Numbered from the stretch's first letter, positions 1-64,000 are shown. The stretch: DNA of 64,000 nt from Burkholderiales bacterium (GCA_046347635.1 JAXMFT010000005.1:513-64512); one strand, 5' to 3'. Made by a program: numbers and translations. Notes: generated by a model from the sequence alone, not told the origin.

Positions 1-890
1 GCCAGCGCGGCGAGCACCATCACCGGCGCGGCGGCGGCGAGCAGCGCCGCGGACACGACGACGTCGAACGCGCGCTTCACGATCGCGCGCAGCCGGCCCT
101 GCCGGAAGCCGTCGCCGTAGATCAGCCAGCTCGCCTTCAGCGACTCCAGCGGCACGATTCCCTTCACCCGCTCCATGAAGCCGACGAGGTTCGTCACCCG
201 CACGCCGCTCAGGCGGCAGGAGAGGAGGTCGTCCATCGGCAGCACGCCGCCGCGCTGCTCGCGCACCGCGACGATCACCTCGTCCACGCGCAGCGCGCGC
301 GCGGCCTCCGCGACCGAGCCGAACCGGCGCAGGATGCGCGACTCCCCGACCTGCGTGGGCTCGGCCGGCCGCACCGGGAAGAAGCCGACCACCTGCACGC
401 CGGCGAGGGGCGACTCGCGCAGCGTGCGCTCCACCGCCGCGGCCGCGCCGCCGGTGCCCACGACCAGCGCGCGATGCGGCGCGAGGCCCGCCTGGAGGCC
501 GGGCACCATCGCGCGGCGGAACGCGAACACGCCCACGAGGCCCATCAGCGCGCCGACCGTGATCGCGTCGTTGACCGGGTACTGCTGCGGGAACACCGTG
601 AACACGGCGTACGCGATCGGCAGGGCGATGAGGAGCGAGACCAGGAAGCGCGGCGCGACCGCGGTGACGCCGAGCGGCTGGTCGTGGCGGTACAGGCCGA
701 AGGCGCTGCTCACGCACACCATCGCGGCCGCGAACACGAGCGCCGGCATCACCGCCGACGGCGCGGGACTGAGCGAGCCGTGCGGCAGCACGCGCACGCT
801 GAAGTACACGAGCCCGAAGAAGAGACAGGCCTCGAGCATCGCCTGCAGCAGCGTGGTCAGATGGAAGTGATGGCGGAACAAGGTGACCAT
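1..890 (-). CDS. Priming sugar transferase (polyprenyl glycosylphosphotransferase) of the PEP-CTERM/XrtA EPS-locus type; N-terminal ~296 codons, 3' end beyond window edge
   Basis: Not in ORF track because it runs off the edge. Hand translation of complement from ATG 890..888: MVTLFRHHFHLTTLLQAMLEACLFFGLVYF..., hydrophobic helices, VVGTGGAAAAVERTL linker domain, then KRAFDVVVSAALLAAAAPVMVLAAL (start of bacterial sugar-transferase domain). Third codon positions nearly all G/C. Confidence 0.8.
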   Translation of the reverse strand, partial: MVTLFRHHFHLTTLLQAMLEACLFFGLVYFSVRVLPHGSLSPAPSAVMPALVFAAAMVCVSSAFGLYRHDQPLGVTAVAPRFLVSLLIALPIAYAVFTVFPQQYPVNDAITVGALMGLVGVFAFRRAMVPGLQAGLAPHRALVVGTGGAAAAVERTLRESPLAGVQVVGFFPVRPAEPTQVGESRILRRFGSVAEAARALRVDEVIVAVREQRGGVLPMDDLLSCRLSGVRVTNLVGFMERVKGIVPLESLKASWLIYGDGFRQGRLRAIVKRAFDVVVSAALLAAAAPVMVLAAL

Positions 891-1641
891 TCAGGTTTCT
901 TTCCTGCTTGAATTCCTCCCTTGTCCTGCCCGTCCGGCAAGCCCGGCTCTCTCCGCTGCTCCGTCCGCCGGCGTCGTGGCGCCGCGGATCGCTGTTCGTC
1001 CCTGTGCAGCCGCCGCGTCGTGCGTGCGGCCCGCCGCGCCGATCCGCCGGCGCGCCAGTGCGCGCGTCCGCCGTCCGGTCGTGGTTCTGGCCTCTCGCTG
1101 AACGGCCCCGCTTCCCCCCGCGGTCCCGCATCCCGCCCGGTTCGTCCGACCGCTCGGGTCGGTGCCGGTGTCTTGAACGACTCGTGACCTTCCGTGTTGC
1201 AACTCGAACCGCAAAAAACCTGCCGCAAGAATGTCGCTACCCCTTTCTCCTGACGTCGCGCACGTCCCGCTGCGGGCGGTGCGCGGTGGCGATGCCGGTG
1301 GCGCAATCTATCCGGCGACGCCTCGTTTTTCACTCCGACGGAAGTGCTAATCGGAGGCGAATCGATGCTGCCATACGGCCTACGCCACGACTTAAAAACA
1401 TTGTCAAAAGACCGGTACAACCCGTCGCGCGCGAACGGTTCGCCGCGAGTGTGAAAAACGTCACGCGCGGGGGCGCGCGGCGTTTGCTAGGCGGAAAGGA
1501 CTAAGCCGAACGACCACGCGTCGGGCGCAGGCGACGCTCTGTCGCGCGCGGACGACGCGCTCGGGAGACGAGCCGGCCGCGCAAGCGGCGCTTCCCGCGG
1601 CGTGGCGTCCACGTGCGCCGGCCGATGGCGAACTGCGTCGC

Positions 1642-4600
1642 CTACGCCAGACGGTGCGTCCCCTGCTGCAGGCTCGCGGCCGGCTGCAGCGGCTGCGGTG
1701 CGGTCGCGAACTGCGCCGCGCCGAGCACCGCCGCCGCGGCGTCGAAGCCGACGCCCGCGAGCGACCCGGTCAGGCCGTAGCGGTACGCGAGGTCCCCGCC
1801 GAGCGCCTCCGCGTCGCTCGCCGCGAGATGCGCGTCGAGCAGCGCGTCCATCACCCGCCAGCGGGTCATGTTCGCGTCGGCGGCGCGCGCGGCGTCGAAC
1901 GCCTGCACGAGCGCGGCGAAGTCGAACCGCGCGACCTTCCGGTTGCGCAGCGGATCGCTCGAGTTCGGGTCGTAGCCCGCCATCGCCTCGGCGATGACCT
2001 GCAGGGTCGCGACGCTGCGGTGCGCCGCCGACGCGTACCAGTCCTTGAACGTGATCCGGTCGTCCGGACCCGTCTCGAGGACGAGGTGGTTTCCGGACCT
2101 GGACAGGAAGAGCGCGTCGTAGGCGATGCCGCCGCCGAGCGACACGGCGTTGTCGGCGCCGCTCGAGGCGTTCACGCTGTCCTGCCCGTCGCCCGCGTTG
2201 AAGGCGAAGAGGTCCGCCCCGGCGCCGGGCGACGCGGTGTCGTTGCCGGCGCCGCCGATGAAGAGCTGGCGGGCCGCGTTGCCGCTCATCGTGTCGGCGC
2301 CGTCCCCGCCGTGCGCGAGCCCGTTGCCGCCGGAGTCGCGCAGCGTGTCGTTCCCGCCCAGCCCCTGCAGGACGTCCACGCCGCCGCCGCCGGTGAGCGT
2401 GTTGTTCGCCGCGTTGCCGCGCAGCATGTTGTTCGCGCCGTTGCCGGTCGCGTTGATCGCGGCCGTGCCGGTCAGCACGACGTGCTCGACGTGCGGGCGG
2501 CTCGACACCGAGTAGCCGACCGACGATTCCACCAGGTCCGAGCCGGCGCTCGCGTTCTCCTGCACCGAGTCGCCGCCGTTGTCCACCACGTACGTGTCGT
2601 GGCCCAGCCCGCCGCGCATCGTGTCGGCGCCCGCGCCGCCGTCGAGCCGGTCGTCGCCGGACTTCCCGGTCAGCGTGTTCTTCGACGACGTCCCCACCAG
2701 GTGCTGCGGCGGGGCCGCCGTGACCGTCACCGCAAGCGGCAGCGTCGCCGTCGCGCCCGCCCCGTCCCTGGCCGTCACCCGCAACTCGAGCGTCCCGATC
2801 GCGCCGATCGCCGGCGTGCCAGTGAGCTTGCCCGTCGTCGCGCCGAGGGTGAGCCACGAAGGGAGCGCCGCGCCGTTCGCCAGCGTCGCGCTGTACGAGA
2901 GCGCGTCGCCGGCGTCCACGTCCGCAAACGCGGCGTGCGCGAAGTACGCGAGCGCCTGGCCTTCCTCGACGCTCGCCGCGTCGAACGCTCGCAGGAGCTG
3001 CGGGGCGTCGTTGACATCGCTCACCGTCAGGTCGAACGCGTCGCTCGCCGTGGCGCCGGCGGTGTCCGTCGCGGTGACCTCGATCGACACGGTGCCCACG
3101 TGCTCGTTGCCCGGCAACCCCGAGAAGCGCCGGGTCACCGGATCGAACGCGAGCCACGACGGCAGCGCCCCGCCGCTCGCCAGCGTGGCCGAGTAGGCGA
3201 GAACGTCGTCCCCGTCGGCGTCGGTGAAGGACGCGGCCGGCACGACGTAGCTCCAGGACGCGTCCTCGTTCGCGGTCTGGTTCGGGATCGCGGCGGCGAG
3301 CGCCGGCGCGTGGTTCTCGCGCAGGACGTCGAGCGTGAACGCGGCGGTCGCGGTCGCGCCGGCCGAGTCGGTCGCGACGAGCGCGATCGCGTAGCGGCCG
3401 AGGTCCGACGCGGTCGGGTCGCCCCAGAGCGCGCCGTCGTCGAGCCACAGCCAGCCGGGCAGCGGATCGCCGTTCGCCAGGGTCGCGTCGACCCACAGAT
3501 AGTCGCCGGCGTCCGGATCGCTGAAGACCTCGGGCAGCAGCGCGAGAACGTAGGTCTGACCCGCGAACGCCGTCTGCGCCGCCGGCGGCGTGGCCACCGG
3601 GGCGTCGTTCACGTTGTGGACTACCAGGTTCATCGTCCAGGTCGCGCGCGCCCCCGACGGATCGGTCGCGACGAGCTCGAGCGCAGTCGCGCCCACATCG
3701 CCGTTGCCCGGCGTGCCCGACAGCGTGCGCGTCGGCGCGTCGAACGCGAGCCACGTCGGCAGGCTCGCACCGTTGGCGCCCGCGAGCGACCAGGCGAGCG
3801 TGTCGCCGGCGTCGAGGTCCACGAACGCGTCCGTGCGCAGCGCGAGCGCGAACGGCTGGTCCTCGAGCGCTGCGCGGTCGCGCGGCGGCGAATTCACGAA
3901 GGGCGCGAGGTTCCCCACGGGCCCGGCCGCCCGCGCCGCGAGCGCGGCGGCGTCGAGCCAGACGCCGTCGCCGGCGAAGTAGGCGCGCTCGACGCCGACG
4001 CCGTTCGCGCGGTCCTGGTGCACGACCACCGCGTCGCCGGAGGCGAACGCGAGCTCGAGCCGGTCGCCGCTCGCGTGCACGACGACGCTCCCGGAGGTGG
4101 CGCCGGCGAACTCCAGGACATCGTCGCCGCCCGCGTCCTCGACGTAGTCGCGGCCGAATCCGGACGCGAAGGCGTAGCGGTCGTCGCCCGCGCCGCCCAG
4201 CAGCCGGTCGTTGCCGCCCTCGCCCGCGAGAACGTCGCCCGCGGCGCCCCCGCGCAGCAGGTCGTCGCCGAATCCGCCCTGGAGCGTGCTGGCGGCGTCG
4301 GTCGCGTGCAGCGCGTCGGGCCCGACCGAGCCGGTGAGCACGCCCGCGGGCGCGTCCGCGCCCGGCACCCGCACGCCCGCCGCGACGAGCCGCGCGAGAT
4401 CGAGCTCGGCGCCGTCGGCGAAACGCACGCGCTCGACCTGATAGCGCGCGCCGGCGAAGTAGTTCGCCATCCGCACGGACTCGAAGAGCAGGTCGTCCGC
4501 CGGATCGGACGCGTCGCGCCGCACCTGCTCCAGCACGAGGTCGTTGCCGATGCGCACCGGCGCCTGCAGGTCGTCCTGCAGCCCGCCGAGGACGACCGTG

Positions 4601-7600
4601 TCGGCCGTCCAGCCGTAGACGTACTGCGTGTCGTCGTCCGTGATCCGGTCCTCGGCGATCCGCGCAACGTCGCGCCGTCGCCCGAGTAGGCCGCCCGCAA
4701 CATAGGTGTCGCCGCCGTCGCCCCCGGCGAGCACGTCCGACCCGGGGCCGCCGTCGAGACGATTCGCAAACCGGTTCCCGGTCAGGGTGTCGTCACCGGC
4801 GCCACCGACGAGCGAGGACACGCCGAGCGGCTCGCCGAGTTCGAGCGCTTCCGCGTTCGCGTAGTCGTCGAGCCGGTACTCGCCGATGGGGCCGCCGGCG
4901 ATCTGGACGGTGTCGCGTCCCTCGCCGGGCCGCTCGACCACGCGGTCGCCGGCGCCGAGCACGTAGCGGTCGTCGCCGCGCCCGCCGGCGAGGACATTCG
5001 CGGCCGCGTTCCGGCTGCCGTCGAGCGTATTGGCCGCGTCGTTCCCGCGCCCGGCGACGGGCGCATCGCCGATGAGCGTCAGCGTCAGGCCGAACCCGGC
5101 GAGGTCGAAGTCGAAGGCGCTCTCCACCGCGTCCTGCGGCGTCGCGTCGCCGGTCGCGAGAATCACGTCGCCCGCGTCGGCGATGCGGTAGGTGTCCGGC
5201 CCCTCGTGCCCGATGTAGGCGTCGGCGCCCCCGCCGCCGTCGAGCACGACCGGCGCGCCCGGCATGACGCGGGAGGCGTCGAGCACGTTGTCGAGCGCGT
5301 TGCCGATCGCATCGCGCGCGCTCGGGACGTGGCGGCGAAGCGCGCCGTCGTAGAACGAGTAGGTCGGGGTGAGCAGCAGCACGAGGCGCTCGACGTTCTC
5401 GGGAAGCGCGTAGTCGTACGCCTTCGCCTCGACCGTGTCGTCGCCCTCGCCCGCGGCTTCGACGATCGTGTCCGGGGTATAGGGAACGAGCATCCCGTCG
5501 ATGTAGGGATCCTCGTCCAGGTACACGTCGTCCCCGCGGCCGCCGATCAGCGTGTCCGCCCCGCGCCCGCCGACGAGGCGGTTGCCGTTCGCGTTGCCGC
5601 GGAGAACGTTGTCGAGGTCGTTGCCGGTCGCCGACGCGTTGAGCGAGCCGGTGAGCGTGAGGTGTTCGACGTTCGCCGGCAGCACGTACGAGACGATCGA
5701 CTCGATCGTGTCGGTGCCCCCGCCCGCCGGCTCGACGACGACGTCCCGGTCGTTGTCCACCGCGAAGGTGTCGTCGGCTGTGGTGCCGGTCAGCGTGTTC
5801 TCCGCGCCGGTGAGCAGGCGCGCCTCCACGTCGGCGCGGGTCCAGCGCGTGCCGTCGGCGAACTCGATCGTCTCGATCTCGCGCGTCGCCGCGAAGTAGC
5901 TCGCGATGCGCACCTGGTCGCTCGAGCCGTCGATGACCAGCGTCAGGTCGTCGCCCGGCGCAAACAGACTGCCGTTCCGGGTCCGGTAGCGCTCGACCTC
6001 CGCCGGCGTGATCCCCGCCGCAAAGCGCAGCGTGTCGCTGCCGCCGGTGCCGTTCGAGTAGAACGGCCGGTCCTCGATCTCGTCGGCGCCGTCGCCGCGC
6101 GCGTACAGGTAGACGTCGTCGTGCTCGCCGCCGAGGAGGCGGTCGGCGCCCGGGCCGCCTTCCAGAATATCCGCACCGCCGCCCGCGTCGAGGGAGTCGG
6201 ACCCCGCGCCGCCGCGCAGGACGTCGCGGCCCTGGTAGAGCCACGTGCTCGGGTAGGTGAAGTCGCCCGAGAGCGCGTCGTCGCCGGCCCCGCCCTCCAG
6301 CACGTCGTCGCCGTTCTCGCCCCACAGGCTGTCGGCGCCGTCGCCGCCGAGGATGACGTCGTTGCCCTCGCCGCCGGCGACGTAGTCATCGCCCGCGCCG
6401 CCGTCGAGCGCGTCCGCGCCGCCGAAGCCGCGGAAGCGGTCGTCGCCGCCCGTGGCGGCCGTGAGGCGGCCGCGGATGTCGGCCGCGGTCCAGACGGCCG
6501 CGTCGGCGAACGCCACGCGGTCCACCATCCGATACGCGTCGTCCGTGAAGAACGGCCGCCAGAGCTTCACGCCCTCGCCGGTCGGCTGGCCGGCGGCATC
6601 CAGCAGATCGAAGTAGAGATCGTCGTTCGAGTCGTACAGCGACCACTCGCGGCGCAGCGCGACCGAACTCGAGTCGCTCGCCCAGAACGCGAGCACGTCG
6701 ACGCGGTTTGCCGAGGCGTCGTAGTCGTCGATGGTGTCGCGCCCGTCGCCGGGGGCGAAGCGGTACCGGTCGCTGCCCGCCCCGCCGCGCAGCGCGTCGT
6801 CGCCCGCGCCGCCGGAGAGCGTGTCCGCGCCGTCCTCGCCGTAGAGCGAGTCGGCGTCCGCTCCGCCCTCGAGCGTGTCCGCGCCGGCGCCGGCGGCGAG
6901 CCAGTCGGCCCCGGCCTGTCCGAGGAGCCGGTCGTCGCCGTCGCCGCCGTAGAGCTGATCGGCGCCGTCGCCCCCGTCCACGAGGTCGTCGCCCGTCTGC
7001 CCGTAGAGGCGATCGTCGCCGCCGCGACCGTAGATCGTGTCCGCGTACGCCGACCCGTTGAAAGTGTCGGGACCCTCGGTGAGCCGATTGGGGATGCGCG
7101 CGCCGATCTCGATGCGGTCCCAGAAGCTGCCGTCGGCGAAGTCGATGCGGTCGATGCCGTCGCCGGCGAACTGGTCGCGCACCGTCACCTGGTCGAGCGC
7201 ATCGCGCAGCTTCACCACGAGGTCGTTCGCCAAGCGTTCCAGCTCGACGTCGCCCGGCCCCGCGCCGGCGAAGAGCGCGAGCGCGTCCGAGTCGCCGGCC
7301 GCGCCGTCGGCGAGGGTGTCCTGCCCGTCGCCGTAGCCGAAGCGGTAGACGTCGTCGCCCGCGCCTCCCGTCAGGGTGTCGTTGCCGGCCCCGCCGTCCA
7401 GGACGTCGTCGCCGGCACCGGTGGATAGCGTGTCGTCGCCGTCGGCGCCGTACACGCGATCCACGACGTTCGTGCCGGTCAGCGTTTCCGCCGCCCCGGT
7501 CCCGTCGACGTCGAAGCCGCGCGCGATCAGCTGCTCGTAGGAGAGCGTCGTCCCGTCGGCGAACTCGAAGAGATCGACCGCGCGCCGCGCGAGCACGTCG

Positions 7601-10600
7601 TCCGGGTCGAAGTTCGGGAAGACGAGCGCATCGGCGCGATCCCCCCCGACCTGGATCCGCAGCGAACCGGTCGCGAGACGCACGTCGTCGGGGGTGATTC
7701 CCGGACCGAAGACGACCCGGTTCGGCGCGGTGGCCGCGCCGCCCGTGTCGTCGATCCTGTCGGTGCCGTCGCCGAGGTGATAGAGGTAGGTGTTGCCGCC
7801 GCCCGCGCCGGTCAGCACGTCGTCGCCGCGCCCGCCCGCGAGGACCGCGCCGCCGCCGGTGGCCGTGAGCGTGTCGTCGGCCGCGCCCCCGGCGAGCAGC
7901 ACCGCGGCCCCGGCCGAAGTCTCGTCCTGCGCCTCGTCGAGGAAGCGGCCGAGCAGCTGCTGCCAGCTCAGCACGACGCCGCCGCCGAGATCGAAGCGCT
8001 CGATCGCGCCGGCGAACCCGCCCTCGATCAGCACTTCGTCGCTCGCGCCGAACGACACGACGAGGTCCGGCGTATCGCCGTTGCGGCGCACCGCCCGCAC
8101 CCCGGCCCCGGACAGCCGCAGCGTGTCGCTGCCGGCGCGGTCGGCGATCGACTCCAGCGCGCCGCCGGACGGACTGTCCCCGGCTTGCAACACGTACACG
8201 TCGTCCCCTGCTCCGCCTTCGAGGCGGTCGCGATCGACGCCGCCGTGGAGGAGATCGTCACCCGCGCCGCCGTCGAGGAAGTCCTCGCCGGCGTCGCCGT
8301 ACAGCAGGTCCTTGCCGCCGTTGCCCTGGAGCGTGTCGCCGCCGGCGCCGCCGTGCAGCGCGTCGTCGCCCTCCACGCTGCCGCCGTCGCCGAGGAGCGA
8401 GTCCTGTCCGTCGCCACCGAAGAGGCGGTCCTCACCGCCGCCGCCCTTCAGGGCGTCATTCCCCGCGCCGCCGTCCAGGAAATCGTCCCCGTGGTGCTCC
8501 GCCGCGAGCGTCTCGTTGTCACCGTTGTCACCCGCGATCGTGTCATGGCCTTCGCCGCCATACAGTTCGTCGGCGCCACCCTGACCGATCAACTCGTCGT
8601 CGCCTGCGCCGCCGTCGAGGTGGTCGGCGCCGTGGAAGCGGCCCTCGAGGTCGGTGTAGTCGCCCTCGAGATGATCGTCGCCGTCGCCTCCGGTGAGCCA
8701 ATCGTCGCTGCCTTCGCCCCAGAGCTTGTCGCGGCCCGCGCCGCCGTCCAGGTAGTCCTTGCCGTGAAACGCGCCGGGCGTCACCGGATCGTCGCCGCCC
8801 AGGCTGTCGTCCCCGTCGCCTCCGTAGAGCTGATCGTCCCCGCCGTTGCCGGCGAGCTCGTCGTCGCCGGCGCCGCCGTCGAGCGAGTCCGCGCCATGGA
8901 GCGCGCCGGCGAGCCCTTCGGGGGTCCCGTCGTCGAGGTCGTCGCCGCTCAGGATGTCCGCGCCGTCGCGGCCGTAGAGCGCGTCGGCGCCCTGGTCGCC
9001 GAAGAGCACGTCGGCGTCGCGACCCCCGTCGATGAAGTCGGCGCCGGCCTGGCCGAACAGCCAGTCGGCGCCCGCGCCGCCGAAGATCGTATCCGCGCCG
9101 CCGGGCACGTCCTTCTGGGTGACCAGCACCGAGACCAGGCGCGCGGCGACCCTGCGCCGGTCGGGGTTGAGCCAGGTGGTCTCGCGCTCGACGCGCCAGT
9201 CGGCCGAGGCAGTCGTGTACTGGCTGAACTGCAAATCCCCGAAGACGTTGTCGTCGCCGCCCATGCCGACGAGCACGTCCTCGCCGTCGCCGCCGAGCAG
9301 ACCGTCGGCCCCGCCCCAGCCGACCGCGGTGTCGTTGCCTGCCCAGCCGTCCAGGAGGTCGGCCGCGCCGCCCGCGCTTTGCGACTCGCCGAGCGCGATG
9401 GCGTCGGCGAGAACGATCTCCGATTCGGCGTACAGCTCGTCGGCGTCGGCGCCGGCGAGCATCACGTCGGCGCCGGAGCCGCCGATGAGCGTGTCCTCGC
9501 CGGCCCAGCGCACGGCGAAGTCGTTGCCTCCGCCCAGGTCGATCCGATCGCCGGCGCTGTCGTTCTCCGCGGACCAGTAGACGAGGACGCGGTCGTCGCC
9601 CGCGTCGGCGAGCACCACGTCGGCCCCCAGCAGCGGGTAGATGACATCGGTGGTGACCTTGCCGAGGATCTGCTCGTCGGCGTCGGTGCCGTAGACCTCG
9701 GGGCTGGCGGGCTCGAGGTCGGTGACGACGGCCGCGGGCGGGGTGAAGGGCGGTTCGTCGACGGCGGCAAGGGCGATCGTCGCTTCCGGGCGCTCCTTGT
9801 GCGTCGGCACGCCCGTGGCGCCGGCGAGCGCCGCGTGCAGCGTGAGCGTCTGCGACGCGTCGACGTCCTCGTCGTTCCAGAGCGTGAAGGCGATCTGCCG
9901 GGTCCCTTCGGGCACGACCAGGCTGAAACGCCCGCCGGTGACGGGTTGCGTGCCGTTCGCGCTGAACACCGTGAACTTGTCCGCGTCCGCGCCCTCCACG
10001 CGCAGCGCGATGCGCTGGCCACCGGGGCCGGCGGCGTAGGGGAGGAAGATGGTGTACTCGCGACCGCGCGCTTCGGTCGTCGCGCTCGCGTCGACGGCGT
10101 CCGCGTCGAGACCCGCCGCGGGCGCGGCGAACGGGCTCGCCGATGCGCCGTCGCGGATGACGATCTTCTGCGCACCCGAGTCGGCGATGCGCAGCGCTTC
10201 CGCGATGTCGGCCCGCACGGCCGCGTAGGCGGGATCGTCCATCGCGCCCGCGAGCGCGTCGTGGATCGGTTGGTAGTCCCTGAAGTCCAGCGTGTCGGTG
10301 CCGAATGCGTTTCCGGCGCTCGCGTACTTCGCGGTCAAGTCCCGGTTCGCGTTCGCGATCGCTTCGCCCATCTGGTAGCGGACGAAATCGTCCTTCGCCG
10401 CCTGAATCGTCGCTGCGAGGACGGCGTCGGTCGCGCCAAAGACACGGAGGTCTTCCGCCATCGCCGCGACCAACTGCACGTCGAGCTCGGCGATCTGGCG
10501 CGCGGACAGGCCCGCCTCTCGCGCCCGGCCCTGGAGATAGGCCATCGACTCGTACAGGCCGTTGGGACCGTCCAGGGCGGTCATGAACGCGTCCGGATCG

Positions 10601-11811
10601 ACTCGGAGCGGTTCGAGCGCGATAACGGTTCTGCGGTCGCGCGGATCGAGGATGTAGCGCTCGCGCTCCTCGTTCGTCAGCCGACGGTTGGCGGCGAGGA
10701 CGCGCGCGGCCTGCCTGTATCGCACCGCGAGCTCCTCGTCGGTGCGTGACGGCGCCGCGCCGGGGTCGGTGGGGAGCGCATTGGCCGGAACGAACGTCTT
10801 GTTCAGCAGCTCCGTGGCCTGGCGCTTGTCCTCCGGCGTCAAACCGCGCAGGGCGTCGAGCGCGGTGAAGACGAGCCGTCCGATCGAGAGCGCCGGGACG
10901 AACAGGCTGCCGAAGAGGATCGCGAGATTGAAGGCTCCGAGCGCCAGCCGGCCGGCGAAACCGATCTGGCCTGCGCGGTAGAGCGCATCGATCCCGGCGC
11001 CGATCAGGTTCGCCATCTGTCCGGGATTGCCGAACGCCACCGAGCTCGCGAGGCCGAGCACGAGCCGTGCGCCCGCGCTGTAGTTCGTGAGCTTCGGGTT
11101 CTGCTCCATGAAGGCCTGCGAGAACCGGGACGCGACCCACTGCGAGTTGCCGAGATCGAGATAGTCGATCGAATGCGAGCGAAGCCGCGCGCTCGATTCG
11201 AAGTCGCCTTTGAAGACATCGAAACCCTGGTAGAAGCCCGACTCGATGCGATGCGCGCCGACCATGCCGAGGTAGCTCTGCGGGTCGTCGTCGGACTTGC
11301 CGGGACGGCGGAAGTCGAGCAGGAAGGTGTTGCCCGCGCCGTTGAGATGCCCGTAGCCGGGCATCAGGCGCATGCGCGGCTGCAGAACGCCGTCGACTTC
11401 CTCGTTGTAGCCCTCCATCTTGGCGCCGAGACGATGCACGAGGTCGTTCGAGACGACGTAGTGCGCGGTCTGCACGCCCTTGAGGAGGTTCGGGTCGAAG
11501 TCCGACGTGCCGTCCGCCTTGGCATAGATCTGGAATAGCCCTGCGCCGCCAGCGAAGGCGTTGAAGGTGGTCAGCGTGACGTACTCGTGGTGATACACGA
11601 AGCTCGGATGGGTTGCGCTCTTCTTTCGCGCGTCCGCTTCTGCTTCTTTTGCGCGCTTGACAAACTCGTACGCCGCGTACTGCGCGAGTCCGCCGCCAAG
11701 GCTCTGGCCGGCGAAGTGAACGATGCCGGCTGCGGGAATGGCTCCATCGAGCGGGTTGAAAAAGCCTGCCATCAACTCGTCGCGGTGCCAGCCATGACGA
11801 GAGACTGACAC
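1642..11811 (-). CDS. Giant secreted RTX-type calcium-binding protein (3389-codon ORF): lipase-like N-terminus, long helical region, dozens of GGxGxD repeats with ~7 HCBP-related modules, four cadherin-like domains, conserved C-terminal tail
   Basis: Uninterrupted ORF in track. GQSLGG (GxSxG nucleophile elbow) near the N-terminus. Many nonapeptides such as GGAGNDTLTGGAGDDV. Modules ending IETIEFADGTRW / IDRIDFADGSFW / VERVRFADGAEL. C-terminal ITFKDWY...GGDLAYRYGLTGSLAG tail typical of large Ca-binding exoproteins. Confidence 0.9.
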   Translation of the reverse strand: MSVSRHGWHRDELMAGFFNPLDGAIPAAGIVHFAGQSLGGGLAQYAAYEFVKRAKEAEADARKKSATHPSFVYHHEYVTLTTFNAFAGGAGLFQIYAKADGTSDFDPNLLKGVQTAHYVVSNDLVHRLGAKMEGYNEEVDGVLQPRMRLMPGYGHLNGAGNTFLLDFRRPGKSDDDPQSYLGMVGAHRIESGFYQGFDVFKGDFESSARLRSHSIDYLDLGNSQWVASRFSQAFMEQNPKLTNYSAGARLVLGLASSVAFGNPGQMANLIGAGIDALYRAGQIGFAGRLALGAFNLAILFGSLFVPALSIGRLVFTALDALRGLTPEDKRQATELLNKTFVPANALPTDPGAAPSRTDEELAVRYRQAARVLAANRRLTNEERERYILDPRDRRTVIALEPLRVDPDAFMTALDGPNGLYESMAYLQGRAREAGLSARQIAELDVQLVAAMAEDLRVFGATDAVLAATIQAAKDDFVRYQMGEAIANANRDLTAKYASAGNAFGTDTLDFRDYQPIHDALAGAMDDPAYAAVRADIAEALRIADSGAQKIVIRDGASASPFAAPAAGLDADAVDASATTEARGREYTIFLPYAAGPGGQRIALRVEGADADKFTVFSANGTQPVTGGRFSLVVPEGTRQIAFTLWNDEDVDASQTLTLHAALAGATGVPTHKERPEATIALAAVDEPPFTPPAAVVTDLEPASPEVYGTDADEQILGKVTTDVIYPLLGADVVLADAGDDRVLVYWSAENDSAGDRIDLGGGNDFAVRWAGEDTLIGGSGADVMLAGADADELYAESEIVLADAIALGESQSAGGAADLLDGWAGNDTAVGWGGADGLLGGDGEDVLVGMGGDDNVFGDLQFSQYTTASADWRVERETTWLNPDRRRVAARLVSVLVTQKDVPGGADTIFGGAGADWLFGQAGADFIDGGRDADVLFGDQGADALYGRDGADILSGDDLDDGTPEGLAGALHGADSLDGGAGDDELAGNGGDDQLYGGDGDDSLGGDDPVTPGAFHGKDYLDGGAGRDKLWGEGSDDWLTGGDGDDHLEGDYTDLEGRFHGADHLDGGAGDDELIGQGGADELYGGEGHDTIAGDNGDNETLAAEHHGDDFLDGGAGNDALKGGGGEDRLFGGDGQDSLLGDGGSVEGDDALHGGAGGDTLQGNGGKDLLYGDAGEDFLDGGAGDDLLHGGVDRDRLEGGAGDDVYVLQAGDSPSGGALESIADRAGSDTLRLSGAGVRAVRRNGDTPDLVVSFGASDEVLIEGGFAGAIERFDLGGGVVLSWQQLLGRFLDEAQDETSAGAAVLLAGGAADDTLTATGGGAVLAGGRGDDVLTGAGGGNTYLYHLGDGTDRIDDTGGAATAPNRVVFGPGITPDDVRLATGSLRIQVGGDRADALVFPNFDPDDVLARRAVDLFEFADGTTLSYEQLIARGFDVDGTGAAETLTGTNVVDRVYGADGDDTLSTGAGDDVLDGGAGNDTLTGGAGDDVYRFGYGDGQDTLADGAAGDSDALALFAGAGPGDVELERLANDLVVKLRDALDQVTVRDQFAGDGIDRIDFADGSFWDRIEIGARIPNRLTEGPDTFNGSAYADTIYGRGGDDRLYGQTGDDLVDGGDGADQLYGGDGDDRLLGQAGADWLAAGAGADTLEGGADADSLYGEDGADTLSGGAGDDALRGGAGSDRYRFAPGDGRDTIDDYDASANRVDVLAFWASDSSSVALRREWSLYDSNDDLYFDLLDAAGQPTGEGVKLWRPFFTDDAYRMVDRVAFADAAVWTAADIRGRLTAATGGDDRFRGFGGADALDGGAGDDYVAGGEGNDVILGGDGADSLWGENGDDVLEGGAGDDALSGDFTYPSTWLYQGRDVLRGGAGSDSLDAGGGADILEGGPGADRLLGGEHDDVYLYARGDGADEIEDRPFYSNGTGGSDTLRFAAGITPAEVERYRTRNGSLFAPGDDLTLVIDGSSDQVRIASYFAATREIETIEFADGTRWTRADVEARLLTGAENTLTGTTADDTFAVDNDRDVVVEPAGGGTDTIESIVSYVLPANVEHLTLTGSLNASATGNDLDNVLRGNANGNRLVGGRGADTLIGGRGDDVYLDEDPYIDGMLVPYTPDTIVEAAGEGDDTVEAKAYDYALPENVERLVLLLTPTYSFYDGALRRHVPSARDAIGNALDNVLDASRVMPGAPVVLDGGGGADAYIGHEGPDTYRIADAGDVILATGDATPQDAVESAFDFDLAGFGLTLTLIGDAPVAGRGNDAANTLDGSRNAAANVLAGGRGDDRYVLGAGDRVVERPGEGRDTVQIAGGPIGEYRLDDYANAEALELGEPLGVSSLVGGAGDDTLTGNRFANRLDGGPGSDVLAGGDGGDTYVAGGLLGRRRDVARIAEDRITDDDTQYVYGWTADTVVLGGLQDDLQAPVRIGNDLVLEQVRRDASDPADDLLFESVRMANYFAGARYQVERVRFADGAELDLARLVAAGVRVPGADAPAGVLTGSVGPDALHATDAASTLQGGFGDDLLRGGAAGDVLAGEGGNDRLLGGAGDDRYAFASGFGRDYVEDAGGDDVLEFAGATSGSVVVHASGDRLELAFASGDAVVVHQDRANGVGVERAYFAGDGVWLDAAALAARAAGPVGNLAPFVNSPPRDRAALEDQPFALALRTDAFVDLDAGDTLAWSLAGANGASLPTWLAFDAPTRTLSGTPGNGDVGATALELVATDPSGARATWTMNLVVHNVNDAPVATPPAAQTAFAGQTYVLALLPEVFSDPDAGDYLWVDATLANGDPLPGWLWLDDGALWGDPTASDLGRYAIALVATDSAGATATAAFTLDVLRENHAPALAAAIPNQTANEDASWSYVVPAASFTDADGDDVLAYSATLASGGALPSWLAFDPVTRRFSGLPGNEHVGTVSIEVTATDTAGATASDAFDLTVSDVNDAPQLLRAFDAASVEEGQALAYFAHAAFADVDAGDALSYSATLANGAALPSWLTLGATTGKLTGTPAIGAIGTLELRVTARDGAGATATLPLAVTVTAAPPQHLVGTSSKNTLTGKSGDDRLDGGAGADTMRGGLGHDTYVVDNGGDSVQENASAGSDLVESSVGYSVSSRPHVEHVVLTGTAAINATGNGANNMLRGNAANNTLTGGGGVDVLQGLGGNDTLRDSGGNGLAHGGDGADTMSGNAARQLFIGGAGNDTASPGAGADLFAFNAGDGQDSVNASSGADNAVSLGGGIAYDALFLSRSGNHLVLETGPDDRITFKDWYASAAHRSVATLQVIAEAMAGYDPNSSDPLRNRKVARFDFAALVQAFDAARAADANMTRWRVMDALLDAHLAASDAEALGGDLAYRYGLTGSLAGVGFDAAAAVLGAAQFATAPQPLQPAASLQQGTHRLA
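2704..3909 (-). repeat. Four tandem ~100-codon cadherin-like (bacterial Ig / dystroglycan-type) units inside the giant gene
   Basis: Four successive units share DxDAGDxLxxS..LAxGxxLPxWLxxDxxTxxxxGxP...xG...xE(L/V)xATDxxGAxA...L.V..VNDAP. Coordinates computed by counting residues back from the stop codon. Confidence 0.7.
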
Positions 11812-12204
11812 CTATGTCCTGCACCCAGTCCTTGAGATCCGGGCCATCCGTACCCCGCATCGCTACGAGGTATTCCTCTGTCGCCCAAGCGATAGATCGT
11901 CGCCCCGAAACCAAGAGGAGTCTTCGACGAAGTCGACCACGCGCCACGCGGGAAACTCGATGGCAGTCGTCGTTCCGCCCGCCGGCGTAGGCGCATCGTC
12001 GAAAACCTTGTTGTCCGAGAACGGGTCGCCGGACTCCGGGATCGATTCCCATAGTGCCTGCGGGAAACCGTACTCTTCTCCTGGGTCGCTATCTGGCAAC
12101 GACTCAAGCGGATCCCCGCGTCTTCTCGTCCCTTCTAGGTAATAGCTCGCATCGCTCGCCACCAGTCCGAGGATCGACAGCGGATTGCGCCGACGGACGA
12201 TCAT
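11812..12204 (-). pseudogene. Disrupted 5' extension of the giant gene (N-terminal part of the lipase-like domain)
   Basis: ATG 12204..12202 is in the same frame as the 3389-codon ORF (393 nt apart) and overlaps the upstream lipoprotein stop as ATGA. The frame contains TAG at 11865..11863 and TAG at 11814..11812. Across exactly that stretch another frame reads SIAWATEEYLVAMRGTDGPDLKDWVQDIGVS, the beta-strand-RGT motif that normally precedes GxSxG in class-3 lipases. Confidence 0.55.
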
Positions 12205-13270
12205 CTGCGCTCCCCTTTCTCGCACACGTTGACCGTGTAGACCGGCACAGGTCGAATCGCGTTGCCCGTGCCGAAGTGCATCTTCAGCGCCGCGCGACAG
12301 CCGTCCGGCGATACGGCAATGTCGAGCACCTGACCCGGCGAGACCTTCTCGATCTCCGCCCTCGCATCAGGTACACCCCGTCCAGCGGGGTCGCGAGGAG
12401 CCACCCGCGCGCCGTAGGCAGCGGGACGCGAACGCCCCGAGACCAGGGCCCGTCGGTCAGTGCCAGCTTGTGAATCGTGCCGTCCGGGAGAATCTGAAGG
12501 ACCGCCGTCGTCCTTGACGCGCGATCAAAGACCGACGACTTGAAGATGTGCGAACGCGTGTACTCCGAGTACCGATGTAGGCTGATGCCCGTGAAGAGAG
12601 GGTTGATCGGCAACTCGATCGGCTCGGCGCCAGCCTTCGGGTAGTAGAGGAGAGGCAATGCGCCGCCCGGCGCGAGGCGGCGATCCTCGAGGAAGCCGCC
12701 GCCTGGGAGGTGTTCGGCTGGAATGGTCCCGGCGGCACCGCCCGGCAGCGCACGCGCGGCGGCGCATTCGCAGACGAAGCCAGCGTCTCCTTCATCGCCC
12801 CCAAGCGAGCCCTCCAGAGACAGCCGCCGATCGCCGCGCCGCGCGAAGTAGCTCAGTTCACCATCGGTGTAGCAGATCCCGTCGCACTCTCGAATTGCCG
12901 CAGCGAGCACCTCTGCGGTCGTCCCACAGATACAGCCCGATTCGCTAGCCTCGACCTTCTTGCCGCCCTCGTATCCGTCTGCGCGAAAAACGAGACGGTC
13001 GTTGTCGATCCAGAACATCCTCTCGTACGCATACTCATCCATCAGTGTTGCACTGACCAAACGGAACTCGTACTTGGTGTCGTACGGCGCAGGCAGACTC
13101 GAGGAGCTGGGAGGCACCGACGCGGGCTTCGTCGATGCGCATGACATCAGCGTCGCGCAGGCGAGCACGACGGCCCCGCGCAACGCAGCGACCCGCACTT
13201 CTGCAGCCCGGCTAGCCAAAGCTGACCGTCCTCCCCACTCCAGCCTACCGTGAACTATTTCACACTTCAA
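12201..13270 (-). CDS. Putative lipoprotein of unknown function, translationally coupled to the giant gene; one apparent frameshift near 12368
   Basis: ORF 12284..13270 has a signal/lipobox-like VRVAALRGAVVLACATLMSC (alternative GTG start 13198). Its tail turns Arg-rich (LMRGRRSRRSRR), while a second frame (ORF 12201..12404) continues sensibly with RAEIEKVSPGQVLDIAVSPDGCRAALKMHFGTGNAIRPVPVYTVNVCEKGERR*. Stop TGA 12203..12201 overlaps ATG 12204..12202. Confidence 0.55.
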
Positions 13271-13660
13271 TCGACCATCCGACGCTCAACTGTCAAACAC
13301 TGTGAATCGGCCGCAGTGCCGAATACCTAGACGTTTCCTCACCTTAGCGTCGAACCGGGGGATTTGCGGCACTGCACGTTGCGCGGCGCGCCGTCGCACG
13401 ACACGGTTCCGTAACGCCTTCCCCACAACGCCTTCCCCGCAGCGCTCGAAACGACGTCCTAGAACGCCTTCCGCTGCGCCTTGCCCTCGCCTTTCATCTC
13501 GACGTCCTTCTTCAGCGCAGCGACGAACGCCGCCGCCGGCATCTCCCCACCCGAAACCGCCGCGCCTCGCGGCGCGGAGTCAAGCGGGGCGTAGGGTACG
13601 GTCGCTGGACAGGGCTCCTGGCGGGACTAGCGGGCAGGTCGTGGCACCGTGCGCACGAGG

Positions 13661-13954
13661 CTACTCTCTGCCGCGCCAGTAGCTCGGGTGCCGACTGTGA
13701 TGCGCGACGGCGAGGACGCGGATCTGGTCGTCTGCGATCGCATAGATGACGCTAAAGGGGAAGCGCCGCGTAACGAGCCGCCGTTTACCGTGGCGCCATA
13801 CGGCGCCGAGGCGTGGGCGTTGCAGGAGAAGTTCGACGGAGCGCTCGAACTCCGCGCGGAAAGACTGCGAGAGCGCGGTGCCGGCCTGCTCCCTTTAGAA
13901 CCTGGCCGCCTCCCGAAGATCTTCCTGCGCCTCGGGGTGCAGCCAGTAGTTCAC
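13661..13954 (-). pseudogene. ParE/RelE-family toxin gene with premature TAA at codon 20
   Basis: Hand translation from GTG 13954..13952 (GTGA overlap with antitoxin stop): VNYWLHPEAQEDLREAARF*REQAGTALSQSFRAEFERSVELLLQRPRLGAVWRHGKRRLVTRRFPFSVIYAIADDQIRVLAVAHHSRHPSYWRGRE*. In-frame TAA at 13897..13895, with no Met downstream of it. Confidence 0.7.
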
Positions 13955-14175
13955 TGAAACTCGGCCTTCAACCGGGCCAGAGCTTCAGGCCCGGGAATGA
14001 GCGTGACGGCGCCGCGCTCGATTTCGGCGTTGCGGCGCTCGACTTCGGACGCCCAGGCCTCTTCAATTGCAGGGTCGGCATCGAGACTCGCAATCAGACG
14101 CTCGACCAGTCGCGCTCGTTCGGGAGCGGGAAGCTGGAGGGCTTCGGCTTCGATGGCTTCTACGGTCGACGGCAT
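13951..14175 (-). CDS. Addiction-module antitoxin (putative addiction module component family)
   Basis: ORF 13951..14214; likely start ATG 14175..14173. MPSTVEAIEAEALQLPAPERARLVERLIASLDADPAIEEAWASEVERRNAEIERGAVTLIPGPEALARLKAEFQ matches the small helical antitoxin family paired with ParE/RelE toxins. Confidence 0.75.
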   Translation of the reverse strand: MPSTVEAIEAEALQLPAPERARLVERLIASLDADPAIEEAWASEVERRNAEIERGAVTLIPGPEALARLKAEFQ

Positions 14176-14286
14176 CGCTTCTCCGCTGCTGCTCAACGAC
14201 GATTGGAGTGCCACATCGGGCGGGCCAGCGCCAATGCGCCCACGCCGCCATGCGAGAAGGCCGCATCGCGCGCTCGTCGATCATCG

Positions 14287-15425
14287 TCACCCCGCCTGCT
14301 CGGGTCCAGCCGCCCCGCCCTCACGCCCCCGCCGCACCCGCCGCGCCCCCTTGTACGCCGCGTGCAGCACCAGCAGCCGCAGCGGAAAGCGCAGGAAGAG
14401 GTAACGCAGGAACAGGAGCTGCCGCGCCTGCGCCGCGCGAGCGACGGCAGCCGATCCGGGCTCTCGGGCAGCAGCGCGCGCGCGCCGAGCCGCGCCATCG
14501 CCCGGCGCGCCGCCGCGCCCGGTGCGGCGAATGCGAGCGCCGCCTTCAGCGCGTCCGCGCCCGGCGTCCCGAACAGCGCGCCCGAAAACTCCGCGCCGTA
14601 CCACAGCGCGCGCCCGAGACCGTGCACGCGCGCGCGGGCGACGAGCTCGTCCGCGAACCCCGGCCGCGTTGCGTACTCGCGCAGCAGCGCGTCGACGTCG
14701 CTCACGTCGCGCAGCATCTCCGCCAGGTCCGAGTCCTGGAACACGTGCGCGCAGACGTGCAGCACCTGGTCGGCGGGCGCGAGCACGCGGAACGGGGTGC
14801 CCTCGACCGCGACCGAATCGGCGCACAGCGCCGCGTCGTTCGGCCGCACCCGCCCCACCGGCGGCAGGAGCGAGTGGTGCAGGTCGAGCTGCAGCGGATG
14901 CCCCGGGTGCTCGAGCGGCGGCAGCTCGTGGCTCCACTCGCGGTAGTAGCGCTCGTCGTACGCGTCGAGCGACTCGGCGAACTCCCAGCCCGCCTCGCGC
15001 AGCAGGCCCTCGACCGCGTCGAGGTGCGCGCGCGGCACCATCAGGTCCACGTCGTTGAAGAGCCGCCCGCGCGCGCACGCGAGACCCTGCAGCAGGTACG
15101 CGCTGCCCTTCAGCGCCACGAGCGGGAACCCGCGCCCGCCGAGCAGCCGCCCGAGCTCGCCGAGCAGCCGCCGCGCCATCTGCGTGCGATGCGCGACGAG
15201 CGCCTGCTCCGAGTCGAAGTGCGCGCGCACCGGCGGCGGAATGCGCTCGAGCACGCCCTGCGCCGCGAGCCGCGCCCCGAGCGGCCCGAGCAGGCGCGCC
15301 GCGCGCGCGACGCGCACGACGCCGTCCCACTCGCCCTCGGTCGCGCCGAGCGCCGCGGACGGCGCGCGGAAGCACTCGAGCAGCAGTCGGACGCTCGGAT
15401 CGATGCGGACGCCGGGAGCCGGCAT
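14287..15425 (-). CDS. Nucleotidyltransferase family protein (NTP_transf_5-like), one apparent frameshift near 14435
   Basis: ORF 14193..15425 contains LFNDVDLMVPRAHLDAVEGLLREAGWE and LDLHHSLLP. Its tail becomes Cys/Arg-rich nonsense, while the frame ending at 14287 reads ARQLLFLRYLFLRFPLRLLVLHAAYKGARRVRRGRE, the conserved C-terminal motif of this family as I remember it. Confidence 0.7.
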
Positions 15426-15703
15426 CCGGGGATTCTACTGGCGCGCTCCGCGCGAGCGCCCCTCCGCGGGTGATCGACGGTTCAAGCTGCAGCTCGACTT
15501 CCCTCTGCGCGGCAAGACGATCCGGAAATTCGGCACAGGCTGCGGGCGGAAGGGCAACCGAGTTCATGAGCACGAAAATCAGGCACACCGACGCGTCGCC
15601 CGGAAAGCTCGCGGCCGGCCAGGCTCGGGTTTTCTGGACCGGCCTCCATGAATCTTGCCGTGTTTCTTTACATGTATCCAAAATTCTGGAATGGTGGCGG
15701 TCG

Positions 15704-16816
15704 ATGAAAAGATATCTCGAAGCGCAGGTCCGGCGCGATCTGGGCCGGAAGATGGTCTTCGTCGGTGGGCCGCGTCAGGTCGGCAAGACGACGCTCGCGC
15801 GCAGCATCCTGGGCAAGTCCGCCGCAGGGCTTCTGAACTGGGACGTCCCCGCGCAACGCGATGCGATCCTGCGCCAGACGTTCCCCCGGTCACGTCTTTG
15901 GGTGTTCGACGAGATCCACAAGTACCGGAAGTGGCGGAACTACCTGAAGGGCGTGTTCGACGCTCGTGCGCCGGGGCAGCGGATTCTCGTCACCGGCAGC
16001 GCCAGGCTCGATTGCTACCGGTTTGGAGGCGATTCCCTCCAGGGGCGCTACCACTACCTGCGGCTTCATCCCCTGAGCGCCGGCGAGCTCGGCATGGCCT
16101 CCGCCAAGGATCTCGCGGGCCTGCTCGCCCTGGGCGGGTTCCCGGAGCGGTTTCTCGGCGGCTCGGAAAAGGAGGCCAGGCGCTGGGCCAACGAATATCG
16201 CAGCCGGCTCGTGCGCGACGACCTGGTCAGCCTGGAGCAGGTGCAGGACCTCGGCAGCATGGAGCTGCTGATGACGCGGCTGCCCGAGCTGGTGGGAAGC
16301 CCGCTTTCGATCAACAGCGTAGCCGAGCAGATCCAGATCAGCTACAAGACCGTGCGCAAGTGGCTCGCCATTCTCGAGAGGCTGTACGCGATCTTCGTGG
16401 TGCTTCCGTACGGTTCGCCGAAGGTGAAGGCGGTCAAGAAGGCGCGCAAGCACTATCACTTCGACTGGTCGCTGGTGCCGGACTCCGCTGCCCGCTTCGA
16501 GAATCTCGTCGCCTCGCATCTGCTCAAGTGGGTGCACTTCCGCGCGGACGCGGAAGGGCACCGGACGGAGCTGCGCTACTTCCGCGACATCGAAGGGCGG
16601 GAGGTCGATTTCGTGGTCGCGGAGAACGGCGTGCCGATGCTGCTCGTGGAATGCAAGTCGTCGGACCGAGAGATCAGCCCATCGCTCAGATACCTGAAGC
16701 AACGCTTTCCGGCGGCGCAAGCCTGGCAGGTATCCGCCTCGGGCCGGCGCGATTACGTGTCGCGGGAGGGGATCCGGGTCGCTCCCGCCCTCGACCTGCT
16801 CGCGACGCTCGTCTGA
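15704..16816 (+). CDS. AAA+ ATP-binding protein (AAA_14 / DUF4143 type)
   Basis: ATG 15704 within ORF 15470..16816. MKRYLEAQVRRDLGRKMVFVGGPRQVGKTTLARSIL (Walker A), LWVFDEIHKY (Walker B), C-terminal EVDFVVAENGVPMLLVECKSSD nuclease-like fold. Somewhat lower GC than neighbours. Confidence 0.85.
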   Translation: MKRYLEAQVRRDLGRKMVFVGGPRQVGKTTLARSILGKSAAGLLNWDVPAQRDAILRQTFPRSRLWVFDEIHKYRKWRNYLKGVFDARAPGQRILVTGSARLDCYRFGGDSLQGRYHYLRLHPLSAGELGMASAKDLAGLLALGGFPERFLGGSEKEARRWANEYRSRLVRDDLVSLEQVQDLGSMELLMTRLPELVGSPLSINSVAEQIQISYKTVRKWLAILERLYAIFVVLPYGSPKVKAVKKARKHYHFDWSLVPDSAARFENLVASHLLKWVHFRADAEGHRTELRYFRDIEGREVDFVVAENGVPMLLVECKSSDREISPSLRYLKQRFPAAQAWQVSASGRRDYVSREGIRVAPALDLLATLV

Positions 16817-16832
16817 AGGATCAGGCTCCGGC

Positions 16833-17087
16833 CCGGTCAAAGCCGCCGAGAACGTCGCCGCGCACGGCGTATCCTTCGAGGAGGCTTCGTCGGTATTCTT
16901 CGATCCGTTGTCAGCCACCGGCGTGGATCCCGATCATTGCGTCGGGGAAAGTCGCCTCGTGACCTTCGGTCTATCGTCCTCCAGCCGACTGCTCGTGGTT
17001 GCGCACACCGACCGGGACGATGCGATTCGAATCGTTAGCGCCCGGGAAGCAACCGCGGGCGAGAGGAAGCCATGTGAAGAAGGTTGA
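16833..17087 (+). pseudogene. brnT: BrnT-family (DUF497) toxin remnant lacking its 5' end and start codon
   Basis: Hand translation: PVKAAENVAAHGVSFEEASSVFFDPLSATGVDPDHCVGESRLVTFGLSSSSRLLVVAHTDRDDAIRIVSAREATAGERKPCEEG*. The expected N-terminal M..F.WD segment is missing, and there is no ATG/GTG/TTG in frame back into the ATPase gene 3' end. Confidence 0.6.
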
Positions 17088-17367
17088 GCAACCTGCAGTG
17101 GAGGAACTCCGTCCGGAGTACCGGCGATCGGACTTCGACACGCTGATTCGCGGGAAATACGTCGAGCGTCTGCGCGAACGGTCGAACGTCGTCGTGATAG
17201 ACCCTCGCGTCGCCGAGTTCTTTCCGAATCCGGAGGCCGTCAACGCCGCCCTGCGCTCGCTGGCGGAGATTGCCAAGCGCTCGCAGCGCCCCGGTCCGCC
17301 GCAAGCGCCGCGCCGGCTGACGCGCCGAACTCGCTTTGACTGTGCAATGATCGGACGACGAAGATGA
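17074..17367 (+). CDS. Small antitoxin-like protein partnered with the BrnT remnant
   Basis: GTG 17074 in the frame of ORF 16999..17367, overlapping the BrnT stop. KKVEQPAVEELRPEYRRSDFDTLIRGKYVERLRERSNVVVIDPRVAEFFPNPEAVNAALRSLAEI matches the common antitoxin pattern (..EYdf...rGKy...v.lDpdva..Fp..eaVNeALR). Confidence 0.5.
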   Translation: MKKVEQPAVEELRPEYRRSDFDTLIRGKYVERLRERSNVVVIDPRVAEFFPNPEAVNAALRSLAEIAKRSQRPGPPQAPRRLTRRTRFDCAMIGRRR

Positions 17368-17588
17368 ACGGACCCGACCGCCGGCGGCTCGCGCGATGGG
17401 AGAAGTTCCGCAACCTCGGCGAGGCGATTCTTCAGGGCATTTGCGACATCAAGGCCGGCCGCAACGGGAGGCGATTCACTGTTGAGTCGTTTGCACGAGC
17501 GCGCGGGGGCAGAGCGGAGGTCCCTCGGAAACGCGCGCAGGGACGAGTGTGTCGATGACCAAAAAGGCGTGATCCCGACGGGGGTAGC

Positions 17589-18512
17589 TTACTGACGTTG
17601 CGCCCGCCCGCCGACCAGCCCGTCGATCGCCCCGATCGCCGCGTCGAGGTCGCCGTAGGTGAGGCGGTAGACGTCGCACCCCGCGACCAGCCGCCCGAGC
17701 GCGTCGAACGCGCGCCGGCCGAGCAGCCCGTAGTTGAACGAGTTGGCCGAGACCTTCGCGAAGGCGCGCGACTTCGCCATCGGTTCGAGCGCGAGCGGCT
17801 CGCCCGCGCCGAACTGCGGGAAGAGCACCAGCGCGGGCGCGGCGGGCTCGTGCCGGCGCGCGGTGCTCGCCGCCGGCGGGGCGAGGTGCGCGACGTCCCC
17901 CTTGCGCGTCTTCGGAAAAACCGGTCCGAGCGCGCTCCCGGGCGCGAACTTCCGGATCACGTCGATCGACGCGTCCTTGAGCGCGACCGGCTTGAGCAGC
18001 GGCAGCAGCATGGCGTCGTCGAGCCGCACCACGCCGAACTCGTCCGAGAGCAGCCGGTAGCCGCGCGCGCACAGCGCCGCGACCAGCGTGCTCTTGCCCG
18101 AGCCGGGCAGCGCCGGCAGCACGACCGCGACGCCGCGCCGCTCGACCACGCCCGCGTGCAGCAGCAGGTGCGTGTGCGCGCGCTGCGCGATGCACCAGTT
18201 CAGCCCCCACTCGAGCAGCGGCAGGTGGGTGTCGGCGGGAAACGGCTCGAACGGCAGCTCGCCGTCCACGAAGAAGTCGACCTGGGGGCGCACGAAGCGG
18301 CGCAGCCCGCGCGCGCGCACCAGGCCCGCGGTCACGTCGAAGAAGCCGTCGGCCTCCTCGACCGGAAACTCCGCGTACACGCGCCCGAGCGCCGCCTCGA
18401 GCCCGCGCACGTCCGAGCGCACGCGCGCGCGCACGAAGCCGAAGTCGAGCGCGAGGCCCGGGCCCGCCAGCCGCGCGCGGATCCCCGCGTCCCCGAGCTC
18501 GGCGACGCGCAT
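17589..18512 (-). CDS. HPr-kinase-related P-loop kinase (HprK-related kinase A type)
   Basis: ORF in track. LLLHAGVVERRGVAVVLPALPGSGKSTLVAALCARGYRLLSDEF is the HPr kinase C-terminal-domain-like P-loop. Located 4 nt downstream of the PqqD-like gene. Confidence 0.8.
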   Translation of the reverse strand: MRVAELGDAGIRARLAGPGLALDFGFVRARVRSDVRGLEAALGRVYAEFPVEEADGFFDVTAGLVRARGLRRFVRPQVDFFVDGELPFEPFPADTHLPLLEWGLNWCIAQRAHTHLLLHAGVVERRGVAVVLPALPGSGKSTLVAALCARGYRLLSDEFGVVRLDDAMLLPLLKPVALKDASIDVIRKFAPGSALGPVFPKTRKGDVAHLAPPAASTARRHEPAAPALVLFPQFGAGEPLALEPMAKSRAFAKVSANSFNYGLLGRRAFDALGRLVAGCDVYRLTYGDLDAAIGAIDGLVGGRAQRQ

Positions 18513-18516
18513 CGCC

Positions 18517-18786
18517 TCAGGCCCGCGCCGCGACCAGGCCGAGCGCCTCGAGCTGCCCGAGCAGCTCGGCCACCTGCCCGGCGAAGCCGTCGGGCACCTC
18601 GACCTCGCGCGCGACCGCGGCGACGATCTCCTCGACCGAGCCCGGCCCCGCGACGAGCGCGTCGAGCACGAGCGCGGCCGCAGCGTTCAGGAGATGCGTC
18701 TCCCAGCGCGCGGGGTTGAAGACGAGCGCCTCGTCGTCGAGGCGGAGGCACGCGGTGTCTGCGGGGGAAACGAGGTGCCAGCGCAT
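18517..18786 (-). CDS. PqqD-family peptide-binding (RRE-like) protein
   Basis: 89-codon ORF. LRLDDEALVFNPARWETHLLNAAAALVLDALVAGPGSVEEIVAAVA...AELLGQLEALGLV has the PqqD-like winged-helix pattern. Confidence 0.8.
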   Translation of the reverse strand: MRWHLVSPADTACLRLDDEALVFNPARWETHLLNAAAALVLDALVAGPGSVEEIVAAVAREVEVPDGFAGQVAELLGQLEALGLVAARA

Positions 18787-18832
18787 GGACTTCGATACCG
18801 GCGGCGCGCGGCGGGCCGCGGAGCGGGACGCG

Positions 18833-19330
18833 TCAGGCGCGTTGCTTCATCGCGATCAGGGAGGTGTAGCAGGAGGTCATGACCGGCGTGCCGCGCGGCT
18901 GCTTCGCCCAGCCGAAGTCCACCACGTTGCCGCGCGCGTCGATGAACGCGAGCGCCTGCATGCGCTCGCCCGTCTTCTGCTCGTAGCACGAGCCGCGCGT
19001 GTAGCGGGTGGGCCGCGCTTCCCCGTGGAACGGGCGGCGATCGTCCAGCCGCCAGTACGTGTGCTGGTCGAAGCCGAGGAAGTACTTCCCGTCGTAGAAC
19101 GGCTTGCCCTGCTCGGGCGCGAGCCGGCTGAGGTCGATGTCGATGCGCACCCACTCGTCCCGGCGCCCGGCGGGCGTGGCCCGGTCGGGCGGATCGGCGT
19201 GCGCGGCGGTCTCGGAGCGCCGGAGGCACGCGACCGCGCTGCCGTTCGCCGCCGCGGACGCCGGCCGCACCGTCATCACGAGCGGCGCGGCGAGGGATCC
19301 TTTGAGCAGGCGTCGGCGGTCGATCTTCAT
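18833..19330 (-). CDS. Tat-signal secreted protein of unknown function (~165 aa)
   Basis: Within ORF 18833..19429; ATG 19330..19328 gives MKIDRRRLLKGSLAAPLVMTVRPASA (twin-arginine motif RRRLLK, AxA cleavage site). Mature part has three Cys and no family I recognise. Confidence 0.65.
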   Translation of the reverse strand: MKIDRRRLLKGSLAAPLVMTVRPASAAANGSAVACLRRSETAAHADPPDRATPAGRRDEWVRIDIDLSRLAPEQGKPFYDGKYFLGFDQHTYWRLDDRRPFHGEARPTRYTRGSCYEQKTGERMQALAFIDARGNVVDFGWAKQPRGTPVMTSCYTSLIAMKQRA

Positions 19331-19480
19331 CTCGGGGTCATCCGGTGCACGAGGGGCGCTGGGGCGCACCGTCGCACCATAGCAACTCCACCGGATCCGT
19401 CCAAGGCAAAATTCTCGCCAGGTCGCCATAAGTGCTTGAGTTCACGCGCGGTCGACATCGCGGGCCGCCTCCGCCGCGGG

Positions 19481-19507
19481 CCGAGTGTCAAGCGGGCCGA
19501 CACTCGG
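19481..19507 (-). other. Perfect 9-bp stem / 9-nt loop hairpin in the vanZ to Tat-protein intergenic region
   Basis: ccgagtgtc-aagcgggcc-gacactcgg read directly; lies ~35 nt downstream of the vanZ stop on the minus strand; no U-tract follows. Confidence 0.4.
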
Positions 19508-19539
19508 GGGCGTTTCCGGCCGCCAATCGTCAAATTTCA

Positions 19540-20697
19540 TTACACGATGGCCGGCGGCGGGCGCGCCTCGTCGCGGCCGATGCGGACGAGCACGACCGCG
19601 AGCGCGATCACGAGCAGCGGCATGGTGACGTCCGGCGTGCGGCCCACGATCCAGCGCTGCGCCCACTCGACCAGCCCGACCCAGAGCGCGAGCGCGGCCG
19701 CGGCGCCGGCCACCCGCCCGCCCACGCGCTCGACGAGCCACAGCATCGTGCCCAGGGCGAAGAGCTGCGCGAGCAGGCTGCGCACGTTGGCCATCATCGA
19801 GCCCTGGAGCAGCGCCTGGAACGGGATCCAGGCGAACGGGGCGGGCGCGCTCCGCAGCTCGAACGGCACGAGCGCGCGCACCGTGTACGCGGCCAGCATC
19901 GCGCCGAGCGCGGCGAGCAGCACGGGCCGCCCGAGCCGCGCGCCCCACCCCGCCCACAGGGCGACGCCGGCGACCGCGCCCAGCGCGAACGACGGCGAGA
20001 GGGGCGAGGCGTACAGCACCAGCTTGCCGGCGAGCACGCCGAACACGAGCAGCGCGAGCCGCGCGCCGACGCGCGGCGTGGGCGAGCACGCCGCGAGGAG
20101 GAGGCCCAGGGCGAGCACGCTCGCGAGGTGGTAGGCGAAGCTCGCGAGGCTGAAGTCCGCCGCGCGCAGCAGCCCCTTGAGCGCCTGCTTGAGCGCGAAC
20201 CAGTCGAGCGCCGGCACGAACGGCCACAGCTCCGCCGCGGTCCAGGCGGCGATCAGCAGGACGGCGAAGCGCGAGCGCGCCCAGGCCGCGCGCGGCAGGA
20301 GGGCGACGTGCCGCTCGACCGCGACGCCCGCGACGATGCCGGCGAGCGTCCCGAGCGCGTTCCAGAACACGTCCGACAGGGCCGGATCGCGCACCGGCTC
20401 GAACACCTGGAGCACCTGCACCGCGAAGGAGAAGGCGGTGGCCGCGACGAGGAGGAGCGCGCCGCGCAGGACCGTCATGCGCGCGCGCCCGACGCAGAGC
20501 ACCCCGGACACGCCGAGCGGCACGAAGAGGAGGATGTTCCCGGCCACGTCGCCGAGCCCCGTCCACAGCCGGCGCTGGGCGAGCAGCTCGCTCCAGAACG
20601 CGCCGAACGACGCGGGCAGCGCGAACCCGAACGGGAAGAGCGACCCGTACGCGATCAGCGCGGCGACGATCAGCAGCCAGCGGCAGGGCCGGTTCAC
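19540..20697 (-). CDS. VanZ-family integral membrane protein
   Basis: 385-codon ORF, GTG start. GDVAGNILLFVPLGVSG VanZ-like motif and ~10 hydrophobic segments. Confidence 0.8.
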   Translation of the reverse strand: MNRPCRWLLIVAALIAYGSLFPFGFALPASFGAFWSELLAQRRLWTGLGDVAGNILLFVPLGVSGVLCVGRARMTVLRGALLLVAATAFSFAVQVLQVFEPVRDPALSDVFWNALGTLAGIVAGVAVERHVALLPRAAWARSRFAVLLIAAWTAAELWPFVPALDWFALKQALKGLLRAADFSLASFAYHLASVLALGLLLAACSPTPRVGARLALLVFGVLAGKLVLYASPLSPSFALGAVAGVALWAGWGARLGRPVLLAALGAMLAAYTVRALVPFELRSAPAPFAWIPFQALLQGSMMANVRSLLAQLFALGTMLWLVERVGGRVAGAAAALALWVGLVEWAQRWIVGRTPDVTMPLLVIALAVVLVRIGRDEARPPPAIV

Positions 20698-20736
20698 CGC
20701 GCGAACGATACGCGAACCGGGTGCGGCGCCGGCCGG

Positions 20737-22030
20737 CTACCGGCAGGGCCGGCGCGGCCCCTGCGCCGCCTGCGGCTCGCAGGCGCCGGCGGTGCGGCCG
20801 GGCGCGCCGCTGCCCGAGGAAGTCGAGGCGCTGTCGGGAAAGCGCCGCACCCAGTCGGGCAGCGCGCCGCCCACCGCCAGCGCGCCGGGGCGCGGGGCGG
20901 AGTCGCGCTGCGCTGGGTCGCCGGCGCTCGCGCGCAGCGCGCGGCGCCTGGTCGAGCGCAGCGGTGTAGTTGTCCGGGCCGGTTTCGCCGCGCAGCGGCT
21001 CGGCCGCGAAGATCGCGTTGCGGCCGACGTAGCGCGGGTGGCCCGGCTCGGCCTTCAGGACCGCGATGCCCACGCCGCCGGCGAGCACCGTGTTGTGGAA
21101 GATCGCCAGCGCGCGCGGGAGGTGCTTGTGCGGCTGGATGCGCACCGCGTCGCCGGCCGGGTTGAGGAAGAGGTTGTCGTAGAGCGCGATGTTGCCCTCG
21201 CCCTGGAACAGCGCCTCGCCGGTGGGGTTGTCCTGGAACACGTTGCCGTAGACGACGTAGAAATCGTCCGCCCCGCGCCCCGCGAGCGGGAAGTGGCCGA
21301 CGAGCACGTTGGGGCGCGCGTGCTCGCCGGTCGCGCCGCCCGCGGACTTGACGAAGCGGTTGCCGCGGATGACGGTGAAGGCCGGCGCGTCGGGCGCGCC
21401 GTCCGACTCGGGGCGGCGGTTCTGGTGCTTGATCTGCAGCGCGTAGCCGCGCGGGTCGACGACGACGTTGCCCTCGATCACGCCGGCGAAGAACGGCGCG
21501 CCGCCGTCCGAGTCGCCGAGGTAGATCCCGGTGCCCGCGCCCTCGATCCGGTTGCCGCGGATCGTCCAACCCCACGCCGGGCACTTGGTGGAGATGCCGA
21601 CGGTCTGCTGGTCGTCGCCGTGGCCGACGATGCGCAGGTTCTCGAGCGTGACGTGGTGCGCGAAACGGGCGTGGCCCTCGGCCTTCACCGCGTCCACCGC
21701 GAGGCCGCGGCCGTCGAGGACGAGGTTGCGGATCGTGACGTGCGCGGCGTCGAGGAGGCTGACGGTGTTGGCGCCGCGGCGGGCGACGAAGGTGGCGGGC
21801 GCACCGCGCGCGGGACCCTCGATGACGATCGGGGCGGCGGGCGTCCCCTGCAGGCCGTGGACGCGCAGGCCGCGCGCGTAGGTCCCCGGCGCGAGGACGA
21901 GGGTGTCGCCGGGCTGGAGCGCGCGCAGCTGCTCGTCGTAGTCGGCGGGCGTCGCGTGGCGCGTGCGCGCGGCAAGCGGGGCGGCGAGCGCGAGGAGGAC
22001 GGCGAGACACGCGAGCGGAAACGCGCGCAT
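20737..22030 (-). CDS. Secreted right-handed beta-helix (pectate-lyase-fold) protein; one apparent frameshift near 20935
   Basis: ATG 22030..22028 within ORF 19442..22081. Signal peptide MRAFPLACLAVLLALAAPLAA, then repeated V.I.GN / I.GN. rungs (VTIRNLVLDG, WTIRGNRIEG, GVIEGNVVVD, TVIRGNRFVK). After ...PDNYTAALDQA the frame turns Arg-rich and reads through vanZ. A second frame with G/C-rich third positions reads AGDPAQRDSAPRPGALAVGGALPDWVRRFPDSA...PRRPCR* and stops at TAG 20739..20737. Confidence 0.7.
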
Positions 22031-22035
22031 GGGGC

Positions 22036-23121
22036 TCAGGCGAGCACGCGCTCGAAGACCGCCGCCGTCTTGCGCGCGCACTCCTCCCAGCTCAGCTCGC
22101 GGGCGCGCTCGAGGCCGCGCGCGCTGAGCCGCGCGCGGCGGTTCGCGTCGCCGAGCACGGCGGCCAGCGCCTCGCCCGCGGCCTGCTCGTCGCGCGGGTC
22201 GACGAGGACTCCGGCGTCGCCCACGACCTCGGGGATCGAGGTGAGGTTCGACGCGACCACCGCGACGCCGCTCGCCATCGCCTCGACCACCGGCATGCCG
22301 AAGCCTTCGTAGAGCGAGGGGTAGAAGAGCACCGCCGCCTCGCCGTAGCGCCGCTGCAGGTCCGCGTCGCTGACGTAGCCCTCGAAGCGCACCGCGTCGG
22401 CGACGCCGAGGCGCGCGGCGAGGGCCTCGAACTCGGCGCGCTTCTTCGCGCCCGAGAGGCCGACGAGGGCGAGGCGCGCCGCGGGGACGCGCTTGCGCGC
22501 GTGGGCGAAGCCGGCCAGGACGCCGGCGGTGTTCTTGCGCGGGGCGTCGCCGCCGAAGGCGAGGACGAGCGCGTCGTCGCGCGCGCCGGCGGGGGCGGCG
22601 GGGTCCGCGCCCCAGTGGATCACGTCGATGCGGTCGGGCCGGACGCCGAGACGGGCGACGAGGTCGCGGCGGGTGCTCTCGGACACGGCGATGATGGCGT
22701 CGGCGCGGCGCAGCGCGCTGCCGAGGCTCTGCTCGAAGCGCAGCGCGTACGCCTGCGACTGGCCGTCGTCGAACATGAGCGGGATGATGTCGTGCACGGT
22801 GACGACGAAGGGGCGGCCGACGAGCGGGGGCGCGCTGCTGCTCGAGCAGTGCAGGAGGTCGACGCGGTCGCGCGCGGCCATGAGCGGGAGCGCGATGCGC
22901 TCCCAGGTGTTCCAGCGGAAGCCGGGCAGCTCGCAGGTGCGCACGGTGAACGCGGGCGGCGGGGTCGCGGGGGCGGTTTCGCCGTACGCGTGCACGCGCC
23001 AGGCGGGGCGCAGGCGCGCGAGCGTCTGGTAGAGGCGCAGCAGCGTCTTGCCCTCGCCGCGGGCTTCCTTCTGGAGCAGGCTGCGGGCGTCTACGCCGAT
23101 CCGCATGGGGCGCTCAGGCAT
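22036..23121 (-). CDS. GT4-family glycosyltransferase
   Basis: 361-codon ORF. MRIGVDARSL..., FYPSLYEGFGMPVVEAMASGVAVVASNLTSIPEVVGDAGVLVDP (E-x7-E region). Start 23121 or 23106. Confidence 0.85.
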   Translation of the reverse strand: MPERPMRIGVDARSLLQKEARGEGKTLLRLYQTLARLRPAWRVHAYGETAPATPPPAFTVRTCELPGFRWNTWERIALPLMAARDRVDLLHCSSSSAPPLVGRPFVVTVHDIIPLMFDDGQSQAYALRFEQSLGSALRRADAIIAVSESTRRDLVARLGVRPDRIDVIHWGADPAAPAGARDDALVLAFGGDAPRKNTAGVLAGFAHARKRVPAARLALVGLSGAKKRAEFEALAARLGVADAVRFEGYVSDADLQRRYGEAAVLFYPSLYEGFGMPVVEAMASGVAVVASNLTSIPEVVGDAGVLVDPRDEQAAGEALAAVLGDANRRARLSARGLERARELSWEECARKTAAVFERVLA

Positions 23122-24652
23122 TGCGGCGGGCGCGGAGGAGCTCGAGGACCTTCGTGCGGCCTTCCCAGCCGAGGAGGATCGGCGCGGCGACCACCGCGTA
23201 GAGGGCCGTGGCCGCGGCGACGGCGACGAAGAAGGTCGGCCAGGTGCGCGCGCCGAACAGCTCCTCGAGGTAGAGGAAGGCGGGCACGATCAGAATCGCG
23301 ACCGCGCCGACGCGGGCGGCCGTCTTCGCGAGGTAGGCCGGGTAGCTCAAGTCGATCGCGCGCGCGGCGGCGAGCGGGTACGCGATCCCGCGGGCGACGA
23401 CCATCGGGAGCGCGGTGCCGAGCGCGAGGCCCGGGAGGCCCATTGCGAGCGGGCCGGCGAAGAGGACCGCGAGGAGCACCATGGCGATCGCTTCGGCCAC
23501 CGACACCTGCAGGTTGATCTTCAGGCGGCCGAGGCTGAAGAGCGTGAGCGTCGCGGTGCTGCCGGCGAGCATGAGGAGATCGCCGGCCGCGAGGATGCGC
23601 GCCACCAGGCCGGCCTCGGCGAAGTCGGGGCCGACCCAGAGTCCGATGAACGCGGGGCCGAAGGCGATCACGCCGAGGTAGAGCAGGCCGCCGACGAGGA
23701 ACACCAGCCGGGAATACCACAGGAAGACGTTCTTCAGCCCGGCCCGGTCCTCGACGCCGCCGAGCTTCATCACGGAGGGGTAGATGACGGTGCCGAGCTG
23801 CTCGAGGATGCGCTGGCAGGTCTGCACGAGCTGCAGCGCGATGCTGTAGATGCCGACCGCCGCCGGACCGATGAAGGCCATCGCGATGATTGGGCCCGAC
23901 TGGACGGCGATCGTGCTCGCGGTGCGGCTCGTAAATGCGACCGTCCCGAAGCGCCACATCTCGGCGAACCGCTCGCGCGAGACCCAGCGGCGCGCGAACC
24001 CGCTGCCGGGGAAGCACTTGCCCGCGAGGGCGACGTTGAGGACGTTGGTCACGAAGAGCGTCCCGACCATCACCCAGACCAGGCCGACGAGTCCCCCGCC
24101 CAGTTCGAGGACTAGGACCGTGAACCCCGCCCGGAGCGCGAGGCCAAGAAGCCCCACCGCGTTGGCGAGGTCGAAGCGGTCGAACGCAAGCACGAGGCTG
24201 CGGTACACCGCGCCCCAGAAAGCGAGCAGCAGGCCGAGCGTGAGGATCGGCAGCGCCGTACGGATGTCGTCGACCAGGTCGGCGGGCGTGCGCGGAAACA
24301 GCGTTCCGAACTGGAAGCCGACGACCACGGCGACGACGAGCGCGAGCAGCGCGCCACCGGTCAGGAAGGCGAGCGACGTGCTGATCACCTCGCGCACGCG
24401 ATCGGGCGCCTCGCGCGCGAGATAGAGGTTGATGAACCGGCCCACGCTGCCCCGGATGCCGAGGTCGATCAGCCCCATGTACCCCAACAGGCTGTTGAGC
24501 AGGCTCCAGACGCCGTAGGTCGGGAGTCCCAGCCCCTTGACGATGAACGGCGTGAGGAAGAACGCGACCAGGACTTCGGCCACCAGCACCGACCAGTTCG
24601 CGAGCACGTTCCGGGCGAGCACGCCCTTGCCGGCGATGAGGCGCTTCGCCAT
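23114..24652 (-). CDS. Wzx-like oligosaccharide/polysaccharide flippase (MOP superfamily)
   Basis: 512-codon ORF with ~12-14 hydrophobic helices and an N-terminal KRLIAGKGVLARNVLANWSVLVAEVLVAFFLTPFIVKGLG pattern. Confidence 0.85.
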   Translation of the reverse strand: MAKRLIAGKGVLARNVLANWSVLVAEVLVAFFLTPFIVKGLGLPTYGVWSLLNSLLGYMGLIDLGIRGSVGRFINLYLAREAPDRVREVISTSLAFLTGGALLALVVAVVVGFQFGTLFPRTPADLVDDIRTALPILTLGLLLAFWGAVYRSLVLAFDRFDLANAVGLLGLALRAGFTVLVLELGGGLVGLVWVMVGTLFVTNVLNVALAGKCFPGSGFARRWVSRERFAEMWRFGTVAFTSRTASTIAVQSGPIIAMAFIGPAAVGIYSIALQLVQTCQRILEQLGTVIYPSVMKLGGVEDRAGLKNVFLWYSRLVFLVGGLLYLGVIAFGPAFIGLWVGPDFAEAGLVARILAAGDLLMLAGSTATLTLFSLGRLKINLQVSVAEAIAMVLLAVLFAGPLAMGLPGLALGTALPMVVARGIAYPLAAARAIDLSYPAYLAKTAARVGAVAILIVPAFLYLEELFGARTWPTFFVAVAAATALYAVVAAPILLGWEGRTKVLELLRARRNA

Positions 24653-24856
24653 CAGGAGCGCGGGTGGGGCGCGTTAGGTGAACGCCGCTGAGACATGGAT
24701 AGCAACCGTAGCGGATCGGGCGCCGGGCAGGATGCCACACGGGGCTCGCGCCGGCCTGAAGCAAGCCGTTGAGAGTACGCGACCGGATGGGCGTCGCGCG
24801 AGGAAGCTCGCACGTTCTCTGACAGATTGTAAAGATCGGCGCGGAGCCGAGCGATT

Positions 24857-25696
24857 ATGATTCGGGGCCCCACGAAAGCGTTCCCTCGTCGCAACGCCCG
24901 GATGACCGCCGAGCCCCCCAAGGCCCCCGCACGACCGAAGCTGGAGTGGGACCCCGTGTCCCACTACCAGGACATCGAAATCGCGGAGCGCTACGACCGC
25001 GTGCGTTTCAGCGGGCTGTCGGGCCGCGTGTTCGATGCGCTGGAGAAGTACAACGTGCGGCGCGCTTTCGCGCGCATTCCCACGAATGCCGAGGTGCTCG
25101 ACGTCCCGTGCGGGACCGGGCGATTGGCCGAGACTCTGCTCGAACAGGGCTATCGTGTGCACGGGGCGGACATTTCGGGAGCGATGCTCGAGGTCGCGAA
25201 GCGGAAGCTCGCGCGGTTCGGTGAGCGGTTTTCAACGGTGGTCGCGGACGTCCACGACCTGGCGCGCAAACGGCCGAAGAGCTTCGATCGCGCGCTGTGC
25301 GCGCGGGTGCTGATGCACTTTCCGCTGGACGAGCAGATCCGGTTCCTGGCGCCGTCGGGCGACTGAGTCGCGGCCCGGTGGTGTTTACCCAGTCGCTCGA
25401 TACGCCGCATCAGCGGTTCCGGCGCCGGGCGAAGCAGCCGTTCAGTCCGTGGAAGCCCTGCGGGCCATCCGGTGAGCGAGCGCGAACTGGTCGAACTGGT
25501 CGAGGCCGCCGGGCTGAAGGTTGTCAGACGGCCGCGGCCAATGCCGCTGGTGACCGAAGAGATCATCGTCGTTTCGCACCCGCACAAGCAGCAGCAGTTC
25601 GGCTGTCAGGCTTCGCCAGCCTCGCCGCGCGGTGTCCACCAGGTTCATCAGTATCGTTCTTGGGTGCAAGCCGGACGGCAGCTGCTCACCTTGTAA
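24857..25696 (+). pseudogene. Class I SAM-dependent methyltransferase, frame-broken (about 3 switches)
   Basis: VLDVPCGTGRLAETLLEQGYRVHGADISGAML (motif I) in ORF 24857..25366, which ends at TGA 25364..25366. Continuation GRLSRGPVVFTQS is in a second frame, SVEALRAIR in the third, and SERELVELVEAAGLKVVRR back in the first. True 3' end uncertain. Confidence 0.6.
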
Positions 25697-26990
25697 AGGT
25701 AGCGTACAGCTCGGCGTACTGCGCCTGAACTCGTGCGAGAGTGTGGTCGCGATAGAACCAACTCACGAGCCTCGGCACCACATTGCCGAAGCGCTCGGCG
25801 ATCCGCACAAAGCGCCCCTATTGCATCGGCAAGATCTTCCACATTATCGGGCGCCACGTACCGCCCGTGAACGCCATCCTCGAAAGCCCAGCCATACCGT
25901 CGCGCGAGGCGACTACCGGTGCGCCCAGGCTCATGGCCTCAACTACCACGCGGCCGAACGCCTGTACCAAGGGATGGAACAACCGCAACGTCCGCGCTAC
26001 CGACGACATCGCCGGGGGTTTCCGCAGGAACCCGAGGAACCGCACGCGATCGGCCAGTCCCAGTTCTCTCGTCAAAGCTTCGAGTTCCGATCGCTGGGGT
26101 CCATCCCCGACTATTGCAAGTTGAAGCATTTTCGGCAGGCGCGCGAGCGAGCGGATAAGTACGTGCACTCCCTTCTCGCGCGAAAGCCGCCCGGCGACGA
26201 TCAACAGGTCGCCGTCGGAGATGTTCAGCGATGCTCGCGACGATCGTCGCTGCTCTTCGGTCGGTAGGTTCTCTGGCGCCGCGATTCCGCGAGTAGATGA
26301 CACGAATCTTCTCCGGCGGGAAACAGAAGTCTGCGGCGAGACGTCGAAGTCATTCGCATTGATCGAAACCGTAACGTCAAGCATTCTTGCCCACACGCGC
26401 CCAACAATCGCCTCGGGCAGGTGCCAGAGTCTCAGCCCCGGAATGACGCCCAGGTAACGCTTGCGGGGAACGAGCTCGTGGATCGGGCATCGCGCGCATG
26501 GAGCCGATTAGCTTTGCAGCGCTCATCAACCGCGCCACGACGGGAACAATCCACATTCGCTCGCGCCAGGAAATATTGAAGTGGACAACTCGAGCGGATA
26601 CCGCCGAAACACGCGAATAGCTTCCCTCAGGTTTCGAAGAATGCTCTTCTGAGGTGACCAGACCACCCACTCGACCCGGAATCTTCGTGCAGCGGCGATG
26701 TCCGGGAACGCGTTTCACGTAGCGGCCTCGTCTGCGAGAACGATTACGCGCGATCCGCTGTTGCGCATCGCTCCTGCCAGGTCAAGAAGCGAACGTTCGG
26801 CTCCCCGAAGGCCGCGGCCCCGAGAGGGAGGTATGCGAGGTCGAAGTCGAACCGTGACACGGAGGTGGGCTTGCGGGCTGCGCGCCGGAGAGTCGGCGAA
26901 CCGCCGATCAGAAACCGCGATGCAGACTGCTACATGTAGAACCGGACGTGTGAATATCGACCGCAACAAAGTACGGCCGGAACGTTCCTG
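25686..26990 (-). pseudogene. GT4 glycosyltransferase A, frame-broken (at least 4 switches)
   Basis: DLLIVAGRLSREKGVHVLIRSLARLPKMLQLAIVGDGPQRSELEALTRELGLADRVRFLGF. Then EAMSLGAPVVASRDGMAG | AFEDGVHGRYVAPDNVEDLADAIGALCADRRALRQCGAEARELV | FYRDHTLARVQAQYAELYATFTR* in three different frames. N-terminal LLDLAGAMRNSGSRVIVLADEA is in ORF 26715..26969. Confidence 0.6.
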
Positions 26991-26994
26991 GGTT

Positions 26995-27567
26995 TCAAGG
27001 ACCGGACATGAACGTCAATGCCGCGCGCCGCGAGTTCGTGACGCACGAATCCCAGGTCTCGCGTTCGCCCGGGCGAACACAATCGTCGAATACCAGAATG
27101 AAATCCTCTGCGGTTGGCGGAAATCGTCTCCCAGCAGCCAAGCCGGGAAAGTGCTCGACGCCGCTCGGCCCATCCACGAGCATCAGGTCGAAATCCACGG
27201 GTTCGACCGCGTCATACCACGAGCACGATTTTCCCTCGATCGTGCGAGCGCGGCATGCTCGCAGCCGGTAGTCGCACGAGGCGAGTCGTGCACGCACAGC
27301 CTCATGCCAGTCGGGTTGTCCTCGTAGCACACGTGATAGTGCCTGGTTTTGAGCGGCCGATCAATCGCGGCTTTCGCCGGACCCAAACTCGACGATCGAT
27401 CCGATCTCGTTCTCCCGCAGGATCCTGATCAGCAGGTAGAGCAGGCCGTAACTCGCGGCGGCCCCTACGGGGTAGAAGTCGTTCTTGACGCCATTGACGG
27501 CCAGGTCGCGGTCTACGAGACTGAAACAGGAGTTCTCGTTGCTGTCGGAGTACTGGATTGACGGCAT
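26995..27567 (-). pseudogene. Small class I methyltransferase-like protein, frame-broken (2 switches)
   Basis: ASYGLLYLLIRILRENEIGSIVEFGSGES (then TGA 27363..27361) | AIDRPLKTRHYHVCYEDNP (other frame) | DWHEAVRARLAS...VDFDLMLVDGPSG (first frame again, ORF 26995..27330). Confidence 0.5.
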
Positions 27568-27721
27568 GCCACCTGAGAAAGTTGGCGACAGGTGCCTTGA
27601 GTGCGCGCAGCATCAGGGTTGAGCCGGATTCGGACGAAACGATTGCATCAGCCGAACGAGCCGACTGCGCCTACAACAGAAAATCCGCGACGTGCGGCTC
27701 CGCGACCAACCCAGCGCGGCT

Positions 27722-29032
27722 CTACTCAAAAGTAAAGCAAGGCGTGCGGCGGCTCATGCTCGAACGTGTTTGCTGATCACTTGGTCGAAGGTCGCGCCCG
27801 AAGTCCACGTAGGCGCGGGCGCAAGAGTCCCAGTCGAAGCGGGCTCGAACAAGCGCCTGCGCGCGATCAGCCATCGCCTTACCGGCGTTCGGATTGGCAA
27901 GCACCGCGTTGATCGCGATCGCCAGCGCCTCTGTATCTTCGTCGACTAGCACTCCTGTTACCTCCGAAGATATCACCCTCGTCACCGGAAGTCCGGATGC
28001 GCTTTCCATCTGGCCGTAACGCGATACAGCACCCCTGCGGACATCGCTTCGAGCAGGCAGTTTGCAATGGTTTCGTACAGAGAAGGCAAGACAAACACGT
28101 CCGCAGCGGCGAGGTACGGCGCTACATCGTCTTTGTGACCCAGGAATCGAACACGTCCGAATATGTTGAGCTGACGAGCGAGGTCCTCCAGAGTGTTGCG
28201 CTCCTCGCCCTCACCAACGATGAGCAGGATCGGCGTGGCGTGGGTCGTATTACGCGGCAAACGCGTGCAGCAGGAGCGCTAGGTTCTTCACGGTTGAGAG
28301 CCGGCCAACGAATGCGACCGCCTGTGCGCCAGGCGGCCTCCGATCTCGTCCATGACCGGGCTGGGGACGCTCGCGTTGGCGTAGTGCGCGAAATCGACGC
28401 CGTTAGGAATGATGCGGATCTTTTCCTGACCGATGCCATACCACCTGACGAGTTCGTCGAGGATCAGCCGCGATTTGACGATCAGGCCATCGCTCGACCC
28501 CATGCACGACGGTTCAACTCGGTCGTCCTGGAAACGCGCAAGCCTGGAAAGGAGTCCGCGTCGTCCTGTGCCCTGATCGCCGGGCCGGGCAAGCAGGGTG
28601 AATGCCAGGGCTAGCTCGGTCGCCCGCCCGGGTGCCTTCCACCCGGCAGATTACAGGCACCCCACGCGCCACGCGCTTCATTACGAACACGAACTCCGGG
28701 TCGATACAGAAATTCAGAGCGCATCCGTGAATGACCGGTCCGATGACGCGATGGGAGAGGAAGGCTTCAACGGTACCGCGGATCGGCCACAGCCGATCCG
28801 ACAACCAGTGCCGCGGGTAGTAGGTCACACGGGTTCCGTCGATGAAGCTGGATTCGATCCGCGAGCCACCACGTTGCGCGCAAGGATCCGCACCAGCGCC
28901 CGCCTGGATCATCGAAGCCGTGATGTGTCGTGTATCTCGCGCTCCGCCGCTGCCTTTGACGATGTCGGGGTAGTGTTCGTTCTGCCAGATGATCACTTCG
29001 CCAGACACAGGCAAGCCCCGTATAACAGCCAT
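27722..29032 (-). pseudogene. GT4 glycosyltransferase B, frame-broken (at least 3 switches)
   Basis: Pieces in ORFs 28288..28503 (QEKIRIIPNGVDFAHY), 27982..28260 (ILLIVGEGEERNTLEDLARQLNIFGRVRFLGHKDDVAPYLAAADVFVLPSLYETIANCLLEAMSAG) and 27722..28009 (VTGVLVDEDTEALAIAINAVLANPNAGKAMADRAQALVRARFDWDSCARAYV). Confidence 0.6.
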
Positions 29033-29328
29033 AGGTCGGAGCCGGACCGCATGGGCAGGCGGGTGCGTGCTCCGGATTCTTCGTTCGGCGTTGCCGCGGG
29101 GTTCGGCTGGTGATCGCGCGTTGCGTGGCCGAGAATGCTATCAGCGTTGCGTCGGCGTGACAAGTGTGACGCCATACACTGCGCACGTCGATTTGACACA
29201 GTACTGTCAAGGTAGTGCCTCCGCCTTAATGCACAATGCCCACGGCCGGCACGAAGCAGATCTCCGTGTGAATGAGCCCGAATGCGCCCTGCCGGGCGCT
29301 GAGCGCAGCCGTGCGTACATCTGCCCAT

Positions 29329-30002
29329 ATGGACAAATCCTCATTCGAAGACCAATGGCGCCGACGTTTTGACGAGTTTGCTGAAACTCGCGACCTGATG
29401 CGTCGATTGCAGGCTGGTCCGAAACCGGGCCGATGCACGTGTGAGGGCGTTCGTTCGATCGTGGACCGGTCGCCCGCAAGGGGAACGCTGGCTCGATCTG
29501 GGTTGCGGGGGCAGGTACCTATACCCGGCTCCCTTCGGAGCAAACGCTCGACGTGATCGGGGTGGACTACTCACCGCGCTCATTAGAAAAGGCTAAGTCG
29601 AGGAGCAATGCCGCCATCCAATGGCCCGCAGACGCCAGATCCTTGCCGTTCGGTAACGAATCGTTCGATGGTCTGCTCTGTTTCGGTGTGACGCAGGCAC
29701 TTCCTGAAACACTCCCTGTGGTCGCTGAGGCAGCGCGCGCTACGGCCCGGTGGCGAACTTTGATCGATGCCTTGAATGGTGCGTGTCTCGCGAACGTCGC
29801 ATCCGTCCTGAAACGGCGACTCACGCATCTGCCGAGCCACCTCCGCTACGAGCGCGTCGGCCAAGTTAAACGTGCCCTGAGACAAGCAGGGTTCAGCCAA
29901 CCAAGCGTCGCTTGCCTCGCCAGCGCCGACCCGGTTGCGTATGTTGCAGAAGCTGTTCGAGTCACGAGCGAGCGAAGCGGTTCTCCGAAATTGCCCCCGT
30001 AA
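29329..30002 (+). pseudogene. Methyltransferase (type 11-like), frame-broken (at least 2 switches)
   Basis: MDKSSFEDQWRRRFDEFAE in one frame, WLDLGCGG (motif I) in another, VIGVDYSPRSLEKAKSRSNAAIQWPADARSLPFGNESFDGLLCFGVTQAL in ORF 29553..30002. Confidence 0.55.
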
Positions 30003-30219
30003 AGTCAGTGATTAGCCACTCGTTCATCGTCCGTCGCCAGCGCCCGACAGTGGACTCGCGTCGACAACCGGCCAGCAACGAGCGCGTCTCCGGTAGTGGG
30101 GATCGGCGCGGCTTCGCGTCCCGTCGTCCCGCGAGCGGACAGCGCCGGGAGTCTTATGCTATCGTCATACTCTCAGGGCATTGATCCTCTGCGCTCCGCA
30201 CCCGTCCGAGGGAAGCCAG

Positions 30220-31458
30220 ATGCACGCATTCCATAGCCTGTCGCACGTCCCCGCTGCGGCCTGCGCGGCTCTGCTCGCAGGCTGCCTTGGCGACTCTGGC
30301 TCAAGCGATGCGACCGCAGGGCAATCTGGCGCGGACGCAGGCTCCCCCCAATCACACGCCCTGGTGGCAATGCCGGGGTCCGCGTTTGCCTCGGATGCCT
30401 CAAACCTGGGGCGATGACAGCAGTAGCCGCCAAGGCTGCGCCACCCTCAAGCAACGGCGTCCCCGCAGCCGCAACCGTCGCCCTAGCACCTCTGGCCGCC
30501 GCGCGACCCACCCCCATAGACGTACAGAATCTGCCGCTGCGGACCTGGGTTGCGAGGCGATACACGACACCCAACGCACCGGCTGCGGGGATCAGCGGTC
30601 GCGGTGGCGGGTCGAAGCATGTGCGAATCGCTCAGAACCTCGACAACGGCAGGCTCTACTTCCTGGGTGGCGATTACTCGTCCAACCCGGGCGACGGGTC
30701 GTTCGTAAACGGCGTGCGGTCCTACGACTTGCCGAGCGACCGATGGATCATGGACTTCCCTACTGCGGTCGACGTGGCGAGGTCTATGCCGCACGCCCAG
30801 ATGAAGTTGGTTGGGTATGGGACAGCCGCCGCAAAGTTTTCTGGGTGTTGCCCGGATTCTTCGGGCTGAATCAGTCGGGACCCGGCGCGCCCGTGGTGCC
30901 GGCCCCCAGGTGGGCATACCTACCGCCAAGATCATGACGTACGATCCGCAGATCATCGCTGGTCTGACCCGGGCGCGGTTCGAGCCGGTCCCGCGCGGGA
31001 CCGAGCTAAGCAAGTTTGCGGTGTGGCCGACGCGTCAACGGACAGCATCTGGCGTGTTAGGTACGAAGGCTGTGGTCGCGGAACTATCAACTGCTGGCTT
31101 CGCGGGCGAGAACCGCTGGGAGGAATTCTCGGCACCAGCAGTGGACGGGACCTACATCAATAGTGCCCATCTCGACAAGGAGTACATCGCGCTTGATTCG
31201 GTGGGTCGTCAGATCTACGTCATCGACCCTAACGGCTATCGGTTATTCCGCCTAGACATGCGGACCCGGAAAGTCCAGATCTTGGCGCCTCCTCCGGATT
31301 TCCCAGCCGCCCGAACGGGTCGACGACAGGGTATGACGGTCATCGTGTGGAATAGCGTTAGCAACGTCCTTCACTACCTGCGTCAAGCGGATTCAAGGGG
31401 AGCATTTGCGCCTGCTACGTACCGGCCCGACGTAGATCGTTGGAGTTGGATCCGATGA
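30220..31458 (+). pseudogene. Lipoprotein with Kelch/beta-propeller-like repeats, frame-broken (3 switches)
   Basis: MHAFHSLSHVPAAACAALLAGC (lipobox). KHVRIAQNLDNGRLYFLGGDYSSNPGDGSFVNGVRSYDLPSDRW | EVYAARPDEVGWVWDSRRKVFWVLPGFFG | MTYDPQIIAGL...GRQIYVIDPNGYRLFRLDMRTRKVQIL... in successive frames. Confidence 0.5.
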
Positions 31459-31559
31459 GCCAGCCCGACGGGCTGGTCCGTTCCAGGTAACGCTGCAGCC
31501 TCGATGCGCTTCACAACGTACTCTTTGTCTCAGGCGGCCTCGGTCCTACAGCCGATGTC

Positions 31560-32713
31560 GACGAGCGTGTCGTGACTCACTACTTTGTTTAGCCGCTATG
31601 GCGGAAGCGGGAACGACTACCGCATCCGCCCAGATAGTGCGCAGCCTCCAACGAGACAACCCATCGTACTCGCAGCCGCCACATCGCTGCCGATGCCCGT
31701 TTCTGCTGGGCAATGGCAGGCCCTTCCCTAGGACCCCGCCGGGTACGCATACGGATTCGCCCGCGGCCATTGGGCATCGCGGATCAACAAGGCAACTTTT
31801 TTCGGAAATAGTCACAACCCGCTGGGCGACAACTCGATTCGCGCGTTCGATCCCACAACCAGGACGTGGGAGTATCTCTGACGAACAACCACGCGGTCGG
31901 CCTTCAGAACTGCGACAACTTCGCGTCCTTCTACGTCCCGAGAATGGGGGCTGCCGGCGAGCTATGGGTCGCCGGCGGCTCGGGGCTCGAAACATATCAG
32001 GCGCGTGCGAACGCCGGCGTTTCGCGCCGGCCGGTTTGACATCGCGGACGCGTCGGTGGGTCGCAACATCGACCGACAAGTTCTCGGCGTGGTCCGGGGT
32101 CGTGGCAAACGAGATCAGGTTCCTTGCGGATCCGGCGATGGCCTGGTGCGATGCGCTCGACATGTGGGTGTGTCATTCGGAGGTGCCGCCGAGGGGAATG
32201 CGAGTTGATCACCAGTACGCCATCGAGCGTAACCCGACAGGCCCTCAACCCTATCGTGCGGTCGAGTTCAGCGGGCCGCGGCCCCCTCCGAGAACGCAGG
32301 CGACGAATCTGGGGGTTTGTGACAGCAACGCCTTTTATGTCTACGGCGGCCTGTATCAGGTACCCCATCCCCCGGGGACAATGGTTATAGGGCCTGGAAT
32401 GATCTATGGCGCTTCGATCTCCGTCGCCGAGAGTGGCAACAGTTGCCGTCCGGCGGGCACCCTGCGGTAAATCAGAATGTCACTTTTGACCGCGCGAAGA
32501 ATGCAATCGTCGTTTTTATGGCTCAAAGCTGGTTCTGCAATCTGGGCGTATTACCCTGAGACCCAAACATGGGCAAACGTATCTCCGCCCAACGTGCCGG
32601 AGAACTACAACGGAACCGGCATTTACGCGCCCACCACGAACGTACACCTTTACTTCGGCGGCGCAAACAACACAATCGCGAGTTACTTGAGCGCGGCGTT
32701 TCAGCTCAGGTAA
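31560..32713 (+). pseudogene. Second Kelch/beta-propeller-like protein, heavily frame-broken; start uncertain
   Basis: GDNSIRAFDPTTRTWEYL; ELWVAGGSGLETY; SNAFYVYGGLY; NDLWRFDLRRREWQQLPSGG; IWAYYPETQTWANVSPPNVPENYNGTGIYAPTTNVHLYFGGANN. These are spread over all three plus frames. Confidence 0.4.
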
Positions 32714-34476
32714 GGCGTCCCTGCGCCGTATTTCGGCGTGTCGACTGCCATTCGACGAGTCCATGGAAATCAGGAGATCGTGAAGCTCCTCCAAGGACTT
32801 GTCCCGCGGCAACGCCAGTATTTGCCGTCGCAGTGGAGCGCGACCTCTGTTGCGCTTCTCCGTGATGGGATCATTAAAGTACCTACGGAATCCAGCAACA
32901 ACGTCGAAAGAAATGCGATATCGAGTTGTTGTAGCCGATCTAGCCTCGTTGTCCGGAGCGTAAAATTCCTTGGCGGCGATCACGAAGTAGTGTGTCCTTC
33001 AAGTCTTCGTGCCCTTCGTCGTGGGCGTTGTCCTTTGTGGGAGTGCACGCGTTGGTGATCGACGGATGATGGTCTCCAAAATGCACGAACACGGCCGGGC
33101 GTCCGGGAAAGTGCGCCTCGCGGTTGGTCTCTAGCCACGCGAACGCCTCAGCACTTTCGTTCAGTCGGGACAGGAATTCCGCGAATGGAGGCATGGATTC
33201 CGGCGGAATCTTGGTCGGATCCAAGGCACGTTCTAGTTCCGCTGTTTGCTTGGAGCCCACATGCGGCCCGTGCTGATTGATGGTCAGCGCAAGGACGAAC
33301 AAAGTGGTTGCGGTTTGAGTCGGGTCGATGGCGTTGTAGCGCGTCGAGCACGACCTTGAAATCTCCTCGTCCCGAGTACGCCAATCCCATCGCCGGGGAG
33401 GATCGAGCGCATGGCTTTCGGTCGATGAACACCTCGGAAGCCGATGCTTTCGTGGGGAACTGCCGCGCGTTGACGAAGTTGCCCGAGTTCGGATAGACGG
33501 CGAGCGTGCGATATCCGGCCGCGCAGCCGGTTCGGCAGGCTATGGAAATCTTCGTCCTTTCAGCAGGAACGGAGCGTAATAGCCGCCTGGGCCGAAGTTG
33601 AGATGCGGGATTCCTGTCAGAAGCGCCGAATTCGGCGAGCCAGGTCGCGCCACCGAACGTATGAACTCGCAGCTTCCCGATTTCGAGTGCGACGGCGAGA
33701 AGAACTCGTCCAGTCGCGCTTTGCGTTCTCGGTCCGCGATGAATGGACGAATGTCGAAAGTCGATTCCTCCAGCACGATGATGATGTCGGGCAGCGTCTG
33801 CCGCGCATGCGCTCTAATTGAAGGTGACTGCACCAGGGGCCGCGGCGGGCATCTGCCGCGCAGGCGCCAAGTGTGGTGCTGGTATTCGCCGATGCCACGT
33901 ACGAAAGTTGCGACTTTGTGGTTCCAGGAGATTAGATCCATCATCCCCATAGCGCTCAAACTCTGCGCATTCCCGGCATATGCAGCAAGGGCGACCGCGA
34001 CTCCTGTAACCGTCACCGACCATCGGTATGGTCCACGGGGCTCGAGTCGCCACACCAGATACCCGAGCCCCAGCATTGGCAAGACGAATCCCGTGACTGC
34101 CAGCAGAATTCGATGATCGTTAAGGAGCAGTTCCACAAAATTCTCACGCAGCATGTAAACCAGATCCCAGGAACAGGAATGGCACACCCATGAAGTGCAG
34201 CTTGATACGCGAGATTGCAAACACGCTGATTGGAACGACAATGCCCGATGCCAGGGAAAGAAATGGTCGCCTGGGTGGAGGACAAACCAGTGGAAGCCAA
34301 CGGCTGCGACCGATTGACGCGAGCTGGCAGTTGACTGTCTCACCTTCCAGTCTCAAGATCGCGAGCAGCATCGCCGCAACAATGCATGCGGAGGAGCGAT
34401 GAAACGATCGGCTCATCTGAGTCCGCGCTACCCAGTATTCAGCCTTTTCAGGCCAGACGGCTCCAGATCTGCGCAC
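32706..34476 (-). pseudogene. Membrane-anchored sulfatase / phosphoglycerol(ethanolamine)-transferase-like enzyme (alkaline-phosphatase superfamily), frame-broken
   Basis: Hydrophobic N-terminal pieces (ORFs 34144..34476 and 33540..34343), LPDIIIVLEESTFDIRPF, GRPAVFVHFGDHHPS (ORF 32940..33302). Probable stop TGA 32708..32706 in yet another frame. Confidence 0.5.
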
Positions 34477-34699
34477 GCAGTGCCGTACCGGCTGGAGTCA
34501 AGGCACTGTTCCTGACCATCGCAGAACAACCGGCTCTGCGTGACCGCCGTCATCAACCCGATCGGCAGCCGATAACGGGATCGAGCGCGACCATCCCTTC
34601 GACTCTACTGGTGAAGAAGGACCAGTCCGCCGAGACGCCCTTTCTCAGTCCGGCTCTGCGATTACTCAGTCCAGTCGCATGATCTGGCCGCCAGGAGTA

Positions 34700-35730
34700 G
34701 ACACAATCAAGAACGCGACCTCAATCCAATCGCATACCACCCCCATACGCGTTCGCAAGACGAGTAAACGGTGGCCGCATCATCCCGTGGATCGCGAAGA
34801 GCGGGAGCGATATGGCGCCGCAGAAAGTATCCCCCTGTCACCGTCGGCCGTTCTTGTTCCGCTCCCGCAGAGACCGAAGTCCCGACACCAGCAGTAGAGT
34901 CACGCAGACTGGCGCGAGATACCAGAGCGCCTCAACCGCCAGTTTCCCGCAACGAAGAGGCCGCCAGCGCCACGAGCGCCCACGGCGACAACTGCGGTAG
35001 TCCTCGCCGAGCCACATAGATGCCGAGGCAAAGCACCGGGAAGATGGCCAATCACCGTGAAATACAGGTTGAGCGCATGCGTCTCCAGAAACGGATTGAG
35101 CACCGCTTACAAACCAAGCCCTAGGACGCCGACTTCCGTGATTAGAACGCCGTCCCCATAGCGGGTAACGGAGGCGATTGAGTTAGGGGAAACACGGCGT
35201 AGAACTGAAACACGAACGAAAAGAACCACCACGGTCCCACCAGCAAGAGTTGCATGCCGGGTACACGTTTGCGAGCAAGCTGAGCCGAAGCAAGTAGGCC
35301 TTGAGCGTCCAGGAAAAGCCAGTCCCGCTGGCGCTACAAAAGGAGCGCATGCGCAACGACCAGACGACGAAGATGAGGTAGACCTTCGCAACCCGGTCGA
35401 GCATGAACCGCCCATCGCAAGCTGCCGAAGTTCCCGTGCGATCTGGAAGGGCTTCGTACGCGCCCACAGGAGACGAAGACCTGCACGCCGTAGTGCCCGA
35501 AGTACGAGTAGGCGGTTGGGCACCGAGCGGCTGCTCCCCGACCTGCTGCAGTAACCGTACCGTTATCTCGCGGCTGAAGTCGAACTCGTTCACCCCGGGA
35601 CTGGGGTTGACCCAGTGAAAGTAGTTGTGCAGGACGATCAGCAGGATCCCGACGCCCTTGAAGAACTGCTGGTTTCCTCTCGAATTGAGTAGAACCTGGA
35701 GCGGATCGTCCAACCTGGCCCAGGCCGCCT
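34700..35730 (-). pseudogene. Acyltransferase-3 (membrane O-acyltransferase) family remnant; boundaries approximate
   Basis: ORF 35183..36022 contains NQQFFKGVGILLIVLHNYFHWV and RFMLDRVAKVYLIFVVWSL. Downstream hydrophobic segments (e.g. LNPFLETHALNLYFTVIGH, ORF 34900..35103) are in other frames. Confidence 0.4.
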
Positions 35731-35954
35731 TCAGCAGGCTGCGTGGCCTACGCCGCCTGCTCGCAGTATGGAGGCCCCCCCAAGAAGTTGGGTATCTGGG
35801 CTCATATTGCCGCACGGCCCGTCGTTCCACCCGGATTTCCGCAGCCCTGGGAGAACCGGGAGCGCTGGCGCCCTGTTCGACATCGATTCCCGGATGCCCC
35901 CAGCAGGACAAGGGGCCGCGGGAGTGTGCGACTGGTCGTTGGTCTGTTCCAACC

Positions 35955-37924
35955 ATGATTGGCTCCGGACCGCCCACCAACCGCGCATGGCGCGAAGCGC
36001 TGCTGCCCGTACTATTCACCATTTCTGCTACCAGCGCTCAGCGTACCAGGTCTGCTGGCAGCGCGTGCTGTTCGGCGCCTTCGAGTGGACATCGAGGCCG
36101 ACGCGATCACCGTTTCGACGTTCATGCTCGGTTTGGGATGCGGCGCGCCTACAGGCGTCGCCCTGCGGATCGATTCAGCAACCTGATTATCGAGGTGTTC
36201 GTCGCGTGCGAGATCGGGATCGGACCTTCGGACTGGTCAGCCCGTGGGCGTTTTCGGCGGCTACAACCAGTTTGCCGGCCTCTCCGGTCTGGGTCGTGGT
36301 GCGCACCGTCAACTTTCTTCTCGTACTGGTGCCTGCCATGCCCTCATGGGCAGCACCCTGCCGATGCTGGTTGCACACCTCTACCAATCACTGGGCAACG
36401 TCGGTGTGTCAATCGGCCGCCTATACCAGGCGAACACCCTCGGCGCAGCGGCGCGCGCTCGGCGCGGGCGTTGTGCTCTTCATGGTGCTGACGCCTGATC
36501 GCGTGATTCAGATAGCCGTACTGGCAACTTTAAGGTCGCCCTGCTCAGCCTGCAAGGACGACCGCGTCGAGGTCTGAATGATCTGTTTCCCGCGCTTCCT
36601 GTCGTTCGCGATGGGGCTTCCTTGAGCCTGGCGCCGAGATTCTCTGGATCGACTCGGCGGCTTCGCCTACAAGGGGATACCTCAACTTCGCCTTCGTGCT
36701 GGCTACGCACCGGGGATCATGCTCGGGGCTGCCGCTTGAAAACGGTACTGTCGCGAGCCGGGGTCAACCTGCTTCACGTCAGCGGATGGATTCTCCTTCT
36801 CTTGGCCGGCTTGGCTGACTTTGCCAAGGCCCTGGATATTCGCATGGTCGTTAGCTGGAGGCTGGCTCGCAGGTTTGGTTGCGCTCGGGATCGCACTGGC
36901 GTCTACGGCATTCAAGAGCGCCGCTTCCGGATCGCCCATCATCTCGGCTTCGTCGGCCGCGGGCGTATTTGAACCTCCGTGTCCAAGGTCTACTTTGCGA
37001 ACATCGTGGGCTCGACGCTGACCTTGTCGGCTTCATCCTGATGAACAGTCGGCGGTGCAGGACTGCCTGGTCTTGATGGCGGTGATGACGCCCGCCGTAT
37101 CGGCACCCTGCCGCATGAAATACCGGATTAGCCTGGTGAAAGCGCGTTGGCCAGCGGTGGGAAGGCACGCCCTGTTCTATGCCCAACCTGCTCGTCCGTC
37201 AGATCGCCTGCCTGACCAACGATAGCCGTCCGACAATCGAGACGGTCATCGAAAACCGCTCCGGCATCATCCATACATGTTCCACGCGCGAGGCGAGATG
37301 ATCAGGTCTACGAGGCAACACATGACGGCAGTGACAATACCGACATTGCACTGGACATGAACGGGATCAGCAGAACGGTCTCGCCGCAGCATATCCGCAG
37401 CCGCGACGCGTCTCGACTGGATTGAGTGGGGGTGCGTGGTTGCGGTACTCCTGGACCGGACGCTGCGTGAGCGTCGAATGTGGAGACCGAATGGAGGCCA
37501 AGCATCGAGCCTATTCAGATCGCTCGCCAAGTCGCCTCCGGGACCTACTTGGCGATCCCCGAGTAGTCATTCACATCGACGACGGGCGACGGTGGCTGAA
37601 ACGGCATACGGACGCGCGGTACGATGTCATCGTCATGAATACCACCTTTCACTGGCGCGCTTACTCGAGCCTGTTGTTGAGTCGAGATTTCCTGGAACTG
37701 CGCGCAGCCATCTCAACGATGGCGGAGTCATTGCATTCAATGCGACAGGATCCATCGACGCATTCAAGACGGCGTCGGGTGTCTTTCCGTACGTCTACTG
37801 TTTTCGCAACTTCGTATTCGCAAGTAATCGGGATCTCACCCTCAGTTCTCATCGGTACCAAGCCGTGATCGCGATGAACTGGAGCGGGTCACCTCTCGTG
37901 GATCAGTCGAAGGCCGGTGAATGA
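35955..37924 (+). pseudogene. Fused MFS-like membrane domain / spermidine-synthase-like methyltransferase-fold protein, frame-broken (at least 5 switches)
   Basis: LLPVLFTIS | YQVCWQRVLFGAF | ITVSTFMLGLGCGA in three frames at the 5' end. DPRVVIHIDDGRRWLKRHTDARYDVIVMNTTFHWRAYSSLLLSRDFLEL (ORF 37422..37868) | HLNDGGVIAFNATGSIDAFKTASGVFPYVY (ORF 37436..37924) at the 3' end. Confidence 0.5.
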
Positions 37925-38223
37925 TAGGCTCAGCGAGCTTGCGACCGGTGTCGTTCAGTTTGATGAGAGAGCGTGAGTCGCAACGCATGGGGCGACCAGG
38001 CCATGACTATCATGGCGGCACATGATTACGGGGAGTATCGCTACGGTGTCTTCTACCAAGGGCTGTTCGTGAAAGGTTGGCCGTGATCCGCAAGAGCGCA
38101 TGACGACTCGATACGCGTGATGCCGTATAGCTAACGGTTCAAGAAGGTGTGATCGGTGCGTGCCCCGAGGCGACTCGAGGACTTGGCACCTTGATCGTAC
38201 CAACTCCTGAATCAGGATGGCTG

Positions 38224-39445
38224 TCATGTTACGTATGCATAGAACAGGTCGAAGTAGCCGAGACCGAGAAACGCACCCGAGGCCGCATACCCCCAAAGCC
38301 CGATCTGTAGTCCGCCTGCAAGCTCCTGCCCACTCCAGATGGGGCGCGTGCTGCCGCACGGTTCGGCTCTACCAGCTGGAGCGAAAAGAGCGTCACGATC
38401 AGAAGCAAAATGAAAAGACCGAGGCTCACGAATCCCATGGTCGTTGAGGAACGGGAAGTAAATGCTGTGCGCCGATCGCGCGACGTTTCCGAACTCGTCG
38501 TACGCACGGTCCGCGTAGCTCAGCCATACATCGTCCGGCAGATACTGATCCAGAACCTGCCGCCGGTCAGCGGGCGCTGCTTCGCCAGGTTCCACGACAC
38601 GCTTCCACGCCTGGATCCGCTGCATGGCTGAGCGGTCCTGGTCGCAGGTCTCGATCGCCTGGGCACAGCTCGTAGAGGGATTGCGGCGTAAACCAGTAGA
38701 GAAACCCCGCCGACACCGCCAACACGAAGACGGCCATCACCTTGCGCTTCGCCTGGAAGAGCATCAGGAATACGACGGCCGCGAGGCCAAGCATCGCGCC
38801 GCGGGAGTAGGTGAAGATCGTCGACAGCCCGGTGAGGATCGCCGCCGCGAACAGGCCGAGCCGAGCCCACTTGCGCTTCTCTTCGCGGGCGAGCGCGAAC
38901 AACACCGGCATCACCATAGTGAACGCGAGGCCGAGGCTGTTGTTGTCCTCGATGAACGAGCCCTCCGGACCGCGAACGGAGAAAACGCCTCCCGACCGCA
39001 GCGTGAAGATCCCTCCCTTCACCCCGTAGAACCCGATCGAGAGCGTGATCACCAGCAGCAGCGCGCGAATCCGCTCGCGCCCGTAGATCACGATCGTGGT
39101 CACGAACGTCATGAGCAGGATCTTCATGACCTGGTCCCACTTGACCCACGCCATCTGCGGAACCATCGCGAAGACCGACGTGATGGTGAAATCGATCGCC
39201 ATCAGCGCGAGGATCACCATCTCCGGCGTCCCCGGAATCATCTTCCGATCGCGCGACACGAGCAGCCCGAGCAGCGTCGCCACCCCCACGATCATCGCCA
39301 CCGGCATGGTCGACGCGAAGCTCCACGTCAGCCGGTGCGGGTTCATGAACCCGATCCACGACCACACCAGCACCCCCATCCACGGCCGCACGAAGCACAC
39401 CGGGATGAGCAGCGCGAACACACCAGTGAAAACGAGATCACGCAT
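38224..39445 (-). pseudogene. O-antigen-ligase-like protein of the exosortase-A-locus type; 5' two-thirds intact, 3' third broken by ~5 frame switches
   Basis: MRDLVFTGVFALLIPVCFVRPWMGVLVWSWIGFMNPH...TYSRGAMLGLAAVVFLML is intact to ~38700. Then AQAIETCDQDRSAMQRIQAWKR | SWNLAKQRPLTGGRF | ARSAHSIYFPFLNDHG | FVSLGLFILLLIVTLFSL | GLWGYAASGAFLGLGYFDLFYAYVT* alternate between frames. Confidence 0.75.
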
Positions 39446-40631
39446 GCGCGACCTCGCCCGACCGGACGAGCCCCGACATCACCGCCTCCAGCGCGCGCGC
39501 CTGCCGCGCCCAGCCGTACCGCGCCTCCACGGTCGCCCGCGCCGCCGCGGCCAGCGACTTCCGCCTGACGGGATTCTCCAGCAGCTCCACCACCGCCTCC
39601 GCGATCCCCGCCGGGTCGTCCCGCACGAGGATGTTCTCGCCCTCCCGCACCGCCAGCCCGCCGGTGCTCGCGCTCGTCGCCACCACCGCCTTCCCCATCG
39701 CCCACGCCTGCAGGATCTTGTTCTTGATCCCGGCGCCCTTGCGCAGCGGGCACACGAACACGGCCGCGCGGTCGAGATACGGCCGCACGTCGTCCACGAA
39801 CCCGGTCACCTCGACGTCCGCGCCCGCCAGCGCCGCCACCTCCGGCGCGGGGTTCTTGCCGACGATGCGGAACCGCACGCCGGGCACGCGCGCCCGGATC
39901 AGCGGCAGAACGCTGGACGCGAAGTACACCGCCGCGTCCGCGTTGGGCGGGAACGACATGTTCCCCTCGAACACCACGTCATGGTTCGACTCGCCGCCGC
40001 TCCCCGGCTTGAAGTGATCCGTGTCCACGCCGTTGTGCACCACGTGCGTCGGCGTCCCCGGCGACACCTTCGAGAAGAACGCCGCATCCACCTCCGACAC
40101 GAAGAGGCACGCGTCGGCCGGCCGAAAGTAGCGGCGCTCGAAGCGGTAGTTCATCAGCAGCCGCTTCAGCGTCCGCGCCGCCGCGCCGGGCGAGCGCGCG
40201 CGCTTCAGCTCGCGCACGTGCTCGAGCACGCCTTCGTCCACCGCGTCCATCAGCACGGGAAACTCGAACTCGGCGGGCAGGTTCACCACCATGTCCCAGC
40301 CCGAGATCCACACCAGGTCCCAGTCGGCCGCGCGCCCCTCGCGCGCGAGGAACGCCGCCACCGCGTCGCTGCGCGGGCAGAACTCGTCCAGCCGGAACGC
40401 GGCGAGGAGGCGCGACACGCCGCTCGCCGGCGCGCCCCGCGGCCGCGGAAAGGTCCGCACCGACCGGAACAGCGGCCGGATCGGCGCGGGCGCCGCGGCG
40501 CCGGGATCCGCGTAGCACAGCAGGTCGAACGCGTGCCGCGCGGCGAGCTCGCGCACGTAGTGGAAGATGCGCAGGTTCTGGCCGTTCTCCAGCGGGTAGG
40601 GAAAGCGGTCGCAGAGGACGAGGATCTTCAT
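39438..40631 (-). CDS. Glycosyltransferase (GT4-like, related to the PEP-CTERM/EpsH1-associated sugar transferases)
   Basis: 397-codon ORF. MKILVLCDRFPYPLENGQNLRIFHYVRELAARH...; CPLRKGAGIKNKILQAWAMGKAVVAT. Confidence 0.85.
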   Translation of the reverse strand: MKILVLCDRFPYPLENGQNLRIFHYVRELAARHAFDLLCYADPGAAAPAPIRPLFRSVRTFPRPRGAPASGVSRLLAAFRLDEFCPRSDAVAAFLAREGRAADWDLVWISGWDMVVNLPAEFEFPVLMDAVDEGVLEHVRELKRARSPGAAARTLKRLLMNYRFERRYFRPADACLFVSEVDAAFFSKVSPGTPTHVVHNGVDTDHFKPGSGGESNHDVVFEGNMSFPPNADAAVYFASSVLPLIRARVPGVRFRIVGKNPAPEVAALAGADVEVTGFVDDVRPYLDRAAVFVCPLRKGAGIKNKILQAWAMGKAVVATSASTGGLAVREGENILVRDDPAGIAEAVVELLENPVRRKSLAAAARATVEARYGWARQARALEAVMSGLVRSGEVAHA

Positions 40632-40764
40632 GGGCGCGGGGGGCCGGGGGACTGCCGAGCGGGCCGCAGCCGGCCCGCCGCTATCTTACCGACCGGTCCC
40701 CGCCCGACTGAAAAAATCTGTGCAGGCAGCGGGAATTGTCGGCGCGCGCCGACGCGCGCGCGCC

Positions 40765-41797
40765 CTAGCCGGTCCCCGCGGCGGGGCGCGTGGTCGCGAG
40801 CTCGGCCGACAGGCGCTCGACCAGGCGCCGGTGCAGGCGGTAGGCGACGAGCGCCTTCACCGGGCTGCGCGCGATGGTCATGTCGTACGCCCACAGCGCG
40901 CTCGCCGAGTACAGCCGGGCCCACGCGAGCGGCAGCAGCGGCAGCGGCCCCATCACCTTCGTGTACCCCGCGAGGAAGCGCGCGCCGAGCGCCGCGCGCC
41001 GCGCGCGCGCGCGCCACGCGCGCGGCAGCGCGCACTGCAGCTCGAGGCTGTTCAGGAACGGCGCGACGTCCTCCAGCACCGAGGTCACGTTGCGCAGCTG
41101 CGCGTCGATCCCGGCCGCGCCCCCGTCGCCGAACAGGATGTTGTCCGGCTTGAAGTCGCCGTGGATCCAGCTCCACGGGTGGGGCGCCGCGGCCGCGTCC
41201 GCGGCGTAGCGCTCGAGGAGCGCCACGGCGCGCACGAACGCCCCGTCGCGCGCGGTCTCCAGCCGCAGCGCGTCGGTCAGCCCCGCGAGCTTGCGCTCCG
41301 CGGGCAGCGCGCCCTGCCGAGCCCGGCCCGGCCGAGTGCAGCAGCGCGAGCCACCGCCCCGCCTCCTCGACGTGGCGCTCCAGCGTCGCCGCCGCGCGCG
41401 GAAAGCGCCGCAGGTCCGCGGTCAGCGACTCGCCCTCGACCCAGCTCATCACCACGAGCGAGGCCGCCTCGTCGAGGTGCACCGGGTCGGGCCGGCCGAA
41501 CGGCGCGCGCGCGTCGCGCGCGCGGTCGCGCAGCGCGCACAGCGCGTCGAACTGGATGCGCGCGGCCTCCGGGCTCGGCGCGCGCGTCCACGGGTCCACG
41601 CACACTTTCGCGGCCCAGCGCAGCGCCCCGCCGTCGGAGACCTCGTACACGCGCGAGTTGCGCGTGCGCGCGAGCGGCGTGCAGCGCAGGCGCGCCGGGT
41701 CGACCCCGGGCCGCAGGGCGGCGGCGAGGGCGAGGAGCCGCGCGCGCTCGGCGGACGGCCCGGCGTCGGCCGTGCTCAGGTCCGGCCGCGCGGCCAT
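40765..41797 (-). CDS. Protein-kinase-like (aminoglycoside/choline kinase fold) phosphotransferase; one apparent frameshift near 41315
   Basis: ATG 41797..41795 gives MAARPDLS...RVYEVSDGGALRWAAKV...LVVMSWVEGESL...EEAGRWLALLHSAGPG. The remainder is in the ORF 40765..41235 frame: PAERKLAGLTDAL...PHPWSWIHGDFKPDNILFGDGGAAGIDAQ (HxDxxxxN catalytic loop). Confidence 0.6.
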
Positions 41798-42064
41798 GGC
41801 GGAGGGGTGATGCGGGGGATCGGCGTCACGCCCGCGGAGGATAACCGCCCCGGCGCCGCAATCGCCGCCGGGCGCGCACGGGTGCGGCCCGGACACAAGA
41901 ATTGACGATGTGCCGCGTCCCGGCGCGGCGCGCTTTGCCGGTGCGGCGCATTGGGCGACAATCGCCCGCACGGACCCCTTTCGTCGCGCGCGCGGGCGGC
42001 GTGACATCCGCAACGGGGAACGCGCCCGCCCCTTCGTACAATCGCCCCAGCCGGATCGACCCCC

Positions 42065-42784
42065 ATGCGTTTCCGCTCCGCCGCCGCCCCGCTCCTCCGA
42101 TCGTTCGTCCGGCTGCTCGCCGGCGCGGGCCTCGCCGCCTGCGCCGCGGGCGCGCACGCGAACGGCTACCAGTACGGCGACCGCGGCCCGTACAGCTACT
42201 ACACCGCGGATCCCAACGAGCGCCTGCTCCTTGGCAGCGTGGAGGGCAACCACCTCAACCTGCTGCGCCAGAAGACGCGCCATCCCGACCCGTACCTCGT
42301 CTTCGGCGAGTGCGACTTCGTCCTCGGCAAGTTCCCCAACCACCCCGAGGCGCTCTACCTCTGCACCGAGCAGAGCGCGACGCGCGCGAAGAAGCCCGAG
42401 ATCGGCCAGCGCTACCTCGACCGCGCGGTGCAGCTCTTCCCCGACGACGCCTCCACCCAGGTGATCTACGGCATCTACCTGCAGCGCCTCGGCAAGACGA
42501 AGCTCGCGGTGGAGAAGTACCGGCGCGCGCTCGAGCTCGACCCGGCCTCGCGCAACGCCCACTACAACCTCGGCCTCGCCTACCTCAGCCTCAAGGAGTA
42601 CGACCGCGCGAACGCGGAGGCGCAGCAGGCCTACGCGCTCGGCCACCCCTCCCCCGGCCTGCGCGAGGGCCTGAAGCGCGCCGGCAAGTGGCATCCGCTG
42701 CCCGCGCCGGCCAAGGCCGCCGAGCCGGCCGTCCCGCCGGCGGCGCCCGCGCCCGCCCCCGCCGAGGGCGCGGCGCAGAAGTGA
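42065..42784 (+). CDS. Secreted TPR-repeat protein
   Basis: 239-codon ORF. Signal peptide MRFRSAAAPLLRSFVRLLAGAGLAACAAGAHA; TPR-like LAVEKYRRALELDPASRNAHYNLGLAYLSLKEYDRANAEAQQAYALG; Pro/Ala-rich tail. Confidence 0.8.
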   Translation: MRFRSAAAPLLRSFVRLLAGAGLAACAAGAHANGYQYGDRGPYSYYTADPNERLLLGSVEGNHLNLLRQKTRHPDPYLVFGECDFVLGKFPNHPEALYLCTEQSATRAKKPEIGQRYLDRAVQLFPDDASTQVIYGIYLQRLGKTKLAVEKYRRALELDPASRNAHYNLGLAYLSLKEYDRANAEAQQAYALGHPSPGLREGLKRAGKWHPLPAPAKAAEPAVPPAAPAPAPAEGAAQK

Positions 42785-43923
42785 CCGCGCCGCGCGCGTC
42801 CTGGGTCACCGACCCGGCGGCCTTCGCCGCGCTCGCCCCGCGCTGGGACGCGCTGTGCGCGGCGTCCGCCCGCCCGAGCGTGTTCGCGAGCCACGCGTGG
42901 CTCGACAGCGCGTGGGCGTGGGCGCAGGCCTCGAGCGCCCCGCGCATCCTGCTCGTGGACGACGGCGCGGCCGCCGCCGCGCTCGCGCTCGCGCGCGAGC
43001 CGCTCGCCGGCCTGCCGTTCCGCACGCTGCAATGGCTGGAGGTCCCCGACGCGCAGGACTGCGACCTCGTGTGCGCGCCCGGCGCGGAGGTCGCGGCCGC
43101 GAGCGCGCTGCTCGACGCGCTGCTCGCCGAGCGCGGCGCGTGGGACAAGCTGCGCCTCGGCCGCCTCGACGACGACTCGGCGGTGCGCAGCGCGCTGCCG
43201 CCGCTGCTCGAGGCGCGCCGCGTCGCCTACCGGCTCGAGCAGGTGGACGCGAACCTCTACGTGGACCTCGCCGGCGACTGGGAGGGCTTCCAGGCCGCGC
43301 TCAGCCGCAGCTTCAAGAAGAAGCTCAACCTCGCGCGCAACCGGCTCGCGAAGCTCGGCGCGACGCGCGTGGCGAGCTACGGCGCGCCGGGCGGCGAGCT
43401 CGCGGCCGCGGACGCGTTCGCGGCGCTCACCGCGATCTCGGCGAAGAGCTGGAAGCAGGCCACCGGCACGACGCTCGACCAGCCGGGGCCGGCGGCGTTC
43501 GCCGCGCGCCTCGCGGCGCGCTTCGCGGGCTCGGGGCGGCTCCACGTTTGGCTCCTCTACCTCGACGAGCGCGTGGTCGCGACCGAGCTGCAGCTCGTGC
43601 AGGGGAAGAACGTGCACGCCCTGCGCTCGGACTTCGACCCCGAGCTCGAGGACGCCTCGCCGGGCACCAACCTCAGCGTGGAGATCCTGCGCCGCCTGTT
43701 CGCGTCCCACCAGGGCGGGCGCTACCTGATGGGGCCGGGCGCGAACGCGTACAAGCGGCGCTGGACCGACAAGGCGCTGCCGCTCTACGAGCTCACCGCG
43801 TACAGCCCGACGGCGCGCGGCCGCGCGCGCTACCTCCTCGAGCAGAAGCTGCGCCCGGCGGCGCGCCGCATCCGCGACCGGATGCACAAGCCGCAGCCCG
43901 CGGCGGTGGCGGAGACGGAGTGA
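42781..43923 (+). CDS. GNAT-fold acetyltransferase (CelD/BioF2-like, FemAB-related)
   Basis: GTG 42781 (GTGA overlap with TPR stop) in the frame of ORF 41902..43923. SVFASHAWLDSAWAW..., SFKKKLNLARNRLAKLG, LHVWLLYLDERVVATELQLVQGKNVHALRSDFDPELEDASPGTNL, ANAYKRRWTD. Confidence 0.8.
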   Translation: MTAPRASWVTDPAAFAALAPRWDALCAASARPSVFASHAWLDSAWAWAQASSAPRILLVDDGAAAAALALAREPLAGLPFRTLQWLEVPDAQDCDLVCAPGAEVAAASALLDALLAERGAWDKLRLGRLDDDSAVRSALPPLLEARRVAYRLEQVDANLYVDLAGDWEGFQAALSRSFKKKLNLARNRLAKLGATRVASYGAPGGELAAADAFAALTAISAKSWKQATGTTLDQPGPAAFAARLAARFAGSGRLHVWLLYLDERVVATELQLVQGKNVHALRSDFDPELEDASPGTNLSVEILRRLFASHQGGRYLMGPGANAYKRRWTDKALPLYELTAYSPTARGRARYLLEQKLRPAARRIRDRMHKPQPAAVAETE

Positions 43924-43927
43924 GCCG

Positions 43928-45749
43928 ATGAGCGGCGCGGCGGCGTTCGCCGGGTGGGTGGACCTCGACGCGCTGCGCGCGGCGCCCGCGCTGGACGCGC
44001 GCGTCGAGCGCGACGGCGCGGGCGTGCGAGTCACCGGCGCCGGCGTGGAGGCGCGCGCCGACGGCCACGCGGCCGACGTCGCGGCGGACGCGGACGCCGT
44101 CGTGGCGGCCCGCGGGCGCGCCGCGCTTCGACGCCGACCCGCCGGGCGCGGACGGCCCGGCCGCGCGCTGGCTGCGCGCCTACCGGGCGCACGGCGCCGA
44201 GTGCGTGCGCGCGGCGCGCGGCCCGTTCGCGGTGGTGATCGCGGACCGGCGCGCGGGATCGATCCTCGGCGCGACCGACCGCTTCGCGATCCGGCCCCTG
44301 TGCTACGCGGTCGAGGGCGCGCTTCGCCTTCTCCGACCGCGCGGACGCCGTCGCGCTGCGCGGCGAGCGCGCGCTCGACCCGCAGGCGCTCTTCGACTAC
44401 CTCTACTTCCACGTCATCCCGGCGCCGCGCACGATCTTCCGCGGCGTGAGCCGGCTCGAGCACGGCCACGCGGTGCGCTTCGACGGCGCGCGGGCGGCGG
44501 CCGCGGCGCACTGGACGCCGCGCTTCGCCGAGGACGGCCGCGCCACGGTGGCGGCGCTCGCGGACGAGTTCCGCGCGCTGGTGCGCGCGGCGGTGGCGCG
44601 CGAGGCCGGCGCGGGGCAGGCGGGCGCGTTCCTGAGCGGCGGCACCGACAGCTCCACCGTCGCCGGGATGCTCGGCGCGGTCGCCGGGCGGGCGCGCACC
44701 TACTCGATCGGCTTCGACGCGGAGGGCTACGACGAGATGGCCTACGCGCGCATCGCGGCGAAGCACTTCGGCACCGAGCACCACGAGTACTACGTGACGC
44801 CGGAGGACCTGGTGGGCGGCATCCCGCTCGTCGCGGCGCACTACGACCAGCCGTTCGGGAACTCCTCCGCGGTGCCGGCCTACTACTGCGCGCTGCGGGC
44901 GCGGGAGGACGGCGTGGCGCGCCTGCTCGCCGGGGACGGCGGGGACGAGCTCTTCGGCGGCAACGTGCGCTACGCGAAGCAGCGCGTCTTCGGCGCCTAC
45001 GAGGCGCTGCCCGGCGGGCTGCGGCGCGGGCTGGTCGAGCCGCTGGTGGACGGCCTGCCGGCGCTCGCGCGCGTGCCGCTCGCGCGCAAGGCGGCGAGCT
45101 ACGTGCGGCAGGCGCGCGTCGCCATGCCCGACCGCATCCAGAGCTACAACCTGCTCGAGCGGCTGGGCGTGGGCGAGGTGCTGACGGCGCGGTTCCTGGC
45201 GGACGTGGACGCGGGCGCGCCCTTGCGCCGCGCAGGGCGGCGCGCGTACGGCGCGAGCGGCGCGCGCACGCTCGTGAACCGCATGCTCGAGTACGACTGG
45301 AAGTACACCTGGCCGACAACGACCTGCCGAAGGTGACCGGCACCACCGCGCTCGCGGGGCTCGCGGTCGGCTTCCCGCTGCTCGCCGACGAGCTGGTGGA
45401 CTTCTCGCTGCGGCTGCCGCCGGAGCTCAAGCTGAAGGGGCTGCGGCTGCGCTACTTCTTCAAGGAGGCGCTGCGCGGCTTCCCGCCCGACGCGATCCTG
45501 GCCAAGAAGAAGCACGGCTTCGGCCTGCCGTTCGGCGTGTGGCTCACGCGCCACGCGGCGCTGCGCGAGTTCGCGCTGCAGGCGCTCGCGCGGTTCGGCG
45601 AGCGCGGGGTGGTGCGCGCCGACTTCCTCGCCTCGCTCGGCGGCGCGCGGCTGCGCGAGCGGCCGGGCTACTACGGCGAGATGATCTGGATCCTGGTCGC
45701 GCTCGAGCACTGGCTCGAGCGGCGGGCGACGGGGTTCGCGGTGCGCTAG
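43928..45749 (+). pseudogene. Asparagine-synthase-family paralogue lacking the N-terminal Cys nucleophile; three apparent frame switches (~44115, ~44320, ~45309)
   Basis: Starts MSGAAAFAGWV (no Cys2). Segments: ...AVVAARG | APRFDADPPGADGPAARWLRAYRAHGAECVRAARGPFAVVIADRRAGSILGATDRFAIRPLCYAVEG | RFAFSDRADAV...AFLSGGTDSSTVAGML (PP-loop)...NRMLEYDWKYT | LADNDLPKVTGTTALAGLAVGFPLL...HGFGLPFGVWL...VALEHWLERR*. Confidence 0.7.
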
Positions 45750-46710
45750 ACGCGAGCCGACGGCGCGCGCCGCAGGTCCTGCGCGAGCCGCAACCCCGCT
45801 TTCCACTCGGCCCGGTCCCACGGCGTAAGCGCGGCACCTGGAAAGGATCGTCGCCCGGCGCCGCGGCGCCCCAGGCCGTGGACACCGCGCCGTCGAAACC
45901 CAGCTCGCGCACCATCGCCACGTGCCCGGCCGCGTAGTCGGCGCCGGGCTTGCCGTTCGGATAGGCGAACAGCCCGACGCGCGCGCCGATGATCGCCTCG
46001 AGCCGCCGCCGCCCGCTCTCGATCTCGCCGCGCGCGGTCGCCGCGTCGGTGCGCGCGAGGATCGGGTGCGTCACGGTGTGCGCGCCGACCGTCATGCCCG
46101 ACCGGTGCAGCGCGGCCACCTGCTCGGCGCGCATCATCAGGTCGCGCGGCAGCGTCGCGCCCGCCGCCGCCGCGATGCGCGCCGCGAGCTCGCCGCGCTC
46201 GCCCGGCGGCCGCGGCTTGATGGCGCGCAGGATCGCGGCGATCGCCTGGCGGCGCTCCTCGTCGTTCCCGAGCGGGTGATTCCCGAGGCCCAGCGCGCCC
46301 AGGTCGAGCGCGTCGCCGCGCGCCTGCCGCACCGCCTCGATCACCACGTCGTTGAACATGATCCCGCCGTCGAGGAACCCGGTCGCGACGAAGAAGGTGG
46401 CCGGCAGCCCGAGCCGCGCGAGGATCGGCGCGGCGAGGTCGTGGTTGTCGCGGTAACCGTCGTCGAACGTGATCGCGAGCGGGCGCGCGGGCAGCCTCCC
46501 CGCCTGGAGCCCGGCGACCGCGTCGGCGAGCGGGAGCGCGTTGAAGTGCGCCTTCAGCCAGCGCAGGCGCGTCTCGAACTCGGCGGGGGTCGGCTCGCCC
46601 GGCCGCAGCGGGTCCGGCGCGGCCAGCACGCGATGGTAGATGAGCACCGTCAGGCGCGAACGCGCGCCGGCCGGGGCGAGCGCACCCAGCAGGAGACGCA
46701 TCGGGCTCAT
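45746..46710 (-). CDS. Polysaccharide deacetylase (NodB-fold) family protein; one apparent frameshift near 45826
   Basis: ORF 45544..46710 holds LTVLIYHRV...ITFDDGYRDNHDLAAPILARLGLPATFFVATGF...GAHTVTHPIL...FAYPNGK. The tail after DDPFQVPR turns Arg-rich, while another frame reads TPWDRAEWKAGLRLAQDLRRAPSARV* and stops at TAG 45748..45746, convergent with the AsnB-like stop. Confidence 0.75.
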
Positions 46711-46720
46711 CCCGCGCGCC

Positions 46721-48091
46721 TCACGCCGCCACCCGGCTCACCACGTAGCGGTGCTTGCCGGACCGCTCGGGCGGGATGTCGTCCACGACCTCGACGCTCA
46801 CGTCCACCTCGCCGCCCAGGCGGCGCTTGAACGCCGCGCGGATGCGCCCGATCGCGGCGGGGTCGAACGCCGGCGACGGCACGACGAGCACGCGCGTGCG
46901 CGCCAGCGACTCCTGCACGATCTTGAAGCGCTCGATGCCGGGCTCCTCGCGCACCGAGTAGATGAGCGCGAGGCCGTGCATCACCGTGCCGTCGGCCGCG
47001 ACCACGAAATCCGTGGTGCGGCCCTGGACCTCGGCGAGGAGCGGCAGCCCGCGCCCGCAGGCGCACGCGCGGTCGTCGCGCACGCCGACGTCGCCGGTGC
47101 GGTAGCGCACGAACGGAAAGTCCTTCGTCGCGAGATGCGTGACGACGATCTCGCCCGCCTCCCCCGCCGGCAGCGCCCGGCCCGCCGCGTCCACGATCTC
47201 GACGATCGCGTCCTCCGCGGTCAGGTGCATGCCGCCCTCCGGGCACTCGTGCGCGAGGAAGCCGGCGTCGCGCCCGCCGTAGCCGTTCGCGACGCGGCAG
47301 CCGAAGGCTTGCGCGATCGCGGCGCGCTGGTCCTCGTACAGCCGCTCGGCGGTCACGAAGGCCACCGCCACGCCGAGGTCGTCCAGGCGGACGCCGCGCC
47401 GGCGCGCGTGGCGCGCGATCAGCGCGATCGACGAGGGATAACCGAACAGCATCTTCGGCCGCCGCGCCCGGATGCGCGCGACGAAGCGGTCGAGCTTCGC
47501 CTCCGACATCTCGAAGGCGGGCAGCAGCTCGGTCCGCATCAGCCGGTCGCGCAGCCCGCGCAGGCGGTCCTGCGCGCCGAGCTCGATCGGCGAGCCCCAC
47601 ACGACGATCTCCGGGTCGCCGACGTCCACGCCCCACCAGCGCGTGGCGCGCCACTTCGCCGCCACGTCGTGGCTCACCCGCTCGGCGCCGATGTAGAACA
47701 CCAGCGGCTCGCCGGACGAGCCGCCGGTGTTGAAGCGCGCGAGGCGCGCCGCGCGCTCGGACCTGAGGGCGTCGACGTGCGCGCGGATGAGCGGCTTGGT
47801 GAGGAACGGCAGCCGCCCGAGGTCGGCGAGCGCGCGGACCGCCCCCGGGTCGAACCCCGACCGGGCGAACAGCTCGCGGTAGTACGGCACGTGCGCGCCC
47901 GCGTGCGCGAGCAGCGCCCGCAGCCGCTCGAGCTGCAGCGCCTCCAGCCGCGCGCGCGGCCACCACTGGCTCTCCTCCATGCGCCGGCGGACCGCGGTGG
48001 TGGCGTGCGCCTTCAGCCGCTCCTGCAGCGGGAAGACGAGCCCGGCGATCAACCGGGTGAAGCCGTCGCTGTGGGCGCGGACCGGGATCAC
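46721..48091 (-). CDS. Adenylate-forming ligase (phenylacetate-CoA ligase / CapK / F390 synthetase-like)
   Basis: GTG 48091..48089 (GTGA overlap with upstream GT stop) in the frame of ORF 46721..48925. HVPYYRELFARSGFDP, FNTGGSSGEPLVFY (AMP-binding motif), RYRTGDVGVRDDRACACGRGLPLL, SGKHRYVVS. Confidence 0.8.
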   Translation of the reverse strand: MIPVRAHSDGFTRLIAGLVFPLQERLKAHATTAVRRRMEESQWWPRARLEALQLERLRALLAHAGAHVPYYRELFARSGFDPGAVRALADLGRLPFLTKPLIRAHVDALRSERAARLARFNTGGSSGEPLVFYIGAERVSHDVAAKWRATRWWGVDVGDPEIVVWGSPIELGAQDRLRGLRDRLMRTELLPAFEMSEAKLDRFVARIRARRPKMLFGYPSSIALIARHARRRGVRLDDLGVAVAFVTAERLYEDQRAAIAQAFGCRVANGYGGRDAGFLAHECPEGGMHLTAEDAIVEIVDAAGRALPAGEAGEIVVTHLATKDFPFVRYRTGDVGVRDDRACACGRGLPLLAEVQGRTTDFVVAADGTVMHGLALIYSVREEPGIERFKIVQESLARTRVLVVPSPAFDPAAIGRIRAAFKRRLGGEVDVSVEVVDDIPPERSGKHRYVVSRVAA

Positions 48092-49197
48092 GCCGCCGTC
48101 GCCGCGGCGGCGCGCGCCGCGAGGCAGTCCGCGTACAGCGCCGCCAGCTCGCCGCGCACGCGCGCCCACGCGTAACGCTGCACCTCGGCCAGCCCGGCGG
48201 CCACCAGGCCCGCGCGCAACCGCGCGTCGCGCAGGAGCGCGAGCGCCGCGTCGGCCATCGCCCGGTCGTCGCCCGCCGCGACGAGCAGCGCGGTCTTGCC
48301 GTGCGCGACCACGAAGGGCACGCCGCCGACGTCCGTGCTCACGACCGGCACGCCGCTCGCGAGCGCCTCGAGGATCGAGTTCGGCATGTTGTCGACGCGG
48401 CTCGGGTTGAGCACCACGTCGGCGTCCCGATAGAGCGCGGCCATCTGGTCGCGGTCGAGCCGCCCGGTGAAGGCCACGGCGCCGCCGACGCCGAGCGACT
48501 CTGCGAGCGCGCGCAGCTCGTCCAGCGCGGGGCCGGTGCCGGCGACGGACAGCCGTGCGCCGGGCAGCGCGGCCCGCACCGCGGCGAACGCGCGCAGCGC
48601 GGTCCCCACGTCGTAGATCGGCTCGAGGTTGCGCGCGACGACCAGGTGCGGCGCGGCCGGGTCGCGCCGCGCGTCCGCCGCCGGGCGGAAGCGCTCGAGG
48701 TCGACGACGTTCGGCAGCACGCGGCTCGCGATGCCGTGCTCGGCGAACACGCGCTGCAGGAAACCCGACGGGACCGCGAGCGCGGCGGCGCGCGCGAGCG
48801 TGGCCCGCACCGCGCGCGCGGAGCCGCGCAGGAACGCCGCCGCCTCGCCGCCCCGGTAGTTGACGACCACCGGCACGCCGCGCCACGCCGCGACGCGGAT
48901 GGCCGGCGCGGCGAACAGGTGCCACGCCCAGCCGGAGTTCGCCATGACGTGGAAGAGATCGGCCGCGCCCGCGGCGCGCCAGAGCCGCACGAGGTACGGC
49001 GCCAGGCGGAAGCCCGCGCGCAGCCCGCGCACGCGGCCGACCCAGGCGGGACGGTAGGGCGCGTTGACCTGCACGAGCGCGACGCGCGCGCCCTCGGCGG
49101 CGAGCAGCTCCGCGAGCTGGCGGGTCTGGTTGGCCATCCCGCCCGCGGGCGGCGGCAGCGGTCCGACCAGCACCACCCGCAGGCCCACGAGCGTCAT
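48088..49197 (-). CDS. GT4-family glycosyltransferase
   Basis: ATG 49197..49195 (ATGA overlap) in the frame of ORF 48088..49986. MTLVGLRVVLVGPLPPPAGGMANQTRQLAELLAAEG...; NPSRVDNMPNSILEALASGVPVVSTDVGGVPFVV. Confidence 0.85.
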   Translation of the reverse strand: MTLVGLRVVLVGPLPPPAGGMANQTRQLAELLAAEGARVALVQVNAPYRPAWVGRVRGLRAGFRLAPYLVRLWRAAGAADLFHVMANSGWAWHLFAAPAIRVAAWRGVPVVVNYRGGEAAAFLRGSARAVRATLARAAALAVPSGFLQRVFAEHGIASRVLPNVVDLERFRPAADARRDPAAPHLVVARNLEPIYDVGTALRAFAAVRAALPGARLSVAGTGPALDELRALAESLGVGGAVAFTGRLDRDQMAALYRDADVVLNPSRVDNMPNSILEALASGVPVVSTDVGGVPFVVAHGKTALLVAAGDDRAMADAALALLRDARLRAGLVAAGLAEVQRYAWARVRGELAALYADCLAARAAAATAA

Positions 49198-50408
49198 GCC
49201 GCGACGCGGTTCCGCGCGAGGCGCTCGAAGACGGGCCGGTAGCGCGCGACGCTCGCCGCCCAGGTGCGCTCGGTCTCGACGAAGCGGCGGCCCGCGTCGC
49301 GCAGCAGCGGCCAGCGCGCGCGGTCGCGGACGAGCCCGACGACGGCCGCCGCCAGCGCGGCGCGATCGCCGGCGCGGAACAGGACGCCGGTCCGGCCGTG
49401 CGCGATCAGCTCGCGGTGCCCGCCGACGTCGGAGGCCACGAGCAGCCGGCCCTGCGCCATGGCCTCGAGCGGCTTCAGCGGCGTCACCAGCTCGGTGAGG
49501 CGCATCGAGTGGCGCGGGTACGCGAGGATGTCCACCAGGTCGTAGTAGCGGTTGACGTGAGCGTGGGGCACGCGGCCGGCGAACACGACCTGGTCCGCGA
49601 TCCCGAGCCGCGCCGCCTGGGCCTTGAGCGCCGCCTCCTGAGGCCCGCCACCTACGAGCAGCACGCGCGCGTCGGGGATCTCGGCGACGATCGCGGGGAG
49701 CGCATCGAGGAGGAGGTCCAACCCTTCGTAGGCGTAAAAGGATCCGATGAATCCGACGACGGTCTTGCCGGCGAGGCCGAGCGTCGCCTCGAGCCGCTCG
49801 TCGGCGACGCCGCCGGTCTGGAACGAGGCGGCATCCACCGCGTTCGGGATGACCGTCACGCGCTGCGCCGGGATGCCGCGCGCGACGATGTCCTGCCGCA
49901 GTCCCTCGCAGATCGTCGTCACGTGGTCGGCGCGCTTCAGCGCCTGAGTCTCCAGCGCACGCACCAGCCGGTAGCGCGGCCCCCACTCGGCGTGCGTGCC
50001 GTGGTCGACCGCGGCGTCCTCCCAGAACGCGCGCACCTCGTACACCACCGGGAGGCCGAGGCGCCGGCCGACGCGCAGCGCCGGGATCGCGTTCAGCACC
50101 GGCGAGTGCGCGTGCAGGAGGTCGGGCCTGACGCGGCGCGCGATCTCCTCGAGACGCCGGGTGGTGGCGGCGATCAGGCGCATCTCGTGCATGCCCGGCA
50201 CGAAGCCGCGCGCGTCGGCCATCGGCGTGCGGTAGAAGTGCCAGCCGTCCACGTCCTCCTCGTCCACCGTGCAGCCCGCCTGCTTCGGGCTGGTGAGGTG
50301 GAAGGTCTCCCAGCCGAGCGCACGCTGCTCCCTGAGGATCGACACCGTGCGGAACGTGTAGCCGCTTTGCAGCGGGATCGAGTGGTCGAGGACGTGCAGG
50401 ATGCGCAT
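49194..50408 (-). CDS. GT4 glycosyltransferase of the exosortase-A-system-associated type
   Basis: ATG 50408..50406 in the frame of ORF 49194..50822. MRILHVLDHSIPLQSGYTFRTVSILREQRALGWETFHLTSPKQ...; LTELVTPLKPLEAMAQGRLLVASDVGGHRELI. Confidence 0.85.
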   Translation of the reverse strand: MRILHVLDHSIPLQSGYTFRTVSILREQRALGWETFHLTSPKQAGCTVDEEDVDGWHFYRTPMADARGFVPGMHEMRLIAATTRRLEEIARRVRPDLLHAHSPVLNAIPALRVGRRLGLPVVYEVRAFWEDAAVDHGTHAEWGPRYRLVRALETQALKRADHVTTICEGLRQDIVARGIPAQRVTVIPNAVDAASFQTGGVADERLEATLGLAGKTVVGFIGSFYAYEGLDLLLDALPAIVAEIPDARVLLVGGGPQEAALKAQAARLGIADQVVFAGRVPHAHVNRYYDLVDILAYPRHSMRLTELVTPLKPLEAMAQGRLLVASDVGGHRELIAHGRTGVLFRAGDRAALAAAVVGLVRDRARWPLLRDAGRRFVETERTWAASVARYRPVFERLARNRVAA

Positions 50409-50416
50409 CGCGCCGG

Positions 50417-50797
50417 TCAGAAGAGGACGAGCAGCCAGGTCGCGGCGAGGTTGACGAGGCTCACGAACACCGCGGCGCTGCCGAGATCCTTGGCGCGCGC
50501 GGCGAGCGCGTGGTCGCCCGGGGAGACGAGGTCGACCACCGACTCCACCGCGGAGTTGAGCAGCTCCACCACCAGCACCAGCAGGACGCTCGCGACGAGG
50601 GCCGCCTTCCCCGGCGGCGAGGCGGGGAGGAACAGGGCGACCGGGATCAGCACCGCCGCGAGGGCGAGCTCCTGCCGGAACGCGTGCTCGCGCGCAATCG
50701 CCGTGCGCAGGCCGGCGAGCGAGTAGCCGAACGCGCGCCGGATCCGGGCGAGGCCGCCGACGCTCTTGTGCCGGTTGACGGGCGGGGGCTGCACCAT
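50417..50797 (-). CDS. dgkA: Diacylglycerol kinase family protein (DgkA-like small membrane lipid kinase)
   Basis: ATG 50797..50795, 126 aa. RAFGYSLAGLRTAIAREHAFRQELALAAVLIPVAL...VVELLNSAVESVVDLV...ARAKDLGSAAVFVSL is the classic DgkA pattern. Confidence 0.8.
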   Translation of the reverse strand: MVQPPPVNRHKSVGGLARIRRAFGYSLAGLRTAIAREHAFRQELALAAVLIPVALFLPASPPGKAALVASVLLVLVVELLNSAVESVVDLVSPGDHALAARAKDLGSAAVFVSLVNLAATWLLVLF

Positions 50798-50814
50798 CGC
50801 TCCTCCTCGCCGGC

Positions 50815-52740
50815 TCACGCACTCGCGCGCAGCAACCCGGCCTCGCCGCGGTCGAGCACGTTGCGCAGGAACCCGTCGAACATGAGCAGCGTCCAGATCG
50901 GCGCGCTGTAGTCGCGCACGCCGGACTGGTGGTCGTCCACCAGGCGCTTGAGGTAGGCGCGATTGAAGAACCCGGTGTCGGCCAGGCGCTCGCCCAGGAG
51001 GCTCGCGCGCACGCGCGCGGCGAGCGGGCCGCGGAACCAGCGCGCCAGCGGCACCGCGAAGCCCATCTTCGGACGGTACATCACGTCGGGCGGCAGGTAG
51101 GGCTCCATCGCCTTCTTCAGCAGCACCTTGCCTTCCTGCCCGCGCACCTTCAGCGCGGTCGGGAGCCCCGCGAGCCACTCGATCAGCAGGTGGTCCATCA
51201 GCGGCTCGCGCACCTCGAGCGAGTGCGCCATGCTGGCGCGGTCCACCTTGGTGTTGATGTCGCCGACGAGGTAGGTCTTGAGGTCGAGGTACTGCACCAG
51301 CGCGAGCGGGTCGTCGGTGCCGGCGCGGCGCGCGTGGCGGTGGAACACCTCCGCCGCGGTGTAGCCGCCGAGCGCGGCCATGAGGCCGTGGCTGAAGAGC
51401 TCGCGCCGCATGCCGTCGCGCAGGATCGACACCCCGTGGAAGTACGCGTCCACCGAGTCGCGCGCGAGCGCCTCGAAGGTGGACTTCGCGCGGAAGACGC
51501 GCGGCGCCCAGTCGGCCTTCGGGTACACCCGTCCCAGCAGGCCGAACACCTGCCGGCGCAGGCCGAGCGGCAGGCTCGCGCGCAGGCGCTCCTCGGCGAG
51601 GTGCAGGCGGTAGCGCCGGTAGCCGCCGAAGCCCTCGTCGCCGCCGTCGCCGGACAGCGCGACGGTCACGTGCTTGCGCGCGAGCTGGCACACGCGGTAG
51701 GTCGGGATCGCGGAGCTGTCGGCGTACGGCTCGTCGTACAGGCGCGCCAGCTCGTCGATCAGGCCGAAGTCGTCGCTCTCGACGGTCTCGGCGCGATGGT
51801 TCGTCCGGTAGCGCTCGGCCACCGCGCGCGCGAACGCCGACTCGTCGAAGCCCGGCTCGGTGAACGCGATCGAGCAGGTGTTGACGGGATCCGGCGAGAG
51901 GCCCGCCATCATCGCCACCACCGCGCTCGAGTCCACCCCGCCGGACAGGAACGCGCCGAGCGGCACCTCCGAGATGAGGCGCAGCCGGACCGACTCGCGC
52001 AGGCGCGCGACGAGCTCCGCGGCCGCCTCCTGCTCGTTCAGCCGCATGTCGAGCGTGAAGCGGACGTCCCAGTACGCCTTCGGCGCGGCGAGCGGCGCGC
52101 CGCGCCTGACGCACAGCGTGTGCGCGGGCGGGAGCTTCAGCGCGCCGGGGAAGATCGTGCGCGGCTCGGGGATGTAGCCGAGCGCGCAGTACTCCTCCAC
52201 CGCGAACGGGTCGAGCGTGCGCGCGAGGCCGGGGTGCACGAGCAGGCTCTTCAGCTCGGAGCCGAACGCGAGCTCGCCGTTCGGGAGGAGCGCATAGAAG
52301 AGCGGCTTCACGCCCAGGCGGTCGCGCGCGAGGAAGAGCGTCTCGCGGTTGCGGTCCCACAGCGCGAACGCGAACATGCCGCGGAAGCGCGTCACGCAGT
52401 CCTCGCCCCACTCCTCCCAGGCGTGGACGATCACCTCGGTGTCGCTCTTGGTGCGGAAGACGTGGCCGCGCGCGGCGAGCTCCGGGATCAGGTCCTGGTA
52501 GTTGTAGATCTCGCCGTTGAACACCACGACGACGCTGCCGTCCTCGTTGAAGAGCGGCTGCTGCCCGGTGGCGAGGTCGATGATCGAGAGGCGCCGGTGG
52601 CCGAGGCCCAGGCCGGGCTCGAAGTGCGTCGCGCCCTCGTCGGGGCCGCGGTGGTGCTGGCTCTCGTTCATGCGCGCGACGAGCGCGCGCGAGATCTCGC
52701 GCTTGCCGCGCGTGTCGAGGAGGCCGACGAGGCCGCACAT
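50815..52740 (-). CDS. Asparagine synthase (glutamine-hydrolysing)-type amidotransferase, exosortase-A-system-associated type
   Basis: 641-codon ORF. MCGLVGLLD (Cys2 Ntn nucleophile), HRGPDEG, FLSGGVDSSAVVAMMA (PP-loop), KMGFAVPLARWFRG. Confidence 0.9.
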   Translation of the reverse strand: MCGLVGLLDTRGKREISRALVARMNESQHHRGPDEGATHFEPGLGLGHRRLSIIDLATGQQPLFNEDGSVVVVFNGEIYNYQDLIPELAARGHVFRTKSDTEVIVHAWEEWGEDCVTRFRGMFAFALWDRNRETLFLARDRLGVKPLFYALLPNGELAFGSELKSLLVHPGLARTLDPFAVEEYCALGYIPEPRTIFPGALKLPPAHTLCVRRGAPLAAPKAYWDVRFTLDMRLNEQEAAAELVARLRESVRLRLISEVPLGAFLSGGVDSSAVVAMMAGLSPDPVNTCSIAFTEPGFDESAFARAVAERYRTNHRAETVESDDFGLIDELARLYDEPYADSSAIPTYRVCQLARKHVTVALSGDGGDEGFGGYRRYRLHLAEERLRASLPLGLRRQVFGLLGRVYPKADWAPRVFRAKSTFEALARDSVDAYFHGVSILRDGMRRELFSHGLMAALGGYTAAEVFHRHARRAGTDDPLALVQYLDLKTYLVGDINTKVDRASMAHSLEVREPLMDHLLIEWLAGLPTALKVRGQEGKVLLKKAMEPYLPPDVMYRPKMGFAVPLARWFRGPLAARVRASLLGERLADTGFFNRAYLKRLVDDHQSGVRDYSAPIWTLLMFDGFLRNVLDRGEAGLLRASA

Positions 52741-52786
52741 GGCTAGTCGGCCTCCGGCATTGCGAAGGCCGACCAGCCGAGTCCGG

Positions 52787-53191
52787 TCAGGCGATCAGCT
52801 CGTGGCGGACGCCGATTTTCTCGTATGTGAGCAGCGCTCGCCGGTCCCGCGTGAGGAGTTGGGCGCCCGCACGCTTCGCCGTTTCGGCGATCAGCGCGTC
52901 GTAGATCATGCCCCCGGTCAGTCCCGCCGCGACCGCCGACTCGAGAACGGCGCGATGCGCGGTGCCCGGCAGCGTCAGTAGCGCGGCCGGAAACCGCTCT
53001 GACAGAAACGTCGCAACCAATCCCGCCGGCGCGCGGTGCGGCGGAGGAAGGCGAGTGAGCACCGAATAGGTTTCGATCAACGCGTGCGCCGGCAAACGTG
53101 GCTTGCGCGCAAGGATGGACAGTGCGGTCTCGTGCCCCTCGTGCCACGAGGCAAATCCCGCCACCACGACGCTCGTATCGACCGCGATCAA
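52787..53191 (-). CDS. vapC: PIN-domain toxin VapC
   Basis: 134-codon ORF. MIAVDTSVVVAGF (first acidic PIN residue), IYDALIAETAKRAGAQLLTRDRRA. 4-nt overlap with the upstream antitoxin gene. Confidence 0.85.
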   Translation of the reverse strand: MIAVDTSVVVAGFASWHEGHETALSILARKPRLPAHALIETYSVLTRLPPPHRAPAGLVATFLSERFPAALLTLPGTAHRAVLESAVAAGLTGGMIYDALIAETAKRAGAQLLTRDRRALLTYEKIGVRHELIA

Positions 53192-53433
53192 CGACGGGTC
53201 TGCTCGATCGTCTCGCGGACGAGCTCGTCGGTGAGCGGCGGCAACTTCTTGGCCGGGACGGCGACGCGTCCGCCTCGTCGCCCGACGAGCGCCATCGGTG
53301 TAGGCGCCGGCTCGATCTCGAGCCGCCCGTCGCGCTCACGGATGTCGACGACCCGACCTCCGACCAGTCCCAGCCGTTCACGTAGCACCTTCGGAACGAC
53401 GATCCGCCCAGCGGCATCGATGGTAGATCTCAT
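53188..53433 (-). CDS. vapB: AbrB/SpoVT-fold antitoxin VapB
   Basis: 81-codon ORF. MRSTIDAAGRIVVPKVLRERLGLVGGRVVDIRERDGRLEIEP is a swapped-hairpin AbrB-like motif. Confidence 0.8.
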   Translation of the reverse strand: MRSTIDAAGRIVVPKVLRERLGLVGGRVVDIRERDGRLEIEPAPTPMALVGRRGGRVAVPAKKLPPLTDELVRETIEQTRR

Positions 53434-53463
53434 GGCAGAAGTTTACCACGACGAATGGCATCG

Positions 53464-54657
53464 TCAGCGCGCCCGCGCGAAGCCCGACGCCTGGACGGGC
53501 GCCCGAGCCGCGAGCAGATCGCGGTACAGCTCCCCGTACCGCCGCACCATCCCGTCGAGACTGAACTGGCTCTCGGCGCGCTCCCGCCCCGCGCGCCCGC
53601 GCGCGGCCGCCAGCTGCGGCGCGCGGAAGCACGCGGCGATCTCGCGCGCGAGCGCCTCCGGATCCTCCGGCGGGACGAGCACCCCGGTGACGCCCTCCTC
53701 GATCAGCTCCGGGTTCCCGCCGACGTTCGTCGCGATCACCGGCAGGCCGGTCGCCATCGCCTCGAGGATCGTGTTGGAGATGCCCTCGGCGCGCGACGGC
53801 AGCACGAAGCAGTCCAGCCCGCGCAGGCACGCCGGCACGTCGGCGCGCTCGCCGGGCAGCCACGCGAGGTGCGCGGCCCGCGCCTTGGCGAGCACGTCCT
53901 CGACCTCGGCGCGCAGCGCGCCGTCGCCGACGATCGCGAGCCGCATGCGCTGCGCCGCGCCCGGCACGAGCGCCAGCGCGCGCACGAACGCGCGCGCGAG
54001 GGTCACCTGGTCCTTCACGCGCTGCAGGCGGCCGACCGTGCCGACAACCCACAGGTCGGGATGGTTGAACGGGCTGCCCGCGATCGGCGCGCGCGCGCCG
54101 TCGCGCGCCGGCGCGAAGCGCGCGGTGTCCACGCCGTTGCAGATGCGCGCGACGCGTGCGCGCGGCACGCCAACCGCATCGATGAGATACGACTCCAGGC
54201 CCTGCGACAGCGCGACGTAGCGGTGCACGAAGGGGCGGTAGAGGCGGCGCAGCCACCGGTACTTGCGGCGCGAGCCGACCAGGTCCGCGACGTCCCAGCC
54301 GTGCTCGCCGTGGATGCGCACCGGCACGCCGGCGAGCGCCGCGGGCACCGTCGCCTCCAGCGCGGCGAGGTTGCGCGTGTGGACGATCGCCGGCCGCAGC
54401 GCCCGGAAGAGCCGGTAGAGCGCGGGGTAGACCTTATAGCCGTGCCCATCGCCTTTCCCGATGGGGTGGAAGGTCACGTCGTCGCGCGCGACGCGGTCGC
54501 GGAACGCGGTGATCTCGGTCAGCGCGACGACCGCGTGGCGGAAGTCTCCGGCGGGTAGCCGGTTGATCAGGTTGACGACCCCGTTCTCGAGGCCGCCGAC
54601 GTCGAAGCGGTGGACGACGTGGGCGATCAGCGGGCGCGGGTCGCGAGCCGGGGACAC
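53464..54657 (-). CDS. GT4 sugar transferase of the PEP-CTERM/EpsH1-associated type
   Basis: 397-codon ORF. LIAHVVHRFDVGGLENGVVNLINRLPAGDFRHAVVALTEITAFRDRV; PSRAEGISNTILEAMATGLPVIATNVGGNPELI. Confidence 0.85.
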   Translation of the reverse strand: MSPARDPRPLIAHVVHRFDVGGLENGVVNLINRLPAGDFRHAVVALTEITAFRDRVARDDVTFHPIGKGDGHGYKVYPALYRLFRALRPAIVHTRNLAALEATVPAALAGVPVRIHGEHGWDVADLVGSRRKYRWLRRLYRPFVHRYVALSQGLESYLIDAVGVPRARVARICNGVDTARFAPARDGARAPIAGSPFNHPDLWVVGTVGRLQRVKDQVTLARAFVRALALVPGAAQRMRLAIVGDGALRAEVEDVLAKARAAHLAWLPGERADVPACLRGLDCFVLPSRAEGISNTILEAMATGLPVIATNVGGNPELIEEGVTGVLVPPEDPEALAREIAACFRAPQLAAARGRAGRERAESQFSLDGMVRRYGELYRDLLAARAPVQASGFARAR

Positions 54658-54660
54658 GGG

Positions 54661-56214
54661 CTACTCGCCGGTCGCCCGGCGCAGCGCGGCCATCACCGGC
54701 GCGCTCATCTCGCGCGCGAACGACTCCAGCGCCGCCGCGTCGCGCGACTTCGCGTCCGGCTGCCGGGTGTGGATCACGATCACCGCCGAGTGGTCCGGCG
54801 CGAGCGACACCTTCGCCAGCCCGAGCAGCGCCTTGGCGACGGCGTCGCTCGCGGTGAACCGGCCGTTCACCCAGTACCAGGCGCGCGCGTCGACGAACGC
54901 CCCGCCGCCGCTGATCAGCGCCGTGCGCGCGGTGACGTCGTCGGCCCCCCACCGCAGCGGCGCGCGCCCCTCGTCCACCTTCACCCAGTGGTCGTCCTTG
55001 GGCGTCACCAGCTCGTTGCGCGACACGATCAGCTCGCGCCCCTGCGCCTGCGCGCTGTAGAGCGCGACGAACACCCCGACGGTGCGGCCGTCCTTCTCGA
55101 ACCACTGGTGCCGCTGGCTCTGCGCGTCCAGGTAGTGCGGGGTCCACGCCGGCTGCGGCCCCGGCACCGCCCGCCACCCGGCCGCGCCCGCGATCGGCGG
55201 CAGCGGCGCGGCCGCGACCTGCGAGCGCGCGTCGACCGCGGCGGTGATCGGCCGCCACGCGATCCCCAGGGCGAGCGCGAGCCCGAGCGCGAGCGCCACC
55301 GGCCCGGTCAGGCGCGGAGGCGCGAGCGTAACCGGCGCCCAGCGCAGCGTCGCGGCGGCGCGCGGCGCCTCGTCGTCGCGCCAGTAGGCGCCGATCCAGA
55401 ACATCGCCATCATCACGAGGCCGAAGAAGATCCAGCCGTAGATGATGTGGTCCACGCCGGCCGCGAGGCGGTTGTTGGTCAGGTGGCCGAGCATCACGAT
55501 CAGGTACGCGCGCATCCAGTTCGCCACGATCGGCACGACGATCGACACGGCGAAGAACGCCGCGCGCTTGCGCGCCGTGCGGTAGGTGAGGTGGGCGTAG
55601 AGCGCGCCGACCATCATCGAGGCGATCAGGTAGCGGATGCCGCTGCAGGCCTCGACCACCGACCAGCGCCCGCTCGGAATGGCGAAGTGGTTGCCCTCGC
55701 GGTACACCGGCACGCCGGAGGCGCGGATCGCCGCGATGGTGAAGTCGGCGGTGCGGTCGATCAGGACCGGCACGAGGAACTCCCCGAACGGGACCGCGAA
55801 CGCGAGGAACGCGAGCGGGAACGCGATCTCGCGCGCGATCGGCAGCCCGAGGACCGCGACCAGCGCCCCCACCAGCATGAAGTAGAGCGCGAACTGCTCC
55901 AGCCCGAGCACGCCGGCCAGGTGGCCGAGCATCCAGGCGCAGCCCGCGGCCGCCACGACCGCGAGCGCCGGCCAGCACGGCTGGACGGGCAGGCGCGCGA
56001 GCACGTCGCGCTTGCGCCAGACGAGCCACAGCACGATCGGCACGACGACGTAGCCGTGCGCGAAGGTCTCCGCGCGGCGCCAGATCGCCTCGATCGACAC
56101 CGCGGTGGGCCAGAAGGCGGCGAGGAGGCCGAGAACCGCCAGCGCGGCGGCGAGCGCCGCGACGCGGGCGCCGCCGACGGCGGCCTCCGGCTCGAAGTGG
56201 GTCTCGGTCTTCAT
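54661..56214 (-). CDS. xrtA: Exosortase A fused to an EpsI-family domain
   Basis: ATG 56214..56212 in the frame of ORF 54661..57297 (517 aa). WSVVEACSGIRYLIASMMVG (catalytic Cys), VANWMRAYLIVMLGHL (Arg/His), 8 or more TM segments. The C-terminal ~200 aa (WTPHYLDAQSQRHQWFEKDGRTVGVFVALYSAQAQGRELI...WYWVNGRFTASDAVAK) is EpsI-like. Confidence 0.9.
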   Translation of the reverse strand: MKTETHFEPEAAVGGARVAALAAALAVLGLLAAFWPTAVSIEAIWRRAETFAHGYVVVPIVLWLVWRKRDVLARLPVQPCWPALAVVAAAGCAWMLGHLAGVLGLEQFALYFMLVGALVAVLGLPIAREIAFPLAFLAFAVPFGEFLVPVLIDRTADFTIAAIRASGVPVYREGNHFAIPSGRWSVVEACSGIRYLIASMMVGALYAHLTYRTARKRAAFFAVSIVVPIVANWMRAYLIVMLGHLTNNRLAAGVDHIIYGWIFFGLVMMAMFWIGAYWRDDEAPRAAATLRWAPVTLAPPRLTGPVALALGLALALGIAWRPITAAVDARSQVAAAPLPPIAGAAGWRAVPGPQPAWTPHYLDAQSQRHQWFEKDGRTVGVFVALYSAQAQGRELIVSRNELVTPKDDHWVKVDEGRAPLRWGADDVTARTALISGGGAFVDARAWYWVNGRFTASDAVAKALLGLAKVSLAPDHSAVIVIHTRQPDAKSRDAAALESFAREMSAPVMAALRRATGE

Positions 56215-56219
56215 GCGTC

Positions 56220-57467
56220 TCAGGCCGCCCGCAGCGCGCCCGTCGGGCGCCCGGCCCCGGCGGGCGCGGGCGCCGCCGCGCCGTCCACCAGGCGCGCCAC
56301 GAGCTCGAGGCTGCGCGTCCAGGGGTAGTCGCCCAGCACGCGCGCGCGCGCCGCCTCGCCCAGGCCCGGCCGCTCGCCCGCCAGCGTCCGGCTCACGTGC
56401 GCGGCGAACTCGCCGGCGTTCGCGGCGACGAGGAGCTCGGCGCCGGGCACGGCCGTCAGCGCCGCCGCGCACTCGGCGCTCGCCACCACCGGCCGCTGCA
56501 TCGCCATCGCCTCGAGCACCTTGTTCTGCACGCCGCGCGCGATGCGCAGCGGCGCGACCACGACCGCGGCGTGCTGCAGGTAGGGCCGCGTGTCGGGCAC
56601 GCGCCCGGTCACGGCCACGGCGGGATCGCGCGCGAGCGCCTGCACCGCGGGCAGGGGGTTCATGCCGACGACGTGGAACCGGGCGCGCGGGTGCGCGCGC
56701 AGGACTGCCGGAAGAACCGCGGACGCGAACCAGCACGCCGCGTCGACGTTCGGCCAGTAGTCCATCGCGCCGGTGAACACCACCGGCAGCTCGTCGCGCG
56801 CGAACGGCCGCGGCAGGGCCGCGTCGGGTGCGAAGTGCGCGCCGTCCACGCCGTTCGCGACGACGTGCACGCGGGCCGCGGCGCCGGGGGCGCGCGCGGC
56901 GAACAGCGCCTTCTCGGCCGCGGTCACCAGCAGACTGGCGTCGAACGCGCCGGCCGCGGCCGCCTCGAAGCGCAGCAGCCGGTCGGCCTCGCGCCGATAG
57001 ACCCACGCCGCCGGCCCGCGCCGCCCGGCGGCGTACTGGCGCCACTTCTCGGAGTCCACGTCCACCAGGTCCAGCACCCGCCGCATGCCGGCGTGCGCCA
57101 GCACGTACTGCGCCATCGCGGCGGAGAACACGAAGCCGCGCCGGATCCCCTCGCGCGCGACCGTCGCGTCCACCCACCGCTGCAGCGCGGCGGAGCGGTA
57201 GTACGGCAGGGTCAGCGCCTCGCCGGTCGCGAAGCCGGCGAGGCTCGCGATGCGGCGCCGGCGCGGCGCGAGGGGCAGCGCGCAGACGTCCGCGCACAGC
57301 GCCTGCAGCGCGGCCACGTGCCGCCGGTCCGCCGGGTCGTCCACGAACGTGCCGAGGAAGACGCGGTGGCGCGCCGCCAGGTGCCGCAGCAGGTGGAAGG
57401 AGCGGATCTTGTCGCCCTTGTCGGGCGGGTACGGAATGCGGTGGGCGAGGAAGAGGAGCGGTTCCAT
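56220..57467 (-). CDS. Sugar transferase of the PEP-CTERM/EpsH1-associated type
   Basis: 415-codon ORF. MEPLLFLAHRIPYPPDKGDKIRSFHLLRHLAARHRVFLGTFVDDPADRRH; VAPLRIARGVQNKVLEAMAMQRPVVAS. Confidence 0.85.
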   Translation of the reverse strand: MEPLLFLAHRIPYPPDKGDKIRSFHLLRHLAARHRVFLGTFVDDPADRRHVAALQALCADVCALPLAPRRRRIASLAGFATGEALTLPYYRSAALQRWVDATVAREGIRRGFVFSAAMAQYVLAHAGMRRVLDLVDVDSEKWRQYAAGRRGPAAWVYRREADRLLRFEAAAAGAFDASLLVTAAEKALFAARAPGAAARVHVVANGVDGAHFAPDAALPRPFARDELPVVFTGAMDYWPNVDAACWFASAVLPAVLRAHPRARFHVVGMNPLPAVQALARDPAVAVTGRVPDTRPYLQHAAVVVAPLRIARGVQNKVLEAMAMQRPVVASAECAAALTAVPGAELLVAANAGEFAAHVSRTLAGERPGLGEAARARVLGDYPWTRSLELVARLVDGAAAPAPAGAGRPTGALRAA

Positions 57468-57471
57468 CGCC

Positions 57472-58545
57472 CTACCCCAGCCCGCGCACGATGTGCGGCC
57501 CGAGCGCGTTCGCCACCGGCAGCGGCAGCCGCCGCCAGAGCGCGATCATCGCTTTGTACTTGGGGTTCGACGGGTTGTGCTGCGGCACCGCGCCGCCCTT
57601 GCGCAGCGCGAACTCGTAGTGCAGCGGCGCCGGCTCGAAGCCCCAGTTCTTCTTGAAGGCGAACGACCCGGTGTCGCGCTTGCTCCGCCCGTAGTCGAAC
57701 ACGCGCAGGCCGCGCTCGCACGCGCGCCGCATCAGCTCCCAGTACTTGAAGTCGTTCGCCGCCAGCTCGCGCGCCGCGACCGCGTCGCCGGCGTAATACG
57801 GCAGCACCTCGTCGCGGAAGTAGAAGCTGAGCACGCTCGACACCGGCGCGCCGGCGGGGTCGAGCACGGTGAGCACCTCGACGTCGCGCCCGAAGACGCG
57901 CCCGAGCGCCTCGAAGTAGCGCCTGGGCATCGGCGGCGAGCCGTGCCGGTGCATGTTGTCCGCGTAGAGCGCGAAGAAGCGGTCGACCGTCGAATCGATC
58001 TCGCTCTTCAGGCCGCGCGCGAGGCCCTTGCGCACCATCGCGCGCTGCTTGCGCGGGATGGCGAGCAGGTTCGCCTCCGGGTCGGGCAGGAGCTCCCTGC
58101 GGAAGGTGACGTACAGGTCCTGGCGCGGCCAGCCGGGCTCGCGCGCCGCGCGGTTGCGCAGCTCGAGGTGGTCGACGCCGAGCTCGTCGGCGAGCGCGCG
58201 CGCGGCCGCGTGCAGCGCGGGCACCGCCGCCGGGTCGGTCGCCGCGACCCCGCCGTACACGCAGAAGGGCAGCGACGCGAGCGCGTGGCCGAAGAGCCGG
58301 CTCTTCACCTCGCCGAGCGGCAGCACGCCGACGAGCGCCCCGTCGCGCTCGGCGAGGAGGTAGTGCGCGCGGTGGCGGAACACCGACTCGAGGATCTCGC
58401 GCCACCCCGCGCGGTGGAAGAACGTGGCCTCCGGGCAGCGCTCGACGAACGCGTCCCAGCGGGCGAGGTCGTCCGTGCCCGCGCGCCGCACGCGCAGCGC
58501 GCCGCTCGCGGCGCCCGGGGGCAGCTCGGCCGCGCTGAGCTGCAT
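57472..58545 (-). CDS. FemAB-family protein, PEP-CTERM-locus type
   Basis: ATG 58545..58543 in the frame of ORF 57472..59331. TFFHRAGWREILESVF, LPFCVYGG, DFKYWELMRRACERGLRVFDYGRSKRDTGSFAFKKNWGFEPAPLHYEF. Confidence 0.85.
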   Translation of the reverse strand: MQLSAAELPPGAASGALRVRRAGTDDLARWDAFVERCPEATFFHRAGWREILESVFRHRAHYLLAERDGALVGVLPLGEVKSRLFGHALASLPFCVYGGVAATDPAAVPALHAAARALADELGVDHLELRNRAAREPGWPRQDLYVTFRRELLPDPEANLLAIPRKQRAMVRKGLARGLKSEIDSTVDRFFALYADNMHRHGSPPMPRRYFEALGRVFGRDVEVLTVLDPAGAPVSSVLSFYFRDEVLPYYAGDAVAARELAANDFKYWELMRRACERGLRVFDYGRSKRDTGSFAFKKNWGFEPAPLHYEFALRKGGAVPQHNPSNPKYKAMIALWRRLPLPVANALGPHIVRGLG

Positions 58546-59405
58546 CACGCCGCCGCGCCGAGGAACACGCGGTCCACCCGGTCCCAGTGGAAGTCGCGCA
58601 GCAGCCGGCGCAGCCGGTGCTCGGTCCGGCGCAGGTTGAGGTAATGGCGCACGCGCGTCTTCACGCCCGCACCCTTCACGCGCGGCTGGTCGGGGTCGAG
58701 CTCCCAGGGGTGGAAGTAGAAGATCGCGGGCTGCTCGTCCTTTTCGTTCACGCGCCTGATCGACCACTTCGACACGCCGTAGGGCAGCAGGCGGAAGTAG
58801 CCGCCCCCGCCCGCGGGGAAGTTGCGGTCGAGGAAGCGCGTGGTGGTGATGGGCAGCTCGAGCAGGTCGGGGCGCGAGCGGTAGGCGAAGCGCGGCGCGT
58901 CCGGCACGCCGTAGTGGTCGTGGCGGATCGGGTAGATGCTCGAGCTGTAGCGGTAGCCCGCCGCGCGGATGCAGTCGTGCGCCCACTCGGTGTCCGCGCC
59001 GATCGAGAAGCTCGGCGCGCGGTAGCCGCGCACCGCCACCCCGGCGACGTCCTCGAGGATCGCCTTCGCGAGCTGGATGTCGGCGTGGAACGCGTCGCGC
59101 TCGAGCTCGTTCACCCGGTCGTGCGCGTAGCCGTGGCTCGCGATCTCGTGCCCGGCCGCGGCGATGCGCCGCACCGCCTGCGGGTAGCGCTCGGCGATCC
59201 AGCCGAGGGTGAAGAAGGTGGCGTGCGCGTCGGCCTCGTCGAGCAGCGCGAGGATGCGGTCGACGTTGCGCTCGACCCGGCACGGCGTCTCGTCCCACCG
59301 CGCGCGCGGGACCCAGGGCGCGAGCGCCCACACCTGGAAGTAGTCCTCGACGTCCACGGTGAGGGCGTTGACGACGACGCGGCGGGCCTTGATCGGGGCG
59401 CGCAC
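58545..59405 (-). CDS. Polysaccharide deacetylase, PEP-CTERM-locus subfamily
   Basis: 286-codon ORF. NALTVDVEDYFQV, FFTLGWIAERYPQAVRRIAAAGHEIASHGYAHD, GGGYFRLLPY. Confidence 0.9.
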   Translation of the reverse strand: MRAPIKARRVVVNALTVDVEDYFQVWALAPWVPRARWDETPCRVERNVDRILALLDEADAHATFFTLGWIAERYPQAVRRIAAAGHEIASHGYAHDRVNELERDAFHADIQLAKAILEDVAGVAVRGYRAPSFSIGADTEWAHDCIRAAGYRYSSSIYPIRHDHYGVPDAPRFAYRSRPDLLELPITTTRFLDRNFPAGGGGYFRLLPYGVSKWSIRRVNEKDEQPAIFYFHPWELDPDQPRVKGAGVKTRVRHYLNLRRTEHRLRRLLRDFHWDRVDRVFLGAAA

Positions 59406-59409
59406 GGCC

Positions 59410-60573
59410 TCACGCCCCCTGCTTCACGCCGCGCGCGGCGAGCCACGCGCCGAGGTGCGCCGCGATGCGCCCGGCCGCGTGCCCGTCCCACAGCTCCGGC
59501 GCGCGGCCGCGCTTGCCGCCGCCGGCGAGGATCTCGTCCACGAGGCGCAGCGTCAGCGCGCGGTCGCGGTCGACGATGGTGTTCGTGCCCTCGTCGACGG
59601 TGATCGGGCGCTCGGTGCTCGCGCGCATCGTCAGGCACGGCACGCCGAGCGCGGTGGTCTCCTCCTGCACGCCGCCGGAGTCGGTGAGGACGACCGCCGC
59701 CTGCGCCATCAGGCCGAGCATCTCGAGGTAGCCCTGCGGCGGCAGCACGGCGATCGCCGCGGTCTCGAGCAGCGCGCTCAGGCCGAACCGCTCGACGTTG
59801 CCGCGCGTGCGCGGGTGCAGCGCGCAGACGAGCGGCAGCTTGCCGGCGGCCGCGCGCAGGATCTCGAGGCACTCGCGCAGCGTCTCCGGGCGATCGACGT
59901 TGGCCGGGCGGTGCAGCGTGACCACGCCGAACGCGCGGCCCGCGCGCACGAACTGCGCGTCGAGGCCGGCGCGCGCGAGGGTCTCCCGCGGCGGGACGAC
60001 GCGCGCGAGGTTCGCGCGCAGCGAGTCGATCATGACGTTGCCGGCGAAGACGATGCGCTCCGCGGGGATGCCCTCGCGCGCGAGGTTGCCCGCGGCCGAG
60101 CGCTCCGTCGTGTAGAGCAGGTCGGAGATCTGGTCGGTGAGGACGCGATTGATCTCCTCGGGCATGGCGCGGTCGAAGCTGCGCAGGCCGGCCTCCACGT
60201 GCACCACCGGCACGTGCTTCTTGACCGCGACCAGGCCGCACGCGAGCGTGGAGTTGACGTCGCCCACGACCAGCACCGCGGAGGGCCGGAACTCGTCCAC
60301 GATCGGCTCGAAGCGCCGCATGATCTCCGCGGTCTGGACCGCGTGCGTGCCGGAGCCCACCTCGAGGTTGAGGTCCGGGGCCGGCAGGCGCAGGTCGGCG
60401 AAGAGCCGGTCGCTCATCGACGCGTCGTAGTGCTGGCCGGTGTGCACCAGCACCGCGCGCGGCAGCTCGGGCGCGCGCGCGAACGCGGCCAGCAGCGGCG
60501 CCATCTTCATGAAGTTCGGCCGCGCGCCGACGACGCACAGCACCGGCCCGGCCAGCGCGGGGTTCGCGCCCAT
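59410..60573 (-). CDS. wecB: UDP-N-acetylglucosamine 2-epimerase (non-hydrolysing)
   Basis: 387-codon ORF. RPNFMKMAPL, VLVVGDVNSTLACGL, VVHVEAGLRSFDRAMPEEINR, LHPRT, VLTDSGGVQEETTALGVPCLTMR. Confidence 0.9.
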   Translation of the reverse strand: MGANPALAGPVLCVVGARPNFMKMAPLLAAFARAPELPRAVLVHTGQHYDASMSDRLFADLRLPAPDLNLEVGSGTHAVQTAEIMRRFEPIVDEFRPSAVLVVGDVNSTLACGLVAVKKHVPVVHVEAGLRSFDRAMPEEINRVLTDQISDLLYTTERSAAGNLAREGIPAERIVFAGNVMIDSLRANLARVVPPRETLARAGLDAQFVRAGRAFGVVTLHRPANVDRPETLRECLEILRAAAGKLPLVCALHPRTRGNVERFGLSALLETAAIAVLPPQGYLEMLGLMAQAAVVLTDSGGVQEETTALGVPCLTMRASTERPITVDEGTNTIVDRDRALTLRLVDEILAGGGKRGRAPELWDGHAAGRIAAHLGAWLAARGVKQGA

Positions 60574-60583
60574 CGCCGCCGCC

Positions 60584-61612
60584 TCAGCCCTTGCGCGCGC
60601 CGCGCGCCTGGTTCTCGCGCTCGATCAGCGTGTGCACCAGGCCCACCGTGGAGTGCAGCAGCCGCTCCAGGCGGGTCACGCGCTCCTCGAGCTTCGCGAA
60701 GTCCGACTCCGTCGCGCGGATCTGGCCGATCGGGACCGGCAGGTTGACCGCCGGCGCGGCCGCCGCCGCGGGCGCGTTCGGGTTGGTCACCGTCTCGGGG
60801 CCGAGCTCCCGCTGGATCTCGTTCGCCACCGCGCGCACGTCGGCGGCGGCGAGCTGGTGCTTCTCGCCGAGGTACCCGGCGAGCAGCACCCGGTTGCAGA
60901 TCAGGTTCACCCGCCGCGGGATGCCGCCGGAGGCGGCGAAGATCGCCTCGAAGGCGCCGGCGTCGAGCGCCGGGTCGCCGCTCCAGCCGACGTGCTTGAG
61001 CCGGTGCTCGATGTAGGCCTGGGTCTCGGGGCGGTCCATCGGCCCGAGGTGGTAGGAGGCGATCACGCGCTGGCGCAGCTGCTGGAGCTGCCCGCTGTGC
61101 AGCACCTGGCGCAGCTCCGGCTGCCCGACGAGGAAGCTCTGCAGGAGCGCGCGGTTCTCGAGCTGGAAGTTCGACAGCATGCGCAGCTCCTCGACCGCGC
61201 GCGCGGTCAGGTTCTGCGCCTCGTCCACCACCAGCAGCGCGCGCTTGCGCTCGGGCACCAGCGAGACGAAGAACGCCTCCAGGTTGGCGAGGAGCTGGGC
61301 CTTGTCGGGCGTGCGCGCGGGCACGCCGAAGGCGGTGGCCACCGCCTTGAGCAGGTCCTCGGCGTCGAGCTGCGTGGTGACGATCTGCGCGGCCACGACC
61401 TTGTTCGGGTCGAGGCGCTTGAGGAGGCTGCGCACCAGCGTGGTCTTGCCCGCCCCGACCTCGCCCGTGACGACGATGAAGCCCTCGCTCTGGTACAGGC
61501 CGTACTGCAGGTACGCGTACGCGCGCGCGTGGCCGCGGCTCGCGAAGAAGAACTCCGGGTCGGGGTTGAGCTGAAAGGGCTTCCCGTTCAGCCCGTAGAA
61601 GGCTTCGTACAT
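60584..61612 (-). CDS. AAA ATPase of the PEP-CTERM-locus secretion type (ExeA/GspA-like)
   Basis: 342-codon ORF. MYEAFYGLNGKPFQLNPDPEFFF, VVTGEVGAGKTTLVRSLL (Walker A), ALLVVDEAQNL (Walker B). Confidence 0.85.
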   Translation of the reverse strand: MYEAFYGLNGKPFQLNPDPEFFFASRGHARAYAYLQYGLYQSEGFIVVTGEVGAGKTTLVRSLLKRLDPNKVVAAQIVTTQLDAEDLLKAVATAFGVPARTPDKAQLLANLEAFFVSLVPERKRALLVVDEAQNLTARAVEELRMLSNFQLENRALLQSFLVGQPELRQVLHSGQLQQLRQRVIASYHLGPMDRPETQAYIEHRLKHVGWSGDPALDAGAFEAIFAASGGIPRRVNLICNRVLLAGYLGEKHQLAAADVRAVANEIQRELGPETVTNPNAPAAAAAPAVNLPVPIGQIRATESDFAKLEERVTRLERLLHSTVGLVHTLIERENQARGARKG

Positions 61613-61622
61613 CGCTGCGCTT

Positions 61623-63194
61623 TCAGAAGCGGTGGTTGAGGCCGACGTACACCGTGAAGGCGGTGTAGTCGTTCGTGAGGTTGGAGTCGAAGTCGGTGTA
61701 GGTGAGGCCGGTGACGCCGTCGGTCTTCGGGCTGAGCTGCGTCCCGGCCGACACGAGGAAGGCGTTGGTGGTCGATTTTCCGGCGAGCGGCGCGGTCGCC
61801 ACCGTCTCGTAGCGCGTCGCGGTCGCGTTCAGGCTGGTGAAGGGCGTCAGCTGGTGGCTGTACGTGATCGCCCCGCCGCGCTGGGTGTTGTTCTGGCCGA
61901 AGCTGAGCTGCGGCGGCAGCGCGGCGCCGGTGCCGCCCGAGATCGCCTCCTGCTTGCGGTTGTACACGGTGAACGCGGTCGAGTTGCGCACGCCGACTAG
62001 CGTGAAGGTCGCCGACACCTGCTCGTACAGGATCACCTGCTGGATGTAGTAGTTGAGCGGGCTCTGCAGCGTCGCGGGCAGGCCGCTGGTGGCGAGGAAC
62101 TGCTGCACCGCCTGCGCGCGCTGGACCGGGTCGGGGATCCGGGTGGTGAAGAGGGCGTTGAGCAGCCCGGCGATGTTGCCGCCCGCCGGCGCCGCGAAGA
62201 GCTGCTGCGGGTAGGTCGAGATGTCGCGCGAGGCGTTGACGTCGAACGCGGTGAACGGGTTGCGGTGCGTGACCTGGGCGAGGTAGGACGACCCGAAGAA
62301 GCGCTCCTGCCAGTTGCCCTTGACCAGCGTGCGCTCGGTCGGCCGCCACTCGCCGCCGCCGCCGTAGACGATGTTGTCCGACTGCGTCAGGTAGTAGTTG
62401 TTCCACTCGTAGCCGCCGATCGCGTACACGAGCACCTGCGGGTCGGGGCGCCAGTTGAGGTAGCCGCGCACGATCTCGCTGCTCGTGTTCCGCTCCTGCT
62501 CCTTGAAGGACGTGGTCGTCGCCGACGCGTCGGCGCTCCACCCGAAGGTGCGGATGGGCGAGTCGAGCCGGCCGGACCACACCTGCGTGAACGACGAGGT
62601 CGATCCCGGCGCGTTCTGCACCTGGCCGAGGTTGCTCCAGATGCTGTCGCTGCGCAGGAGGTAGGTGGTGCCGCCCGGGAACACGCCGCGGATGTACGGG
62701 CTCAGCCGGAACCCGACGGACGTGTAGCGGTTGTTCGTGACGCCGATGTTGCTCGCGGGCGTGGGCGCGAACGGCGAGAGGTACGACTGGCTGACGTTGG
62801 CGGCGCCCTCGATGAAGAAGAACTTCTCGATCGCCTCGACGCTGCCGAGCAGGTTCGCGTTGACGAAGATGTTCTGGCTGCCGGAGTTCGTGTTGTAGTC
62901 GCCGGCGTAGTAGTTCCCCGACACGCCGAGGTTGCCGTTGAGCTGGACGCGCGCCCCGTTGCCGGCGATGCCGAGGTTGGCGCCGAGGGTGGTGACGAGG
63001 CTCGACTGCGCCTGCCCCGAGGATGCGAGGTTGGCGTTGTCGGTGTAGGTCTCGCGCACGCTCACCGACGGCGTGAGGCGCCAGGTCTCCGCCCCGGCCG
63101 GAGTCGAAACGACCCCGGTCGCGGAACCCAGCACGAGCGCTGATTCGGCCGCAATCACCTGGAACGTCCTGAGCCTCGATCCGCTCGCCGTCAC
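61623..63194 (-). CDS. PEP-CTERM-system-associated outer-membrane beta-barrel protein
   Basis: 523-codon ORF. Signal-like N-terminus, alternating-hydrophobicity strands throughout, C-terminal ...TAFTVYVGLNHRF (aromatic terminal residue typical of OMPs). Confidence 0.8.
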   Translation of the reverse strand: MTASGSRLRTFQVIAAESALVLGSATGVVSTPAGAETWRLTPSVSVRETYTDNANLASSGQAQSSLVTTLGANLGIAGNGARVQLNGNLGVSGNYYAGDYNTNSGSQNIFVNANLLGSVEAIEKFFFIEGAANVSQSYLSPFAPTPASNIGVTNNRYTSVGFRLSPYIRGVFPGGTTYLLRSDSIWSNLGQVQNAPGSTSSFTQVWSGRLDSPIRTFGWSADASATTTSFKEQERNTSSEIVRGYLNWRPDPQVLVYAIGGYEWNNYYLTQSDNIVYGGGGEWRPTERTLVKGNWQERFFGSSYLAQVTHRNPFTAFDVNASRDISTYPQQLFAAPAGGNIAGLLNALFTTRIPDPVQRAQAVQQFLATSGLPATLQSPLNYYIQQVILYEQVSATFTLVGVRNSTAFTVYNRKQEAISGGTGAALPPQLSFGQNNTQRGGAITYSHQLTPFTSLNATATRYETVATAPLAGKSTTNAFLVSAGTQLSPKTDGVTGLTYTDFDSNLTNDYTAFTVYVGLNHRF

Positions 63195-63236
63195 TCCCCC
63201 GCCCTTTGTGGCTCCGTATCCTTGTTGTGTCCCGCC

Positions 63237-64000
63237 CTACTGCCCCTGCCGGTAGCCGTAGCCGTAGTACGCGTTCATGTCGGAGGCGCGCGCCTTGTTG
63301 AGCAGCGTCAGCACCACCGGGCAGCGCTCCACCGTCGCCAGCGCCTGCTTCACCGTGTTGCTGGTGGTCTGGTCGGCCTCCACCACCACCACGATCTGGC
63401 CCATGTGCGTCGCGAGCACCGGCGACTCGGTGGTGAGCAGCAGCGGCGGGGAGTCGAACACGATGATCCGGTCCGGGTAGCGCGAGGCCATCTCGTGCAC
63501 GAGCCGCGTCATCGCCTCGCTCGCCAGCAGTTCCGTGGCGCGCTCGTGCCGCGTGCCGGCCGGCAGCACCGAGAGCTTCTCGACGTTGGTCCGCAGCATC
63601 ACGCCCGACAGGTCGCGCAGCGGGTCGGTCAGCGCGTCGAGCAGCCCGGGCGCCTGCGGCAGCCCGAGGATCTCGAGCACCGACGGGTTGGCGACGTCGG
63701 CGTCGACCAGCAGCACGGTGTTGTCGAGCTCCATCGCCATGCTCATTGCGAGGTTGACCGCGCAGAAGCTCTTGCCCTCGCCGGCGAGCGCGCTGGTCAC
63801 CATCACCAGGTTGCCGTCCTTCACGCGCGCGCCGCTCTTGCCCTGCGCGTTCTCCAGCACCGGGCGCTTGATCACCCGGAACTCGCGCGCGATCGGCGTC
63901 TGCGGCGCGTCCGGCGTGACCAGCCCGGCGCGCGCGAGGCGTGCGAGGTCGATCGCGACCCGCGGCGTCGCGGGCGCGTCTTCCGCCCGGGGCAGGCCCG
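63237..64000 (-). CDS. Chain-length-determinant tyrosine autokinase (EpsG-like), C-terminal part; 5' end beyond window edge
   Basis: ORF 63237..63875 stays open upstream to the window end (...TPDAPQTPIAREFRVIKRPVL). VMVTSALAGEGKSFCAVNLA (Walker A), VLLVDADV, RIIVFDSPPLL, Tyr-rich tail NAYYGYGYRQGQ*. Confidence 0.85.
   Translation of the reverse strand, partial: GLPRAEDAPATPRVAIDLARLARAGLVTPDAPQTPIAREFRVIKRPVLENAQGKSGARVKDGNLVMVTSALAGEGKSFCAVNLAMSMAMELDNTVLLVDADVANPSVLEILGLPQAPGLLDALTDPLRDLSGVMLRTNVEKLSVLPAGTRHERATELLASEAMTRLVHEMASRYPDRIIVFDSPPLLLTTESPVLATHMGQIVVVVEADQTTSNTVKQALATVERCPVVLTLLNKARASDMNAYYGYGYRQGQ

Follow-up and report, generated by a model that had tools for sequence, protein, structure and literature searches.

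The window, a 64,000-nucleotide stretch of DNA from a Burkholderiales bacterium (GCA_046347635.1, JAXMFT010000005.1:513-64512), holds an XrtA/PEP-CTERM exopolysaccharide locus, recognised by exosortase A and the marker genes co-located with it. Exosortase A (54,661-56,265, minus strand) matched TIGR03109 at 341 bits (cut-off 208) and has the EpsI domain as well, and the TIGR03108 amidotransferase, at 1,070 bits, likewise exceeded its curated cut-off. Scores above the curated cut-offs were also obtained for the TIGR03088, TIGR03087 and TIGR04063 glycosyltransferases, the TIGR03019 FemAB-family protein, the TIGR03006 deacetylase, the TIGR03015 ATPase, the TIGR03016 outer-membrane protein, the TIGR04352 HprK-related kinase A and, from its N-terminal part alone, the TIGR03097 ligase. 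None of the core XrtA genes is broken, all having above-threshold matches over their full length, and a 10,170-nt open reading frame (ORF) at 1,642-11,811 in the flank is unbroken.

Between a flippase and the ligase lies a cassette with ten identified genes and one interval (26,900-27,700) that gave no family match. The features of the cassette and its borders are listed below; handles beginning with L denote related loci and those beginning with P denote homologous proteins.

23114..24652, minus strand: MOP/Wzx-type flippase, left flank; intact 512-aa ORF matching the NCBIfam MOP flippase model
24902..25588, plus strand: SAM methyltransferase MT-1; 82% identical to the L007 methyltransferase; 2 frame shifts
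25347..38665, no strand: error-dense block, from the first call (25,347) to the last (38,665); about one frame-shifting indel per 100 nt
25701..26860, minus strand: GT4 glycosyltransferase A (GT4-A); Pfam Glycos_transf_1; 66% identical to the L008 GT4 (395 aa)
26900..27700, minus strand: interval of the second methyltransferase proposed earlier; no family match
27785..28999, minus strand: GT4 glycosyltransferase B (GT4-B); 71% identical to the L007 GT4 (409 aa); 11 frame shifts
29332..30043, plus strand: SAM methyltransferase MT-3; 58.5% identical to the L007 methyltransferase (244 aa); 7 frame shifts
30223..32710, plus strand: Kelch/beta-propeller protein with a lipoprotein-like leader; about 830 codons; 71% identical to P0002
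32765..34416, minus strand: membrane-anchored sulfatase-family enzyme; 64% identical to P0128; 17 frame shifts
34640..35712, minus strand: acyltransferase-3 family gene; aligns to L010-L023 ORFs; about 8-12 frame shifts, an under-count with homologues only 35-42% identical
35973..36570, plus strand: small MFS-like membrane protein; 70.5% identical to P0008; 7 frame shifts
36578..38083, plus strand: spermidine-synthase-like protein (512-aa type); 64% identical to P0009 (PF01564)
38204..39445, minus strand: XrtA-associated O-glycosylation ligase; TIGR03097; 77% identical to the L005 ligase
39438..40631, minus strand: TIGR03087-type GT4 glycosyltransferase, right flank; intact by profile match, no frameshift calls
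40777..41611, minus strand: APH-like flank gene; one frame shift at about 41,317
43922..45749, plus strand: second asparagine-synthase-like amidotransferase, flank; three frames, with breaks at about 44,128, 44,324 and 45,307

A first-pass annotation, made from the sequence alone, had assigned most of these genes to families, for the most part rightly as judged by profile matches of the genes or of aligned intact homologues. Both of its GT4 enzymes have Pfam matches, and the division of the GT4 profile coordinates among frames agrees with its description of family-recognisable segments that tile the cassette in shifting frames. In GT4-A, which has 11 frame shifts relative to the L008 GT4 protein, stitching raised the Glycos_transf_1 match from 75 bits (profile positions 3-126) to 101 bits (positions 3-171 of 172), and the junctions drawn by hand coincide with frameshift calls at about 25,882-25,888 and 25,746-25,755; in GT4-B the profile is divided between two frames. 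Three SAM methyltransferases had been proposed, of which MT-1 and MT-3 stand through homologues in L005-L008 (the MT-1 homologue has Methyltransf_11/23/25 matches, and MT-3 is matched by homologues in L006 and L008 as well). For the third, at 26.9-27.7 kb, neither the frames nor the fragments nor a hand-stitched MT-2 peptide gave a Pfam match, and there was no convincing alignment to the genes at the same position in L005 and L007.

The two Kelch-like proteins that had been described are a single gene of about 830 codons (30,223-32,710), with 18 frame shifts and one TAG, whose homologue P0002 (824 aa) has Kelch Pfam matches; as to the lipoprotein signal proposed for it, the gene start MHAFHSLSHVPAAACAALLAGCLGDSG aligns to the homologue's cysteine-containing leader. 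A chimeric query assembled from fragments of six genes retrieved Kelch homologues only. The assignment of a sulfatase-like membrane enzyme was supported through P0128 (550 aa; PF00884 Sulfatase, E = 5.6e-14), which was found in an exhaustive representative search that revealed a rare family (10 matches among 1.84 billion representatives); a word-index search of proteins, with the sulfatase fragment as query, retrieved only the window's own fragment. The acyltransferase-3 call was upheld by the Acyl_transf_3 matches (PF01757, E = 1e-23 to 1e-26) of four homologous ORFs (L011, L014, L020 and L023), while the hand-stitched acyltransferase peptide had no Pfam match. As for the proposed fused MFS/spermidine-synthase-like protein, the spermidine-synthase family was supported (Spermine_synth via P0009), but the homologues are of two types, of 209 and 512 aa. 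The small MFS-like protein corresponds to the N-terminal module of membrane-bound spermidine-synthase-like proteins; its 7 calls fell at near-identical positions with five of six homologues, the sixth giving 8. The spermidine-synthase-like gene carries 22 frame shifts and 2-3 stops. Single ORF fragments from the cassette's right half were too short for Pfam, and none had a significant match.

Gapped tblastn blurred frame changes, crossing wrong frames at low identity, and we therefore wrote a frameshift-aware protein-to-DNA aligner for the purpose and used it with relatives' proteins as references against the window. Of 16 comparisons between intact relatives (about 7,100 codons), 15 were free of frameshift calls, as were the window's flippase, TIGR03087-type GT4 and the GT4 at 22-23 kb. 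Within the cassette the aligner counted 110 frame shifts over 11,000 aligned nt, with no more than 6 in-frame stops, and every gene within 25,347-38,665 carries frame shifts; extrapolated to this 13.3-kb block, the count is about 133. Thus, in the deposited sequence the genes between flippase and ligase are truly frame-broken, as had been observed at first pass, and the breakage is more extensive than was described there: the "at least two dozen" frame switches traced by hand become at least 110. A TAG at 31,729 and a TGA at 36,970 are among the few in-frame stops, some of which resemble by-products of paired indels.

The disrupted region had been placed at 24,653-38,700. MT-1 is clean for its first 445 nt, up to 25,346, with calls at 25,347 (-1) and 25,456 (+1), so that the error-dense block is instead 25,347-38,665. 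No ORF longer than 292 aa overlaps 24,653-38,700, in keeping with the ceiling of about 290 codons noted previously, and the longest lying wholly within it (31,598-32,470) is 290 aa. The G+C content of 24,653-38,700 is 0.611, against 0.716 for 1-24,652 and 0.738 for 38,701-64,000; the reported drop is real, although the hand count of 57-58% was slightly low against the computed 61%. A mobile-element insertion is not supported: the block edges lie inside conserved genes, tandem repeats are absent from 24-40 kb, and tRNA prediction gave nothing close to the block.

At the right edge, the ligase is clean from 39,445 to 38,666 and then has 7 frame shifts, its intact frame covering positions 1-258 of the 408-position TIGR03097 profile; that all 7 should lie in its final 462 nt has a probability of 0.001. 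The gene's 3' third belongs to the disrupted cassette and is one of the ten identified genes. The flanks, which had been called otherwise intact, hold about 5 candidate frame shifts, a density roughly 100-fold lower than that of the block. In the APH-like gene the two halves lie in different frames by tblastn, and the aligner and a GC3 frame model give the same coordinate for the shift; in the second amidotransferase the NCBIfam and Pfam profile coordinates extend over several frames, with breaks at the same points in the GC3 frame model. The 3' end of a beta-helix flank gene is also frame-shifted. A further shift suspected in the deacetylase-like gene at 45,544-46,737 had no alignment support and was dropped.

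Five related loci (L005, L006, L007, L008 and L009) have the same gene types between flippase and ligase, all of them intact. The identity of the cassette and the gene order that it has in common with intact relatives are established, and so are the count, kind and placement of the frame shifts. The L005-L007 cassettes have 0.55-0.62 G+C against 0.69-0.77 in the flanking sequence examined, and flank proteins are 77-84% identical to those of the window. The window's flippase is 82-84% identical to those of L005 and L007, with zero frameshift calls, and where L005, L007 or L008 has a flippase, ligase or TIGR03087-type GT4, the identities among these and the window's are 69-84%; against a species-representative genome collection, the flippase found only proteins of 24-30% identity. 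Gene content at the flippase-ligase site differs among L005-L009, which share modules in a mosaic pattern. Alignment with relatives and reconstruction of the frames, a check suggested with the original observation, yielded coherent corrected proteins alongside the relatives' intact cassettes. After frame correction the window-relative identities, compared with relative-relative values, were 80.5-82% versus 85.8% for MT-1, 71-73% versus 75.7% for Kelch and 54.5-58.5% versus 54.4% for MT-3, that is, within about 5 points of the values between relatives.

The breaks are nearly all 1-2-nt indels. Among 91 classified events, 42 were insertion-like and 49 deletion-like, and their spacing was near Poisson (coefficient of variation 0.85). 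Homopolymer enrichment was absent at the frame shifts (mean run 2.44 observed versus 2.45 random, P = 0.55). Mutation-accumulation studies of other lineages place the natural ratio of indels to substitutions at about 1:10. That ratio predicts 36 nonsense codons, against at most 6 seen (P = 1e-9); with 5 substitutions for each indel the prediction is 18 (P = 1e-3), and the difference is no longer significant at an indel:substitution ratio of 1:3 (P = 0.09). The spectrum is unlike that of natural mutation, being indel-dominated, random in position and without a matching load of substitutions.

The edges of the block are abrupt and fall within genes, after 445 clean nt in MT-1 and 780 in the ligase (P = 0.011 and 3e-4 if the block's rate applied there). 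Each edge is some 200 nt within sequence that keeps a corrected-frame GC3 of 0.81-0.89 (MT-1 25,347-25,600; ligase 38,450-38,665). Since the edges ignore composition, a boundary of read support fits them better than a compositional or selective one.

Taken together, these data point to technical indel error of about 1% over an ordinary strain-variable XrtA/PEP-CTERM glycan-modification cassette at 25,347-38,665, a reading to which we assign a probability of roughly 0.87 and under which the genes are probably intact in the organism itself. The lower-GC cassette would differ between co-occurring strains, so that its consensus would have been built from too few, unpolished or collapsed strain-mixed reads and would carry about 1% of random 1-2-nt indels, while the conserved flanks would be well supported. 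It is from sequence statistics that we infer both the absence of the indels from the DNA and the technical route by which they may have arisen. The few sparse flank frame shifts (about 5) suggest an assembly with general residual indel error. Indels are the commonest long-read error type and pseudogenise genes (PMC12007338, PMC8445201, PMC9262707). Classic nanopore consensus errors are homopolymer-biased (PMC9262707), which the absence of such bias here does not match, and the homopolymer signature of nanopore, 454 or Ion Torrent data was ruled out on the same ground. The breaks are, rather, distributed with no regard to run length along the block. Homopolymer-independent errors fit low-depth PacBio-CLR-like noise. 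Such noise and mis-collapsed haplotypes (PMC8445201) both fit, and either may be the source.

Collapse of a mixed-strain consensus, in which divergent versions of the cassette were merged and misaligned reads added indels, is a sub-type of this artefact that we hold to be possible, though at well below even odds. The mosaic cassettes of the relatives differ at this very site, so that strain heterogeneity is to be expected here, the errors occur at random, with insertions and deletions in balance and no tie to homopolymers, and the block edges lie within the conserved MT-1 and ligase, where haplotypes would re-converge; moreover, the collapse of divergent alleles is known to introduce erroneous indels and with them spurious frame shifts (PMC8445201). 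On the other side, the proteins read coherently once corrected, with a uniform 58-82% identity to relatives (35-42% for the acyltransferase), and on the present evidence collapse is inseparable from simple low depth or failed polishing. A mixed-population consensus, one of three explanations offered initially, is thus fully compatible with the data as one of two leading technical scenarios, without being singled out. Another of the three, assembly indels confined to this composition, was supported as to the kind of error but not as to the confinement, sequence with GC3 of 0.81-0.89 being affected too. A platform or polisher that fails on 60%-GC sequence within a 74%-GC genome would explain the near-complete coincidence of error block and lower-GC block, but in MT-1 and the ligase the affected parts match the clean ones in GC3, an unbroken 448-aa ORF spans a lower-GC gene at 15,470-16,816, and frame shifts occur in flank genes of 74-78% G+C. 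To our knowledge, no common platform performs worse at 60% than at 75% G+C, and we consider composition-dependent error highly improbable.

The third explanation, recent wholesale decay, would have the strain no longer using the cassette or the whole exopolysaccharide locus, its genes decaying; we consider such pseudogenisation of very low probability, if marginally above that of a compositional error. No gene of the block is spared, a few stops are present, and the frame-shifted flank genes (APH-like, AsnB-like paralogue, 3' end of the beta-helix gene) could be taken as decay of the whole locus. However, 110 frame shifts stand against at most 6 stops, the indels lack the homopolymer bias of slippage-driven natural indels, which cluster at homopolymer tracts (PMC10710837), and insertions about equal deletions. 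Neither proportionate nonsense substitutions nor homopolymer-biased indels were found, and divergence beyond the spread of the relatives is small or absent, where natural indels at about 1% should bring about 10% substitutions; given that the closest homologues are only 58-82% identical (35-42% for the acyltransferase), the window's lineage may have gained a few percent more substitutions. The sharp mid-gene edges adjoin perfectly intact genes of the same pathway, and the core XrtA genes are full-length. With an indel-dominated, unbiased spectrum, little extra divergence and abrupt edges, natural decay of the cassette is unlikely. That the roughly 130 indels are truly chromosomal, produced by a localised indel-specific process too recent for substitutions to have followed (for example, the copying of an imported cassette by grossly error-prone synthesis during recombination or repair), is the reading we consider least probable. 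Translational recoding was ruled out, since the roughly 7-22 shifts of both signs per gene make translation through them impossible.

Since the breaks look technical and overlie a cassette that is intact in relatives, technical indel error makes the block a flag on data quality and not new biology; the biological unusualness first attributed to it gives way to a corrected cassette that is ordinary. For biology the consequence is small, the corrected cassette being the normal variable part of a known kind of locus. Gene calls from the 13-kb stretch are fragments and not proteins, an example being the 204-aa P0001 in the protein collection, and pseudogene counts, pangenome presence/absence and family clustering that include this contig would be distorted. 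Assemblies that are strain-mixed or under-polished fail at hypervariable surface-polysaccharide cassettes, and dense breakage there should be suspect by default. A reusable test that needs no reads can be made from four measures: how many frame shifts there are for each stop, how evenly insertions and deletions occur, whether the breaks sit at homopolymers, and the frame-corrected identity to relatives.

With the false pseudogenes created by indel error in long-read, hybrid and collapsed assemblies, the block shares dense 1-2-nt indels, recognisable peptides, few stops and a patchy distribution along the contig (PMC12007338, PMC8445201, PMC9262707). It differs from the usual genome-wide, homopolymer-type residual error in being restricted to a single 13.3-kb block, where the rate is about 100-fold that of the flanks, and in its independence of homopolymers. 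Genuine pseudogene-rich regions likewise present contiguous genes that are disrupted yet recognisable; here, in contrast, the spectrum is indel-only, unbiased and Poisson-like with a small substitution load, and the edges are sharp, within genes, and next to intact neighbours. Comparable variable central regions between conserved genes are found in O-antigen and capsule clusters. The closest likeness is to the strain-variable cassettes of XrtA/PEP-CTERM loci, which occupy the same site between a Wzx-type flippase and a Wzy_C/TIGR03097 ligase, are likewise lower in G+C than their flanks, are built of mosaic modules and are surrounded by intact XrtA markers. After frame correction there is no essential difference from these, the combination of genes being the strain's own and the sulfatase-family member coming from a very rare clade.

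We conclude that the error-dense block at 25,347-38,665, between the flippase and the O-glycosylation ligase, is a strain-variable cassette of an ordinary kind, most probably overlaid, in the sequence as deposited, with about 1% of random indel noise. The surrounding sequence is a genuine XrtA/PEP-CTERM exopolysaccharide locus, as its marker genes attest.

Marker genes of the XrtA locus, intact and scoring above curated cut-offs except where the block intrudes
54,661-56,265, exosortase A
50,815-52,794, XrtA amidotransferase (1,070 bits)
Glycosyltransferases of the TIGR03087, TIGR03088 and TIGR04063 families
FemAB-family protein, XrtA deacetylase and system ATPase
Outer-membrane protein and HprK-related kinase A
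38,567-39,445, O-glycosylation ligase (TIGR03097), matched in a single frame over profile positions 1-258 of 408, the remainder within the broken block

A tRNA-Asp called by ARAGORN at 48,816-48,892 (minus strand) lies within a GT4 coding region (48,102-49,198); this call in high-GC coding sequence is probably spurious.

The compositional drop noted in the first-pass annotation was borne out, G+C being 0.611 over 24,653-38,700 but 0.716 and 0.738 in the left and right flanks, as was the absence of long open reading frames (ORFs), none of more than 292 aa overlapping this interval. In the flanks the third codon position stands out strongly and steadily, with G+C of 0.9-1.0; inside the interval its signal is weak and flickers from frame to frame. 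The flanks carry long intact genes, for example a single uninterrupted ORF of 10,170 nt at 1,642-11,811 (minus strand; 3,389 aa), a built-in control showing essentially no indels across 10 kb of the left flank; by eye, its translation contains many calcium-binding-type GGxGxD and cadherin-like repeats. Within the block, Pfam located both glycosyltransferase genes, GT4-A and GT4-B, on the minus strand with their profile coordinates divided among frames, and joining the GT4-A pieces traced in the first-pass annotation lifted the match to Glycos_transf_1 from 75 bits to 101, with coverage extended to profile positions 3-171 of 172. Its family calls were mostly right, except that its two Kelch-like proteins are one gene and its third methyltransferase is only putative; in its fused MFS/spermidine synthase, the MFS-like and spermidine-synthase-like parts each align to a different type of homologue.

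In gapped tblastn the frame changes were blurred; counts were made instead with a purpose-written local aligner of protein against DNA, in which 1 or 2 nt can be gained or lost for a fixed penalty. Frameshift calls were absent from the window's flippase, TIGR03087-type GT4 and the GT4 at 22-23 kb, and from 15 of the 16 pairings of intact relatives (46-86% identity, about 7,100 codons); a single pair at 40% identity gave two false calls.

Frame shifts, in-frame stops and identity of each cassette gene in the window against its closest homologue
MT-1 (SAM methyltransferase): 2 shifts, 0 stops, 82%
GT4-A: 11 shifts, 0 stops, 66%
GT4-B: 11 shifts, 0 stops, 71%
MT-3 (SAM methyltransferase): 7 shifts, 0 stops, 58.5%
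Kelch: 18 shifts, 1 stop (TAG), 71%
Sulfatase: 17 shifts, 0 stops, 64%
Acyltransferase-3: about 8 shifts, 2 stops, 35-42%
MFS-like: 7 shifts, 0 stops, 70.5%
Spermidine-synthase-like: 22 shifts, 2-3 stops, 64%
Ligase, 3' part: 7 shifts, 0 stops, 77%

Summed over 11,000 aligned nt, the genes carry 110 frame shifts, with no more than 6 stops; at this rate of one shift per 100 nt the whole block would hold about 133. Calls begin at 25,347 and end at 38,665. The MFS-like gene was aligned to six homologues, five of which gave 7 calls, in nearly identical positions, and one 8. The 91 events that were classified are balanced (42 insertion-like, +1/-2; 49 deletion-like, -1/+2), and their spacing is close to that of a Poisson process (mean 92 nt, coefficient of variation 0.85).

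Natural pseudogenisation of the cassette is a very improbable account of these breaks. Small indels of natural origin cluster in homopolymer tracts (PMC10710837), whereas no homopolymer enrichment was found at the calls, the longest run within 4 nt averaging 2.44 against 2.45 at random positions within the same genes (P = 0.55). A stop arises from just 3.25% of the single substitutions possible in these codons, and decay at 10 or 5 substitutions per indel predicts 36 or 18 nonsense codons where at most 6 are seen (P = 1e-9 and 1e-3, respectively); at 3 substitutions per indel the deficit is not significant (P = 0.09). By the ratio from mutation-accumulation studies, neutral decay with about 1% indels is expected to bring about 10% substitutions, and thus a far greater loss of identity than was observed: once frame-corrected, the window differs from L005 and L007, two contigs of relatives with intact cassettes, about as much as these differ from each other.

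Identities after frame correction (window vs L005/L007; L005 vs L007)
MT-1: 80.5-82%; 85.8%
Kelch: 71-73%; 75.7%
MT-3: 54.5-58.5%; 54.4%
Flippase (flank): 82-84%; 84%

The edges of the block bear on a further alternative, the first-pass suggestion of an assembly error confined to this composition. Stretches of 445 nt in MT-1 and 780 nt in the ligase are error-free before each gene enters full error density (P = 0.011 and 3e-4 under the block rate), all 7 ligase events falling in its last 462 nt (chance 0.001). In corrected frames, the error-bearing part of MT-1 keeps a GC3 of 0.81 and the ligase at 38,450-38,665 one of 0.89, with a drop to 0.68 only below 38,450, so the errors overrun the compositional boundary by about 200 nt per side. 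Moreover, a lower-GC gene at 15,470-16,816, whose translation looks by eye like an AAA-type ATPase, is one unbroken ORF of 448 aa. Thus composition alone is not the cause, and in its strict form the suggestion is not supported. Two other lower-GC islands (0.63-0.69) in the window lie at 15,400-17,400, which holds this gene and a small ORF at 16,999-17,367, and at 11,800-14,200, with a 328-aa ORF (12,284-13,270) that has no family match.

Indel noise over an intact cassette could have arisen by several technical routes (PMC8445201, PMC12007338, PMC9262707): a low-depth long-read consensus across a segment carried by only part of the population, a long-read bridge missed by short-read polishing, or the collapse of divergent cassette haplotypes. 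The sequence statistics do not separate the three. The block edges fit a read-support boundary better than a compositional one; short reads would, for example, fail to align within one read length of a strain-specific segment or, alternatively, haplotypes would converge at the block edge.

Sparser breaks occur in the flanks. An APH-like gene (40,777-41,611, minus strand), homologous to the L005 gene at 18,214-19,053, carries a single +1 shift at about 41,317, 2.6 kb outside the block, placed at the same coordinate by tblastn, the aligner and an independent GC3 frame model. A second, asparagine-synthase-like amidotransferase (43,922-45,749, plus strand), a paralogue of the intact XrtA amidotransferase, is split in 75%-GC sequence among three frames, with switches at about 44,128, 44,324 and 45,307. 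The coding frame of a beta-helix gene (20,694-22,081, minus strand) meets no stop until 19,442, and the stop that would give it a 4-nt overlap with the next, VanZ-like gene (starting at 20,697) is in another frame, suggesting a shift near 20.7-20.94 kb. One is possible near 14.5 kb in an NTP_transf_5 nucleotidyltransferase gene (14,193-15,434, minus strand), whose Pfam domain is complete; its third-position GC signal is lost over roughly the final 106 codons, which resemble out-of-frame sequence. The first three of these genes account for about 5 candidates in 50 kb, a density roughly 100-fold below that of the block, and suggest that the assembly carries residual indel error in general.

Protein searches with the stitched fragments retrieved Kelch-type proteins about 60% identical by local alignment, and the contigs of such homologues (L005 and L006 from JGI metagenomes, L007 from a Logan assembly) match the window's layout: flippase (-), methyltransferase (+), further genes, GT4 (-), methyltransferase (+) and Kelch (+). 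Beyond Kelch, L005 continues with the ligase (-) and a TIGR03087-type GT4 (-), and the last piece of L007 is a fragment matching the 3' end of the ligase. Two further contigs hold other modules, L008 the spermidine-synthase-like gene, MT-3 and GT4-A, and L009 a sulfatase gene convergent with a Kelch gene, an arrangement also seen in the window. The clade of the sulfatase-family membrane enzyme (32,765-34,416, minus strand), shared with the homologues P0128-P0130 and that of L009, is very rare: 1.84 billion representative proteins yielded just 10 matches at E <= 1e-3. Within the L008 cassette the spermidine-synthase-like gene is adjoined by a transposase fragment (Transposase_mut, 3,707-4,039), which hints at module shuffling among cassettes. 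GC3 in the window's ligase changes from about 0.9 (38,450-39,445) to 0.68 in the last 80 codons (38,200-38,450), and in L005 is low (0.69-0.71) throughout the ligase and adjoining TIGR03087-type GT4, which suggests an old cassette recombination breakpoint inside the ligase in the window's lineage. The cassette genes are intact in all five contigs, flank proteins of the relatives are 77-84% identical to those of the window, and G+C in L005-L007 drops alike, from 0.69-0.77 to 0.55-0.62; given this shared layout, the intact genes and the same fall in G+C, a lower-GC mosaic cassette at the flippase-ligase site is the normal state of such loci.
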